A stretch of DNA of 64,000 nt from Amphiscolops sp. MND2022. Its lineage: Eukaryota. Where the stretch lies: contig OZ076409.1 of NCBI GenBank assembly GCA_964187785.1, forward strand, positions 25,112,001 to 25,176,000, written 5' to 3'. This document shows positions 1 through 64,000 of the stretch, one piece after another. Made by a program: the position numbers and the translations under genes. Under the pieces are notes generated by a model, which saw nothing but the letters and a program-made list of their open reading frames with translations, did no database searches and had not been told where the DNA came from. How positions within the stretch are numbered: position 1 is the first letter of the stretch; the number at the start of each line of letters is the position of its first letter.

Positions 1-3000
1 GTTGTGGTTATCGTATGTTTAGTCTCATTAGCTGCGGTTAAAATTTTATTGGTTTTGAACCTGCATTTCATTGCATTGGGCTTGGTATCCTTTTCAAAAA
101 ATTGGTACCTTTTAAAATTGTCTCTTACCGATCTACCCCTCGTCCTTGATTCATTGAGGACCAAATAATCTGCGAGTTCCCCGTCGGAATCGTGGACTGT
201 AAAAACTTGTAGCTCCGCCGGTTGTGCTAAAAAATAATTGGTTAATGTTTTCTTCCAGTCCGCTAATAGGCAGGTGGGTTGTCCAATCAGATTGGTGATC
301 GGTGTGCGCGGTTTTCGTCCGTGGTGTAATTGAAAGGGAGTCATTTTCAGTATGTTGTGTGGTGTTTGTCTAATTGTTTTAATTGCCCTTGCGACGCTTT
401 CTTCAAAAGTTAGGCCGTCTTCTAAATTGGCTCTTGTTAATGACTTAATTGTGCGTATTGTTCTCTCGACCAATCCGTTTCCCGTATGTAAATTCGGGGT
501 ACACCTAATTCGTTTAATGTTTTCACCGTTGCAGTAATCTTTAAACTCGTTGCTTTTAAAACAGCTACCGTTGTCGGTGCGTATCGTTTTCGGTGTTCCG
601 TTATCGGTGCAGTATTTTGTTAAAAACTTTATTACGGTCCGAGAGTCCGTATTTTTGCAAATTTGTGCGGTTGGCCATTTGCTAAAACGGTCGATGGCTA
701 CTAAAATGTAAATGTCTCCCCGCGATTTTGATTTGATTGGACCGGCGAAGTCCAATTGAATTTCTTGGCCGGGTTCGGTTAAAAGTTCGAGCCTATTTAT
801 TTCCGTTTGCGGTAATTGTGTTTTTAGATTCTTACCTGCTACTCGGCAACTGGGGCAGTTTTCTGCCTTTTCTCTAATGTCCCGATGTAGTCCCGGCTAC
901 CAAAATGCTTCTGCTGATTTGTCCATTTTGTTAATCGAGACATGGCCGCTGTGTAGCATGGCAATTATGGTTGACCGCATTGCTTCTGGGATGACGATTC
1001 TATCATTGTAGAATAGTAGTCCAAATCTGGTCTCCAGATGTTCACGGTGTGGTCGGTATGGGAAGAAGATACCGTCTCTTTATCCAGCTTCTAGCGCGAT
1101 GATTGCGTCAAGTATTTTAGTGTCCTGCGCAGTTTCCTCAACTAGTAGAGGTAAATCCATGGAAAAGTCTCTTTCGGCTCTTCTGATCGTTTCGGCTGTT
1201 TTCTCGTTTCGTTCTTCTGGTAGGACATTTCGCTTCGCTGTTTGTTTCAATCTGATAAGATTGATGCTCTCATGTTTTTTGAACTTTTTGAGGATGTTTG
1301 TTGGGCACTTTTCGGTTTTTACGTGGCTAATCTGGCTTTCATTGTCTGACGAGGTGTTTATCCAAGACTCGTGTTGGTTTTCGTTAAATTCCCTGAGTGG
1401 GGTGGTCCCGAGTTTCTCGCAATGGTAAAAGAATCTATTGTAAATCAAGATGTTTAATTTCTCAATTTCTTTTCGATCTTGTTGCGAAGGACGATATTCC
1501 AATATCCGCTCGTTGTCCTTGCCTTTTCCCACAATTCTGGTTCGATTTGGTTGAAGAAGTTTAAATCGTTCGGTCCGTAGACGGCTAGTTTCTGGGGAGT
1601 GTCCCCGTTTTTTGAATATAAACTGTAAATCGATTCCGTTTACTTTATCCATCTTTGACATTTTCGGTGCTTGCGAATCAAAGTTTGAATTGTTTGGTGA
1701 GTCAATATCTTTTTGCGGTGAGAAAGTTTGGATTGAATGTTCGCGGTCGTTTTGTTTGCGTATTTGCGTTCTGCGTTCTGATTGGTCGGAATTCTTTACC
1801 GGTGGTGGTCGTCGCATATGTTGCGTAATATTGCCGTTCGTACGATTGAACTCGAATAGGCCGTATATCTGATTGATTACGAATTCCTCTTCGGCTTCGC
1901 TTTCATCGCCTTCGTGTGGCGTTTCCGTTTCGTGTTCGTGTATGATCGGATGACGGCTTAAGTAATCTGTTAACGGAATGTTTTTACCAGCGGTGTATTG
2001 CACATTGACATCGAAATGGCTCAATCGGTCAAGCCACCGTGTTAATCTTGCGCTGTATTGTTTGTGTGCCCTGTTTCGCTTTAGCAGTGGTTGTAGTGCC
2101 TGGTGGTCGGTCAAAAGGTTTACTTTTTTTCCGTAAACGTAATATCTGAAATATTCGAGGCCCCACAAGACGCCTAGCAATTCTAGTTCATTTATGGCAT
2201 ATTTTCGTTCACATTCGGTGAGAAATCGGCTGGCAAACGCCACCGGTCTGAATGTTTCGTTTTCTTTCTGCCATAGGGTTGCCCCTAATCCAGTATTACA
2301 GGCGTCGGTGGTTATGAAATTATCTTTCTTTGGGTCGAAGTGTGCTAGACATGGTGTTTCGGTTATTTCCTTTTTTAGTTGTTCAAAATCATCGTTTATT
2401 TCTTTCGTCCATTCCCATTTTACGTCTTTCTTGAGTAGTTTTCTCATTCTGTCGGTCTTTTTAGACAAGTTGTTCAAAAATTTTGATAAATGTTGTATTG
2501 AGCCCAGAAATGATTTTAGCTCTTTTGTGTTTGTGGGGGCTTTTAATTTTGTTATAGCCTCGGTTTTATCTTTAATTGGCTTTACCCCTTCTTGGTTTAA
2601 CAAGTACCCTAACCAGGTTAGCTCTTTTTTGAACAGTTCTGTTTTTCTTTCACTCGCTCGGTAACCGGCTTCTTGCAATTTTATTAGAACTTCGCGTAGT
2701 TCCCGATCGTGTTCTTCTATCGTTCCGTTTGTGACGCAAATGATGTCATCTAACCATACCGGCGTTTTAAATTCTAGGACCTCCAAATTCTTCTCCAAAT
2801 GTCCTTTTTCGATTAATTTTTCTAATTCTTTTTTCACGATTTTTTGAAAGTGTATTGGTACTGGTCTCCCCTTTTGTTGTATCGGTTTTGCGTCTTTTTT
2901 CAATTGAATGTCTATGGTTAAGTTTTTTATGGTGTGATTGTTTTTAAAAAGGTCCTCGAATTCTTTAAAAATTTTCTCACCTTTTTCGGTTGTGGTTATG

Positions 3001-4310
3001 CTCCTGATGATGTTTGTTTCGTGGCTTCCTTGCAAACCGATTTCCAATTTATCTAGCCAATCCAATCCCAGCAGGGGTTGTGTATTCTTTTTCTCGGTTA
3101 TTAGGATTGGCAACATCACTTTTGTTTTCTCTGTTTTGACCTCAACTATTGCTTCGCCTTTGAATTCTATCGGGTTTTTGTTTACGTCCACGAAACACTT
3201 TGAAGTCGCTTTCATTTGTTTTGGAGTGATAATTGGTGGGATAATCGTTACTGGAGAGCCGGTGTCAATTATGAATTCAATTGGTTGTCCGTCCACCAAT
3301 AGGATGGCTTTGTAGAAGTCTACTCGATTTATGCCGTTGACGGACTGAATATGGTCAATTTCTGGCCATGATTCCGTGTTGCTACCGGTATCTTCCTCTT
3401 GTATCCGGTTTACGGTTCTTGATCGGCAGACCTTTGCAAAATGACCGGACTTCTTACAGTTGTTACATTTTGCCTTCCGTGCTGGGCAAGTGTGGTCGGG
3501 TGTCCAGTTGGATTTTCCGCAGAAGTGGCAATTCCGCTCCGTGTTTCTCTTTTTAGCCGTGAACGTGGCCTTCTTCTTCGTTGCGGGTTTTGTGTATCCG
3601 ACCTGTTCCTCGTCTGATGTGCTTTCGGATGGGTTTTTCCGCTGTCTCTTGGAGGTTGTTTGTTTGTCTCCGTATTTACGGTTATAGTTGTCCAGCTCAA
3701 TGGTCTCCAATATCAGTGATAATTTCAGTGGGCCTTTGATGAATTTATCTCGGGCTTTTTTATCGTTTATGGTTGCTGCGAATTTGTATGAAATGATGTC
3801 TTCGGGAGTGATGGTGTTAAATTCGCACTTTCTTTCAATGTCTACCAGCCTCTTCCAGTACTCGTCTAGGGTTTCGCCATCTTCTTGCTTGATATTAAAG
3901 AATTGGGCCCGGCTGTGGAATACATTCCTGGTTGGTAGGAAGGTCTTTTTGAATAGTTTCAACAACTCTTGGAGACTAATATCTTTAAGTTCTTTTCCCC
4001 ATTGACCTCTCATGATTTCGTGCTTTGCTTCTGGGCCCAGTGCCCATATAACATCACCTTTGATGTGAGAGGTTGTATGAGGGTCCATGGAGTCCGTCTC
4101 TTGTTCCATCAGCTCGTCCAGTTTCTTTTGGTATGTCAAATCTATGTATTCGGATATTTGTTCCCACCACATTTTGGGATTGGCTTTTGATAGGTCAGTT
4201 TCTCTATCCGATAAGATCGGGATCTTGTACTTGTTTCTTTCAGTCCTTTCGACTGTTGTTTGGTTGACCGCCGTTGGGTCGGTTTCGTTGTTGTTGTTCG
4301 TATTTTCCAT
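1..4310 (-). pseudogene. gag-pol: Disabled gag-pol polyprotein
   Basis: ORF 1080-4310 continues in frame past TAA (1080-1082) and TAG (897-899) into integrase (LHSGH..CPSC zinc finger, IQLDFAGP, IRTDNGS, NGLVER). The N-terminal part of RT is deleted in frame at about 2790. Confidence 0.9.
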
Positions 4311-4331
4311 CGGTTTTCTTCTCTTGTTCGT

Positions 4332-4349
4332 ACTTCTATGACTGCGCCA
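4332..4349 (-). promoter_or_regulatory. Primer-binding site (TGGCGCAGTC..., possibly tRNA-Ser)
   Basis: TGG directly follows the ...TATAACA LTR end on the minus strand. tRNA identity is inferred from memory of Ser tRNA 3' ends. Confidence 0.7.
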
Positions 4350-4538
4350 TGTTATAGACTCGATAAAAGGTTTGAAGTAGGATGCTCAAGTTAAGAATGT
4401 GTAAGTAATGTAACATACAAAGTATCACTGTATTCAACGTAAAGTTTGCATCAAAATGAATATAGTCTAGAGGGCAATGTAAGTTCATTGGCAGGTACCT
4501 AATTACTGTTGTCTAGACTATTCTCTCTTCACGGAACA
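4350..4538 (-). repeat. Putative 5' LTR (189 bp) of the Mag-like element
   Basis: TGTT...AACA termini and abuts the PBS. The outer boundary is inferred because the second LTR is not in the window. Confidence 0.6.
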
Positions 4539-5949
4539 TGTGTTCGGGGGTTCGAATCCTAAACTTGACTGCATGTTTTCCAATATAGACTCCAAAATTT
4601 CCGAGGAAAAACACCAAACTTTGATCAAAACCAAGAACTTGAAAAACAACAAAGGAGATAAAGGTGTGAATTGTTTGTTCGTACTCGACCAAAAATTGAT
4701 TAAATTAGAAGAAAATTTACGATTGATTTTGTTGATCATTTTTGATTGTGTTGATCAGTTCGCATGGGAGTGAATAGTTTCTTCCAAAAAAATGTCGTCA
4801 AACGATTGGATAAACATTGGAACCAAAAATGCGATAGCAAAGAGAGATTTTCTTCCAGCAAGAGTATGTCGATCCGAAACATGAAAGCTGAGAGAATTTT
4901 AGACACCAAAGAGATTAAGTCACGTCATTCATAAGCAACGCAGAAAGATTGTGTAATAACCAAATGTTTGGCCTAAATCCAACCGCAAATACTATATACA
5001 GCACTCTGAAGACACACTTCGCCGCACTGGCTCTGGACTTTGCGCCAAAACTTTGCACGCGTCGTGTCTCTGATTGCTTTTCAGCATGTTTCAAAACATT
5101 CTGGGGCCGCTTTGACCCAATGCTGATACCAGTGGGATAAAAGGGTCATAAACGAAAACTGGAAAAACGGAAAATCTGCACTCAATTTTTTAAAATTTTT
5201 TGGTCCCATTTTCTGGATTTCGGAGACATCATGTCAATATTCCGTGAAAAGGAGCCAAATGCTATGCAATATTGTCTGAAAATCCTATTCATGAGTTTTC
5301 TTTACCATACAATCAGCTGGTGCGTTTAGAATTTGCAGAAACTAAATGTGCCGAAATCGGCACATTGGTCAATTTAAGGTTAAAACAGTGTTCCGACGCA
5401 AGATTTTGAAACACTGTATTTACATTTCGCACATATTGGATCGAAATTATAAGAAGCTCTACTCAAAACTGAACATAAATGTTTTGATACGGACAAAAAC
5501 AATGGTGAAAAAACAAAATTCGAAATATAAAAACAAGTACTGGCCATGATGGGATCGGTATTGATTTTTTGAAGTAATCTTAACAAATATTAGAAAAATT
5601 TTAGTCAACGTTTTATTGTCTGTTCGGAAGAACGGAGAGTTCCGGAATGCATAAAAATTCAAAAACTATTCCATTTTTCGAAAAAAGAGATCGCTATTAC
5701 CCTAGAATGTATCGTCCGATTAGCTTTCTAATCTACCTCTGTCAGTAAGTGTTTCAAAAAATGTTCTCTAAACCTTCAGTGAGCTTTTTTTCAAAAAAAG
5801 CAAATTGTTGATTTCGCCCATGCCGTTTAGGATCTAAACGTCTTTAGATCTAAACGGTCATGCACTTTTTCTATTTCTATAGCATCTGAGTATATGAGAA
5901 CGCATATTGATAAACTCAGTGGCCAAGCTTGTAGCATTGATATGAAAAA

Positions 5950-6572
5950 GCTCTTGACTCTTTTGATCAAAATGATTTGCTTCAGAAACTTTATTCTTAT
6001 GGTCTTTTAGGACCAGTACGTTTTATGTGATGTGCATTCCAGAGATAGATTGCAGTACGTCTCTTGAGAGGAAAAAAGGATAACTTGTGTAAAACTTACA
6101 ACAACTGTACCCCAATTGTACTTTCTAGGACTTTTCTTGTTTTCAATCTATGTCAATGATTTACCCGAATATGCGGAAAATAACAAACAAACTGCATCGT
6201 TTGCTGATGAAACAACTCTATTGAAAAGATTGAACGGTAATGCTTCAAAATGAATTTTCGGCACGGAGGTCAACATTGTATACTGCTAATGAACCAAGAA
6301 ATATTGCAAAAAACTTCGTGTTAGTCTTTGGAACTTCATGTGGATAGTAAAATGGCATTCAGAGATTTTATCGTCTACGTAGTTAAGCAACTAAAAAAAT
6401 CAGTGCCCTTGTTGATAGTGTGAGACATCTTTACCCATCAAAATGCCTACTTCTGTTTACTAATTCAAATGCAGCATTGATGATTAGGGATGGATTACTA
6501 GTTTTTGGCAGTGCAGCCAAAAGCAAATCCAAAAATTTTGAAACAGTGAAGAATCCTGCGAGCAAATGTTTC
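5950..6572 (+). pseudogene. Decayed non-LTR (CR1/L2-like) RT fragment, copy 1
   Basis: Translatable motifs VPQLYFLGLFLFSIYVNDLP and FADET match the LINE RT pattern GVPQGSxLGPxLFxxYxNDL / FADD. Confidence 0.75.
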
Positions 6573-6573
6573 T

Positions 6574-6973
6574 AATCTATGTATTCGAATATTTGTTCCC
6601 ACCACATTTTGGGATTGGCTTTTGATAGGTCAGTTTCTCTATCCGATAAGATCGGGATCTTGTACTTGTTTCTTTCAGTCCTTTCGACTATTGTTTGGTT
6701 GACCGCCGTTGGGTCGGTTTCGTTGTTGTTGTTCGTATTTTCCATCGGTTTTCTTCTCTTGTTCGTACTTCTATGACTGCGCCATGTTATAGACTCGATA
6801 AAAGGTTTGAAGTAGGATGCTCAAGTTAAGAATGTGTAAGTAATGTAACATACAAAGTATCACTGTATTCAACGTAAAGTTTGCATCAAAATGAATATAG
6901 TCTAGAGGGCAATGTAAGTTCATTGGCAGGTACCTAATTACTGTTGTCTAGACTATTCTCTCTTCACGGAACA
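6574..6973 (-). mobile_element. Duplicated fragment of the Mag-like element (LTR, PBS, gag 5' end)
   Basis: Copy of 4139-4538 produced by the tandem duplication. Confidence 0.85.
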
Positions 6974-8384
6974 TGTGTTCGGGGGTTCGAATCCTAAACT
7001 TGACTGCATGTTTTCCAATATAGACTCCAAAATTTCCGAGGAAAAACACCAAACTTTGATCAAAACCAAGAACTTGAAAAACAACAAAGGAGATAAAGGT
7101 GTGAATTGTTTGTTCGTACTCGACCAAAAATTGATTAAATTAGAAGAAAATTTACGATTGATTTTGTTGATCATTTTTGATTGTGTTGATCAGTTCGCAT
7201 GGGAGTGAATAGTTTCTTCCAAAAAAATGTCGTCAAACGATTGGATAAACATTGGAACCAAAAATGCGATAGCAAAGAGAGATTTTCTTCCAGCAAGAGT
7301 ATGTCGATCCGAAACATGAAAGCTGAGAGAATTTTAGACACCAAAGAGATTAAGTCACGTCATTCATAAGCAACGCAGAAAGATTGTGTAATAACCAAAT
7401 GTTTGGCCTAAATCCAACCGCAAATACTATATACAGCACTCTGAAGACACACTTCGCCGCACTGGCTCTGGACTTTGCGCCAAAACTTTGCACGCGTCGT
7501 GTCTCTGATTGCTTTTCAGCATGTTTCAAAACATTCTGGGGCCGCTTTGACCCAATGTTGATACCAGTGGGATAAAAGGGTCATAAACGAAAACTGGAAA
7601 AACGGAAAATCTGCACTCAATTTTTTAAAATTTTTTGGTCCCATTTTCTGGATTTCGGAGACATCATGTCAATATTCCGTGAAAAGGAGCCAAATGCTAT
7701 GCAATATTGTCTGAAAATCCTATTCATGAGTTTTCTTTACCATACAATCAGCTGGTGCGTTTAGAATTTGCAGAAACTAAATGTGCCGAAATCGGCACAT
7801 TGGTCAATTTAAGGTTAAAACAGTGTTCCGACGCAAGATTTTGAAACACTGTATTTACATTTCGCACATATTGGATCGAAATTATAAGAAGCTCTACTCA
7901 AAACTGAACATAAATGTTTTGATACGGACAAAAACAATGGTGAAAAAACAAAATTCGAAATATAAAAACAAGTACTGGCCATGATGGGATCGGTATTGAT
8001 TTTTTGAAGTAATCTTAACAAATATTAGAAAAATTTTAGTCAACGTTTTATTGTCTGTTCGGAAGAACGGAGAGTTCCGGAATGCATAAAAATTCAAAAA
8101 CTATTCCATTTTTCGAAAAAAGAGATCGCTATTACCCTAGAATGTATCGTCCGATTAGCTTTCTAATCTACCTCTGTCAGTAAGTGTTTCAAAAAATGTT
8201 CTCTAAACCTTCAGTGAGCTTTTTTTCAAAAAAAGCAAATTGTTGATTTCGCCCATGCCGTTTAGGATCTAAACGTCTTTAGATCTAAACGGTCATGCAC
8301 TTTTTCTATTTCTATAGCATCTGAGTATATGAGAACGCATATTGATAAACTCAGTGGCCAAGCTTGTAGCATTGATATGAAAAA

Positions 8385-9660
8385 GCTCTTGACTCTTTTG
8401 ATCAAAATGATTTGCTTCAGAAACTTTATTCTTATGGTCTTTTAGGACCAGTACGTTTTATGTGATGTGCATTCCAGAGATAGATTGCAGTACGTCTCTT
8501 GAGAGGAAAAAAGGATAACTTGTGTAAAACTTACAACAACTGTACCCCAATTGTACTTTCTAGGACTTTTCTTGTTTTCAATCTATGTCAATGATTTACC
8601 CGAATATGCGGAAAATAACAAACAAACTGCATCGTTTGCTGATGAAACAACTCTATTGAAAAGATTGAACGGTAATGCTTCAAAATGAATTTTCGGCACG
8701 GAGGTCAACATTGTATACTGCTAATGAACCAAGAAATATTGCAAAAAACGTCGTGTTAGTCTTTGGAACTTCATGTGGATAGTAAAATGGCATTCAGAGA
8801 TTTTATCGTCTACGTAGTTAAGCAACTAAAAAAATCAGTGCCCTTGTTGATAGTGTGAGACATCTTTACCCATCAAAATGCCTACTTCTGTTTACTAATT
8901 CAAATGCAGCATTGATGATTAGGGATGGATTACTAGTTTTTGGCAGTGCAGCCAAAAGCAATTCCAAAAATTTTGAAACAGTGAAGAATCCTGCGAGCAA
9001 ATGTTTCCAAAAAAACTTTTTTAGTCTCAAAAAGAACTATCGAGAAACATATAAATTCAGAATTGTTTGTAATGGATGTTTTCACTGATGTTGTACAAAG
9101 TCTCGAATACAAGTTCCCGCTTGCTTTACTAATCAAAATTGATAACCCAGACACAAATGCTACTAGTGGCACAAAAAACTGCCGTCAATTGAATTTTGCA
9201 GAACCAAAATAAAATCAATGTCTATCGAAAATATCCTCTGAAAAGGCTACAACTTAATGAAGGAATTCCATCGAATACCGGGCGACTTGAACGTTTTATC
9301 AAAACAGCAAGTAAAAATTTGGCTCAAAACTATATCTGACATCTTGGTTGGTCAGACGACGCTGGAAACGTTTTTTCATCCGGAAGTATCTGTTTTGCGA
9401 AGTGATTCTTTCTCATCAATACGTGTTCAATATATTAATTTTCTACCTAATTTCTATCAAAACTTTCTACTTCGAAGTTATTACAAACATCCGTTTTATT
9501 TGTGACTTCAATATCTGAAAAAGTTTTCTGTAAACCCGTCTTCACTACTTTCTGGCTTCTATTTAGTTATCAGTTTAGGTTACTTAATTGATTCCACAGG
9601 GCAGAGGCTTGAAGAGCTGCAAAATCTCATTCTCTGTCTTTATTGAATACATTAAACTTG
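8385..9660 (+). pseudogene. Decayed non-LTR (CR1/L2-like) RT 3' fragment, copy 2 with tail
   Basis: Same RT motifs, followed by a degenerate C-terminal coding region and a 3' UTR-like segment. Boundaries are approximate. Confidence 0.7.
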
Positions 9661-10619
9661 AAAATTTTAGTCATTAATCTAATTTATCAATATTGTATTC
9701 AGTTAAATGAAGTTTCCTTTCCTTTCCGTTCAAGTTTGCAGAAATAAGCAAGATCGGAGACTCGTTTCACTATCTCTTTGACGCCGTCAACCTGATTGAA
9801 GAACCGTTTTGCCAGTTAATTGCAATTACATCGCAGGTTTCATAATTTTGGAAGCTGAGAGAAAGGAAAAGTTTTAAAGTAATGTTTCGCCGCGTTTCTT
9901 CCTTTATTATATCCTTTAGATATCCTTAGATAATAGGTATAATATACATTTTAGGTAATAAATCTACACATATAGGCACATATTTTCTACCGAACAAATA
10001 GTAGTCCAGTATTTTAGCACGTGTAGGCCTAAACAATGCTCTCTCTTAAACACAGAGAAAAGTGGAGCGGGCTTTTTGAAATTGTTTTTACAAAGTTCGG
10101 ACAAAATGCAATATTGACAACTGAATATTGACGAAAATTGGCTCTTTTCTTCATTGATAACATAAACATACAACAACTTAATTACAACACCTTTGACACA
10201 ATCTTATTGTAACAAAAATTTCGCACAAATTATGAAGTTAAGTATTGATAACATTCTTACAAATCAATACTATAATTAATATAATTAATTATTAATATAC
10301 AAATTCTTTAAATTACTAGATCAATTAACATATGCTGAACCAGGTTCGCCTAGTTTTGAATGTGTTTGATTTGCAGATTGAACAATTTGACTAAAATTGA
10401 TTTAACTAAAAATTAATTAAATTAGAAATAATTAAATAATTAAAACATTTAATATGGCTATAGTTTCCTGTGCAACCAAATCCATATTGTGTGTGTCATT
10501 CATTGAAGTGTCATTGATGTGTGCTGATGGGTGATGAACCAGAAGGAATACATATGGTCCTAAAACATAAATGTTGTAAGTGCTGATTAAACAAGGTACG
10601 GTACATATTTCGCGATATC

Positions 10620-10880
10620 TGGCAGTGGATTCCACTGTTAAAAACAGCAGCTGTTAAAAACAGCGGAATTCGCTTGCACAACAGCGGAATCCACTGGTGT
10701 TACTGCGGAATCCGCTGTCGCAGCAGTGGATTCCACTGTTTTTCCTTCTACATTACGAAAGCTTGTCCCTAGAAACCGCTGTTTTTATGCTGTGTAATAT
10801 TATGTGACCCCGGATTCCGGTACAGTGACTGCGGAATCCACTGCTGTCTACTATAATAAGATATGCCTCTGGATTCCACC
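10620..10880. repeat. Degenerate short-repeat array of a quasi-palindromic CAG(T/C)GGA(A/T)TCC(A/G)CTG motif
   Basis: About 7 copies, e.g. gcagtggattccactgtt, cagcggaatccactgg, ctgcggaatccgctgt. Confidence 0.8.
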
Positions 10881-11899
10881 AAAAGTTCAATGTAAAGAGA
10901 TTTTTCTCTCTCTTTCTTTCAGTTTTTTTCGGCATTGCGAGACTTTTTTCAAAATTTTTTTTCATCAAGGTAGTCCCAATTGACCAATACTTGGAAATTT
11001 TGAAGTCCTTTTGCTATTTGCGCCTTGGATATGGCGCCGACTAGGGCCGTTCCCGGCTTGTTTCATACAAATTCTGCCGAAACTCCACTTTATCTCGACT
11101 GTCCACTCCACTTGACTATTTTACTAGTTTACTAGCGATAGTTACAACTGAGGTACTTCAATTATGGTGGCTCAGTCAGGTTGTAGGTCCTGGGTTCGAA
11201 CCTCTCCTTCGCCATACTTTTTTGCATTAAGCGTGTCGCGAAAAATATCCCGGGGCTTAGCGGACGTCTTGTATAACCTTTACTTCGTTAACTATGACTG
11301 CAAGTTCGTATACAAGGCAGCTATAAGCACCAGATTATAAAAAGTTGACACAATTTGGAAAAAAAGCATCACAGATCATAATTTTTCTCCCCCAAATAAA
11401 CTTATGGTGGCGGAAAATAACAAATATCATCGAACAAGCTTACCAGAGACCTTAAAGACAACTCAATATTTTTTGTTTTCTTGAAAAACGAAAAATCTTA
11501 GTTTCAGCACCGGGTTTTTAAAATTATTTTCCTCCATCACTTTTTGTCAATAGCAACTAAAACTAAAATCGCGGGAAAGCTGGAAAGTTGGAAAGTATTT
11601 TCCACTTGGCCTGGCGGTTACGCACCTGACGAGGGGTTTGAGTCTTGCTTCAATGCAAAATCTTTTAGGCTTGCAAATGTAGAGGGAATTGCAAAATTTC
11701 ATATCTCTGGAAAAGCCCCGTCGGAACGTATTGTTTGGTGCTGGGACAGAGCGCTTTGAGAGTTTACTAGAGATCTGAAAGAAAAAACCCTTCTTCTCAG
11801 AGTTTTCACTTTTTATTTTCAGTTGTGGAAAACTGTTTTCCGAATTTCAAGGGTAACTGTTTCAGTTATTTTCTGAAATGTGAATACGATGAATCGTTT

Positions 11900-12893
11900 C
11901 AGTCGGCGCTTTTCTAGTGGAAAAAGCCCGACTATTACAGTGGCTTGTTTTTAGTCGGCGCCTTTTCCCTTAAGAAAAAAGCCCGACTCTTACAGTGAGT
12001 AGTTTTCTTTTGTTTTTTTGTTTTTTTTTCAGTTGACAATCTCACTCTGAGTGGTCCACTTTTCTTACAATTTGTTCATCTCTCATATTTGTTCATCTTC
12101 CAAGCCGGAGAGCGTGTGTTCGATTCTCGCACTAAATCATAAATTTTTTGATGCTTCCAAAAGTACAGGTGAGACCAAAGGGTCCCTCCTTTGGGTTTTT
12201 TTCGGCACTATGCGAGTTTTTTCGAAAATTTTCGAATTTTATCAAAGGGTACCCCCTTTCATTTTTTGAAGTTTTCGGTTTGTAAAAATCGTTGAATGAG
12301 CCTAAATGACCTCTATTTAGGTTTTTCGGCATTGTGCGACTTTTTTACCAAATACTTTTTTTGGAAAAAAATATAATTTTTTCCAAATATTTTAAATAGT
12401 TGTTCCTTGAATATTTTTGAGCCTAAGATATGGCGCCGACTTGGGACGTTCTCGTCTTGTTTTTCGTCACACCACAGACCTCACCCTGTAAGTACCACTT
12501 TTTAGTAGACTTTATTCGGGTTACGGGGAACCCAGCGGTCAAGTGTTCGATTCCCTGCTTTAGCCAGAAACTTTTTCGAGCATTTGCGAAACCGGACGAG
12601 ACTGAAGGCCCCCTTTCAATTCTTTTCAGCACTGCGCGGCTTTTTTTTTCATTTTTTGTTTTTGTTTTCAAAGAGTCCCCCCTTCGATTTTATTGAAATC
12701 CCCCTCGTAATATCCGGAGTAAAGCGCTATATCCGAACTTTTGACGTTATATCCGAACTATATTGCGTTTTAATAAGGAGGAGGCGGAGGTTCGAAAACC
12801 GGGTTTTTTCATGAAAACGTTCTAGGCATATTATAAAAACTGCGCTTTTTGAGCTTTAGATATAGCGCCGACTTTGGACGTTCCCGTCTTGTT
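11900..12893 (+). mobile_element. Helentron/DINE-1-like non-autonomous elements (family A), nested or tandem
   Basis: 5' AGTCGGCGC at about 11901 and 11953. 3' ends GCGCCGACT + hairpin + CTTGTT at 12433-12461 and 12865-12893. Confidence 0.7.
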
Positions 12894-13107
12894 AATATTT
12901 GTCTTTGAGCATATTCAAGAGATTTTGGTCTAATTGAGTTTTAGACAAGCCGTTAACTAGAGATTTTTTTTGTTTCTCAATTTTAAAAGGTTCGCCTACT
13001 GCGTTTCCGACGAAATGCGTTTTTTTTGTGCGTAAGACTCAAAAATCAAAAAAGGTTTTTCACGTTTTGGTTTCGAAAAAAATGAAAAAAAATGTCCAAA
13101 ATTCTAA

Positions 13108-13980
13108 TTTTAGTCGGCGCTTTCTGAAGAAAAGAACCGACTATATCAGTTGTTTTTCTTCGAACCGGCGATCTGACAGATTCCTACAAGCAATTCTATA
13201 ATTTAGTTAGTCACACAGTAATTTGGCCCAGTGGTCGAAGCGGATTTCCGGTTTTTCCTGTTCGGGTGGCGAGGTCCACGAGGTCCACGGGGTCCACGTG
13301 GCAGGAGTACGGGATTCGAGTCTCTCATTGAAATAAAGTTATTTTTGCTTGCAAAAGTAGATGAGAGACCAAAGTGTCTTCACTTGGGTTTTCTTTCGGA
13401 AATTTGGAAATTTTTATCTGATTTTTTCCCATCGATATCCCCTCAATGGATTTTTAGCAGAAAAAAAAGCGTTTTGCGGGCATAGAGGACCAATTTGATT
13501 TTTTTGGTACTATCCGACTTACCGAAGAAAAGAAAATTGGAAAAAAATTCAAAATATTTTCAGTTTTTTAGTTTTTGAGGTTCTCCGTAAAAGAAGATTG
13601 TGACCTCGTTTTAATAGTGACCTCGTTAACTTTTTTGGTCCGTGGAACGGATGAGAGTTTTTCAATATTTGTGAAATTGACCTACGGTTTCCTCGGCACT
13701 GCGCGACCTTTCTCCGAAAAAAAATTTCATCAGGCAGAGAGAATCCCTTCACTTTCCTAATTGTTTTCGGCTTGAAAAAAAGCGTTTGGCGAGCTTCAAG
13801 CTCCTTTCTCGTCACTATGAGACTTTTTGCCGATGTTTTGAGTGTTATGGGTGTCCCTTTGGGTATTTTCCGGCACTGTAAATTCGATAAAATTTTCACA
13901 ATAATGTGTCTTTGTATATTTAATAATCTTGGTTTTTGAATCTTGAGCAGGGTGCCGACTTGGGAAAATCCCGGCTTCTA
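13108..13980 (+). mobile_element. Helentron/DINE-1-like element (family A)
   Basis: TTTTAGTCGGCGC 5' subterminal repeat with inner CCGACT partner. Degenerate 3' end GTGCCGACTTGGG...CCCGGCTT. Confidence 0.6.
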
Positions 13981-15215
13981 TAAACTAGAATTATTTTTAT
14001 GGGGACCATGCACATCGGTATACTCAGTACTCGTCGTGGAGAAAGCGGCATAGGGCCAAGAAAGAAAAACTAAAAAACTTTACTGAAATATTTTATGAAG
14101 GGGTTCGGTCTAGAATGTGCTACAAGTTGCACCCCTCTCGTGCAGTGTCAATGAACGATGCCCCTTCAAACGAAGGGAGCCCAAAAGCCTTCATCTTTTC
14201 ATTGAAGATTTGGAGTTTCTTGAAAATTTCTTCCAGAAGAAGTTTTCTTCAAACTTTCAGGACTTTGCGCTTTCTGCCTGGGATTTTCTCGGATCGTTTT
14301 GAGTGGACTAGTTTTTATTCACCCGAAAAGAGAAACCTTCAAACGAAAGCTTTGGAAGAAAAAACTTTCAACATCTCAATGGTTTTTGGAGATCAGATAT
14401 TGAAAATAATTCATGGCGATTTTACCAAAGAGTCTCCTCATCAACGGAAAGGCATTTATTTTTGGCACACTGTTTGATTGTTTCCAGAAAATGTTTGTTT
14501 TTATTACCCTAGTTTTTTAACAATTGAAGCTTGAACATGTCCAATTTTTCAGAAAAAGCGTCTTGTAAGAGTATATGAAAGTATCGCAGTGCACTTCTTA
14601 CGTTGTTTCGGTATCATTTTGCCACTCTGTTTTGTTGCCATTTTGTTTCCATTGGCTTGGGCCAGCAGAAGTTAAGATTTTGAGACGAAGTTTCCTCAGA
14701 TGATCAGAGTGACGTAGCTGCTTCTGCGGCAGAACTATCATTTGTTACCGTTTTGAAGCTACGTCATCAGAACCAGTGATGAGAAGGCACAAGTCTGGGG
14801 CCATTATTGTTTCTACTTTACATCAACGATATAACGAAATGTGATATCAACTGCAAGTTCTGCCCCAACTTGAAATTAATGTTAGTAGGAGCATGACCAC
14901 AAGGTTGCAGAGGAATTATTCATTACTACTGGCTAGAGGACGTACGTTAATTAAAAGATAATGCCTTCAAAATGCAATTGGCAAATGTTACAACTGGTTA
15001 AATTAATTCAATCTTTACCATGTGACATGCATTTGATGACCAAATCACAAACACATACGTATATGAAAAACTAGAAAGACTCTACATCGTTGACAATTTT
15101 CAAACTTTTTTCTAAGTATCTCCGTGTTCCATGCATCGATGTCTCGTAAAAGAATGCCTTTTAGTTGATTCTCCGGAGTGTGAACACAAAGAGCTACTAA
15201 GCTCATTTCTCATCC

Positions 15216-15220
<5 letters not shown>

Positions 15221-15259
<39 letters not shown>

Positions 15260-15270
15260 ATATATATATA
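15221..15270. repeat. (TA)n microsatellite
   Basis: Direct observation. Confidence 0.98.
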
Positions 15271-15432
15271 GTGATTCATTACTTGATATGTTTTGCTTTT
15301 AACATCCAAAGAAATTAAACTTCCAACTTTCAACAATTCAACTAGTAGATAGAGGACCTCCAAGATAAGAAAGCCAGGAAATGAGACTATTTAGTGGTCC
15401 CTAGGAAGCACTTCTAATTCATTGGAATGCAA

Positions 15433-15810
15433 GGGAGCATGATGTAGTGTTAAGAAAGCTTAGTGTAGTGGTTTGAACATTCGAACAGTAATGGGGCGCT
15501 ATCAGGTTCGAATCTCTCTCAAGGCACCATTATTAGAACTTTTTTCAGTCATTCATCCATAGTTTCGTGGTATGATCAGTGAAAAAAATGACACAAAACT
15601 GTAGAAAAACCAAATTGAAAAAAACACCGGTGTGAGCAGTCAAAACTTTGTGACCCTGAGCTAGTCACTTTTAAACCGCATGTTCAAGCCGATCATCGCT
15701 GGACCACTTGGCTGCAAATAGGGTACCATAGCTTGCCTGGGGAGAAAAACAGAACTGCTTATTTGCCATGGCGTCCGCCCCGCGGAGTTGGGGAAACAAA
15801 AATTTCTTAC
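15433..15810 (+). mobile_element. tRNA-derived SINE (decayed copy)
   Basis: GGGAGCATG head with A-box-like and GGTTCGAATC B-box-like motifs. The body is homologous to 48285-48660. Confidence 0.75.
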
Positions 15811-16404
15811 TTTACCGCTCGCATTAAAACCTCTCTGAAAAACCACATTGTAATAGTGGCTAGGGAGACAAAAGCTAGTGTATGTAATTCTTATCGATAA
15901 CTTCTTACTTTTTCATCACATACATAAAATTACTTAAAAATATTTAAAACTTCGCACAAAAATACGTAGCTGATTGTGTGAATTTCAAGTTGAGATGTTA
16001 TCAAAATGGAGTGAAATGGATTGTTTTAGGTTTCGTTGAAATTTAATTCTGTTGAAATCATTAAAGTAAAAACTTCGTTATTATAACGGGAGGTAGAATA
16101 GAAAGAAAGCACATAATTGCTCATTTTAAATCATGCTCGGTCAGGTGAACCTCAATGTAGAAATTCGACAAAATACTGAAGATTTGGACTTTCTGTGTTG
16201 CTCGTTCTAGCATTTTTAATTACTTGCTCGTGGTTTTTGCTCGATTGAAAATTAGCTTGCTCGTGTGCACTCGTATAGTTTTTTTTCTGGAAATTTCAAA
16301 ACTTTTTCTCGGAAATATCGAATTAGTCCCCAAAAAACCTAAAAATGTGATATCGGGTTATTTTACTGAAGTTTGTTTTGCTGAAGCTGGAAAGTGACCA
16401 TTAT

Positions 16405-17121
16405 CTATTGCGTCCTCATATTACTTGGATAAAATGTTACTATGAAAACCCGCAAATTTGTATAGAAATGTTTTAAAAATACTTGAAGAAGTAGTAACGC
16501 AGCATGAAAACTTCTCTGAACAGCTCTCAAACACTTAATAAATTTATCTTGCAACCTAAAAAAGCATGTAATGTAAGAACCATGACCCATGGTATCTCTT
16601 AAGTCACCTACAGATCTTGAATCTTTCTTTGCAATTTTTATTTTAGGCCCGGGTGCGCTTTCCCTGTTCTCCTGACTATTTGGGGACGAACTGGCCTCAG
16701 TGTCCCTGTGTCCCATAGAAGACATCGAGTTCGCAATATTCTGGATTTCTGGAATAACTCTTTCAGCTATAGCTGTTGTTATAGCCCTATTTATTTGGCT
16801 ATGCATTATTGACACCATAGATTCCATTTCTTGAGACAATCTAAGATTAAACTCACTTGAAAAGGCCTCAAAGGATTGCCTGACTTCATTTTGCCTCAAA
16901 GGTTCATTTTCATGTAAGTAATCTCTAAACTCATTTTCATGGTACACGTTTGTATCAGCGTCCCCGTGGGCCGACGACTGATCTATCGCTTCGGCTAGTT
17001 CTCTTTCAATGGGATTATTATTTTCATTTCCCAACATCACGTCTAGGTTATCATAGTCGGACAGCATGTCCATTTCTCTAGATCTCCTAGCTTTGGCCTT
17101 TTGACGTCTAGTAGAAGGCAT
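16405..17121 (-). CDS. 3'-LTR copy of the Gag N-terminus reading out into flanking DNA (238 aa chimeric ORF)
   Basis: The first 183 codons are identical to 30845-30297. The remainder is host flank. Expression is unknown. Confidence 0.4.
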   Translation of the reverse strand: MPSTRRQKAKARRSREMDMLSDYDNLDVMLGNENNNPIERELAEAIDQSSAHGDADTNVYHENEFRDYLHENEPLRQNEVRQSFEAFSSEFNLRLSQEMESMVSIMHSQINRAITTAIAERVIPEIQNIANSMSSMGHRDTEASSSPNSQENRESAPGPKIKIAKKDSRSVGDLRDTMGHGSYITCFFRLQDKFIKCLRAVQRSFHAALLLLQVFLKHFYTNLRVFIVTFYPSNMRTQ

Positions 17122-18100
17122 AAGAGATTATTGCAAGAGGCAAGAATTTAAATTAATATCTCGGGCTTGCAAAGTGAAAATGAACGGGTAGTTTTAATAA
17201 ACAATTCGCAACAGTAACGCAACAGTAACGTATCAAAGTATCATCAGGATAATTCTGTCCCCGGGACCACCAGTCCCGGTTATATATATTTGAATCTACA
17301 TGACACTCAATAAAATGATGATCATATTCTAAAAATAGCCATAAGGACTTTCTAAATATAGCCAAACGCTATAAATAGTAACTAGCATCATCGTGACGTT
17401 ATACACATCAAAGGGCCTTCCGACCGCTAGAGTAGGCGGGAAGCCTGTGAGTCCATAAGGACAAGCAATAATATAAAATAGAACACTGTACATGTTTTTC
17501 AACTCAACGCTTATTGCATGAATTATATGAATTGCACCCACAATACATATCTAATATCGTTCATGAGTCCCTTAGGGGCTAATAGTACATTTCATAAATA
17601 ATCAAAACACTAGTGATCATGTAGTCAGTACCAATAATTATACAGCGCTTTTAATTCAAAAGTGGACTCAGTGTCCAATGTACTAGAGCGGACTACCGCT
17701 TTGTTGACTGGCGGCATATAGCCATCCAGTCCTTTAATCTACTGATATAGTATAGCAGCAAATAAAGATAAATAATACTGCACTGTGATTGGCTGACGAG
17801 TTAATCGGACTCGCGGACCAAGGCGACAGGCGAGGAAACATTTGAACGCGTTTCCTTTACATGTACGCCTTGGTGTCCAATTAACTCACATACATATTAT
17901 TAGCGCCTGTACTATAATTTTACTTGTGATTACTTAGTATAAATCGTATAAAATAAAATATAAGATTTTACATGACTTTTAAGGCAACAAATATAGTTTT
18001 GCTTGTAAGACTTAATTCAGTGGGAGGGTGTTGGGCTGCGCCTTCTTGTAGTTGTGACTAATTGAATAGAGATTTCCATCACAGGCGGACGCCTGGGACA
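16572..18100 (-). repeat. 3' LTR
   Basis: Direct repeat of 30296-31824 with TG...CA ends, preceded by the PPT. Confidence 0.97.
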
Positions 18101-18851
18101 CTCCCCCTGGAATGAGCATAAAACATCCCACCTTCATTCCTTCTAGGAAGGCTAGCCTTCTTGCGTTGAATTGAAGGGCCGATTCTCCTTGGATGGTTGT
18201 TTTATGAAGGTAGTCGATGACTGCCTCGTCTTGAATCTGTTCGACTGATTTTCCGCAGACGAGGCAGTCTGTACATCCTGAGATGTAGGGGTTATCTGCG
18301 CCACTTGGTCCCCTGAAGTGTATTCCGTTGGCATGTTCTTGTTTGCTACTAGTAGTGGCTTCCGCTGCTATTCTCCAGTCGCCTGACGGATATTTGTCGA
18401 CGGCTGGGGGAGACATAGGCGTGTCGACCATAGGGATTAGCTGGCTACACAAATTGATTGGGTGGTCATTCCTTAGTCGCGGGTCTCTCGCAATCGGCCC
18501 TCTGCCCATTCCCAAGTCAAAATAGCCAGCATCGAACATAGGCCCAGGGACGTACGCTAGTCTGGGAGTCGCTGCGCGTGTCACTTCCTGCTTATTGGCA
18601 GAGGAAGGGATGGGAATTGCTTCTGATGTCGATGGAAGCTCCATCTGTCTCTCCACACATTGAGCCAGGAGGGCCATCTCATCGTCCTCAGACAGGCTTT
18701 CTAGGTCGTCAACAGATGCGCTGCTGACACATTCCATGTCGTCGTCCGATGATATGTATATTATTCCGTCTCCGGGCGCTGCCCCCTGAAAGTCCTCGGG
18801 GTAATATTGAGGAGACTCACAGTCGAAGTGACTTGACAAGAATTTATCCAT
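18012..18851 (-). CDS. Accessory sense ORF (about 279 aa from ATG MDKFLSS...), unknown function, overlapping the PPT and 3' LTR
   Basis: Open frame in GC-richer sequence with an acidic N-terminus and a CTDCLVC motif. It ends 89 nt inside the LTR. Confidence 0.75.
   Translation of the reverse strand: MDKFLSSHFDCESPQYYPEDFQGAAPGDGIIYISSDDDMECVSSASVDDLESLSEDDEMALLAQCVERQMELPSTSEAIPIPSSANKQEVTRAATPRLAYVPGPMFDAGYFDLGMGRGPIARDPRLRNDHPINLCSQLIPMVDTPMSPPAVDKYPSGDWRIAAEATTSSKQEHANGIHFRGPSGADNPYISGCTDCLVCGKSVEQIQDEAVIDYLHKTTIQGESALQFNARRLAFLEGMKVGCFMLIPGGVSQASACDGNLYSISHNYKKAQPNTLPLN
18101..18108 (-). promoter_or_regulatory. Polypurine tract (AGGGGGAG)
   Basis: Purine run immediately before the TG of the 3' LTR. 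Confidence 0.85.
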
Positions 18852-20134
18852 GATCAGTTTTTTAGCTATCTTGGACAATTGACTGAAAGGTTTTAAATCT
18901 TGAGTTTTGAGAAGCTGCTGATTTTCAAAAGTGAAACTGAAACAATGGCGGTTTCCCCTTCTGTCGACTTGCGGGAGTTTTCGTTTCAGTTTCCCGGGGT
19001 TTCTCCCTTCCTTGCTGACTAAATTTTCAATAACAAAATTCCTTCTTTCTAGAGTCTATTAACTAGCCGCTCAGTCTTCTTTGAAAATGCCGACCGAGGC
19101 TTTGTTGACTTACATTAACTCTATCAACACTTCCATATTAAGAGCGTCACTTTGAGTGTTTATTAACACTCATCTAGCACTTAAGGGTTTCAAGAGGATG
19201 AAGATATGGCAGACGGCTACGCCGTCTATCAGCAGTTTTGATCAACCAATAGGATTGCAGCATAACCCTCTCTGAATAAAAATGGCTCCCCAAGGCCGTA
19301 GATCCATATAAGGAATAATATAAATGACCTTGAAAATGAATAAAATCATGGTAAAATCATGAAATAATTTGTAAAATAACAAAGTTTCGAAATAAATGAA
19401 TGAATGTAGATATTGCTGGCAGACTCCATCCACATAATAATACGAATTGTAAATAACTAAATTTGACACCAAATTGTACAGCCACGAACTCCAATTTTGA
19501 CATCTTGTCACATTGCCAATTCACCTTTTAATTCTTTACTTTCAAATTCCTTCGAATTACTCTTCTTGTATTATCGTCCAGTATTTAACCATCTTTAGTC
19601 TTTAGTCTTTGAGTAGTATTTTCTTTGTATTTGTTTGAAGTTTCCATTTGTAATCTCTCTCCTTTACGTCTTTTGTGGATTTCTTGGGTCGTCCCAGGAC
19701 CATCGACACTGAGTCCCTTTCGGCAATTCCTGCCATATTCACTATTCTCGCCTTCTTCCGAAGAAGAATTTGCTCCCCCCAAGCGGCAACTATTGCACAG
19801 ACATTAAACAGATTCACTGACGCTTCCGCTGACAATTCCATCTGTCTCCAAATTCTAAGACAGCCAGTCAACTTGCCATCAGCAGTTTTGCACACAGGAC
19901 ACACTTCTACCAGAATCAGTCAGGTGAGTAGCAATTTAGGATTTTCGCTTCTAATCTTGATAATGAATTAATCTGAGGCTTGATCAGGGCTCTCGTTTCA
20001 TTCACGTACTTCCTGTCCCATAACTCAAGCATTCACTCGAGTTCAAAATATCTACTCCCGGAAGATTTTTAAACGCGGTAATGGACTCTTTTTCAGGAAG
20101 TTATCCGCCTGAGTTTATCTCTTTCCATTTAGAC

Positions 20135-23100
20135 ATGTCGTCAGAAGAGCAAAGTGAAGCTGTCCCTGCTACTACCACAGAACCGCAAATCGAAGAAGAG
20201 GTCTCGCAAAGCCATGAAAAGGCAACAGCTAGTCAGGCCATCTCAGGTCACGGGGACGTTGAGTCCGCACACATTGAGCTGCCAGGCGATAATCCAGCTA
20301 CGACCGTCCCAACGCCCAGTCCATCCACTGACGAAAGTATCTCTGCATATATCGAACGCCAGCTGCAAACTCTCGGTTGCCAGGGCAGTGGACTCGGCAT
20401 TTCCTTCCTGCCTCCTACTACATCTGCCATCGTAAACAAGTCGCTCCCAACTGCTGCTGAGAAGGTCTCTGAGTCGGACCCTATTCTACAGGTCACGGGT
20501 GAGACCAGCAATAAAGGGTCTGCTGAAGAATATGCCGATCCGATGACTGACGTCCACAGCGAGGCGGGTATTTCCGCTACCAAGGTGGATTATTTTCAAA
20601 CTGATACCAGCGACGCCGAAGAATTGCAGGACAGTTCAGGAGCAGAAACTCTTAAAGAATCCCCTTTCCTAATCGCCATGGAAAATTTGAGCGCCACCGG
20701 GTCAGAAGTTCCTAAAGAGGCTGGACTGACCTCCTCTGCAGGGTTGCCAGATGTCACGTCCCCAAAACTCCTTAGTCCCACACGGCCTTTGTCTGCATCT
20801 GCGCGTACTCTCATCAATCAGCATTTCACGGAGACTAATCCGAGTATCCTTCCAGTGGGCCATGCGACAGTAGCCTTCAACCAGGGGCAGGTGCACTCTA
20901 TTTTGCGTGCTGTGTCCACTGAGACTCTCACTTCTTGTTTTCATCAAATGAAGAACATCTTAGAGGAGGCAATTCGTGTGGGTCGTTCCCAAAGTACCCA
21001 TCAGGGTCCCGCCAAACAACGCATCAAGTGCTTCCGAAAGAAGTCCGATAGCCCTGAGTTAGAAGGTCAGGATAGTGACATTGGTACCGAGGGGTACACC
21101 AGTGGAGCCCTCAGTTCAGAAGATGAGTTTGTCATCAACTCCCAGAGAACCGGCAAGGAATTGAGTATCGTGCCTCCCCCAAGTCCTCCTGGCCAAGATT
21201 CTCCCTGCACTACTGATCCCACTATTAGCCACCAAGTCCCCAGTCCAGGATTCTGTTCCACGGACTATGAGCCGTTGGCTACCCTGACTGCTGATCAAGC
21301 TTCCGCCTCCAGTCCACCACGCAAGCGTCGTCGGGTTCCAGGACGAAGCGGCAAAATAATGAAGGAGGCATATTTCAAAGGAATTCAATGGACTCGGACC
21401 TTTGTCACTGGGCCGCTCGATCCTGAGCACAATAAACATAAGTTTTATTGTCAGATTTGTAAGGCCAATGTGTCAATTTTCTCAAAAGGCGCCCGAGAGA
21501 TTACCCGACATTTCCAGTGTGAGTCCCACTTTCGTAAGGATCAGCGCTGGAGATATGAGAATTTGAAGAAAAAGGACAGTGTCACTGGGCGAATCGTCCA
21601 TGAGGTCAGGGGAAAGAAAGGTCAAATCCTTACTCCCTTAGAACTAGAGAGGGAGAAACCCTTCTTCATGCAGGCCCCTTTAGTTGAGATGGGATGCAGT
21701 TATCCGTTCTACGAGGACCATATGGCTGGTTTGGGTTCCATTGCTGGGCAAGAGGAAATCAGACTGTGTGTACAGATCTCATTGGTCGCCCTCTTTGCTC
21801 CTCGCTGCGGAGATCTGCACGTCCTCGAGTCACTGTGGTCACAAATTTGAACTGTGACCAACCACCAGAGTCTGTTCTCCCCTTATAATTGGGGCTCCAC
21901 AACATTGACAGTAAGTATCAACTATTTTCAACCTCGAGGTCTTTCCAGACTATTATGGACGGGGTATATTTTCATCCATGCTAATTTGTTTCGGACGATC
22001 TTCCATCACATCTTCCTCTGTGGCATCTCTGACATCGCGTATCAGGTCAATGCCACAGGCCAGTACTCCTTGGAATTCGAGACGCAAGGTACTTATAGCT
22101 TCGTGTCGATCCGTTTCTGGAAAGGCGAGTCCCTCAATGTTGTCCGGCTGCTGCGCTATCGAACTGCCTCAGAGCCTGCTGCGAGCTTCTTGCTAGCCCT
22201 CTCTCGACTCTTGTCTGCAATATCTGCACAGCCACAAATTGTGAGTGTGTCTGGGTGTCCAGCAGAGCTGATCCCGCTTCTTGAGCGTTCCTGTTTCTTC
22301 CAGAAGGGGATTGAATATCCCTTCAGATTTGATGCTCTGTCCTTGCCGAGCATGATGCATGAACGTTGGGGCAGCGTGTTTGGATCCATCAGTTTCTTCT
22401 CCCAGTTGAAGTTTCTGATCACCTTCTTGGATGGCTGCAGTGGACAACCTTGGGCTGCCTTAATGCCGGAATTTGTCAGGGTATGGTCAATGTCTCACCG
22501 CCTGTAGGTCCAGTTGTAGGTTGATTCTAATTTTCATGTTGTTTGTAGGCTATGACAACTTGCCATTTGGATATTGCTGCAGTGCCAACAGGCAGAATTA
22601 GGCATCCACAAGTAGAAATTTGTCATAGAGGGTTCACAGGTGTTATATGTACCCTCCAGGACAATTGAGCATTCTGTATTTCAGAAGAGCTTCGAGAGTC
22701 AATTCGCACAACGAAGGGACAGTGGCTTCTATACCTTCCGCGAGTTCCACACCTTCATCAGAAAGTTGGCAGCACGGGCACTACTTCCTAGACATGTGCC
22801 AGAGATTTTAGACTGGAAAGCCCTAGACGACATGCAAGGACAGAACTGGCGACAACTGTCCAACCGAGATTTCCTGACTCGCTTAAAGCTGAAAGAGAAT
22901 CTTGATGGGGCTTGTCTCGCTCGTGTCAAGAAGATTCATAGTGAAAAACAGCTGACACCTGAGGAGACAAAAATTGCAGTTGAAGCCATCCGGGACGATT
23001 TCGCTACCAAAGCTCGCAATTATCTCGTCTACCTTCTGAAAGTCTTCTTGTCGGATATCAGTCTGAATGCAGGTATTGTCAGAGGTTTGGGTTGTTTCGA

Positions 23101-23830
23101 CCCAATGGCCCTCTTGTGTCTTCCTCTTGATCAAGCCACCTATTGCTTTTCAGCATTGTATCGATCCTTCAGTCTGCGAGGATGGTTGGAAAATTCCCCA
23201 GCGGCTGATGTCCGCGATGAGTACATTGACTTTTTAGAGTACTTCCGCCAGTTGAATTCCGGGGCCAAAGATACCCCTGAGGTCTTTACTGACATGGTAG
23301 CCACCCTGATAGAAATGCCTGGGCTGAAGATGCGTAAACATTTGTTCCACATCTTCCAATTGAGTTGTTTGTGCCTTACAACTAAGTTGCCAGAGCTCCC
23401 AGCTGTCAAATTCCCCGGAGTTGATTGTAGTGAACCCCGAAGTCGGCTGTTCGAAGTCATCATGCCCGCACAGTCATACCTCGCTAATGTTGCTAGTGCA
23501 GTGTCAGTGTGTACTACAGAAGCTTCTTTGGGTACTTTCAAAGATCTGGAGTTTCGGTTTTGTAGCGGGAATGTCTCAGGGGACCCCTGGTCTCATGTAG
23601 ATAGTTTCAACAGGGCCAACATTCACAAAACTTTGATTGCTGTCTACAAGGCTTTGGGCAGCAGTGTCCCACCTGACGCTGAGTGCGCTTCAAATTCTTC
23701 ATCCAAAGAAGGGAGGAAGCAACGCAAACAGTCTCCCAATAAGGGCAAGAAAGTTTGTTTCAAGGTCGCTAGCGGATCTGAGGCCACTGAGTCTGGTGAT
23801 GTAAACGCTCCCGGTACCTCTAAATCCTAA
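20135..23830 (+). CDS. Antisense multi-exon accessory gene (about 1156 aa; exons about 20135-21910, 21995-22480, 22549-22611, 22685-23830), C2H2/BED-like zinc finger; this copy has an in-frame TGA
   Basis: Three long ORFs joined by short phase-0 introns (GTAAGT, GTATGG and GTAGAA donors; CTAAT branch motifs in the first two). Candidate 5' UTR intron 19924-20132, AATAAA at about 24009. TGA at 21848-21850, and the first acceptor reads CGG. Confidence 0.75.
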
Positions 23831-24067
23831 ATGTACAAAGAGTACATTTGTTTCTAGACTCTGTAATTGTTGTAAACTGCTTTGTATTTATTTCTTTTTT
23901 CTTTGCTTTATTTGCGTGGCCCTGTATTATTGGCCACTGAGTCTGTTTTGTTGTATATATATGTTTCAAGTAAAAAGTAAAAGATTAGTCAGAGTAGTCC
24001 CAAGTAAAAATAAATGTCCCCATGGACTAGTAGAGAAATAAAGGGACTGGTAATTCAAGTTTTCTGG

Positions 24068-27000
24068 CTAGTATCTGTATTCATCAGTAAAGTTGGGGGT
24101 TGGGTTAGGTCGAAGATTGTATTTCCCTCCTCTAGGGCTCGAATTTTCATTTGAATTTCCTCGTTCCGATATTCCGGGCACGGTAATATCTGCGCCTGTG
24201 TTTGAAACGTTTTCCGTATCTTTTAAATCATTAGTGACGTCATTTTCATTCTCAGTCCCCTTTGGCGTTTCATTCGGCGGGGACGGTTCGTCACTGCTAT
24301 TGTTCTCTCTCGGGGATATTTCGTTCTCGGTAACGTCATATTCTGTCGTGCGCTCGTTGTAACTTTCATTGCTTGCGCGTTCGTTCTCGGTGATGTAATT
24401 GTCCGCATTACTGCACTCGGCGTCCGTCGGCCGGCGTGTGGCCACGTCGGTCCAATTTTCCTTTCTCGGTTCAAATAAGTCGTACTCAAAATCTACTTCC
24501 CATGAGATAGTGTACAAGTCGTCTTGCGGTATTACTATCTCATTATCAGGTTGTAGTTTTTCGCCATCATATTTGTCCTCTAAGGGGGCGTTCGGTACGA
24601 ATTTCTTTAGTCTAATGCGATGAAGTATTTGGGTTTTATTTGTATTTAGACGACGGACAATATAATTGTCGTTGGACAGTACTTTTTGAATGACGAATGG
24701 TCCAATCCACCTGTATTCCTTGAATGGAATTTTTAACCCCTGACTGTCCGCTTTAGGTTGTAGAACAAAACAATAATCCTTTTCTTTAAGCGGGGCAGCT
24801 TTTGCCTTTCGGTCGTAATAGTCCTTATATTTCAAATAAGACTGCATTATGTTCTTTTTTGTTTGATCTATGAGGATTTGTGTCCTCTGCTGTACTTCCT
24901 CCGCAAATTCTGTAGTTGGCAGAAAATTTTTATTGGGGTTATTTCCCAATTTGTGGTCTAGGACGTTATAGGGAATCCGGCCGTGGAAGACTTTACTCGG
25001 TTCACATCCAATACTAGAGTGGTATGTGGTATTGTAGTTGAGTACTGCTAATGGTAAATATTTATGCCATTGGCGTCGATATTCCCCTGAGGCCATTTTC
25101 AAATTTGTTTTGAGTGAGGCATGGGTCCTTTCGAGTTTGCCAATTGTTTGCGGGTGCTTTGTAGTAGCACATTTGAGTGTTATACCTAAAATTTGAGTTA
25201 TCTCAGCTATGATGGTCGATGTAAATGCGGACCCTTTGTCTGTGATGAGAGTTGTTGGTAAATATGAATGTTTCGTCATGATATCAATTATCACCTTGGC
25301 TACATTCGTGGCTGTTGCCTCAATTAGCGGGTAGGCGAATAAGTATCTTGAGAATACATCTATAGCCGTCATCACCGTCTGGTATCCGCCACTAGTCGGT
25401 AAGTTTGGTAATAAGTCTATCTGCATGGCATCTTCTGGACCAAGGTCCCATTCGGGCAAGTTTAACAATTCTGGTGTAATTGTATTATTTGGGACTCTTT
25501 TGTCTCTAGCGCACGTTTCGCAGCCTTCTACCCATTTTTTAACGTATTTTGCTATGCCAGGGTAGTAGTATTTTTGGCGGATCTCTTGCAGCATTTTAGA
25601 GATGCCTGGATGTCGATGTGCCGTGCCATGTATTGCTTGCAGTAGTTCTTTCAACAGGTGCTTTGGCAGTAAGATTTGGTGGTATTTGATTTGTCCCGTT
25701 TCGTCGTAATACTGTCGGGTCACTATTTCGTCCTTGAGGACTATACGGTCTAAGTTATTTAAATAATGTTTATACCGAATGTCCTGCTGAAGGATTTCTT
25801 CAGAGTATTCTTCATTTTGAATTTTTGCTTTTAAATGAAGCAAAATCGGATCTTTGGGTTGTTCTAGTAGTATTTGGTTGGTTCTGCGTAGTTTCTGAGT
25901 GAAATTGGTAATTTCATCTACTACATTTTCAGATATGGTATCGATTTGGATGACGGTCTCATCGACCTTGAGTCCTGCTTTTGATTGTTTTTTCCTTTCC
26001 CAAATTTGTTCTTCTGTTTCATTGTCTTCTTCTGTAAAGAACACTTGTTCTTCTTCAGACACGCCGGCTGATTGGACATTAACATCAATAGGTTGGGTTT
26101 CAACGTCCGCTCGGATTTTTAGGACTAACTTTTCAGTGGGGTCCATTTCCATGCGGGACAGGTAGTCCGCCGCTGTGTTGTTTTTGCCTGGAATGTGCGC
26201 TATAGTGAAATTGAACTGAATAACAAAGTCACACGCGTTCCATAATGGCGGCGGTATTATTTTAGTCTGGAAAAACCTTGTGACTGATTTGTTGTCTGTG
26301 AGGATAATCACCGGCTTAGGCGTGCCCCAGAATATATGTCCAAATTCTTTGAAGGCGTAATAGATGGCTAAAAATTCCTTCGCATAAATTGACATTTTAA
26401 GCTGTGAAGGAGTAAAAGTTTTTGAACCATATGCAATAGGCGCATAGGATTTCTTGACTGAGGTAAATTTCTGATTTGGATCATCTTCAGTAAGTATAGC
26501 ATATCCGGCTGCTGTGAAGCTAGCATCTGTCATCAGGACTAGCTGTCGATTTGGCAAGGGCTGCCTCAGGGCTAGCTGGGTGCATCTGTCCAAATCTCTA
26601 TTGATCTCGTTGAATTGTTCAATTAATTCCGTTGTGACTAAGACCTTTTCGTCCTTCTTTAATAGTTGAAAGAAAGGGACTAATTTTTCTGATAACCTCG
26701 GTATGTAGTTTCTATAATAATTAAGGAATCCGAGGTAACGTTGTAAGGCTTTTTTGGATTTTGGGAATTTCGTTTTTTCTAGGAATTGTATGACTCGTTC
26801 CTTCTGGGGCTTGACACCCTCAGGGGTGATTGTCCTCCCTAAGAAATCAATCTCAGTTGCTCCGAAGTGGCATTTATGCATCGTTAATTTCAATCCAGCC
26901 TCTCGGATGCATTCGAAAGTTGCTCTGAGATTTTTAATGAGATGCTCAGCGTCGTTGGCCGCGATGCCAATATCATCCACGTATTGGGCACATTGATCGA

Positions 27001-29155
27001 CTTTGATGACACGGTCCAAATATTCTCTCATAAAACTGGAGAATGCCGATAAGGCTCTACTGAGACCTTGGGCCAATCTTCGATATGCAAACGTTCGGCT
27101 GGCAAATTTGAAGGCCAACATCTCTATAGACCGTTGGTCCGCCATTTGAAGGCAATGGTACGCTTGCGAACAGTCAAGCTTACAGAAAAGTTTCCTTCCG
27201 GCCATATGTTGTGCAGCGTCCGTTAAGGTGCTGACTGGATGGTTGTTGTTGATATAGTCGTCAGAAATGAGATTGTTGATCTTCCGGAGGTCTACCAGTA
27301 GTCGCAGTTTCCCATTAGGCTTCTTTTGTGCAAAGATAGGGCTAGCGTACTTTGAGAATGGTAATGTTGTTATAATACCATATTTGTGTAGTGACGCTAA
27401 TTCGACCAATATGTCCTCTTTTAAATTGACCGGAGTTGGTAAGCTCTGGCTGTAGGCAGGAGAGTCGTCCTTCGGGGTCAATTTGACCGTGAACTCCTCA
27501 TTCATACCAATGTCAAACCTATGACGGGCAAATATGTCGTGAAATTCGACTAATAGCGCTTCTATCTGTTTGATTTCATGCTGTTGTAGCATTGAGTCCT
27601 TCCAGTCAAAGTTACTGAGGAATTTTTGTCGAGATTCTTCATTGTCTTGTGGATTTAGTTTTTCTGCTTCTTGCAGGTTTCGTAATTCTCTAAGAATTCT
27701 CTTTTGTATTGGAGTATGGGACTCTTCGTCCCCTGGGTTTTCGGGTGTTGGAAACCAGTATTGTTCGTGTTGGTCATTGTTCCTGTTGGCTTTGAGAAGG
27801 CTGCTGATATAATAAATAGCATCTTCTTCATTTTCATTTAGTAGGTGCCAAGTGGACACTGGGTCTATTGGCCTAAAATGTTTCATTTGCTCTGGAGTCA
27901 TCACTGAGAAATTCGCTATGTGCATCCCTTTTTTGAGTTTAAAGGGCTGGTCTGTGAAGTTGTTGACATGGATCCTCGTAGTCCCTTCGTCCAGTGTGAC
28001 TATGGCGGCACAAAATGTCATATCATTTTCTTCGTTTAGAAGGTCACTGGGTTGTAAGATTCCAGTGACAGCGTTTTCTGCATAAATTTGAGATTGGATA
28101 GGGATGATTGTACGTCCATTTGGCGGAATCGTTATATCCTCGGGGTTGAGGATAGGTTCCATTACATTGGAGTACTTATGGTCAGCTGTTTTCAATTGCA
28201 TCGAGAAGAAGGAAAAGTTAAGTATGCCTTGGCGCATATCTAGGACTGTGTGGTTTCTTTGTAAGAACATAAGTCCAATTATGGGGCTGGATAATTTTTC
28301 CATCACTATGAAGATTTCGTGGAACTCTATGTCCCCTACTTCGAACTTCAGTTCTACTGTACTCTTCGGAGTTTCCAGGTCTCCATTTGCGACCATAATT
28401 TGGAATGACGGGGCAGGACCCTCTTTCACTATTGATTGGGGTGCAAGTAGCCGTATTTTCCTAAGGTCAGCTTCTGGTATCGCGCTGGAGTGGGCCCCAG
28501 TGTCTATGAGACCATCTAATGTTAGTTCTCCAAAGTCCATTGGGAAATATAGCATCCGCCTTTTGATTTTGAGGCCAAGGTTGGTAGAGAGGGGAACGTA
28601 TGACGGTTCTCCTTGTTTTTCCACTAGGATGTGCAAGAAGGCTGTTTCGTCTAAAAGGCTGTCGGGGCCTTGAAAGTCTTCTTGCTCTTGAGTTTCCTCT
28701 ATTTCTTCTAAGACTGCTTCGGAATTTGGCTGCCAAAGTTCAATGAGGGCCCTGGATAGTTTGTTGTCCACTATCGGGGGATCGTCCTCGTCGTCCGTTG
28801 GTGGATATTCGTCTTGTCTAAACTGGAGTTTTTGTCTGTCGTAGAGTTCGTCGTCCCAATAAGGGTCTTTGCCGTAATCAGGATCGGGGTATTGAGGGTG
28901 ATAATCTTCGATCAAGGGTAAGGGACGGAATTGAGTCTCGAAGTCTTTAGTATAGTCGATTTCGTAAAATCGGTCTGGGCGATCATTATGTACTATTTTA
29001 TATGTTCGGATATATGCTTGTTCCATCTGTTGCTGCCAGACAACAGTGGGAATTCCTTTTGTATCCTTGATTGTTTGGCTGTATTTGATTATTGGAGGAT
29101 CTGAAATGACATATTGTCGAACCGACATATAGTCATGTATTTGGAGTCGTGGCAA
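24068..29155 (-). CDS. pol: Pol polyprotein: protease, dUTPase-like domain, reverse transcriptase, RNase H, integrase
   Basis: Uninterrupted 1695-codon frame with LIDTGA, QYVDD (26972-26983), MTDAS/KEFLAI/LTDN, integrase H..H..CETC, QIDL/ITDKG/LERT, and a WIGPF module. Confidence 0.98.
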   Translation of the reverse strand: MPRLQIHDYMSVRQYVISDPPIIKYSQTIKDTKGIPTVVWQQQMEQAYIRTYKIVHNDRPDRFYEIDYTKDFETQFRPLPLIEDYHPQYPDPDYGKDPYWDDELYDRQKLQFRQDEYPPTDDEDDPPIVDNKLSRALIELWQPNSEAVLEEIEETQEQEDFQGPDSLLDETAFLHILVEKQGEPSYVPLSTNLGLKIKRRMLYFPMDFGELTLDGLIDTGAHSSAIPEADLRKIRLLAPQSIVKEGPAPSFQIMVANGDLETPKSTVELKFEVGDIEFHEIFIVMEKLSSPIIGLMFLQRNHTVLDMRQGILNFSFFSMQLKTADHKYSNVMEPILNPEDITIPPNGRTIIPIQSQIYAENAVTGILQPSDLLNEENDMTFCAAIVTLDEGTTRIHVNNFTDQPFKLKKGMHIANFSVMTPEQMKHFRPIDPVSTWHLLNENEEDAIYYISSLLKANRNNDQHEQYWFPTPENPGDEESHTPIQKRILRELRNLQEAEKLNPQDNEESRQKFLSNFDWKDSMLQQHEIKQIEALLVEFHDIFARHRFDIGMNEEFTVKLTPKDDSPAYSQSLPTPVNLKEDILVELASLHKYGIITTLPFSKYASPIFAQKKPNGKLRLLVDLRKINNLISDDYINNNHPVSTLTDAAQHMAGRKLFCKLDCSQAYHCLQMADQRSIEMLAFKFASRTFAYRRLAQGLSRALSAFSSFMREYLDRVIKVDQCAQYVDDIGIAANDAEHLIKNLRATFECIREAGLKLTMHKCHFGATEIDFLGRTITPEGVKPQKERVIQFLEKTKFPKSKKALQRYLGFLNYYRNYIPRLSEKLVPFFQLLKKDEKVLVTTELIEQFNEINRDLDRCTQLALRQPLPNRQLVLMTDASFTAAGYAILTEDDPNQKFTSVKKSYAPIAYGSKTFTPSQLKMSIYAKEFLAIYYAFKEFGHIFWGTPKPVIILTDNKSVTRFFQTKIIPPPLWNACDFVIQFNFTIAHIPGKNNTAADYLSRMEMDPTEKLVLKIRADVETQPIDVNVQSAGVSEEEQVFFTEEDNETEEQIWERKKQSKAGLKVDETVIQIDTISENVVDEITNFTQKLRRTNQILLEQPKDPILLHLKAKIQNEEYSEEILQQDIRYKHYLNNLDRIVLKDEIVTRQYYDETGQIKYHQILLPKHLLKELLQAIHGTAHRHPGISKMLQEIRQKYYYPGIAKYVKKWVEGCETCARDKRVPNNTITPELLNLPEWDLGPEDAMQIDLLPNLPTSGGYQTVMTAIDVFSRYLFAYPLIEATATNVAKVIIDIMTKHSYLPTTLITDKGSAFTSTIIAEITQILGITLKCATTKHPQTIGKLERTHASLKTNLKMASGEYRRQWHKYLPLAVLNYNTTYHSSIGCEPSKVFHGRIPYNVLDHKLGNNPNKNFLPTTEFAEEVQQRTQILIDQTKKNIMQSYLKYKDYYDRKAKAAPLKEKDYCFVLQPKADSQGLKIPFKEYRWIGPFVIQKVLSNDNYIVRRLNTNKTQILHRIRLKKFVPNAPLEDKYDGEKLQPDNEIVIPQDDLYTISWEVDFEYDLFEPRKENWTDVATRRPTDAECSNADNYITENERASNESYNERTTEYDVTENEISPRENNSSDEPSPPNETPKGTENENDVTNDLKDTENVSNTGADITVPGISERGNSNENSSPRGGKYNLRPNPTPNFTDEYRY

Positions 29156-29157
29156 AA

Positions 29158-30845
29158 TTAGTTTTTTGAATCAGATTTTTTAGTATTGGGTTGGCTTGAA
29201 GTAGCCGTTTCTGGGTCATTTGCTTTTTTAGGCTTTCCTTCGGAGTCTATAGCATTTCGGTCATTTTGTTCTGTCTGCATCCTTTTGGGTCGCAGGTGGG
29301 CGCCGGCGCCTTGCCAGCACCTTTCGGTTGGGTGGTTCTTTTTGCCACATGTGTCACACGGTGGGTAAGTTGGACGCTGAGGTTTTTTACCGTCTTTGTC
29401 CTCCGTTTCCTTTTTCTTCTTGAGTTTCGGGCAGTTTTTGTAATAGTGACCCGTCGCCTTGCAGTATGAGCATTGGGCGTCTTTATTTGTGTTGATGCCA
29501 TTGGACAGTAAATTGTTATGGCTCGTGGACGCCGAGGCCATAGTGGCCATTGGCAGATCATCTGACTCTTCTAATGCATTGAGTTCCAGTTCTCTTTCAA
29601 GATGAGCAACTATTTCTTCATACGTCCCGTTCTCCAAACGGGCCATGTTGACAGATCGTTTCAGTTTTGGGGGTAATTTCGCGTATAACAAGCTGTCAAT
29701 CATGCTTTTAGCGTTTTCCCCAAATGCTTTTTCTGCACCTTGGTTCAGTTCTTCCAAGAAGTCTGGTAGTTTCATTGTACTTGGATCGAAGTTCAATCGG
29801 TGCCATTTATGCTTTGCCGTTGCTTGTGATTCCGGTTTGACATATTTCCTCCGGAATATGACCAGTACGTCCTCGAGAGTTTGACGGTTGATTGAGTTTA
29901 TGTTCCTGAATGTCTGTAATGCTCCCTTTCGTAGCAAAGAATGAAAGTGATTAATTTTCATTTGTTCTGTCATTGTGGGCTGCATTTTGATCATCGTATG
30001 GAACAAGTCCTCAAAGAGCTCAAATTTTTCACTTTTCCCATCAAATGTCATCGGGGTTGTTTGTACGGGTCTGATGGTCATAGATTGCGGTTTGTTTTGC
30101 AAATTGACCAATACGTCGGCTAGTCTATTAAACGGGTTCTGAGGAGGTTCAGGAGCCTCTGGGGCCGGGGCTGGCAGAGTCGTGTCCAGAGAGATATTGT
30201 GTGTGGATTGTTGTCTCTCTAGGTTCGGGATTGAGTGGATTCGTCCGGTCAGAAATTCGGAATTTGCGGTTGGGTGTCGGTAGCTCCTGTCACCATGTAA
30301 GAACCATGACCCATGGTATCTCTTAAGTCACCTACAGATCTTGAATCTTTCTTTGCAATTTTTATTTTAGGCCCGGGTGCGCTTTCCCTGTTCTCCTGAC
30401 TATTTGGGGACGAACTGGCCTCAGTGTCCCTGTGTCCCATAGAAGACATCGAGTTCGCAATATTCTGGATTTCTGGAATAACTCTTTCAGCTATAGCTGT
30501 TGTTATAGCCCTATTTATTTGGCTATGCATTATTGACACCATAGATTCCATTTCTTGAGACAATCTAAGATTAAACTCACTTGAAAAGGCCTCAAAGGAT
30601 TGCCTGACTTCATTTTGCCTCAAAGGTTCATTTTCATGTAAGTAATCTCTAAACTCATTTTCATGGTACACGTTTGTATCAGCGTCCCCGTGGGCCGACG
30701 ACTGATCTATCGCTTCGGCTAGTTCTCTTTCAATGGGATTATTATTTTCATTTCCCAACATCACGTCTAGGTTATCATAGTCGGACAGCATGTCCATTTC
30801 TCTAGATCTCCTAGCTTTGGCCTTTTGACGTCTAGTAGAAGGCAT
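29158..30845 (-). CDS. gag: Gag (about 560 aa), interrupted by one frameshift near 30258
   Basis: Capsid-like region (TFDGKSEKFELFE) and two CCHC knuckles (CSYCKATGHYYKNC, CDTCGKKNHPTERC). The ORFs 30249-30845 and 29158-30111 join if one base is restored (QIP-EFLTGRIH...). Confidence 0.85.
29161..29167 (-). promoter_or_regulatory. -1 programmed ribosomal frameshift slippery site A_AAA_AAC
   Basis: Heptamer in the gag frame directly before the TAA. The -1 frame is pol, and a downstream hairpin is present. Confidence 0.8.
30278..30295 (-). promoter_or_regulatory. Primer-binding site (TGGTGACAGGAG..., tRNA-Leu-like)
   Basis: TGG immediately after the LTR's terminal CA. tRNA identity is inferred. 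Confidence 0.8.
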
Positions 30846-31824
30846 AAGAGATTATTGCAAGAGGCAAGAATTTAAATTAATATCTCGGGCTTGCAAAGTG
30901 AAAATGAACGGGTAGTTTTAATAAACAATTCGCAACAGTAACGCAACAGTAACGTATCAAAGTATCATCAGTATAATTCTGTCCCCGGGACCACCAGTCC
31001 CGGTTATATATATTTGAATCTACATGACACTCAATAAAATGATGATCATATTCTAAAAATAGCCATAAGGACTTTCTAAATATAGCCAAACGCTATAAAT
31101 AGTAACTAGCATCATCGTGACGTTATACACATCAAAGGGCCTTCCGACCGCTAGAGTAGGCGGGAAGCCTGTGAGTCCATAAGGACAAGCAATAATATAA
31201 AATAGAACACTGTACATGTTTTTCAACTCAACGCTTATCGCATGAATTATATGAATTGCACCCACAATACATATCTAATATCGTTCATGAGTCCCTTAGG
31301 GGCTAATAGTACATTTCATAAATAATCAAAACACTAGTGATCATGTAGTCAGTACCAATAATTATACAGCGCTTTTAATTCAAAAGTGGACTCAGTGTCC
31401 AATGTACTAGAGCGGACTACCGCTTTGTTGACTGGCGGCATATAGCCATCCAGTCCTTTAATCTACTGATATAGTATAGCAGCAAATAAAGATAAATAAT
31501 ACTGCACTGTGATTGGCTGACGAGTTAATCGGACTCGCGGACCAAGGCGACAGGCGAGGAAACATTTGAACGCGTTTCCTTTACCTGTACGCCTTGGTGT
31601 CCAATTAACTCACATACATATTATTAGCGCCTGTACTATAATTTTACTTGTGATTACTTAGTATAAATCGTATAAAATAAAATATAAGATTTTACATGAC
31701 TTTTAAGGCAACAAATATAGTTTTGCTTGTAAGACTTAATTCAGTGGGAGGGTGTTGGGCTGCGCCTTCTTGTAGTTGTGACTAATTGAATAGAGATTTC
31801 CATCACAGGCGGACGCCTGGGACA
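30296..31824 (-). repeat. 5' LTR
   Basis: Direct repeat of 16572-18100. Confidence 0.97.
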
Positions 31825-32114
31825 TGTAAATCTTTAAGGCACTTGCAAATTGGGTTTAACTCAATAACTTCTTGTCTTTTTCTTGTCTCTAAGAAAAGAC
31901 ACAATATCGTATACCACGATTTTATTTCGAACAAATACAACAAATAACTTGAACCAGCTATGGACAAATCAATTTATTCACCATTCACCAATTCATTCCC
32001 TCTCATTGACTATAGCCCAACCCGTCACCAAAGGTTCTACAAATACAAAAAATCGGCAAGTTCAACCAGCTTTAAAGATTTTGACCGAACCAAGAAAGGA
32101 ATCAGAAGTATATT

Positions 32115-32356
32115 CCCGGGTTGATCTAACATTTAGTTAATTCAATGTTTCCATGAAAAACATTTTCTAGTCAGGTTTACAGTTCAAGGCCCTCCATCCA
32201 TGATTAATGGGTCCGCCATGCAGAGAGTCATTATATAATCATAGAAAGATATCCATGACTCACGGATGGAAAACCGTATCTCATAGATGATCATGAATCA
32301 AAAGTCATATGATTTTTTTGTGATCTAGATGTTTTTTCTATGGAGGTCAACCCGGA
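32115..32356. mobile_element. MITE with CCCGGGTTGA termini
   Basis: TIR CCCGGGTTGA / TCAACCCGGA flanked by TT on both sides. A related copy is at 33968-34185. Confidence 0.6.
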
Positions 32357-32602
32357 TTCATCAAAACTTTAAGAGTGATTATAAGTTATATACATATATA
32401 TTTATTGACGAGTTTTGCACAGGTACCAAAAGTTGTTTTTGAATACAGCTTCGAAAATAGATTATTCACCGATTTTACTTCATGATAGATTAGGTATAGA
32501 TGCTTGTCGATTTTTTCGTCATTGTACATCCATGGGTGAGGTAATAATCTCTAGCATCTATATAGAATTTAACTTGAGTTGATCTCAGTTGAAACAGCTT
32601 GG

Positions 32603-32680
32603 TCTGGTCATCACAGTGGAACTCGTGTGCCCTGATTTCAGCTGAAATCAAGGCACACGAATTCCACTGTGATGACCAGA
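32603..32680. repeat. 78-bp near-perfect palindrome
   Basis: 39-bp arms with 2 mismatches and no spacer. Confidence 0.95.
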
Positions 32681-33967
32681 TAAATAGTATATATAATAGA
32701 TATACTAGATATATAATAGATTCAAAAATTTCACAAAATTTTTACGAACGGTACACTTGACGAAATTTTGAGAAAAAGTCGGTGCAGTCTATCAATCGGA
32801 AAACATACGAAAGCGATAAATGGTAACATTTCCAAACTCTTAAACTTAGCTTTTCGCTAAGTCTAAATCTAAAACAGTTTAGAAAAAATCAGAGAAAAAA
32901 GTTTAAAATTCTATTGATGAAAAATTACTAACGCTTTTTTTGCGTTTTCATACGTAGGGGCGCAAGGTGGAGCAAAATTTTATTAGAATCTTGTAAGAAA
33001 TGTTCGACATTTTGAAAAACTGGCAAAATTTGCTATTCTTGAAAAATTTTGAAAAAAAATGCAAAATTGGCAAGAATTTCGGCCAAATTATGTAAAATTA
33101 TGAATTCTGAAAGATAGAAACTAAAGTTATATCTAGAAACTAAACTTTAAGGCGAGAAAACTAACACTTCAAAAAACTATAATCAAATTTCAGTTGCTGA
33201 AAATCTGAAGTCTTGAAAAAATTAGTGTTTTTTGGAAACTGAATTGAACGACAGAGTTACTTCGAATGATCAATTCACTTTTTTTCGACTGTCAATAAAT
33301 TTTTTAATTAATGGTAATGAACATATGGTAGATAAATGATCATTTTAAAAACTATTTTCGGCCTCTGCAAGAATCGCAAATTAAGAAACACATGACGCTG
33401 GAGCCTTATAAGATATACTGAATGCGTTTTCAGATCTCAGCAATAACAGTTGTAGCGAAATTACCTCATAGTTTTTCTTTAATTCACATCTTTGAAATTG
33501 GATAGTCATTTGAATTCATTAAAGACCTAATTAGGTTTTTCTCCAAAAATAAATGACCGATAAACTAAAGAAACGCCCTTTTGCGAGCACCAGATGTGTG
33601 AATGACCGGAAATTTTTTTTCTGCTAACATCGTCACGAATATTTACACCGTTCGATGATTTTTTAATAAAATATTACTATTTTTGAGTTTTTGAAAACTA
33701 TTTCGCAATACAGTCTTTTACCAAAATATTATAAACAAAACAATTGTTTTCCCCTCTCTAAATACGCAGCTCTGCTTTTCAACGTCGGCACCCTTTCAAA
33801 TTTATCTGCCTGCGAGCAATGTTACCATATTTCTCTTCAAATGGCGATGCAATGTTTTTCTAGACGTTGTGGTTCCGAATGGAACGTTTTCAAAAGATGT
33901 TTGTCGAACAATTAGGTAACAAGATAAATTTTCGGTGAGAAGTTAAGTTAAACATGGATGATGTAAA

Positions 33968-34185
33968 CCCGGGTTGATTGAGCATTTAGTTCATACAAAG
34001 TTTCCATTTATGGAAACTAGTTTCCAGAAATAATAAGAAAAAGCTTTATGGCCATCGTATGAAAAGAATATTTTTAATATAGTAATCATTCGACTTGCAT
34101 TTTTCCAATAAAAAATAATTGTAGAAATGAGGTTTTTCCAAGTAACCTTTCAAATAGTAATGAAAAAGCTGAAGGTGAAACCGGG
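33968..34185. mobile_element. Decayed MITE related to 32115-32356
   Basis: Shared 5' end CCCGGGTTGAT..CATTTAGTT and a degenerate right end ...ACCGGG. Confidence 0.45.
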
Positions 34186-36562
34186 ATTACTCCATCTTGA
34201 CCTCGATTTCAAACACGGTTACATTTAAAATGTTCACATACAACCTATACTGATGTTATCAAACTGTAACTACTTTTCGCCTTAACATTAACTCGTTCGT
34301 CACAGCCATGCTCTGTAACGGCAAGCTGTTATCGGTCGCTTAACGCGTTAACAGAGGTGGAGGAACCTGCAGAAATGGGTGAATCGCTCGGTACAGGCGC
34401 CCATCGCCACAGATCCATTTTGCCTCCAGGGGTGAAATAAGTCCCGGGGCCGTCGGTGCTTCGACGAATACTGTCCAACCGGTCCTAGTCTTTGATTGCT
34501 AATAGTAACGGACATCTTTCTGACTCTAAAGATCACCGCTTAACTAGCACATAAAAACAATGCCAAGAATAAGGTAAATTTCCAGTTCCAGGGTGACAGG
34601 GGAATAAGATCTAAAATTGGGGAATAAGATCTAAACTATCGCTAGAGCTAGTAAATACGGCCAAAATCACTGAAAACACATGAAAACAGGCACGAACATG
34701 GCAGACCACACAGCTACAAGCTGGGGCGCAGGGGCTCCACGTACCAAACAAGGATATTTAAGCGAAAAAACTCAATTTTACGGTTTCCGCTACATAGGGT
34801 AGCATATTGCTGAAAATCGATAAAAACCGGGTATTAGCGCCAAAAAGGAGTCTTGCTATGCGTTTTCACAGTCTCTATGGGCTCTCAGGCCATCTCTTTC
34901 TCTGTATTCTCGCTCGGTCTGCCCTCGTCTTCGTTTTGCGTTGAAAATGGCGAAAACAGCGAAAAGAGCAATCACGTGCTCAGTGCCACGTGAATAGATA
35001 TCAATACCATGTTTTCACTAAAAATTGCTCAAGATCCTAGGCTACATTTTCGCCCGAAAAAATTCGACTTCATGGATTTCTTGCTAAGAAGATTTGAAAA
35101 AACGCAATTTTTGACTGTTTTTCATCTTCCATCCCCTATATATCAGACCTGAGACCGAATACAGAATCCATGGTTTCGTAAAAAGTGCAAGCATTTTATA
35201 GGCTACGATGTTAACAAGTTTTTATTCTTAGTTTTTTGGACAAAAACGGGATAAAAAAACGTCACAATTTTTTCTCTCTTCTAGCTCAAGTTTCTCAAAA
35301 GTGAAATTAGATACAGAAACTTTGAACTATTCTCCCTCAGAAAGTCAGACAAGGATGTGGGTTTTTCTACCATCAAAATTTCCGTGACCACGTATGACGC
35401 CTTCGTTATTCTGCCAAAACTACTTGAAGTTTTTTTCTTAAGTGCTTTATACTTAAGCTCCTATATCTCAGTACAGAGACCAAATACGGAGTCCATGGTT
35501 TCGTAAATCATACAAGGGTTTCGTAGGCTATATTTAAGCCTAAAGATGACGTCAACTTTTTGTCTCAATCTGGGTTTTTCGAACAAAAATGCGATAAAAA
35601 TGTGCGAATTTTTTTCAGTTTGTAGCAAATGTGTGATTTTTTTTCAGTTTGTAGCTCATAGACGCTCATATTTCTCGAAATTGAAAATGATACAGAATTC
35701 AATCACCCTCGACAACTATAGCAAGGATGCAGGCTATTTCTTTTACCATCAAAGTTTTCGTCATCAAGCATGACGCCCTTGTTTTTTGACAAAAAATACT
35801 TGGTACATATTTTTTGTGTTTTTCTTAGCTTTTTCATCAAAAATTCCTGATAAGAGACTAGATGAGTTCACATGGTTTTGGGACTTGGGATGTACACAAT
35901 TTGTAGCGCCTTCTGTAGACCATTGAACGTTTATGCTCGAAGCCAAGCGCGACATGCAGTCTTATTGAAAACATTTTTTTTGGAAATTGTTTCTTCAAAT
36001 TTTGGTTTTTGAGAGGTTTTCGGTTGAGCAAAACCATTTTTCTCAAAATTTCGCCAAAACACGTACGGCTTGTTTTTCGTGACTGTGCACTTTTTCGGAA
36101 ATAGTTTTCCTTTGGTAAAATGGTACTCCCTTCACTTTTAAAAAACAAAAATTTTTCGCTTTGAAAAAGCGTTTTGCGACTTGATTGTGTCTCTTTCCGG
36201 AAAAAATTCGAAAACTTTTCAAACTTTGTGTTTTTAACGTTTCCATTACAAAAGCGGTTTTCGAGTCTTTTACATATAGAGTCTTTCCCAATAGAGTCTT
36301 TTAGCATATTTATAACACTTTACACTCTTTGAACTTTGAACGGGGCGCCAAATTGGGCCGTTCCCGGTTTGTTTAGCTAGCAAAAGTACGGAAAACTGTT
36401 GGCTGAAGCTGGAAATCGAACCCCCGACAGAAATTTGACTTGGTCCCACTTCTTGATGTCAAGTTTCGAGGGGTAAGATATCGATATTCGAACTTTGATT
36501 AATATTGTCAGATTTGTTTACTTTGGGATTAGAGAATTTAATCTGTCTTCCTGGATAAAAAA

Positions 36563-38610
36563 GACAAGCCGAGAACGGCCCAAGTTGGCGCCATATCTAA
36601 GGCTCAACAATAGCAGAAGGTGTTCAAAATGTCAAAGTATTGGTGAATTGGGGGCCCTTTTATGAAAAAAATTGAAAGTCTCACAATGCCGAGAAAAACT
36701 GAAAGGAGGGACCCTTTGGGATTTTTCAACATCCATTCTGTCGGAAAATATCAAAAAATTGAAGGAGGAACCCTTTGGTGAAATTTTTGTTTTCGAAAAA
36801 AAAGACTCATAGAGTCAAAAATACTCTAAGGGAGTACCCTTTGCCCCCGTTGAGTTTCTCAGATGATGTACCCTAGTCGAGATAGCTTGAACTTTTTACA
36901 TGCTGCATGGAAACATGCAGGCTAATTTTTTATAAAACATGGAAAATTCCGGTACCGTGCATGGAAACATTTTGTAGGATTACAATGCAGCTTCTACTAT
37001 TTGAATTAAAACTGAAAACATTTCCACTTCTTCACCGCAGCGATCACTTTGTTTTCACGCGTAAGTTTCTCATGTAAGTGCCTTATGTAATCACCGTTAG
37101 CCAAATATGACGCTACTTTGAAACTTATAAGGTGACTGAAATTTGTTTGCATTGAAAGCGCGGTAAAATTGATTAAGGTCTCAGCTGCTTTCAAAATTAG
37201 AACGGCGTCTTTATGAAACTTGCAAAACGTCGCGGCGCAGAATTGCCGCCAAATTTAAGGTGCATTTTATAGGCAGCTTGATAAAGTTAAATCGAATCAA
37301 TGAAGATTTAATGCATGGACATTTCTTTGAGAATTTTATAAAATCATGGAAAATTAGCTTGGTAACCTACAAAAACATGTAAAAAGTTCAAGGAGTTCCA
37401 ACTAGGGTAAAAATACTACTTCGTAAGCTAAGTGAGAATGGTAAGATTGTAAGAATTGAAAGAAAAGTGGTCCAGTCAGAGTGAGATTTTAAGCTGAAAC
37501 AAGACGGGAACGTCTGAAGTCGGCGCTATACCTAAGGCTCAAAAAGCGCTAAAGACTTTTTTAAAAACTTGAACTTTTTGATTTTTTTCTCTCAAAAAAT
37601 GTCGCATAGTGCCGAAAAATGTAAAAGGGGGACCCTTTGGGCTTTATTAACATATATTCTGTTGCAAAATATCAAAAAACTCGAAAGGGGGACTCTTTTG
37701 AGACATTAAAAAATTTTCGAAAAAAGTCGCACAGTGCCGAAAAAAATTGAAATGGGGGACCCTTTAGCCTCTTCTGGTTTTGTAGGTTTCGTAAAAAAGG
37801 TTAAAAATGAAAGGGGGACCCTTTGCACTAAGTCTGCATTGGCCGGACTTGGCCTGAGTACTTTTATCAGTTTCTGTAAAAAGTGGTACATACGCGATGA
37901 GGTCTGTGGTCTGACGAAAAAAAGAACAAGACGGGAACGTCTAAAGTCGGCGCTATATCTAAGGCTCAAAAAGCTCAGAGTTTTCTAAATATGCCCAGGA
38001 TGTATTCATGAAAAGCTTTGAAAACACTTTCGAGACACCCAAAGTGTGCCTTTCATGCTCGATATGACCGGAAAATCACTTTTCCCGACTCGACTGGAAA
38101 CAAAAAAAATTTTGAAAAAAAATTTTTTGAAAAAATTTTTTTTGAATTTTTTTTTGAAAAAACTTCGAAAACGTCGCATAGTGCCAAAAAATGAAAAGGG
38201 GGGACCCTTTGGGATTCATTAACATACTTTTTGTTGCAAAATATCAGAAAATCCGAAGGGGGGACTCTTTTGAAAAATTAAAAATTTTCGAAAAAAAAAT
38301 TCGCACAGTGCCGAAAAAAAATTGAAAGGGGGGACCCTTTGGAGTCTTCCGGTTTTGTAGGTTACGTAAAAAAGGTAAAAAACGAAAGGGGGACCCTTTG
38401 CAGTAAGTTTGCATTCGTCGAACTTGGCCTGAGTGAACTTATCAGTTTCTGTAAAAAGTGGTACATACGCGATGAGCTCTGTGGTCTGACGAAAAAAAAA
38501 AGAAAAAAAACTAGCCACTGTAATAGTCGGGCTTTTTTTCCTTAAAGGAAAATGCGCCGACTAAAAACTAGCCACTGTAAGTGTCGAGCACTTTTTGTAA
38601 AAAGCGGCCT
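36563..38610 (-). mobile_element. Array of Helentron/DINE-1-like family A elements
   Basis: Reverse-complement 3' ends (ACAAG + hairpin + AGT(C/T)GGCGC) at about 36564, 37499 and 37926. 5' end GCGCCGACTAAAA at about 38554-38566. Confidence 0.7.
36871..37407. mobile_element. MITE with CCCTAGT termini and TA target duplication, inserted in a family A element
   Basis: TA|CCCTAGTCG...CAACTAGGG|TA, plus inner inverted repeat CTTGAACTTTTTACATG. Confidence 0.8.
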
Positions 38611-38825
38611 AATAAAACGTGTTTCTATAACTCGAACCCACGTTAGTTTTCCCATGATTTGTCAGAGAAAGTCAAGGGGTCAAATTTGACCATAAACGAA
38701 GTTTTGTATTATTTCAATTTGAACACAAAAGATACTATTTTTCTTACGTATATAACATTTAAAAACGTACTGTTTCCGAATTTCGGGTGTCATTTTCGTA
38801 TGATTTCATTTTCTGCTATGATGAC

Positions 38826-40225
38826 CAGGGCCCGGATTTATATGAGAAGTTCATAACGCATGTTTTTACGCATATTTGGCCTAAATTTATTTTTGCGCAT
38901 ATTTTCATGAACTTAACGCATATTTAGCCAAAATTGACAAGGAATTGGACTGCAGTGATAAAAGGCAGTTATCATTAAATGCAAAGAGACAGGATGCGCT
39001 TAAGTTTTCGGATGAAACTTCTAACAAATTCTTTGATCATATTACTGAAGCATTTACCTCAGCAGCTATTCCATTTCACAAACTTCAATGTCGAAAAGTA
39101 AAATCCCTGTTGGAGACATGGTCGGGCCAGGCAGCTCCAGACGAGTCTACACTTCGAAAGAATTATTTGCCGAAACAGTTCAATAAAGTTATATCAGCAA
39201 TTAAAGAGGCGGTTACTGGGAAAAATTACTACATTATGGTAGACGAAGCGACAGACCCCGCAGGTAGATTTTTGGTTGGTGTTTTAATTGGAGTTTTAGA
39301 CAACGAATTAAAGCCACCAATGCTTTTTAATCTTGCTGAGACTGAGAAAACGGATGCTGTAGCCATAAACCAAATAGTTAATTCGAGTCTTTGCTCGATT
39401 TTTGACGAGATGGACTATTCAAAATTTCGTTTATTTGTATCAGATGGTGCCAGTTACATGCTTAAAGCAGGCAAGCTGTTAAAAGGCTTATTCCCGAAAC
39501 TGCTACACATTACCTGTCTAGCCCACGGTTTAAATCGGCTTGACAGGGTTGCCCTTACCGCCTGTGCCTGTTATCACCAGATGGTCTTCGTGGCTAATTG
39601 CAGTGTTTTATTACGCCAAGTATTTTGCCGAATTTCAACAATTTCTGATTCACTTGGGAAGTGAAGAACCCAATAATTCAGAAATCACGAAAATTTTGGA
39701 CCTCATGGACAACGCGCTCATGCAAGAAATGGCATTTTTAGTTGCATCTTTCGATTTTTTACCAGAGGCCATTACGAAGTTACAGGGACGACTGTCGTTG
39801 TGTGATCAGTTTGTTATTTTGGAGAAAGTTATTGTCAACGTACAAGGCGACAACTATAAAGAGAAACTCGATGCTGTTTTAACCCGAAATCCTGATTTTA
39901 AAATTTTGCAAGATTTTGCAAAAATTCTGAGAGGAGAGAGAGTCAGTTCTGATGTGCCACCACTAGATGCTCCAATTTACCGATATGCACCCCTGGTTTC
40001 TGCCGATATAGAGAGAGTTTTCTCAGAAATGGGACAAATTCAAACTCCACAAAGAATGTCACTTACCATTGAAAACTTGAAACACCATTTATGTGTCTAT
40101 TGGTATAATACTGTGTATGAAAACCAATAAATTTTTACGCATATTTTTACGCATATTTTAGGATTTTTTACGCATGTTTTTACGCATATTTGGCATATTT
40201 TTTACGCATGAAAATCCGGGCCCTG
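38826..40225 (+). mobile_element. hAT DNA transposon, 1400 bp, internally deleted
   Basis: TIR CAGGGCCCGGATTT, exact 8-bp TSD ATGATGAC, and subterminal TTTTACGCAT repeats at both ends. Confidence 0.96.
38945..40130 (+). pseudogene. hAT transposase remnant
   Basis: MVDEATD, VSDGASYM, CLAH, TRWSSW, SADIERVFS. No N-terminus, and a frame change at about 39540. Confidence 0.92.
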
Positions 40226-41847
40226 ATGATGACTGTGGGCGTTTACTCTAATAAGGGTGGCACTTTTGTATTTAACAATTTTGGATTTTTACTGCCGTTT
40301 TCTGTGAAACCCTAAAAGGAGACAAATGCGTTTTATCCTAAATGTTAACGTTCTTACCTACTTATATTGGATCTTGCGAAAGTAACCGACAAAAATAACC
40401 GATGATTCAGTTTTCATTGAACCGGGCAGTATTGATTCTACAAAACCTGCCACTTTTAATCAGCACTTTTCAGAAAAAATCAATTTCTTAAGATTTCTTT
40501 GGCCAGATGATGTTTTCTAAAAGAATTTTTCCAAATTAGCGGGTCACAAAGGGGCTCTTTCTCTTCATCTCATTCTTCGGCAAAGCGAAGTTTCAACCTA
40601 ACAGGTTACTTATATCAATATCTTTCAAATGTTCACCGAGTTAATTTAATTTACTCTTTTTTAAAGACGCCAAAAAATTCACGAAAAAAATTACAGCGAA
40701 GGGTTTTCATAATTTCCAGGGAATATTGGAACTCTAACTCTGAGGGGTATACTTTACAAGTTATAACATCTAATTGTAAGTGATCGATTTTTTCCAGCAT
40801 GACAAAAAGATTTCAGAGGTTTAGTCGCTCTAAGTAGGCGCTGAAAAAGCATTACCCTTGCATTTTGCGTTATTTATTCAAGCTGCAGTCAAAATTGAGA
40901 ATCTCCTGAGACCTGTTCCATTAACCGAAGAAGCCATCATCAATTGAACCGTGGGAAGGAGTGATATATGAACGGACAATCAATTTTAGTTGAAAACGAA
41001 ACAACACTGTCAGCGTAATTGATTACATGAAATTATTGCAAATATCAGGTTTGATAGTCCAGCCTGGTTCAACAAATCTTATTTTAGGTCGTTTAATGTA
41101 ATATAAACTAATCAAGGGTCGGAAAAAACCTTTAAGGAACTTTTAAACTAGCTCAAAAACTAGTTTGGTGAAAACAGTTCCATAATAAAAAGTAAAACGG
41201 TTGAGTGTGCGTCTTGTTTTATTACTTTATGGGCTTGTAATTTTACAATGATCATGGGTAGTCCAGTTTATTGAAGCTTAATAAGCATATTCTGTTGTAC
41301 CTCCACTCTCTTACTAAACCCTTTTCCTATATTTACGTCCCAATCTTCTGTCCGTTTGGAGGAAGTCGATAGAACTTATCAATCAAATTGGTCGATTTGT
41401 TGTTGCGTTCGAATTAGGTCAAATCCAGTTTTCTGTATGTCTGACGAAATGCCATATCTTTTCGAGCTGAACACAAGTTTCACTTTAAAAGAAAAAAGTT
41501 TACACATCAAGTGAATTGATCAAAAAATGATTAGTAACACAACCATTGCGCCGATTTATTGGAACCTCGTGATTCTTAATTCCACCAATAACAATCAAAA
41601 TAAATCAATGCAATCACATTTCCAATAAAGCAAATTCTCTTTTAATAAGCAAGAAACCTAAAAAACCAGTTCTTCAAAAGACAGCGATAAAAAACGTTAA
41701 CTAAGAAGCTTTCTGCGACAATAAGTGTGACATTTTATTCCTGCATCACTGTGTACTGTGTTTTATATTGCTAAGTAAACAATAGCAGACAGCAGACCTA
41801 TCATTTCATTTAGGATTTGTTTGCTCTCCAGTGACTTTCTGTCAGCA

Positions 41848-43350
41848 ATGTCGTCCGCATCTGTGTTTAGTGGTGTTGCCAATGAAGAAATGGTGGAATA
41901 TTACTTCATTTCCACTGAAGCGGTGAATATTTTTGAATGTCGCTGTAAAAACGGATCCAGCAGAATACCAAAGCAGGGTATGAAAATCATGTGCAACATG
42001 TCAGAAATGTGCACCAAGACTATACTTCGGTAAATCGGCCGCATGTGCAATCACAATGTCAAAATTTCGTTCCAAATGACAAGACACAGAACATATATTC
42101 GTGGTTGGATTGGGTTGTTTGCAAAGGCTTACCCTTTACGTTTGTCGACGACAAGAAAACGCAGACATATACCAATCTGAAGCTGATATGTCGGAACACG
42201 TTTGTCAAATACATGGAGCATTTGACTGAAGTTGTTGAAAAGAAATTTCCCCTGCACTTCCAAAGAAGTTTGGTATCGTTATTGACGGAGCGACAGACAG
42301 CGGTACGTCAACTCTTTGTTTGTCTATTTTTGCAAGATACGTGGACAAGGATGACAAAGGACTTTTCGTTTTATTGGCTTATTCGCCCATAAATGACGAA
42401 GAAAAGGTAGATGCGAATTTTCATATTTCTTTTATTGAGAGCACTGTTGGTGTTTTTAAGACACATTTCAGCACGGTTCCATTTATAGTTGCTGATAATG
42501 AACCTCTCAACGAATCAATTGTGGATAAACTTCAGAAGCCGTTGTTGAGCTGTCATCCCTATCGTTTACATTTGGCCGTGAAAAACATCCTTTCGTTGCC
42601 CTGCTCCCACTTTTTGACGAAGGTGCAGAAAGTGATGAAAAAGCTGACAAACCTCAAAAAATCTGCCGCACTGCGTCAAAAAACCAAATTGCGTCGTGTT
42701 CTTGGAACTGAAACACGGTGGTCATCAACCTATGAGCTGTTAAAGCGGTACTTCGAGATAAAAACATTTTCTGGATACAAATAACACAGACATTGCCACT
42801 CTATTGCCGTCCGCGGTGGAAGATATCCAGTTATCATTGTTGCTCGCAATTTTGGAAGATTTTGAATCAGTTAGCAAAAAATACAGGAGGTCAGCTGTAC
42901 CAAGCGAGTGCTGCCAAAACTGTTTGATGCGCTACTGCTTAGTGAACACCCTGATTTATTTCCTTATGAGGATGAGAGCGGTATAAACCATTCACTGGTT
43001 TCTGAGAAACTATCAGACCGGAGAGGAAATTTCAAGTGCGGAGAAGGACTATGTAACAAGCGCTTTCTCCAAAAAAAAGCAAGCCAGCGTCAGATTCAAA
43101 ACCACAAAATTCAATGTCATTTGCCAAACGCGTTTCAGCCAAAAAGCCCAAAATCGATGCAAACGAGTTTGAGAGCCTTAATTGGGTTCCCGGCATATCC
43201 AATGTCGCGGAACCCCTTTTTAGTCAAGTTAGACATGTACTAACAGACTCCGGAAAATCCATGCTACCACGCCACTTTGAAAGTCAAGTTTTCTTGGCAG
43301 TCAACCATGACTGTTGGAATCCGCAAATAGTCGGGAAATTCATGGAGGTT
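41848..43350 (+). pseudogene. Decayed hAT (Ac-like) transposase
   Basis: Fragments across frames: WLDWVVCKGLPFTFV, VADN, CHPYRLHLAV (CxxH-like), TRWSST, SNVAEPLFS dimerisation-like motif. Termini were not found. Confidence 0.85.
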
Positions 43351-45488
43351 TTGTCAGATAGTCACCGATACTGTGTCATTTGTTTCTTTTTTTCTTTTAT
43401 TTAAATGTTTTACATCTATTGTTTTACATAAGAAAAATGTACCATTAAATCCAAATATAATTGATGACAATGTTTTAAAAATTGTAAATAAAAGTGTAGG
43501 CTCAAAGAAGGATTGCATTTTAATTGTGAACAGCCCTGGCTGTAATCTAGTAATTAGCTCGAACAGATAATCACATTAAGAATTAAATAGAGTCATGCTA
43601 GCCGTAAGAAATTCTATCTATCATCGACAAGTATGCATACCAGCGGAAGATCTGGCCAAACATACAAGCAAAAGGAGTGGGACGATGTGTCCTATTCCTA
43701 CCAAGCGGCCGCGAGCGGGAAAAGAGGAACAAGGTTCAAATACCATTATGTCGACATACGGCTATCTTTTACAATGACTACCAGCTAAAAGATTTCATGA
43801 TTGAGCAAATTTGAATTGAAATAAAGGCCTTGTCAACTTTGTTCCAACGTGATTTTTAGCTATTTTGGACAATAATTTAGAAAAATTATGGCCATTTGTT
43901 GCAGGAAGTGTCATAACAACTGAAGAAAGATTTCTGTGAGTATTCATATTCAAACAATCTTTTCTCACTAGTGAAAGGTTTTCCTTGAAGAATAAAATGT
44001 TTTTTCGTGTTGAGGGGAATTCGACACAAGAAGTACGTGGGACGAAAACACATGATCGGACAAGTGTGACCAAGTTTCTCTCCCCACTTTTGGATGAATT
44101 CTGTCGTTCGAATCTTTCGTAATATTTAAAAACTTTATAAAAATTGCCTGAAACAGTCAAAATTGTACTTTTTATCGTTTTGGGGGGCATTTTGATCATA
44201 ACCAAGCAAGTCCAAAATCCTTCAAACAAAAGCACCGATATTTCATTTACGATATAGAAGCAGGGCTGCAAAAGATAAAGTTTGATAAAAGGCTAAACAA
44301 AAACGTTTCTTCTTGTGAATGGAAATTTTCTGTGTTTTTTGATTGAAGTTTTCCAAAAACAAAACGCCTGCTGATCGACTGCATTTTTCCGTTCAAACTG
44401 TTCTAGCAACGACATATTTTTGAGGCTCAAGAGTAGCCAAAGTACTATGTAAACGAATAAAAGTTTGAAGGGAAATTTTGACATTTTTTGAGTCATGTCA
44501 TCACATATTTAAAGAAATCCCTCAATTCAAGATCACTCCTAGTAAGTACATCATTGTTTTGTTGTTGAGCTGGATACCTATCCTACCAATTTTTTTGATT
44601 CCGCACGAAAATTCACTAATAATGTCAGATTATGGAAATTGTGATATTTTCGAAAACTTTTGGGTCTTTTGGACGTCCTCTTCGAGCTAGAAACAGCATA
44701 TCATTTTCAAAACGCCTATTGGAAACATGGCTCAGTCTCTGTTCAATCTTCACCACATTCTAACCTACAAAGTCGTTCGAAAATTACGAAACATTGACTA
44801 AAAACGTCAGAAATTTTCGACTGCTGGATCATTACGGTTTTTATCATATGAAACTGCAATTTTTTTCCTCAAACGGTATACTGCATAGCTAGTTATTTTG
44901 TCTGAAGCCTATTGAATAATGTTTGGCAAAAACGGTCAAAAATGGGCAAAAATGTAACGTTTTCGATGAAAGTATATAATGTTTTTGCAAATCAATTTGT
45001 CCGCTTTCTACTTGAAAGGCGTACTGATGGCTACATATTTCAATGCAGAGACTGCTGAATTCTCCATAATCTGGAGTATGTCAAAAATTGAACAAAATTT
45101 TCCCGCAAAACTAGCTTTTTTGTTGTTTCTTAGTTTCTAAGGGTGATTTTGTGGCCTTTTCCAACGAGAAACGGCAATTATCTTGTACACAAAACGTACC
45201 GAATACAAGTTTATGCGTCTCAGATTTAGATTTGTTTTCCACGCAAGAAAGGTTCCCAAAATTGCATACAAAAATCACAACTCAAATTTTTTTGACTTTC
45301 AGAGATTTTTACACGTTTCCCTAACACAAACTGCAGTTGTTCATTGAAAAATATTTACTGGCTTAAACTTTCAGCGTCATTGACCAATTTGAGTATGCTA
45401 ATGTACAATTTCTTCAAACTTTGACACATTTTGCAAACCAAAGAACGAAAGTTTCGGGTCATTCGGAAGTATTTTTCTGCAAACTTTC

Positions 45489-47191
45489 TGTAGAAATTTT
45501 AAGATAGCAAGGGCTGGAGAGAAATTCCCGAGGATCTAACTCTATCAGGAAAAGGTTTTATTTGGTGGGTAAGTGCTTTGCGTCAAAACGACTAGCTCAG
45601 CTAGTTTTCTCTACAAAACACTCTTCTTCGGCTTCGCCCGATTGATCAAGAAAAGAAGGGGTTGAATAATATAATTACAATCAACAGCGAAAATCAGTTA
45701 ACGTCTTTATAACCATCAATCAGGTCAAACTAAACTGGCTAAGATCGGTATCCACAATTCGGCCAACTATGCAACCACAAGCCACGGACTTGTACAATTG
45801 CTGTCGTTACAAATACTACTGGCGAACGAGTTCTTTCGCTTAGCCAAGTCTTTTGCCTTCGTCTTAAGGCTCAACTTGCCGGTAGCTCTCTAACTCTGTT
45901 GTCGAGAAGCGTGAGTGTCAATCCGAAGAAGTATCTTGTCTCCGCGAGACTCAACTTGCTCCCAGACTTCTAACTCGGTTCTGCCTATTCAATTTTGCTC
46001 TAATTCCGCTTTAATTATATTTATTCAACGAACGTGTTTCTGGTCATCTCATCTTGACTTTCTACCACCCTTTTCAGCTCGTTACATACAGGGCGTCGGC
46101 GTCTTAAATTTGCATGAATTTACCTTCATGTTTACTATTCCTTTTATGGCATGGCGAACGCGTCTAATTATACTTCAAGTAAACATTCTTTGCCGCCAAC
46201 GATAAGTAATTCACGTCGTGTCCGAAGTCCACATTTCAATAATAATTCAAGTCGCCCGAGATATTTTTCAAATTGAAGAAATTGTTCAATGACCTTCAAC
46301 TACATGGTTTAAATGTTCTCTACACGTAAGGGGTACTTTTCCATCATCCTAGGTGAAATACATCGCGAATCGTTCCGCCTGACTGAAATGCATAAATTAT
46401 CGCCTAACGACGCTGATTTACATGTTTTATTGTACGTTTTCTTATATGTTCCGGGGTTGCATCTAAAATGACCTTGAGGTCCGTCCGTGACCTTGAAGTT
46501 ATTTGTCCTCATCTAAGTTTGCTATATGCCAAGTTATACCACTCTAGGGTCAATGGTCTTCGAGTTACATGATATGCGTATCGTTTGTTTACTTAAGGCG
46601 GTTACCCCTGCGTGGGTTATAAATATGGTTTCATTCACGTTAGTAATCAACTACATTCATCATTCCGGTTCGTTTGAGATATTACAAGCCAAGGTCAATG
46701 TCTATTATCGGTCGGGCCCGTGCGTCCGGTTCCGCGTGCCTTAAACAAACAATACTCCGCGCGTGGTGGATCGATTAATGTATCTTTCATGTATAATACT
46801 TAGGGTCGCTATGTGAACATATTGGGTAAGTTTCATGATCTTCGGGCCATCCGGTGGCTATTTACATAACATTCCGGGTTCACTTACTTAGGGTCCGTGC
46901 TCCTCATACGCGCGTCAAGTGTCTCCGAAAATGTGCGCAAACGGATTTATGTCATGAGGGCTATCAATTCCATATATAATACAACTTATTCCGTGCCTGG
47001 CCGACGAGTTCGTAGGGGGGTCGACCTGGGTCACTTCCGGTGCTAATAGCCCGGGACTGGGGGGAGGTACGATGTCGGATATCCCGAGTCGAAAGTTGAA
47101 TTAACACCTTTAGTTTATGCATGCCAATTTTCAGCTCGATCGGATAAGTCCTTCCCAAAAAGAGGGGTGGCCTTTTTTCCCTCAGATCTCA
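45489..47191. mobile_element. Candidate solo LTR (about 1.7 kb)
   Basis: GC-richer non-coding block interrupting an AT-rich repeat, with TG...CA ends and flanks CTTTC / GTTTC (1 mismatch). Confidence 0.35.
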
Positions 47192-48284
47192 GTTTCCGTC
47201 CAAAATAAAGACTTAGCAAAATTGCTTTGAAATTTTCAAAAAATATTCATTTCAATTTTTCGACCGTTTTGGTGAGATTTTGTGGCAGTTTTTTATTAGA
47301 AAACTGCATTTGTTTCCCACAAAATACCTACTGGACAATTCAATCCACAAAATCTATTGAAAACTGCATAAAATTGTTAAAGGTGGAAACTTTTGAAATT
47401 TTTGCTTACTTTCGGGTCACTTTGAGTCATTCAGGGGTCATCTTGGGGGTCAGCCAAAAAATTCCAAAATCTCTACAAATACAATTCGCATGAAACTTAA
47501 TTTACGTCAGTTGAATTCTATGGTTGAAACCCTTCAACTTGGGTATAAATTTGGGACATGGAATTTTTTGTAAGGAAAATGCGTCTGATTAAAATATTTT
47601 CCTTTCGAAAAGTCGAAAATAATAAAAGGCGAACTTCAAAGCAATCAATTCTATTTCTTTTACTTTTTGTATTTTGACTTACATAGCATTCTTATCGTGT
47701 TTATAGTAGTTGATTAACCAAAACGTACCATAGGTTCCTTTGTAAACTTTTCAGTAACTAAGCTAGGCGCAACCACCAAAAAAAAACTTTTGAATGTTTC
47801 TTTGATTTCAACTTTTTAGCATACTTTAACAACGGGACGTCGCTTTGCCTTGAAACCATCTAGTTTTTTGTATGGCTTTCTTCGTACAGGAATTGGTGTT
47901 ATCTTGTCAGATTTGGATTTAATGAACTAAAAATTTTCAATTTTTTATTACATTAAATGACCAGTTTTGTTACCATATGTGATTTCATGCATGATAATCG
48001 GGCCTACATAGTCCATGTTAATTCCAGATATTACCATTCACAATTTCTGCATGGAATTGCAGATTAAGGCTCTACATACAAAAGTGCCATAAAGTATGCT
48101 ATACGGGTGGCCGATAACGAAATCAAAACACGAACAGCCACGAACAGCAATTTGAGGCTATGAATTAATTAACTTCTAGATGCAAAATGAGAAAAAAAAC
48201 GTTTGAACCAAGTCATGTTCATTCCATATATTAAGGCATTGAACTTCAGACGTTAATCACGCGACTACCCAAAACATGATAGAG

Positions 48285-48660
48285 AGAAGTTAATTTCCCC
48301 ATTACCGCGGGGTGGATGCCGAATAAGCAGTTCTGCTTTTCAAAGTCGGCGCCCTTTCGGATACTATCTCCCCATAGCAAGCTATGGTACCATATTTGCA
48401 GCCAAGTGGTCAAGTAATGGTGGACTTGAAGCTGTGGTTTCAAAGTGACTTGCTCAAGGTCACAAAGGTCTGACTGCTCACCGTTGCTCTTTTTGTTTTG
48501 CTTTTCTCCGCCAAATGCATTATATTTTGTCAATAACCATACCACTAAGCTGGGGATGAAGGACTTGCTTAAGGACCAACAATGGTGAGTTGAGAGAGAT
48601 TCGAACCTGATACCGCCCCCAATACAGGCCGAACGCTCTAACCACAGCGCCATGCTCCCC
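48285..48660 (-). mobile_element. tRNA-derived SINE
   Basis: GGGGAGCATGGCGCTGTGGTTAGAGCG A-box and GGTTCGAATC B-box. The body is shared with 15433-15810. Confidence 0.85.
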
Positions 48661-51244
48661 TGATATATGACGCCATGATATATGAGGAGCCAGTTAGATT
48701 TGGAATAGTGACTTTTGTTGTGGTCACAGTTTTCGAGTTAATTTGACAATTTAACTTTTACACTTTTGACTAAAACGCGCTTTTTCTGAAACGCTTTTAT
48801 GGTAACAGTGTGTAATTTCACGTGTTTCGTAAAACCGTAATTATGCAACTCTTCATATTTGCTTAGTATAATTAAAATGTATTCTTCTGACAAAAAATAT
48901 TGACCCTGTCATTTTTTTTGTGTAGCAAGTGAAAAAAGCTGCACAAGGTCAAGAATGAAAGAAAGTCAATTTTAAAGCTCAAAAATGAAAGAATGAGAGA
49001 ATGTCAATGTATAGGACTATTTAGAAAGACTCTATTGAATGTGATATAAAACGTATTGTATTAAGAATAGATCACCAATTCAAAACTTGCTTGCTCGGTT
49101 GATTCGTGACCTAAAGACCATATTTTTTCTTTTCAAAGAGACAATAATCCTTCAAACAGGTGCTGACCATTCATGCCCAATATCACTAAAAGAATTTACA
49201 ATTTCAAAAAAAAACATCTCATTTTTACAAACTGAATCACCATTGCGTGTCTGTCGCTGCACATTGGAAATCTGGAAATCTCTTGGCTATACGCATTAAA
49301 GTCAAAGTCCAAGGGGGGATTTTCTTTTTAGGGGATTTTCTGGGGGATTTTTGCTACGTCATCTGCAAAGTTCCAGCCTACAGCTTCTAAAAGTTCCGGA
49401 GTTTGAACCATCCGGATCACTGTGTAATTAGTTTTTCAAACAACACCAAGACTATGCACGTCAATTTAGCATCCTGAAGCTTACAGGAAAAATTGATGAG
49501 ATTACCGAAATACTGAATTTTTTTTGTTTTCCATACTTTTCCCATTAATATTTCAACACTCAAGTGTAAGTAAGAAAAATCACATAACAGCAAGTGAATA
49601 TAGAAACTTCGAGACAACCCTAGAAACTACGTTAAGGTAAAAACTCAAAATAATGTTCTCTAGAGCTGTTTTAAAAGATACACTCCGTTTTAATAGAGAC
49701 AAATATTTATGCAGACTGGGTTGAATTTTAACCAGGGTGATCAAACTAGGATAAATCAAAATGCAATAAATATTATTTCCAATTTTTTCGGCAGGGGAAA
49801 CCATTAAACTAAACATGCTCACGGCGATGCATTTTCCACGTTATGATTGAATGTCGAAATCTGAGACCTTGTTTTCAAAGCCGGCATCTATTAAGATTAT
49901 ATTAAAGACCTGGATATTAAAAATTCGATTTAAAAATTGTTCTAAACCCTCTCTCCAAATGTCTCTCCACATTGAAAATGGACATCGGTTTTTAGAGCTC
50001 TATGTTGAATTTTGTGACACGTGTCATGTGACGCGTGACAGTAATGCATCATGACGACAGAAGTTGATGATCTAGTCCGCGATCTAAAATTTCTAAAACA
50101 TGATGAAGTTTGTCTATCCTACGAACTATTGTATATTATGTTCACGTGGAAATCCCATAATAAGTGATACAAAATTGAACTTTTTGAAAGCTCTGATATC
50201 CTCGTTTCATTTTTAAGCAATGTAATATGTTCCATTGAAACCTTTTCCCCTTTTTCTAATGAGAAAAATTTTAAAACGATTGCCAAGATCCTGAACATCT
50301 TCGTTTGATCTGTAACATCTTGTTAAGAATTGTTATATCTTGAACTTTCAACGAGAAAATCGGGTTAGGAAAAATATATGAAACTAATTTGAGCTATAAT
50401 ACTAGGTAATTCCTGTTCTTTCAAGCTTCAAGATTAAAGACGACTAGAGCGTCTTCTAATACAAGATTTACTAGCTTCATTGGTACCGTGAATGCCTATA
50501 AAGTTTCACAAGCTTTTTTCTTGAAGTGTTTGGCACAATCTCGTAAAATGATGCAAGATCAGTGAGCGTTTATCAAAACTTGCTAGATCATTCAAGAATT
50601 TCTTCGAGAGCTACAATTTTATATTGGAAATGTAATTAGGTAGAACAAAATAAGTCTTTTACTATCAACTTGCATAATTTTTTCCGACTTTGATTCGCTG
50701 CGCTGTGACCTGTAACGGAGTAAACCATTTTACCGGGTTACGGGTTATCAAATAGGGGAAACTATGTTACCATTAGGAGTTTTAAAGACTATTAAAGCAA
50801 ATTTAGATGAATTTTTAGAATTTTACTACTCACAAAGTACCAAAAAATTTCAACTCAAAATTATAAGGCGCCAAAAATTAATTTCATGTTCGAATAGTTC
50901 ATGATAAATGTCTTGACTTTCACTCTCTGAAAAACAGTTAAGTTTCAGTTAGGGTATAATAATTTTTATTGCACCGCACAAAAATCACCTGCTCAACTAT
51001 TTCACTTTCATTGAGGCCCGAATTGTCATGTGAACACCCTTCTGAATAGCTGCTTCACTAGTAGGGAACTTTTTGAGAAATTTGTCTCGAAACACACTCA
51101 GTGGCAGTAAAACATCACAGGTGGTGATCAAATATTGATTATAAGGATCACAATTACCCAGGCGATTGGTTTCTCGCCAAATTTTACACAAGAATTCCAT
51201 AAATTATCTGGGAAGTGCATATAATTATACGGCCTACGCCAAAA

Positions 51245-53820
51245 TTATTATTTTCCGCCCATATTTCACATGGGAAAAGAAATATATAAGTCAAACGGGT
51301 TTAATTACGAAATTTGCCAAGCAAAAATTTATACATAACTTTAAAGGTGTTACCCATAGAATTCAACTAGAATAATTTTAGCTTCGTGCGCAATGTATTC
51401 ATGGAGATTTCCGGACTTTTTTGAATGATCCTAAGGACCACAGAATGACCCAAAAATGAGAAAATTTTCAAAAGTTTCCCATTTTTAAGCGTTTTAATGA
51501 AATTTTTATCAATTTTTTGATAGATCTCGAGGATTAGAACATTGAAAACGCTCAACATGACACCAATTCGTTGTCCAGTAGGCTTTTCGAAAGAGATAAT
51601 TGCTCTTTTCCGATTGAAAAAATCTCAAATTGACACCGAAAATGACAAAAATAACAAAAATGACAAAATTTTCCATTTTTCAAAGCTTTTACGCATTTTT
51701 TGTCAAATTTTTGACAGACGTCTGGGAATGAAATGTTTTAAAGGGTCAACAAGGACAGGGCTGAATGTCCAGCAGTCTTTTCTGGAGAATTTATTGCGTT
51801 TCTCCAAATGAAAATGTCTCAAATTGACACCGAAAATGACAAAAATCCGAAAAAAAAGTTTCCAATGTTCAAAGATTTTATGCATTTTTTTTCTAAATTT
51901 CCGACGGACGTTGTAGATTGGAACGCTGAAAAGGGTCAAAAAAATGTGTTGTCCATTAGGATTTCCGAAGAGTTTATTGCAGTTTTCTAAGTGAAAATGT
52001 CTCAAATTGACACCAAAAATGAGAAAAAACCCAAACTTTTCCTTTTGACAAAGTTTTTTTTTGCATTTTTTGTTAATGTTTTGACAGACTTCGTCAATTG
52101 GAACTTTGAAAAAGGTCAAAAAGGAAAGAATGTGTGTGTCGTCCAGTATGCTTAAAAAAAGGTAAATGCAGTTTTTCAAACGAAAACTGTCCGGAATTGA
52201 CATCGAAAGACAAACTTTCCAATTTTTACTATTTTTGTTCAATTTTTGTCAAAATATCGATACACTTCGTGGACTAGATTTGTAAAACGCCTAAGGCATG
52301 GGAGAACGTGTTGTTTCGTTGAGGTTTTGCCACGAGATAAGTTCAAATTGTAAAAGAAAATTGACTCAAATAGAAACTGAATTGTCGTTTTTGTGATGCA
52401 TTTTCTGTACAATCTTCGAAAGGTTTAGTTGTGAGTTCGAACTTAATCAACTCAACAACGAAAGAACGAGCAACGCATTACGTTTTTTGAAGAGAACGTT
52501 GCAGCGTTTTGCTTCAAAATCACTTCAGAATGACTCCAAAGCCGTCAAAAAATTTCAACATCTTCGTTTTCGTTCATCTTGTGTACTTTTTGAACCGTTT
52601 TGGAGTCAGAGTTTTGGCAAATGTGCAACAAAGACTGAGCTCATAATCCAATAGGCTTTTAAAGAAATGTTGCCGATTTCAATTGGAAAAGTGTCCGCAA
52701 AAAGTCGAAAATGTCAAAAGTTTTGTCAATTTTTGACATTTTCAGTGAATTTTTATTCGAGATTGTCTAATTTGTGGTCAAAAGCTTCCTCAGAATGACC
52801 CAAGGTTTGGAAAATGGTTTGAAAAGCTCAACAGTGATTATTCCGGGTATCTCCAGTAGGCAATTTTGAAGAGCTAATTGCATTTTTTTGTCGAAATAGA
52901 CCTCAAAAACACCCAAATATCCAAGAAACAACAAAAAAGCAAGTTGTTTGACAATTGAATGCCAACCTTTGTTCAAACCACGAACGTTTTTGAAAAATTG
53001 AACTTCCAATGACCTGAGCGTTGAAACAATAAGTTGTTCAAAACGCAAGTGGGTAAAAAGTGGGATGAAGTTCATCGAGTTTACAACAAAGGTGTCAAGG
53101 TTTTCGTTTCAACTTTCGTTTTTTTTTCATCATCATTCCAAAAACCGACCCTTTCCAAAAATTTACTTCAATCAGAAACAACATAGGCTCAAGAATGAAA
53201 CGTGAAGCTACCGGTAGTGTTCCGAAGATATCAGACAAGTTTATTTGCGCAACTTTCAAAAACTTTACTAGAAAACATAAATTTCGACCTCATTTGTCCA
53301 ATATTTAATATTCAAAAACCTCCAAGCAAAATCAGCAGATATGGAGTACTCCTTCCAAAGGAAAAGATTTCAAACTACTTCGTGGGTTAAAATAGCGTGA
53401 ACATTCAACAACAACTATACTCGGTGTCCAGTAGGCTTATTTTTGAAGAGACATCCGTAAATTCATGTTAGAAAAGTTCCTCAAATTGACCCCAAAGTTG
53501 TCAAAACTGTTTCTAAAAATTGACACTTCTTGTAAAACTATGTTCAATAACATAACCGTGATCGCTCCACTTTCCTAAATTTGCAAAGGACCTAGTTTCA
53601 AGCTTTTTTCTTTTTCTCAGTGCCAAAAATTACCCCAGAGAATTACGCCTGAAACTCGGAAACCACTTTTTCTCCAACAAGAATCACAAAAAGTTTTTTT
53701 GAAAAGTTTTCGGTAAAGTTCTGTTATGGCGAAACGAGTTTCAGCTCGCAAAACTATTTTTCTCAAGCCGAAATCAACTATGAGAGCAAGGGGGTATTCT
53801 TCGACCAAATTAAAGTTTCG
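51245..53820 (+). mobile_element. Helentron-like family B element, 3'-truncated copy
   Basis: Colinear diverged homologue of 54648-57500, with the same TATTTTCCG(C/T)CC start and internal repeats of about 180 bp. Confidence 0.65.
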
Positions 53821-54647
53821 GAAGGACGCACAGATATAAAAAAACGAGTAAGCTCTGGAAAACGGGTAGAATGGATTCAATGTCTGGGCACTTCCGTGAC
53901 CTCCGACTAAACTGCCCTCACTCTCTTGGAAAGAGCCGTGGTACACAACCGTTTGGCTGTCTGAGTATATCCGAGATAGCTTCTTGTATTTTTTTTAGAT
54001 CGTTGCCTTCTCCGCTTAGATACATGTCGAATTTTATGTTCAAGCCACTTTTCGTTCCACGATGACTAATATAGTAGCATGTGATTTACAACTGGAGTAC
54101 AATTTATCACTGATTTTTACAAGCTTTCGATTCTGACCTTACGTCGTTGTGGCACTGACCATAATCAGGTGGTTTTTCGTGTATGTGTAATTCGTTGCTA
54201 CTGCGCCGGATTTTTTCCAGAAAACACTTCGTGGCCAATTGGTTACACTGGATCATCAAACGCACAATATGAGTATTCAGTGTGTGGATTGACCCAAACA
54301 CAATTGAACTTAAATCAATAACTTTTTTCATTTAACTATGGATAGTGTTATTTTTGTTTTTCTTTCTCAGCCCGTTTCCGAAGTGTATTCGAAAGCTGAT
54401 TTCTCAAAGTGATTTGTATTCACATTCGCTGCCATTGTAGATCTAGTTGTATAACTTTACTTTTTGATTTTTACTAAAAGACAGATTGGTAGCTACATTG
54501 CATTCACGGGAGATTTGTCACTATTTTCAGTCTCCATTTTAGCAGGCAGCAGTAAATAGTTTACAGGTTATGTTTTTTCGACTGTAGTTATTTAGTCTTT
54601 CCTTCTCACCAGACAATGAAGCTGAGGCTAGGAGTACTGATATTTTT

Positions 54648-57500
54648 GTTATTTTCCGTCCATATTTCATATGGGAAAGGAAAATATTTAAATCAAACGG
54701 GTTTTTTGTTCACAAAATTTGCCAAACACGAAATTTATATTTAACTTTAAGGGTGTTACCCATAAAATTCAACTCACCTAATATTAGCTTCGGGTGACTT
54801 GTATTTGTGAAGATTTCTGGACTTTTTTAGTTGACCCCAAGGACTCCAGAATGACTCAAAAATGACCCACAAAATAGTAAAAACTGCAAAAAATTCCAAT
54901 TTTTAACGTTTTTATGCAATTTTGTCAAATTTTCGATAAGCTTCGTGGATTAGAATGTTGGAAATGCTCAACACGGCACTAATTTGTTGTCCAGTACGCT
55001 TTTCCATACTGAAAAATCTCAAATTGACACCGAAAAAGACAAAAACCCAAAAATGTCCAATTTTCAAACTTTTTATGCAATTTTTTTTCAAATTTTCAAC
55101 GGAGTTTGTGAATTGGAACGTTGAAAAGGGTCAACAAAGAAAAATTGTGTTGTCCAGTAGGCTTTTCTGAAGAGTTTATTGCATTGGTCTAAACGAAATT
55201 GTCTCAAATTAACACCAAAAATGACAAAAACTTATAAATTTCAAAATTTCAAAGTTATTATGCATTTTTTTGCTAAAGTTTGGACAGACGTCGTGGATTG
55301 GAATGTTTCAAAGGGTCAACAAGGGAAAATTTGGTTGTCCAGTAGTCTTTAATGAAGAGATAATTGCATTGTTCTGAATGAAAACGTCTCGAATTGACAC
55401 CGAAACTGACAAAAACCACAAAATTTTCTATTTTTCAAAGATTTTATGCTTTTTTTTCCAAATTTTTGACAGACTTCGTCAACTGGGTAGTTGAAAAGGG
55501 TCAACAAGGAAAAAATTGTTGTCTAGTATGCTTAGAAAAAAGATAAACGCAGTTTCACCATTTTTGTTTACCACGTTTGTTCGATTTTTGTCAAAATATC
55601 GATAGACTTCGTGGACTAGAGTGTTAAAACACCTAAACCATTGGCGAACTTGTTATATCAAAGAACTTTCTTCTCGAGATTAGTTCAAGTTGTAAAAGAA
55701 AATGCCTCAAAATGACTCTGAATGGATTGTAGAAAAATTTGAAATTTTTGTTTTTTTTTGATGCAATTTCTGTACATTTTCCGACAGATTTTGTTCTAAG
55801 TTCTAACATAATCAACTCAACAATGGAAGAACGAGCTTTGCATTACAATTTTCAAATAGATTGTCGTAGGCAGCGTTTTGCTTCAAAAACACTTCAGAAT
55901 GACTCGGAAGGAGTCGAAAAATTTCGACATCTTCGTTTTTGTGCAACTTTTGTACTTTTTGAATCGTTTTGGAGTAAGAATGTTGGAAAACATTCAATAA
56001 AGACTAAACTCGAAATCCAGTAGGCTTTCAAAGGAAAAGTTGCAGACGCGGTTGGAGAATGGTTCAAAATTGACAGCGAAAAGTCAAAAAATGTCAAAAT
56101 TTTTGTCGATTTTCGACAGTTTCAACGAATTTTTATTTGAGATTGGAAAGTTTCGGTAAAATAAAAGCTTCGAAAAGCTCCAATTGATAACCCTGGGTCC
56201 GAAACATGTTTTTTTAATGATTTTAAAAATGAAACATGATTTTTAAAAAAGCCTAATTTATGGTCGAAATTTTCCTCAGATTGACCCAGATATTGGAAAA
56301 ACTGAAAAGTTTCAAGATTTTTTAAACAATTGTTGGCAGTATTTTATACAAATTTTGAGCTACTTCCTTGCATAAAATGGTTTAAAAAACTCAATAATGA
56401 CTAATCCGGGTATCTCCAATAGGCAATTTTGAAAAGACAACTGCTTTTTTGTTGGAATTGGCTTAAAAACACCAGGAAATCCATGAAACAACAAAGCACG
56501 TTGTTTGACAAACTAATCACAATTTTCGTTCAAACCACGAACGTTTCTGAAGAATAGAACTTCAAATGACATGAGCGTTGAAACAATAGGTTATTCAAAA
56601 CGCAATTGGGAAAAAGTGGGATGAAGTTCATCTAGTGTACAACAAAGGTGTCAAAATATCCGAACTTTCTTTATTTTCAACAGCCCAGTCTTCAATTTTT
56701 TTTCCAAAAATTCACATCAATCAGAAATACCAAAGGTACAAGATTGAAACGTGTAGCTACAGGGTGTTTTTCGCACTGATAGGAGACAAGTTTATATGCC
56801 AATTTTCAAAAACTTTACTTGAAAACGTAGATTTTGACCACATTTACCCAATATTTAATATTCAAAACCCTCCAAGCAAAATCACCAGATATGCAGTACA
56901 CCTTCCAAAAGTAGATGTTTTGAATTACTTCGTGGCTTCGAATGGTATAAACATTCAACAACAGCTATACTCGGTTTGCAGTAGGCTCAAGTTTGAAGAG
57001 ACATCTGTAGATTCGTGTTAGAAATTTCCTCAAATTGACCACAAGCTTGTCAAATCTATTTCCAATTTTGGCACTTCTGTTGAAACTAGGCGCATTAATA
57101 AAACAAACCGAGATCACTCAACTTTCCTAAATTTGCAAAGGATCTCGTTTCAAGCTTTCACCATATTCTCAGTGCAAGAAATTACCTCAAGACATACGCC
57201 TGAGACTACGAAACCTCTTTTTGCTCAACAGGAATAACCAAAAATCCATTTTTTTGTTTTTTTTTCGGTAAAGTTTCAGGATTGCAAAACGAGTTTCAGC
57301 TCGCAAAACTTCTTTTCTCAACCTGAAATCAAAACTATGAAAGCAAGAGGGTACTCTGTGACCAAATGAATCGAAGCTTTCCATATTTCGAACTTCTTCG
57401 CGTTTTTATAGTGCATTGGCTATACTTCAGCCTCAAGCTTATTTAGTTGTAGAACGGTTTGAGGCGGAGAATATCTGGCTGCTCAGCAGGCGTCTTGTTT
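54648..57500 (+). mobile_element. Helentron-like family B element, about 2.85 kb, non-coding
   Basis: 5' TATTTTCCGTCC plus CCATAT..ATATGG palindrome. 3' GGCGGAGAATA, then hairpin CTGC-TCA-GCAG, then CTTGTT. Confidence 0.7.
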
Positions 57501-57599
57501 TTTATCGAGAGACAAATTGATGAAAGGAAAAACCAAAGGCAGACTGATGTTGCACTGAGGGGTCGTCTTTATCGACAACGAGATTCTAGCAAAATTTAA

Positions 57600-60500
57600 C
57601 ATTAGCAATGATCGAAATCAACTCTGATAATTTATAAACTGTGATCTCCAATGTTCATGATGAAAATTATCGAAACGTTTTCACTTCGATGTTCCAAAAA
57701 CTTACCGGAAAAGACCAAAAAATCATTCAACTTACTAACAGAGTGGAGGATTTGGAGAAGAGGGTATTGGACCAGGAGCGTCATTCATCAAAGGTTTCCT
57801 TTCTTTTTATAACGTTCCAATTGGCAAAAATGTAAGGCTGGAAAAGGGTATGTATCACTTTTTGTTTGATTTTCTGAATATAAGCTCCTAACCTGAAAAT
57901 TTCAAAACTTATCATAAATAAATTTGTCTAGTCTTTTCAAAGGACTTTGCTTACTGACTCAACTAATTTTCTTAGCTGAAGGCTCGCGTTTATTACGGAG
58001 TTTTTGCCAAACTTTGATCGAGACATCCAGATTGAAGCTTCAGAGGGTACATTCGTTACTACGACGCGTAATTCTGAAGTTCGCGTGTTTGTGAAAAAGC
58101 TACACAATCAAGTACAGTCTATTGGAATCTTGGAATCAAAAGATTGCAAGTGTTCAAACACTTAGCTCCACGAGTGGTTCATCGTGAGAAGCAACTTACC
58201 AATACGACAAATCAAACGTTCAGATTTGGATCTAAAGTGGAAGATACACAGACACCAATAACGAAAAAATCAAATGACAAAAATACCCCAGATACAGATG
58301 GTAAAACGGTAGCTTAGAAAAGCGATAGTTTACTTGTTTTTGGTAAATAACATAATACTTCACTGGAAACTAAGTGCTTGTATTTAGGTTGTTGGTATAA
58401 ACTATCGCGTTTCTATCAAATAAACTCAATCTTTCTCAATCTCAATTGAAAATCTATTATCGAACTTACTCTTTCAGAGTATTGTTCTTTCGATTCGAAA
58501 CACCGCGCCTCAGGCCAAGAGCGAAGGCAGTTGACCTTTTTGTTCAAGAATCTATTTCATACAAGCCCTTGATTTTTGAAACAAAATCGAATGTCTTATG
58601 AAAGAGATGGATTTCGGCAACAATCAAATTTTGTACTTTTGGTACCAAGATCTCAGAGTCACAGGCTGAAAAACTTTTTGCTGCAGGCAATTGGAAGAAT
58701 TATTGTCATGTTTGAAAACATGATACTGTTATATTTGGAGACTTCAAAAACGATAGACTTGTAGACTCTGAATCCAGAAGTGATTATGAGAATTTACTGT
58801 ATGAATTCGATGTCAATCAGTACAATTTTCAGCCAACCAGGGTTACCACAACATCATTCATTTCTTTGTATCATTTCATCACAAGCTTCCAAACGAAAAC
58901 GCAGACAATCCCCATAACAATTAGTGATCATTTTTGTGTTCTAGATGACGTCCTTTTATCAACACGGTAAGAAAATAAAAACCTTCTTTTCAAAAAACAA
59001 CGGACCGTCTTTGAATTAGAATAAAATTGCATTGAAATTTCGGTTTTTGTTAGATCAAACAAGCCGGGATCGGCATAAGTCGGCGCCGATTCTAACGCTG
59101 AAAAATAGCAAAATAATGTCAAAGTGTCAAGTATTCTTTTGCAGTACCTGAAAATGTCAAGTATTTATTTACAGTACGAATGTTGGGCCGAATCGGCACG
59201 CAGGAAAAATTTTCTCACAATGCCAAAAAACTGAAAGGGGTACCCTCTGGGTTTTTTCAACATCTATGCTGTCGCAAATTATCAAATATCAAACAAATTT
59301 AAAGGACCTTTGGCCGGAAAAAAACGAACGACACCGGAGGGATAGGCCAAGTGGAAAAATTCGCACGATCGATAATTGAATGTGTTGATCGTTTCGCACC
59401 AGAAAAATATGTCAAGTCACAAAACAATGGAACTAAACGGGTTACAAACAAAGTTTAAATTGCCATGACAAACCCGATGAGTTTTTTCACAAATGGGTAC
59501 TTCCCAGTGATTTTGATAGAGAAACAACAAAAAAACAACACAAATTAGTCGTTTCAGTCATACGAAATACAAAAAAGGAACTACTTTCAAATGACGTGAA
59601 AGATCTACAAAGACGATGTTTAGAACATTGAAAAGCCAAAAACGAAGTAATCAATCACAAGACCTGAAAAAAGATATTCATGAATTGAATAGGTTTTCCA
59701 CATCTATAGGTCCTGAACTCTTCCAGCAAGCACCAAATCCACATCATAATATTGCTCTCCCATGTTTGAATAAGACAATGGTTTTGAGTTTTGATTGTTG
59801 TTAGTCCCGCAGAAGTTTCTCAAATTATTTTTAAAATGAAAAGAAAAGTTCTAGATCTCATGTTGTTAGCAATGAAATACTCAATTGCCGCTCATCAGTG
59901 GTAGAAGAGCATCTCTAAAGGATTCAATGAGTTCCTCAAGATTGGGAAGTTTCCAGAATTCCTGAAATTTGTCAATGTTCTCGCGCTCCACAAACAAGGT
60001 GATTACTACTAAGTTTTACTAAGGTCTACTGAGTTCAAAACATAAGGGCTTTCAGAAACTGTTATACAACCGGATGATTAAATTTTTTGTCAAGAAAGAT
60101 CTTTCTACTCCAGTACAGTTCGATATTTTGTCTAACTATTCGTCCTTTCATGCAATGAGCGAAATAACCGCTTTCATACGTGATTCAATTGACAACAACT
60201 TCCGTGTCGAACATGTTTTATTGATCCCAGAAAAAATTTGATTCCTTGGACCACTCTCAATTGATGAAGAAACTTTACATAAACGCTTTAGAGGTCCTAT
60301 ATTTCATCCTATATATCCTACCTATCAATTAGATGGCAATATGTATTTGATAAGGAAAGAAACACCAAAAAACATCCTCTGTTGTCACTAGTATACCTCA
60401 GGTTTCCATCTTGGGTCCTTTCTTTTATCTATTTATATCAAGGACCTGCTTCTGTTTGTTAAACGGAAAGTAAAATAGCAAGATTTGTAGACGATACTTA

Positions 60501-61420
60501 TTTGTTCCAATCCGGAAAACACAATTCATTGCCGAATTAAAATGCTATAAATGAAATAACAAACTGACGAAACAACACAAAATGACAGTTCTTAGAGTCT
60601 ATTGGTAATTAAGGCTTTGTCTCCCTGTCTGATTCCGCATGTTCTATAGTACGGTTGGAGGTCACGTTTGTTGTCGACTGCGCATGTCACACTTACAACA
60701 ATCTGTCCAACAAGTTTTCAAAATCAACACCCCTGATAAACCTCCCTACAAATACTTAGGTGTTCATTTGGACCCTCAGCTCAATTTCAGGGAACATTTT
60801 AGCTGCGTTGCAAAAACAATTGACAAAATTCTGCGGTGTATAGGGTCAAGTATATGTACCCAAAGTAATGTCTTTCAACGTTTCATAACTCCTATGTTAA
60901 CGCTATCATCAATTATAGTGTAATATTCTGTGGGAATGCCTACAAAAATAATTTGGTAAGTATTGACCAATATCAGTTTTTATTAGAGCAATTTTTAGAG
61001 CAATAAGTTTCAAAAAAATAACAGCCTGAAGGATGTTTACAAACAAACGTTTGTTCAATAATCAATTTTTTCGCGAAATTGAAAATAAATTGCGATTGAA
61101 ATCTCCGTTCGATTTTCAGAATGAAATAAATAATCGGAAGCTGTATGATACTCGACGTTCAGTCACTAAAAGTAAGTATTTGAAAGATAATCTACGCAGA
61201 GGGTACAATAGGTTGACTAGTATGTATCTGTTTCCCCCTAACCTCACCACTTTAACTGATTACCAAACAAAACACTACCTCGATACTATCTGTAACTTGC
61301 ACATCAAAGACAGTCAGGATTTGACAATTTTGTATTTCAATTGAATTGTTCGTTTTTTCTTTACCTAGTTTATCAGAGGTAAAACATAATTCACGTGATA
61401 ACCAATATTGAAAGTATTAT
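57600..61420 (+). pseudogene. Decayed near-full-length LINE (CR1/L2-like): ORF1 coiled-coil and ORF2 RT remnants
   Basis: LTNRVEDLEKRVLDQERHS (ORF1-like), GKFPEFLK...LHKQGD, IPQVSILGPFLLSIYIKDL, FVDDT, YKYLGVHLDPQLNFREH. Many stops and frameshifts. Confidence 0.8.
59058..59330 (-). mobile_element. Family A Helentron-like fragment inserted in the LINE
   Basis: ACAAGCCGGGATCGGCATAAGTCGGCGCC (reverse 3' end), plus the family's CACAATGCC..AAAGGGG..CCCT motifs. Confidence 0.6.
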
Positions 61421-64000
61421 ATTCGGTTGCTGCATAATTGATTCTCAGGGCAAAGATTTATATACATAGATTAATATGAAAATTTTGTAGTGTCGCTGCG
61501 TCCCTGGATGAATTTTTCTTTGTCGTGTTTAAAATATTTGCTTCATTTCCGGCATGTAACGCTTTTCTATGGAGCAGGCATCTTCCATGCTGCTTCTCAA
61601 ACCCCTCTTCTCGTTGAAATTTTCCATTTTTTTGATTACGACTAAGGATTAGTTTCTTTTATGCCCCTGATGGCTTATAATTTGAGTTTTATGTCAATTA
61701 TTTTGATAATTTTTCTTTTTTCATGTGCTTTCATGGGTTTTTCGGCACTGTGCGACTTACAAAAAATATACTCCAAACTTTTTTTTCATGCAAGTTCCAG
61801 AAGTTTTCTGATAGGGAAGCCAATTTCCGAGTTCGGAAGGACCTCTCTGATTGAAAATGACCTCTGTGGGACTGACGAGAGTCTTCTCAATAACTATGAA
61901 TACCTTATTAAGCTCTGCAACTTCTTACGAAATATTTTTTCTCGTTTCACTACAGACTCGATGCTTCGTTAATTTTCAAGTTTTCTGTTTATTAAACGCG
62001 TTTTCTGAGCCTAAAGGGTCACTCTTTTGGGAATTTTGGTACTGTGTGACTTTTTTCGAACCAAAACGTTACGCAAAAAAATTACAATATCGGATTTCTG
62101 TGATTTTTTTTATATAAGCAACGATTTTTTAACCCTGAAAGCTTCACCCTTGGAAATTTTCAGTTGTAACCGTAGAGGAAAAATATCGCAGTGACTCTGC
62201 GCCTCTTGTATTTCTCACGTTCCAGCGAAACTTCAGTGATCAGCTTGTATCAGCTAGTATCTATTGAAAGTCGCGTACGTTTCCTATACTTAATTTCCTA
62301 TGAAAAAGGATGCCAAACAGCTAACTGTCTCGTCGGACGGTTCACAAAAAGAACCGTCATTGCATAAAATTCCCATTTTTTTGTTTTTGGAGCTATTCAG
62401 GGCGTTTTTATTGAAATTCTCCGTCGAAATTTTGCCATTTAACTCTCTGGTTATTTATACTCGAGAAGTTGAATTTACTGAAAATTGTCAAGAGTTTTTC
62501 ATTAATAACGATGGTCGCCAAAAATTTCAACAATTTTGTTGTTATGCTGCTTTATAGCACGTTTGAAAAGGTTCAGATATCTCCGGAAACCCATAGGCTA
62601 CCTAAAACGTTGGCACACTTTAATTCTGTGGAAGAATCTCTCTCTTCTGAGTAAAAATTGAAAATGGCATAATTCAAGAAAAATCGCGGCTAAGAGGTTA
62701 ATTCTCTTCTCCTATTTGGAACATGAGCGGAAATTTAACAAGAGTCGATCAATTTTTAATTGCATCGTTTAATGGGTTTTTGGGCTAATTTGAGTGTGAT
62801 ATTCTCTGAGAAGGAAGTGGATTTCAGAGGGAAGCAATCATCATAATCACAAAAACTTGACCGAAAATGGAATGACAGCAAGAATTTCACTTAGCTGACT
62901 AGCAACAAGAAAGTGCATTAATACCGCAGTTTTATTGGATATCGTAATAAAAGAAAACGGGTGAGATCGAACACAGGCTAACGGTAATGAAAGACGGAAC
63001 AATTCGAAAGGATGATTTTGCATTTGTATGAATAATTTCTGTTGCTGTTGCCTGTGGGAACGTATTTAGCACTTTTAGTTTTTTTGGAGTTTTACAATTG
63101 CATCTATTTTCTTTCTGATGGAAATCAAGTCAGAGAAAATAAAAGTGCAACTCTAAGAATTTGTTTTAAAAAGGCGTTTCTATGAGGTATACTCCAGAAA
63201 TTGCTGAGTAAATCCGAGGAAAAAAGGGAAATTATTGAGATGATCGCGGTACTTTTTTTCGGTCTCTTGACACATTGTTGTTTTTGCTATTCATCACGGA
63301 CGAGAGATTAACCCTTTTTTTAAGTATAGTAGACACAACTGAGATTAAGCGATAAAGTTTGATACTATTCGTGCCAAGAAATGATCACTTGAACAAGAGT
63401 TGAAAGAGGTGCCATGTTTAACATTCCAATTGATCTACGCAATAATACATGATATCATCCCTTTTTTCGTCACTACAAATCAATGGTGACGCAAATTTTT
63501 GCAATATATTTATTAATTTATATTATAGTTGATAATGAGCCGACTACAAGTATCGAGAATTTTTTCACAATCGCGATCTACAAGAAGGCAACGGAAGAAG
63601 CTCAGTGCTAGTGAATTTCGTAACACATTAAGACACTTGCTGCAAAATGGAATGAATTACAATATTTTTCAATTGTATCTGCTTCAAAGCAACTCATAAA
63701 ACCCAGAAGCCAAATTATAGTCAAAAAAGAAAGAGCAAGAGGCGTGAATAAAATGCTTTGATCTTATTATCACAAAAATTAAAAGTCGGATTACCAAGAC
63801 TTACGGCATTCTTTCCAGGTAACTGTGCTGTAATTTACTTTTTCGTTCTTTTCTGACATTTCTCGACTAAATTTTTCCAATGGAATTTCCCATTAGAAAA
63901 GTAACCAGAATGAACCTTCTTTGAAATTAAGCAAAAAAGCACTGGTTGTCAGGGGAATGGAAGATGCGGACATATCGCGTCATTTTTGGAGAGCTTTTTT

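Follow-up and report, generated by a model that had tools for sequence, protein, structure and literature searches.

Coding within U3 is described for HIV-1 nef and for sag/rem of MMTV, and the tas/bet genes of foamy viruses are described as using an internal promoter (PMC12789967), as is env of the Oikopleura elements Tor3b and Tor4b (PMC4402516). Among LTR retrotransposons, extra open reading frames (ORFs) are known, mostly without a function. In plant and fungal gypsy elements such as Athila, Bagy2, Grande, RIRE2, Retand (TRP28) and Boty they are reported between pol and the 3′ LTR, in sense or antisense orientation (PMC7264820, PMC11963269). The bdelloid elements Juno, Vesta and TelKA are described with a dUTPase between protease and reverse transcriptase (RT) and with an ORF3 of env, GDSL, DEDDy, coiled-coil or transmembrane (TM) type (PMC5408684). 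Coding from the polypurine tract (PPT) into U3 has been described for retroviruses; here, a large and old protein family crosses the PPT in a Ty3/gypsy element, and selection at the protein level can be measured on the bases with which the LTR opens. In the literature searched, mainly main texts of open-access papers, neither this family nor a gypsy ORF across the PPT was found to be described.

The window, the whole 64-kb stretch of DNA that was analyzed, contains on its minus strand an element with two TG...CA LTRs, a target-site duplication, a PBS, a PPT and the pol domains of Ty3/gypsy in order (Table 1). This domain order, together with Ty3 as the closest solved relative (Ty3 Gag-Pol is the best PDB match of pol, E=6.5e-46), assigns the element to Ty3/gypsy. 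Since the LTRs differ at only 3 positions, begin with TG, end with CA and are flanked by the 5-bp duplication TTACA (31829-31825 and 16571-16567), the insertion is recent and full-length. The dUTPase-like domain scores just below the Pfam cut-off of 22 (21.9 bits, E=1.6e-4). No tRNA genes were found in the 64-kb window. The gag start lies 550 nt inside the LTR, and a gag frame (30845-30249) runs across the PBS. A first-pass annotation had proposed that gag and the accessory ORF embed both priming sites in coding frames; gag does cross the PBS, but in this copy the crossing frame stops soon past it, and the capsid/zinc-knuckle part occupies another, overlapping frame (30327-29158, minus). Gag and pol overlap at A AAA AAC (29158-29170, minus), just upstream of the gag stop, which we take to be a heptamer of the typical -1 ribosomal frameshift type. 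The copy of the gag start in the 3′ LTR produces a spurious 238-aa ORF (17121-16405) that continues into flanking DNA. Elsewhere in the window lie a second, different gypsy gag-pol frame of 1076 aa (1080-4310, minus), adjoined by an exact tandem duplication of 2437 bp (99.75%; 4136-9007), and, at 51245-57367, degenerate repeats of ~185-194 bp with a 3.4-3.6-kb duplication of 75-85% identity.

Table 1. Features of the Ty3/gypsy element and of ORF2, in window coordinates.
Feature	Position	Strand	Description
Ty3/gypsy element	16572-31824	minus	15.3 kb; LTR pair and target-site duplication
5′ LTR	30296..31824	-	1529 bp; 3 mismatches against the 3′ LTR
gag motif	17171..17184 (also at 30908)	-	in the LTR, 62 nt before the gag ATG
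gag	29158..30845	-	two overlapping frames in the window copy; start inside the 5′ LTR
PBS-like sequence	30283..30295	-	TGG start immediately adjoining the 5′ LTR; lies within the gag frames
pol	24068..29128	-	protease, dUTPase-like, RT, RNase H, integrase, in that order (Pfam)
dUTPase-like domain	28138-27898	-	pol residues 329-410, between protease and RT
Antisense gene	20081..23830	+	conserved C2H2/BED-like finger, probably spliced; between pol and ORF2
Opposite-strand motif	18985..18995	+	~40 nt from the ORF2 signal, faces the antisense gene; candidate divergent promoter
Candidate ORF2 mRNA 5′-end signal	18915..18944	-	initiator-like TCAKTT tract, then CAGCAG
ORF2, sense accessory ORF	18012..18851	-	279 aa, intact in the window copy; ATG at 18851, stop ends at 18012; same sense as gag/pol
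SIM-type motif	18738..18764	-	IIYISSDDD (residues 30-38); hydrophobic core followed by serines and an acidic run
C-terminal module	18081..18464	-	residues 130-257: H130/C135, T/S-P-x-S-P-P, H178, CxxC 196-199, hairpin 203-240, C257
Polypurine tract (PPT)	18101..18108	-	purine run of only 8 nt (18108-18101); read within ORF2 codons 248-251
3′ LTR	16572..18100	-	1529 bp, TG...CA; initial 89 nt are the end of ORF2

The sense ORF of about 279 aa noted at first pass (ORF2) was borne out on the minus strand. The plus strand over this region contains many stops, and none of 2000 base shuffles of the surrounding 3-kb region yielded an ATG ORF of at least 279 aa. Codons 248-251 read CCA GGG GGA GTG (PGGV), so the PPT is indeed read as codons, and the 3′ LTR begins (18100) with the second base of codon 251, the T of its TG. 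From there the frame continues for 28 codons and a stop, placing the stop 89 nt into the LTR, as originally claimed. Besides the 5′ LTR copy of the ORF2 tail, no second piece of ORF2 was found in the window.

A word-based search with ORF2 gave 80 relatives, 29-99% identical, among 458 candidates, and a profile search of 50%-identity representatives gave 538 at E≤0.001 and 274 at 1e-10. At least 15 clusters are of 20 members or larger and total 1091 members, fragments included; their representatives are 253-285 aa long and share 29-89% mutual identity, and high-copy lineages at just 29-35% identity retain frames of 253-285 aa. ORF2 is full-length in 76 and incomplete in 53 of the 129 members listed from nine clusters (with individual clusters ranging between 3 of 9 and 14 of 15). 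Incomplete members are expected because copies decay after insertion; intactness is highly informative between lineages and barely so within young clusters. For some relatives the contig is 1-4 kb long, suggesting an origin in other samples and perhaps in other hosts. Viral contigs contained no ORF2 relative, and metagenome contigs contained a single one, L001, a contig of 1275 nt that ends inside the ORF.

Selection at the DNA level was assessed from one sequence pair, the window and L001. Over 248 aligned codons, positions 1, 2 and 3 are identical at 50, 64 and 33%, and 55 of the 95 identical residues use a different codon. Within U3 the corresponding identities are 64, 76 and 44%, with a different codon at 7 of 14 identical residues. 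This codon-position pattern and the synonymous codon changes argue for protein-level as well as DNA-level constraint in U3. At the level of sequence comparison, these data show ORF2 to be a genuine protein gene under purifying selection, its U3 part included, with the DNA evidence coming from this single pair. ORF2 had been called an accessory gene, and a gene of that kind should be kept in most lineages and copies and be under purifying selection: the lineages retain the frame that leads across the PPT into U3 instead of losing it at random, and the one DNA pair indicates purifying selection.

Conservation is highest where ORF2 enters the LTR. In the 90-row alignment A2, residues 251-260, the first ten LTR codons, form the best-conserved block of the protein (0.90 over the 40 long rows). 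V-S or L-S occupies residues 251-252 in 85 of 90 rows, which permits the TG-TC start of an LTR, and the stop lies 28-36 residues past this motif in 75 of the 80 rows having it. The two residues before the LTR-start codon form a pair encodable by purines only in 67 of 89 rows, versus 6.6% of other adjacent pairs, and residue 249 alternates between Gly (44) and Arg (21), the pattern that a purine constraint would give. From these conserved residues we infer that the relatives also cross a PPT; judged by the alignment, the overlap of ORF2 with the PPT and the beginning of the LTR characterizes the family and is doubly constrained. Residues 249-250 are not encodable by purines alone in 22 of 89 rows (PPA, PTG, PSG and others), namely P0165, P0080, P0163, P0235, P0164 and 17 other rows of A2. 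In these lineages the plus-strand priming site may be atypical or lie elsewhere.

The N-terminal 75 residues of ORF2 contain 19 acidic and 2 basic residues; the pI of the protein is 4.5. The acidic tract YISSDDD reported here at first pass is present, but it belongs to a longer conserved SIM-type motif. The SIM consensus is described as a (V/I/L)(V/I/L)x(V/I/L) core followed by serine and acidic residues; ORF2 IIYISSDDD fits it and resembles the listed motifs IIVLSDSD of Daxx and IVISDS of ICP0/IE2 (PMC3174244). The motif is present in all 24 rows of the alignment A1. In A2, where the 50 shorter rows were excluded and 40 rows with a long N-terminus remained, a stricter pattern matched 31, versus a mean of 0.04 and a maximum of 2 in shuffles; it fails in 9 of the 40, and the distant P0184, P0186 and P0189 carry only a degenerate version. 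These counts speak to conservation and not to function, and the shuffle control overstates significance, because the patterns were written after the alignments had been seen and the rows are related by descent. The motif nonetheless forms a conserved island, scoring 0.74 at residues 31-40 against 0.36-0.56 for the remaining blocks within residues 1-110. ORF2 has the sequence features of a SIM-containing protein (core, serine/acidic run, conservation, disordered region), and SUMO binding is predicted. By eye, no clear basic nuclear-localisation signal was seen in ORF2.

Four cysteines are conserved in the columns of A2: C135 (59/67), C196 (83/89), C199 (84/90) and C257 (88/89). The CTDCLVC motif of the first-pass annotation is upheld in its CxxC (C196, C199), but its first cysteine, C193, is found in just 25 of 88 rows. 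Also conserved are H130, T/S-P-x-S-P-P at 144-149, H178 (64/83) and a short helix at residues 55-71. The Cys/His module probably holds zinc at a putative site. In the AlphaFold2 models, confidence was restricted to the CxxC and to the helical hairpin 203-240, with helices at 203-217 and 225-240, in agreement with the helical C-terminus claimed earlier; the models are otherwise poor (pTM 0.30 for the whole protein, 0.38 for residues 120-279) and do not show a zinc site. Profile and structure searches, the check suggested at first pass, returned no known family or fold from Pfam, PDB sequences or fold libraries, the last queried with low-confidence models. Pfam gave no family for ORF2 at E≤1, and ESM Atlas gave nothing usable for the whole protein or for residues 125-279. 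The best hits of the fold searches with these models (Z 5.1 and 5.6) were generic helical hairpins, and Foldseek against viral and PDB libraries found nothing at E≤0.001, a result that, from low-confidence models, establishes neither a new fold nor a difference. Candidates tried and rejected were a lone phosphatase stretch from PDB-sequence profiles (E=0.04-3) and, in Pfam, two chance hits among the 24 rows of relatives and two sub-cutoff matches among 11 distant ones.

The final gene of a 15-kb retroelement requires its own mRNA. The candidate 5′-end signal lies 89 nt from the ORF2 ATG, with a leader free of ATG, and its TCAKTT resembles what we take to be the initiator consensus. The pattern TTCAKTTTCMC has four sites in the 64 kb: before gag in both LTRs, before ORF2, and facing the antisense gene. 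The number expected is 0.41, for a pattern that was derived from these same sites. At no more than 1 mismatch, the gag 14-mer recurs solely before ORF2 (13 of 14 bases). The 43-nt upstream tract is conserved in L001, with a score reached by 1 of 300 shuffles, and L001 has a similar counterpart of the back-to-back motif. The conserved CAGCAG, which follows a T-rich tract, might instead serve as an acceptor for splicing or trans-splicing, and the frame of ORF2 is open for 68 codons upstream of its ATG; a separate 5′ end for ORF2 would be implied under the promoter and acceptor readings alike.

The first part of the antisense gene has 195 relatives and belongs to no named family. Among 13 aligned relatives (32-98% identical) similarity stops at one conserved donor-like point, so the gene is probably spliced; the apparent conserved donor lies near 21910. 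The window copy has an in-frame stop at 21848-21850, and the frame of the nearest relative, P0351, continues. Further donor- and acceptor-like sequences, near 19924 and 20130, point to additional exons upstream, and the search found no long forms of the antisense protein. Two overlapping 105-codon open frames (19605-19919, minus, and 19654-19968, plus), one with a CxxC, lie between ORF2 and the antisense gene and are possibly exons or a decayed third gene. The ORF2 and antisense proteins are not related (relatedness probability 0.4%). Their sharing of contigs is indicated indirectly: in the nearest ORF2 cluster, 6 of 15 listed contigs match the nearest antisense cluster in size, versus at most 1 in control pairs (81 pairs), and overall 21 size-matched contigs were counted over 90 pairs of ORF2 and antisense clusters versus 4 over 81 control pairs.

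Taken together, a dUTPase-bearing Ty3/gypsy clade has in ORF2 a non-structural accessory gene, to whose first description we add the conserved SIM-type motif, the four conserved cysteines and a gag-like 5′-end motif back to back with that of the antisense gene. Our tentative preference, to which we give slightly less than an even chance, is that ORF2 acts as a separately expressed nuclear regulator, anti-silencing or trans-activating. Such a mechanism would start from a protein gene under purifying selection in which the PPT and the LTR start double as codons, as the comparisons above show. ORF2 would then, quite probably, be translated from its own short mRNA. This mRNA would start ~90 nt upstream, from an internal signal that ORF2 and the antisense gene have in common in a back-to-back arrangement, and would end at the 3′ LTR. 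In a third step, which we consider somewhat probable, the disordered acidic N-terminus would bind SUMO through a SIM tunable by phosphorylation, while the Cys/His-helical module, probably zinc-bound, would bind a partner or nucleic acid. Acting in the nucleus, ORF2 would maintain transcription of the element, either through trans-activation of the LTR or by competing with or disarming silencing that depends on SUMO. In Drosophila, piRNA-guided silencing of transposons is reported to require SUMO and a SUMO ligase (10.1101/533091); a transposon would have reason to carry a SUMO binder given this requirement, which may not be the route of the host here.

The same conservation data would apply if ORF2 were a SUMO-binding or Cys/His protein that acts after transcription, as a particle or pre-integration cofactor in nuclear entry, target-site choice or cDNA protection. 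The element already has one cDNA-protecting domain, the dUTPase-like one, and SIMs are general tethers. Against these points, nothing links ORF2 to Gag or integrase, and the gag-like 5′-end motif with a head-to-head finger-domain partner suits a regulatory cassette better; we regard a cofactor as unlikely. Acidic disordered regions often contain SIM-like strings, which are short, and ORF2 might be an accessory protein in which such a string is incidental and which works as an acidic activator or adaptor with another host target. Acidic residues with a short helix typify acidic activation domains, and the 19 acidic against 2 basic residues of the first 75, the conserved helix at 55-71 and the degeneration of the motif in distant lineages are consistent with this. 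However, the motif stands out as a conserved island with the exact core-serine-acid order of SIMs, and we find an incidental string decidedly unlikely.

That ORF2 serves cell-to-cell spread as an env-like or membrane protein appears very improbable. ORF2 does occupy the position described for env, sense and 3′ of pol (PMC7264820), and has one mildly hydrophobic stretch (233-251), but it is an acidic, largely disordered protein of 279 aa. It has no hydrophobic leader, its peak 19-residue hydropathy is 1.44 (0.86-1.55 across the 24 rows of A1), neither a signal peptide nor a TM anchor is apparent by hydropathy, and Pfam shows no env family, in line with the original view that ORF2 is not env-like. 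That the frame is no gene at all, held open by chance or by DNA constraint on the PPT and LTR end, is scarcely credible and already largely refuted: the best-conserved residues do fall at an LTR start constrained as DNA, many copies are truncated and the G/R swap at residue 249 looks purine-driven, but third positions are the most divergent, U3 included, conserved blocks extend up to 220 codons 5′ of the PPT, lineages at 29-35% identity still have open frames, and no shuffle yielded such an ORF.

The regulator reading can be extended to both genes. A divergent internal promoter would serve two genes: the antisense one, spliced, would encode a finger protein able to recognise the DNA of the element, and the sense one, locked into the PPT/LTR end, a SUMO binder that disarms SUMO-dependent silencing. 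We hold this extension to be doubtful; if true, the retrotransposon would encode its own counter-defence against chromatin silencing and would have arrived independently, and without env, at a genome plan like that of complex retroviruses. No retrotransposon-encoded antagonist of SUMO-dependent silencing was found in the literature searched. Should ORF2 bind SUMO and raise expression of the element, it would be a direct candidate for the answer of a high-copy retrotransposon family to SUMO-dependent silencing, and the SIM-type motif makes its function cheaply testable.

The layout of ORF2 had been likened to lentiviral nef and foamy-virus bel. The parallel holds for layout, with coding in U3 as in nef and MMTV sag, but it is positional only, as no homology was found in Pfam, PDB sequences or fold searches with low-confidence models. 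Like lentiviral nef and MMTV sag/rem, ORF2 is a sense 3′ accessory frame that runs into U3 across the position of the PPT; unlike them, it resides in an env-less Ty3/gypsy element, and only 89 nt of U3 are coding. Nef has an N-terminal Met-Gly myristoylation site, whereas a Met-Gly start occurs in none of 24 ORF2 rows; neither Nef nor Tas-Bet homology appeared in Pfam, PDB sequences or, for low-confidence models, fold libraries. Furthermore, nef is made by double splicing, and for ORF2 an internal start is the better guess. In this respect ORF2 is closer to foamy-virus tas/bet and Tor env, being a 3′ gene with a candidate start signal downstream of pol. Its signal differs from theirs in being divergent, facing an antisense gene, and is known as a sequence motif only, with no homology found; the Tor product, unlike ORF2, is a membrane Env. 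With the extra ORFs of plant and fungal gypsy elements, ORF2 shares conservation and a position between pol and the 3′ LTR; unlike in those elements, a sense gene and a spliced antisense gene occur together here, and ORF2 lacks a TM segment and crosses the PPT. The position of the dUTPase and a non-env third ORF recall the bdelloid elements, although in Pfam ORF2 matches none of the ORF3 types described for them. As in HSV-1 ICP0 and HCMV IE2, whose motifs are listed in PMC3174244, a SIM-type motif occurs in the putative regulator of a genetic parasite. No RING family was found in Pfam for the window ORF2 and 34 relatives, and since only four scattered cysteines are conserved as well, ORF2 is not a ligase of the ICP0/RNF4 type. 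In role, and without kinship, ORF2 would resemble the regulatory accessory proteins of complex retroviruses.

Follow-up and report, generated by a model that had tools for sequence, protein, structure and literature searches.

A broken copy of an intron-containing, selected and exchangeable antisense gene, likely for a dead hAT-derived protein and possibly a DNA-binding activator, in a Ty3/gypsy element of Amphiscolops sp.

In the window, i.e. the whole 64,000-nucleotide stretch of Amphiscolops sp. MND2022 DNA analysed here, the minus strand carries an entire Ty3/gypsy element. An additional gene, referred to as the cargo, lies on the plus strand between pol and the 3' LTR of this element, tail-to-tail with pol. 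The carrier comprises the following features.

16567-16571 and 31825-31829: target-site duplication TGTAA, on both flanks
16572-31824, minus strand: complete Ty3/gypsy element with LTR pair, gag and pol
16572..18100, minus strand: 3' LTR, 1,529 bp
~18101-18109: polypurine tract of the element
18012..19055, minus strand: second extra ORF, 347 aa, sense, with its stop inside the 3' LTR
24068..29170, minus strand: pol, open over 1,700 aa and coding for protease, dUTPase, RT, RNase H and integrase
29158..30851, minus strand: gag, two overlapping frames at 30249-30851 and 29158-30327 (zinc knuckle)
30296..31824, minus strand: 5' LTR, holding the gag start

The two 1,529-bp LTRs are 99.8% identical to each other. 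Their TG..CA ends with a duplication in the 4-6 bp range, and the order gag, protease, RT, RNase H and integrase, identify the carrier as Ty3/gypsy; a primer-binding-like TGG tract directly follows the 5' LTR. The dUTPase-like domain is placed between protease and RT. The first ~190 gag codons lie inside the long LTR, so that the gag start is present in both LTRs, and the next gag frame overlaps the first just past the primer-binding tract, suggestive of a frameshift or a splice. The second extra ORF gave no Pfam match; it has a C-x2-C-x2-C motif close to its end and occurs in many relatives. Elsewhere in the window, within 1080-9010, a second, distant gypsy element whose gag-pol frame (1080-4385) has lost an internal part of RT adjoins a tandem duplication of 2,437 bp (copies at 4136-6572 and 6571-9007, 99.8%), and no cargo match was found in this region. 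A ~185-bp degenerate repeat array is located inside a ~3.5-kb diverged duplication at 51400-57400.

The features of the cargo gene, all on the plus strand, are listed below.

19924..20132: predicted 5' intron, donor and acceptor present in 24/24 elements
20135..21316: acidic Ser/Pro/Thr-rich N-terminal region
21317..21334: NLS-like basic cluster PRKRRR
21443-21463: FYCQICK
21449..21529: BED-like zinc finger, C-x2-C-x16-H-x5-H
21509-21529: HFQCESH
21848-21850: premature stop, private to this copy (0/29 siblings)
21911..21994: intron, phase 0, with a non-canonical acceptor in the window copy
21995..22480: exon of the RNase H-like core, as predicted, with strands 1 and 4 at 22064 and 22238
22064-22120: YSLEFETQGTYSFVSIRFW
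22238-22261: IVSVSGCP
22481..22548: intron, phase 0
22549..22684: what remains of a 72-codon exon and the intron after it
22685..23830: last exon, an all-helical region followed by a basic Ser-rich tail
23087-23104: LGCFDP
23339-23377: HLFHIFQLSCLCL
24009..24042: AATAAA hexamer, twice, in the gap that separates the stops of cargo and pol

The initial annotation had assigned the gene to 21317..23830. The motifs that it quoted do fall inside this interval, at their expected places and in one plus-strand frame, but the gene itself starts ~1.2 kb further upstream, at 20135 if the predicted 5' intron is spliced and at 20081 if it is not. The acidic Ser/Pro-rich N-terminus described there is borne out by composition, as Ser, Pro and Thr make up 33% of the first 412 residues, and Asp and Glu 14%. 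The 5' intron measures 195-215 nt; its acceptor is followed by an ATG, at 20135, in the subfamily of the window copy, and in 12/24 elements a tiny upstream exon provides an in-frame ATG. Inside this intron, a block at 20073-20111 (GCGG, ATGGA, GGAAG, CCG) is conserved in 24/24 elements at constant distance to the acceptor, the conservation of its anchor columns being due in part to the search design. Neither a consensus RNA structure on either strand nor an Rfam match was detected for the block, which may be a cis-element or offer another in-frame start. The all-helical region of the last exon would correspond to an insertion domain plus C-terminal part, and the AATAAA hexamers are possible polyadenylation signals.

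Four lesions break the gene in the window: a stop, a bad acceptor and two deletions. The acceptor is non-canonical at 21993, a damage seen in 0/29 siblings; ~237 bp are deleted after 22589, taking most of one exon, and a further 5 bp after 22684. Neither deletion is present in the 16 closest siblings, and the deletion junction occurs once in the genome. Reading through the stop had been expected to restore the protein, which it does not, because the acceptor and both deletions remain; the analysis of the cargo therefore rests on siblings. The possibility that the copy moved while already broken was considered and rejected, as siblings have 1-62 private substitutions, a range that includes the 18 of this copy, and the junction is unique.

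Across 47 loci the canonical ends of three coding introns were found in 39/39, 39/39, 36/38 and 41/43 scorable cases, while intron lengths vary freely. Five exons are predicted in the window's subfamily and six in other subfamilies, many of which have one additional intron within the 72-codon exon. That intron is absent in separate lineages (L106, L138, L141 and the window's clade, versus L103-L105 and others). The first coding intron is missing, at the same column, in P0024, P0130 and P0146. Judged from sequence, cargo introns have been precisely and repeatedly lost or gained in this retroelement-carried gene. Protein-level comparisons used the 28 of 47 loci with a complete exon set, 19 being left out. 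Identity among these copies goes down to 34% (median 39%), and 22/28 are stop-free over ~744 residues, small frameshifts between exon pieces lying outside the scoring. The median dN/dS of the cargo is 0.044 (21 usable pairs), compared with 0.039 for pol, and 0.13-0.14 for the acidic N-terminal region (two pairs). Thus, the cargo gene is kept under purifying selection. The zinc finger C-x2-C-x16-H-x5-H is invariant in 28/28 copies, and at least four K/R within six residues occur at the NLS-like site in 23/30. Four zinc-finger positions are strongly variable between invariant neighbours, which may reflect differing DNA specificities.

The zinc-finger pattern has 2,260 exact matches in the genome versus none for a reversed control and is therefore not a chance occurrence. 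For the last exon, all 120 scored candidates (of 7,308 in the genome) are matches. From 100 listed cargo loci, 40 were fetched, chosen for diversity: pol lies just downstream on the opposite strand in 36/40 and on the same strand in none. The last exon is likewise kept in 36/40, in a sample drawn through the cargo, so that cargo-less copies are uncountable in it. Full elements were read for 20 sampled loci, three siblings and the window (24 elements), and their LTR pairs are 97.4-100% identical in 24/24; hence the clade is young, with many families. The cargo would be fixed in this large Ty3/gypsy clade. Locus L143, first taken for an intron-less copy, turned out to be decayed, partly duplicated and inside an LTR element. 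A decayed element, at G000:C8:59322500-59352499, has a ~2.7 kb tandem duplication spanning the greater part of the cargo gene. When 1.84 billion representatives were searched with a profile, 682 matches resulted; all of the 150 listed align to the cargo family, 25 of them below 50% identity. Because P0130 and P0139 have no scored match in the source genome above 39% identity, the family appears to be present in other genomes too. Metagenome and viral contigs yielded no context for the divergent relatives P0130, P0146 and P0150.

The histories of cargo and carrier are only partly shared. In trees of 21 copies (seven of the 28 lacked pol coverage and were left out), pol and cargo have three deep groups in common but only 7/18 splits, and within groups pol differs by 1-4% and the cargo by 12-43%. 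Ten hand-picked pairs were compared, and in five of these the identity of LTR, second ORF, pol and gag is mostly 85-99%, against ~45-70% for the cargo block. The exchanged block begins ~400 nt upstream of the cargo start and ends 200-300 nt past its stop, and the second extra ORF goes with the LTR rather than with the cargo cassette. The cargo and its upstream region thus travel together, uncoupled from LTR and pol; template switching between co-packaged RNAs would be the simplest route. Since cassette type is uncoupled from LTR type, any bound site would lie in the cassette or be clade-wide. An 8-mer scan of the 24 elements, with gapped and degenerate motifs outside its reach, found no general short-motif array; the only clear repeat is TGACGGCA, present 6 and 10 times in the related elements L108 and L134, respectively.

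The initial annotation viewed the cargo protein as a dead hAT derivative co-opted by a retrotransposon, a view that is partly supported, by structure-level likeness and not by sequence-level matches. The predicted strand order fits an RNase H-like core (moderate model confidence), and with this moderate-confidence model both the Foldseek and the VIA lists are headed by Hermes, as anticipated for a hAT fold. Hermes is matched by both halves in order, from the cargo zinc finger (aligned to the Hermes N-terminus from residue 22) onwards, and it tops all other transposases in lists that show only Mos1 and retroviral integrases besides hAT, so that unlisted superfamilies could still match. Other RNase H-like and actin-like folds rank below it. 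The Atlas leads for the cargo are hAT-type as well; a RabGAP-TBC assignment for the last exon was discarded, its Atlas score of 0.83 or less being below lead level and without support in further tests. Conversely, zf-BED gave no match at the Pfam cut-off, and Dimer_Tnp_hAT (PF05699) none in the window copy or 29 copies (0/29). No hAT kin were recognised by Pfam for the window pieces or for 29, 26 and 28 aligned copies, by PDB sequence search, by word-index searches among longer proteins, by cargo profiles against 32 hAT loci of the source genome, or by hhalign in local and glocal mode. No repeats of at least 40 nt were found at the cargo locus.

Between two hAT groups recognition is mutual at 99.4%, and yet all these sequence tests failed for the cargo, which favours a different ancestor: either a transposase of another DDE superfamily that has a zinc finger and an insertion domain (Mutator, P, Kolobok, Transib), or else a host gene, already domesticated from a hAT (ZBED/ZMYM type). 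The long hAT frames of the source genome (597-697 aa) are without introns, a host gene would also account for the introns of the cargo, and solved structures are scarce for such transposases. Such an origin is nevertheless unlikely: Hermes heads both structure searches with both halves in order, the Atlas leads are hAT-type, and no free-standing copy turned up among 40 loci or at one odd locus. A domesticated host source would, moreover, still be hAT by descent. Overall, the cargo protein is probably of hAT ancestry.

The catalytic triad follows Hermes numbering, and the accessible text of PMC4763223 gives Hermes H268 and W319. Catalytic positions were located in the cargo from secondary structure and motif spacing, without superposition. 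The first carries Glu in 24/28 copies, so the earlier statement that D, D, E and CxxH are all unrecognisable does not hold for this position; it does for the remainder. The second, at the end of strand 4, is Gly in 27/28, the third shows no conserved acid in 28 copies, and a CxxH after strand 5 is not conserved, any C/D-x2-H being found in 4/28 and at differing places. Tip-type hATs retain triad and CxxH positions in 64-67 of 67. On this basis the cargo protein does not qualify as a working hAT transposase, and it is very probably catalytically dead.

Taken together, the window would hold a broken copy of a spliced, selected and exchangeable antisense gene whose product is likely a dead hAT protein acting as DNA-binding activator or anti-silencer; as a whole, this reading is tentative and falls slightly short of an even chance. 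Within it, a nuclear DNA-binding regulator is a reasonably probable identity for the protein, and the activating or anti-silencing sign of such a regulator is doubtful, though well within reach. Alternatively, the protein could assist integration, as a cofactor bound to the ends of the cDNA or to targets on chromosomes and tethering the integrase complex or shielding it, with cassette types as target preferences. BED fingers confer DNA specificity in hATs (PMC4763223, available text), and the nuclear signal (23/30 copies), the variable zinc-finger positions and a cassette exchange that would alter targets while LTRs stay unchanged are in line with this. We consider it improbable: there is no consensus among 21 target-site duplications, the long acidic low-complexity region would better suit transcription control, and unequal divergence (1-4% in pol versus up to 43% in the cargo) with only 7/18 common splits leaves no tight co-evolving pol-cargo contact evident. 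Less probable still is a role in self-repression or immunity, in which the protein keeps copy number down or stops rival elements or autonomous hATs, cassettes being incompatibility groups maintained through frequency-dependent selection. Many deeply diverged cassette types sit on near-identical backbones, each under purifying selection, and hATs are abundant in the source genome (150/150 scored candidates above cut-off), in keeping with such a role; yet action in trans predicts many cargo-less copies, whereas 36/40 loci of the cargo-drawn sample keep the last exon and the deletion junction of the window copy was found once. A rebuilt nuclease or metal site (Glu-x-Glu, strand 1) cutting DNA or RNA is very improbable, since the two strand-1 acids are conserved (28/28 and 25/28) but strand 4 ends in Gly (27/28), neither CxxH nor third acid is conserved, and Kat1 and Hermes need CxxH for hairpin formation according to the available text of PMC4763223.

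For the preferred activator or anti-silencer reading, a hAT would have inserted backwards between pol and 3' LTR of an ancestral element, with the introns gained before or after capture. In the LTR cycle, introns opposite the genomic RNA strand remain unspliced before reverse transcription. The exon structure thus survives DNA-level capture because the cargo introns lie opposite the genomic RNA. An internal promoter would give an antisense mRNA, spliced by the host, whose product would enter the nucleus and bind DNA through its zinc finger; the dead transposase body may serve as oligomeric scaffold, and the acidic Ser/Pro-rich region may recruit host transcription or chromatin factors so that the element stays transcribed. 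A further and unlikely extension is that the clade domesticated a hAT enzyme as a sequence-specific anti-silencing or activating factor, run as exchangeable specificity cassettes in an arms race. Each cassette would then comprise its own DNA-contacting residues, promoter and target, with recombination shuffling cassettes across backbones in a race with the host or between elements.

In host-domesticated hAT proteins (ZBED, GTF2IRD2, FAM200 and ZMYM1 types) the transposase body is reused, often as a non-catalytic DNA-binding regulator; unlike these single-copy genes, the cargo is kept by a transposon in thousands of mobile copies and exchangeable variants. With Hermes and hATs in general (PDB 8edg, 4d1q; Kat1, PMC4763223, available text) it appears to share the order zinc finger, helical domain, core, insertion and C-terminal part, and differs in its non-conserved catalytic set, the lack of a Pfam hAT match, a 400-residue acidic N-terminal extension and a location between LTRs with 5-bp duplications. 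The accessible portions of PMC11963269 and PMC7264820 describe aORF-3R of plant Ty3/gypsy elements, antisense ORFs found in the interval from pol to 3' LTR and present in most copies. Examples are maize Grande gene23, rice RIRE2 and Retand with TRP28/Transposase_28 (PF04195); Grande gene23 is nuclear and is driven by an internal promoter of its own, a nuclear or DNA-binding role is proposed for aORF-3R, and their origin is called unknown, without similarity to other elements (same sources). The cargo has the same antisense placement between pol and 3' LTR (36/40 in the cargo-drawn sample). Pfam found no TRP28 (PF04195) match in the window copy or aligned copies, and unlike aORF-3R the cargo has an architecture that follows a DDE transposase, four or five conserved introns and cassette exchange. 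Bdelloid LTR elements are said to carry extra ORFs. Planarian Burro and the bdelloid elements are similarly gypsy-like, and they too carry captured ORFs along with a dUTPase placed between protease and RT, but the available text of PMC6431247 names no antisense, spliced or transposase-derived cargo. VANC of Arabidopsis VANDAL is an element-encoded anti-silencing protein that diverges fast between families (PMC6719617, accessible part); as a fast-diverging, element-encoded accessory protein the cargo resembles it, and VANC may thus model the proposed role. VANC differs in residing in a DNA transposon, in not being transposase-derived as described there, and in needing high-copy short motifs (PMC6719617, same part), which were generally not evident in the 8-mer scan of the cargo elements. 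An LTR element with an accessory gene that is hAT-derived, spliced and exchangeable was not encountered in the literature searched, which was mostly non-subscription and without repeat databases.

Hosts are known to domesticate transposases. Here, one mobile-element class appears to have domesticated the transposase of another, and the carrier seems to rely on the cargo as much as on pol (dN/dS ~0.04 each). Among the antisense accessory genes of gypsy elements, so far of unknown origin and function, the cargo has a traceable architecture, and it illustrates how a gene rich in introns can be carried by an element with an RNA intermediate. Nature provides putative specificity variants on backbones that are nearly identical, along with loss-of-function copies, and the role of such an accessory gene thereby becomes directly testable.

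Follow-up and report, generated by a model that had tools for sequence, protein, structure and literature searches.

Element structure and classification

The window, by which we mean the whole 64-kb stretch of DNA that was analysed, contains a 15,253-bp LTR retrotransposon on the minus strand, at positions 31824-16572, with the following parts:

31825-31829, minus strand: left copy of the 5-bp TSD
31824-30296, minus strand: 5' LTR, 1529 bp, TG...CA
30297-30845, minus strand: LTR-encoded gag codons 1 to 183, placed by LTR position and homologues
30284-30295, minus strand: PBS, 12 nt, tRNA-Leu-like, starting with TGG directly after the 5' LTR
30257-30260, minus strand: frame break in gag at about codon 196, the shifted frame stopping at 30249
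30256-29158, minus strand: remainder of gag (linker, capsid-like region, CCHC knuckles), with the gag stop at 29158
29161-29167, minus strand: slippery heptamer A AAA AAC immediately ahead of the gag stop; a hairpin is predicted downstream of it
24068-29170, minus strand: pol, 1700 codons open (5.1 kb), with protease, dUTPase-like region, RT, RNase H and integrase
18012-18851, minus strand: ORF3, 279 aa, running through the PPT and ending 29 codons inside the U3 of the 3' LTR
18101-18108, minus strand: PPT, an 8-nt purine tract directly before the 3' LTR
18100-16572, minus strand: 3' LTR, 1529 bp, TG...CA
16405-17121, minus strand: second copy of the gag start, in the 3' LTR, with 183 codons plus 55 into the flank (238 aa)
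16567-16571, minus strand: right copy of the 5-bp TSD

The two LTRs are 99.8% identical, with no indels and three substitutions at LTR positions 240, 586 and 853, all of which lie upstream of the gag ORF in the LTR, an avoidance that is not significant (chance about 0.26). The TSD has the same sequence as the final five bases of the LTR, probably by chance. The PBS agrees at 10 of its 12 bases with two tRNA-Leu 3' ends tabulated in the PMC13524379 supplement, the comparison being with these tabulated ends, and no tRNA genes were found in the 64-kb window.

The element is a young Ty3/Gypsy (Metaviridae) LTR retrotransposon, a label which leans partly on RT motifs that we presume to be of this superfamily, because BEL/Pao elements have the same domain order and DUF1759 as well. 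The features found are paired LTRs with a TSD, a PBS and a PPT, a Gag with a capsid region and CCHC knuckles, and the pol order PR-RT-RNase H-IN (Pfam positions 218-305, 616-781, 847-971 and 1169-1340, respectively); the integrase lies after RNase H, and the Ty1/copia (Pseudoviridae) order, with integrase before RT, was not observed. The dUTPase-like region of pol scored 21.9 bits against a Pfam cut-off of 22, and at least 120 relatives of pol were found. The capsid/CCHC frame is open from stop to stop at 29158-30327, its capsid-like region matches DUF1759 above the Pfam cut-off, and its zinc knuckle, which gave only a weak Pfam match, matches those of retroviral NC, dArc1 and Ty3. The heptamer at 29161-29167 is likely a gag-pol -1 frameshift site. 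One pol relative, P0344 (1708 aa, from a cluster of 264), is called from an ATG mapping to 29128 on the minus strand, just past the gag stop, and a separate pol start might be used besides the -1 frameshift.

The gag frame starts inside the LTR and runs through the PBS

An initial annotation of this DNA had placed the beginning of gag inside the 5' LTR, and the coordinates agree with it throughout: the ATG at 30845 falls on LTR position 980, leaving 550 nt up to the LTR 3' end, and the LTR encodes 183 gag codons plus one base, after which the frame crosses the LTR end and the PBS, reading GSY up to the boundary and MVTGATD beyond it (Y-M-V-T-G). Read in the gag frame, the PBS is M184-V-T-G-A, the A of the ATG being the last base of the LTR. 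In this copy the ORF from 30845 stops at 30249 and encodes 198 aa. Because the non-coding middle part of the LTR (positions 90-979) has no stop-free stretch longer than 73 codons in the three sense frames, and because 188 long relatives of the 198-aa ORF were found, the LTR ORF is not a chance occurrence.

The same annotation had proposed a dual coding constraint on the LTR end and the PBS, and this is supported with one nuance: the PBS is indeed read in frame, but the motif does not by itself show selection on the MVTG residues. We considered the invariance of MVTG as proof of amino-acid selection and rejected it, since the conserved tRNA-binding 12-mer spells MVTG in the gag frame. The motif, being the nucleotide spelling of the PBS, thus shows that the frame passes through the PBS and not that its residues are selected.

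The LTR boundary across the family

If the boundary is shared, 3' LTRs and solo LTRs of relatives should yield ORFs whose match covers residues 1-183 and gives way to unrelated DNA, codon 184 beginning with the last A of the LTR. Among 54 homologues with an unmatched tail, the match ended at residues 183 to 187 in 27. When 340 proteins were anchored on a conserved box, 202 could be anchored, of which 165 continue into MVTG and 37 do not. Three of the 37 are degenerate continuations (P0054, P0121 and P0156) and were set aside; in the remaining run-off ORFs residue 184 was I, M, T, N, K, S or R in 33 of 34, in comparison to a background of 41% in the same tails, and with the degenerate continuations kept in, 35 of 37 had a residue with an A-starting codon at this position. 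The run-off ORFs include relatives that are only 45% to 58% identical, and in two proteins, P0048 and P0053, residues 1-183 are joined in frame to different retroelement sequence. As read from the proteins of relatives, the LTR end is at codon 183 across the family.

The frame break near position 30258

The one missing base that had been suspected near 30258 is borne out by length: from its ATG to its stop, gag measures 1688 nt (562.67 codons), one base fewer than in relatives of 562 aa. The continuity of the frame in the family was checked on proteins, and the results showed that the frame is continuous in relatives: in 118 of the 120 matches listed (188 found) the LTR ORF and the capsid ORF are in one chain, mostly of 560 to 562 aa, and these relatives are 67% to 97% identical over the first part. 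This first count asked for long proteins only and was blind to copies broken at the site, for which reason it was repeated in two sets without a length filter. Fifty proteins in these sets have both the upstream box and MVTG, and 48 of them stay in the capsid frame beyond the motif, as judged by pattern for 45 and by eye for 3; the exceptions are P0283, which leaves the frame at residue 188, and P0337, which leaves it at about 198 with a different product. The 198-aa product of the window copy had no equal among the 340 fetched proteins, and no slippery heptamer was present between 30408 and 30039.

Two origins of the break had been offered, a copy-specific deletion and a second recoding site, and only the former survives. 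A programmed site that meters full-length Gag against the 198-aa product has as its sole point in favour that the rest of this young copy is intact (1700 codons of pol, ORF3 and indel-free LTRs), and it is refuted by the continuity in both the listed and the unfiltered relatives, by the uniqueness of the short product among the fetched proteins, and by the lack of a heptamer in the interval searched. Since the relatives are continuous, the protein comparisons lead us to regard the frame break at about codon 196 as a lesion private to the window copy. The missing base could instead be a sequencing or assembly error, the copy being intact in the organism. Single-base indels are the usual error of long reads and the element is otherwise young and clean; however, no indel separates the two 1529-bp LTRs and pol stays open over 5.1 kb, so that the local error rate looks low, and broken copies such as P0283 and P0337 are common in the family. 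We thus consider an error rather unlikely, though a real contender.

The arrangement across the clade

The profile search returned 2486 representatives, 150 of them listed, and distant Gags were found to keep MVTG within an otherwise unalignable linker. With P0001 as the reference of comparison and proteins less than 60% identical as the distant set, the residue before the motif was Y, H, N or D (an xAC codon) in 19 of 20 instances in comparison to a background of 17%, and the residue after the motif had a G-starting codon, corresponding to the twelfth PBS base, in 19 of 20 instances in comparison to a background of 25%. The LTR consensus end ACA, given in PMC3601003, predicts an xAC codon before the motif. 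Gags that are 31% to 59% identical keep the PBS peptide in frame, and seven distant Gags with their own N-terminus (31% to 55% identity) have 114 to 223 codons before MVTG and 4 to 8 K/R in the first 15 residues. Among capsid-bearing matches with at least 90 upstream residues, a motif of the MVTG type was present in 19 of 24; of the five without a motif upstream, three had it at the first residues or were degenerate and two looked frameshifted by eye. Conservation of the LTR ORF in related elements, which the initial annotation had named as one of two critical points, therefore holds family- and clade-wide, and a gag start deep in the LTR with a frame crossing the PBS is supported by these protein sequences as a trait of the family and the clade, the boundary evidence in families below about 45% identity being the motif alone, without run-off ORFs.

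In three relatives (P0126, P0166 and P0245), MVTG-like units occur in frame as tandem sets of two or three, which suggests in-frame duplication of the PBS together with the LTR end and fits moves of the PBS. As for the origin of the arrangement, we lean somewhat towards an LTR that grew over the gag start as priming moved to a downstream in-frame PBS, in preference to a gag that grew into an old U5.

Several further observations were made on the relatives. P0128 has H-M-A-T at the place of the motif, perhaps reflecting another tRNA primer in the same frame. Between P0009-P0035 and P0001-P0008, some relatives are 86% to 90% identical in the LTR-coded part and 94% to 95% in the capsid part, a difference that may reflect LTR exchange between subfamilies or a faster rate of change in the LTR part. 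Searches with the Gag alignment gave no loci in metagenome contigs and none in viral contigs, and the pol alignment gave 17 short loci, two with very divergent gag (about 20% to 22% identity) and none with paired LTRs. Locus L009 (1-700) is a sister-clade element from another assembly, with an RT about 65% identical, a charged helical ORF upstream of the capsid and a PBS-like word at 501, without a paired LTR.

The LTR-coded part of Gag, a probable domain

Two parts of the LTR-coded region stand out:

30798-30845, minus strand: basic patch at the N-terminus, residues 1-16, with a mean identity of 0.90 among 12 relatives
30438-30608, minus strand: long conserved helix at residues 80-136, a parallel homotrimer in the model

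Conservation tracks predicted structure in this region, with mean identities among diverse relatives of 0.90 for residues 1-16, 0.68 for 17-50, 0.39 for 51-79 and 0.67 for 80-136. In each of the 11 relatives compared, the substitutions over codons 1-183 were more conservative than a neutral nucleotide model predicts (z 2.1 to 3.8), comparisons that share ancestry and are made without a true neutral control; in the same test the variable C-terminal tail reached z values of up to 2.6. The chance of staying stop-free over 183 codons under neutrality was 0.03 to 0.16, and 0.001 for the most distant relative (39% identical). By these proxies, protein-level selection on the LTR-coded domain upstream of the PBS is supported.

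Pfam gave only helix matches below the cut-off for the LTR ORF, and an Atlas search with it gave no usable match. The AlphaFold2 model of Gag was poor (mean pLDDT 40.5), with one long helix at residues 61-138 at low confidence. When three copies of residues 15-140 were modelled together, the score was 0.50 in comparison to 0.00 for the best of three controls, with the contacts in residues 80-136 in parallel register, agreement between runs of at least 32% of contacts, and pLDDT of at least 55. In calibration 21 of 30 solved pairs attained the score mark, and none of the 23 single chains did; for eukaryotes the figures were 17 of 29 pairs and 0 of 30 single chains, with 7 of 16 in animals and 1 of 7 for those without an older solved relative. 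Because these calibration complexes are of two copies while the Gag model is of three, an oligomer number chosen by the analyst, and because the predictor may remember coiled coils, the score supports self-association without proving it or settling the oligomer number. The LTR-coded helix is probably a coiled coil that oligomerises Gag, and we infer that the LTR-coded part is a true N-terminal Gag domain, whose basic patch would serve nucleic acid binding or membrane or nuclear targeting.

The evidence above has to be weighed against two other readings of the LTR-coded frame. Gag might really start at M184, formed by the last A of the LTR and the PBS, or lower, with the LTR frame left open by accident or for nucleotide-level reasons; M184 is invariant, several database ORFs begin there, and RNA or promoter signals could preserve some of the LTR sequence. 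However, the invariance of M184 follows from the LTR end and the PBS themselves, the 183 codons are open and in frame between subfamilies about 30% apart, at a neutral chance of 0.03 to 0.05 per comparison, as well as in the 39%-identical relative, and the basic N-terminus recurs in Gags only 31% to 55% identical, which makes such a start quite improbable. The 1529-bp repeat could also be a shorter LTR joined to a duplicated piece of gag, as is suggested by the 2437-bp tandem duplication of the other element of the window, whose repeat at 4136-9007 contains an LTR end, a PBS and a gag start. This is refuted here by a repeat that runs from TG to CA, adjoins the PPT and the PBS and is flanked by the TSD, and by the run-off ORFs of relatives 45% to 98% identical, which end at the same codon. 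With these readings set aside, we hold it very probable from the sequence comparisons that the element is a Ty3/Gypsy retrotransposon of a clade with the PBS inside gag, in which the LTR supplies, in its last 550 nt, the codons of Gag residues 1-183, and that the frame break is private to this copy.

Proposed expression and priming

The candidate signals in the LTR are as follows:

31004-31012, minus strand: TATA-like box, the only one in the LTR (LTR position 813)
30917-30922, minus strand: weak candidate poly(A) signal ATTAAA (LTR position 903), followed by a more U-rich stretch than the other two candidates
30519 and 30366, minus strand: other candidate poly(A) signals AATAAA, both inside the ORF

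From the TATA-like box the TSS is predicted at about 30985-30980, which would make the 5' UTR about 135 nt long. A three-codon upstream ORF is present at 30968 in this predicted 5' UTR, and a 7-pair GC-rich hairpin at 30985-31003 directly follows the TATA box, around the predicted TSS; the hairpin was noted through a bacterial promoter scan that is otherwise irrelevant to this host. Because the frame is conserved into the capsid, the mRNA should include gag codons 1-183 upstream of the PBS, which would place them in R-U5, and minus-strand strong-stop DNA would be about 690 nt long. A ribosome making Gag would cross the tRNA-binding site, and priming would require untranslated RNA; since the ribosome passes the PBS, one RNA should not be translated and primed at once. 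The Kozak context is weak at M1 and strong (the best) at M17. The use of M1 is argued from the conserved basic patch, and M17 and M184 may serve as starts of shorter forms, with M184 as a minor second start. The window copy would give only the 198-aa N-terminal fragment and could move only in trans, its cis signals and pol being intact.

ORF3 and the U3 end of the LTR

HIV nef and the foamy-virus bel genes are known examples of 3' genes that run into U3. In the element described here, the PPT in the ORF3 frame encodes part of P-G-G-V. ORF3 has 80 relatives down to 29% identity, several of them in clusters of 65 to 163 members, and for five of them the source sequences are, by eye, of the same size as those of the gag matches. 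The C-terminal box is reached by 47 of the 80, and 46 of these 47 spell V/L/M-S at the LTR start, while the mean identity over the first 12 U3 codons is 0.81. With ORF3 passing through the PPT into U3 and gag starting in the LTR, both LTR ends code, and judging from these relatives they do so across a clade.

ORF3 is acidic, with an acidic hydrophobic motif near the N-terminus, a CxxC and a two-helix core (pLDDT 78 to 90 at residues 201-240). It has no Pfam or Atlas match, and its model (mean pLDDT 52.5) has no match in PDB at E 0.001, results that speak neither for nor against a membrane fusion glycoprotein such as the third ORF encodes in env-bearing errantiviruses and Tor-like elements. The U3-coded tail is modelled with pLDDT below 50, and because of this low confidence folding lends no support to a structural role of the tail. 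From the acidic hydrophobic motif and the CxxC we tentatively suggest a nuclear regulator or an anti-silencing protein, an assignment that is more doubtful than not.

Comparison with known systems

The closest likeness is to Ty1 of Saccharomyces cerevisiae, in which the PBS is inside GAG (PMC4974528), at nt 94-104, and the 5' UTR is 53 nt (PMC3592414); in both elements the gag frame starts before the PBS and crosses it. The initial annotation had described LTR-internal starts of the Ty1 kind as short, which proved right, with about 13 codons before the Ty1 PBS in comparison to 183 here, a whole domain. Ty1 differs in belonging to another superfamily and in its initiator Met primer, in comparison to the tRNA-Leu-like one here. 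The element shares LTR ends, PBS, PPT, a gag with CCHC and PR-RT-RH-IN with Ty3, Diaspora, Ogre and the second element of the window, but unlike the element at 31824-16572 these conventional elements have gag after the PBS. In the excerpts available, the PBS of Ty3 adjoins the 5' UTR (PMC4974528), gag of Diaspora begins 873 bp past the LTR (PMC1142308), and a separate ORF precedes gag in Ogre and Retrosat2 (PMC1142308, PMC3485330), that of Ogre having 550 codons and lying between LTR and gag (PMC1142308).

At the other LTR end, pol overlaps the LTR in V-clade1 gypsy elements of Tetraodontiformes, as described in the accessible sections of PMC11117352; like ORF3, their 3' ORF crosses the PPT into the 3' LTR, and those sections mention no 5' capture of gag. 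The bdelloid Vesta, Juno and TelKA and the planarian Burro have a dUTPase between PR and RT and extra ORFs after pol (PMC5408684, PMC6431247, in the parts available); set beside the window element by description, they resemble it in the placement of the dUTPase-like region and in the post-pol ORF, and no LTR-internal gag start appears in those parts. Nor does one appear in the available parts of PMC4402516 (Tor), PMC3315495 (Cer1) and PMC3286476 (Culex). A literature search by exact phrases found no Gag domain of such size inside an LTR, and Repbase, GyDB, subscription papers or supplements may hold one.

Implications

The LTR, usually a non-coding control region, here encodes the first third of Gag and the tail of ORF3. 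The trait known from Ty1, where it covers a dozen codons, is thus extended to a third of Gag, with a mirror case at the PPT. The usual assumption that LTRs do not code, and that gag should be looked for between them, does not hold here, and pipelines built on it would truncate such Gags and miss the N-terminal domain. The PBS peptide signature (an xAC residue, M-V-T-G and a residue with a G-starting codon) makes LTR boundaries readable from protein databases alone. Open to test are the handover of a translated PBS to tRNA priming, the making and transfer of a strong-stop DNA of about 690 nt, and whether a Gag fragment from solo LTRs restrains the family.

A broader and speculative proposal, which we rate as unlikely in its full form, is that in a whole gypsy-like clade both priming sites have been shifted into genes, leaving the LTR as a compact cassette of ORF3 tail, promoter/terminator and Gag oligomerisation domain, with solo and 3' LTRs making truncated Gag and fusions. 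If this were true, each solo or 3' LTR would come with its own promoter and start codon, and with 183 stop-free codons encoding a self-associating Gag helix; the truncated Gag may poison particle assembly and act as a built-in copy-number brake, for which Ty1 p22 is an analogue; and in-frame fusions to flanking sequence, as in P0048 and P0053, would be readily available.

Other features of the window

Three antisense ORFs of 608, 218 and 404 codons lie within the element, in the stretch from pol to ORF3 (20024-23830, plus strand); none has a Pfam match above the cut-off, the first has one C2H2-like finger at residues 468-482, and together they could be a spliced antisense family gene or a nested insertion. 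The second gypsy-type element (1080-9007, minus strand) is laid out conventionally, its PBS at about 4345 preceding the gag ATG; its RT carries an internal deletion, and its LTR end, PBS and gag start are within the 2437-bp tandem duplication (4136-9007), which shows 6 differences. Plus-strand fragments of a hAT transposase, with DUF659 and the dimerisation domain, are spread over two frames at 38885-40130. Positions 51200-57400, 11000-12900 and 36300-38600 contain a 3.4-3.5 kb duplication with diverged tandem repeats, each about 185 bp long, as well as a family of dispersed repeats in both orientations.
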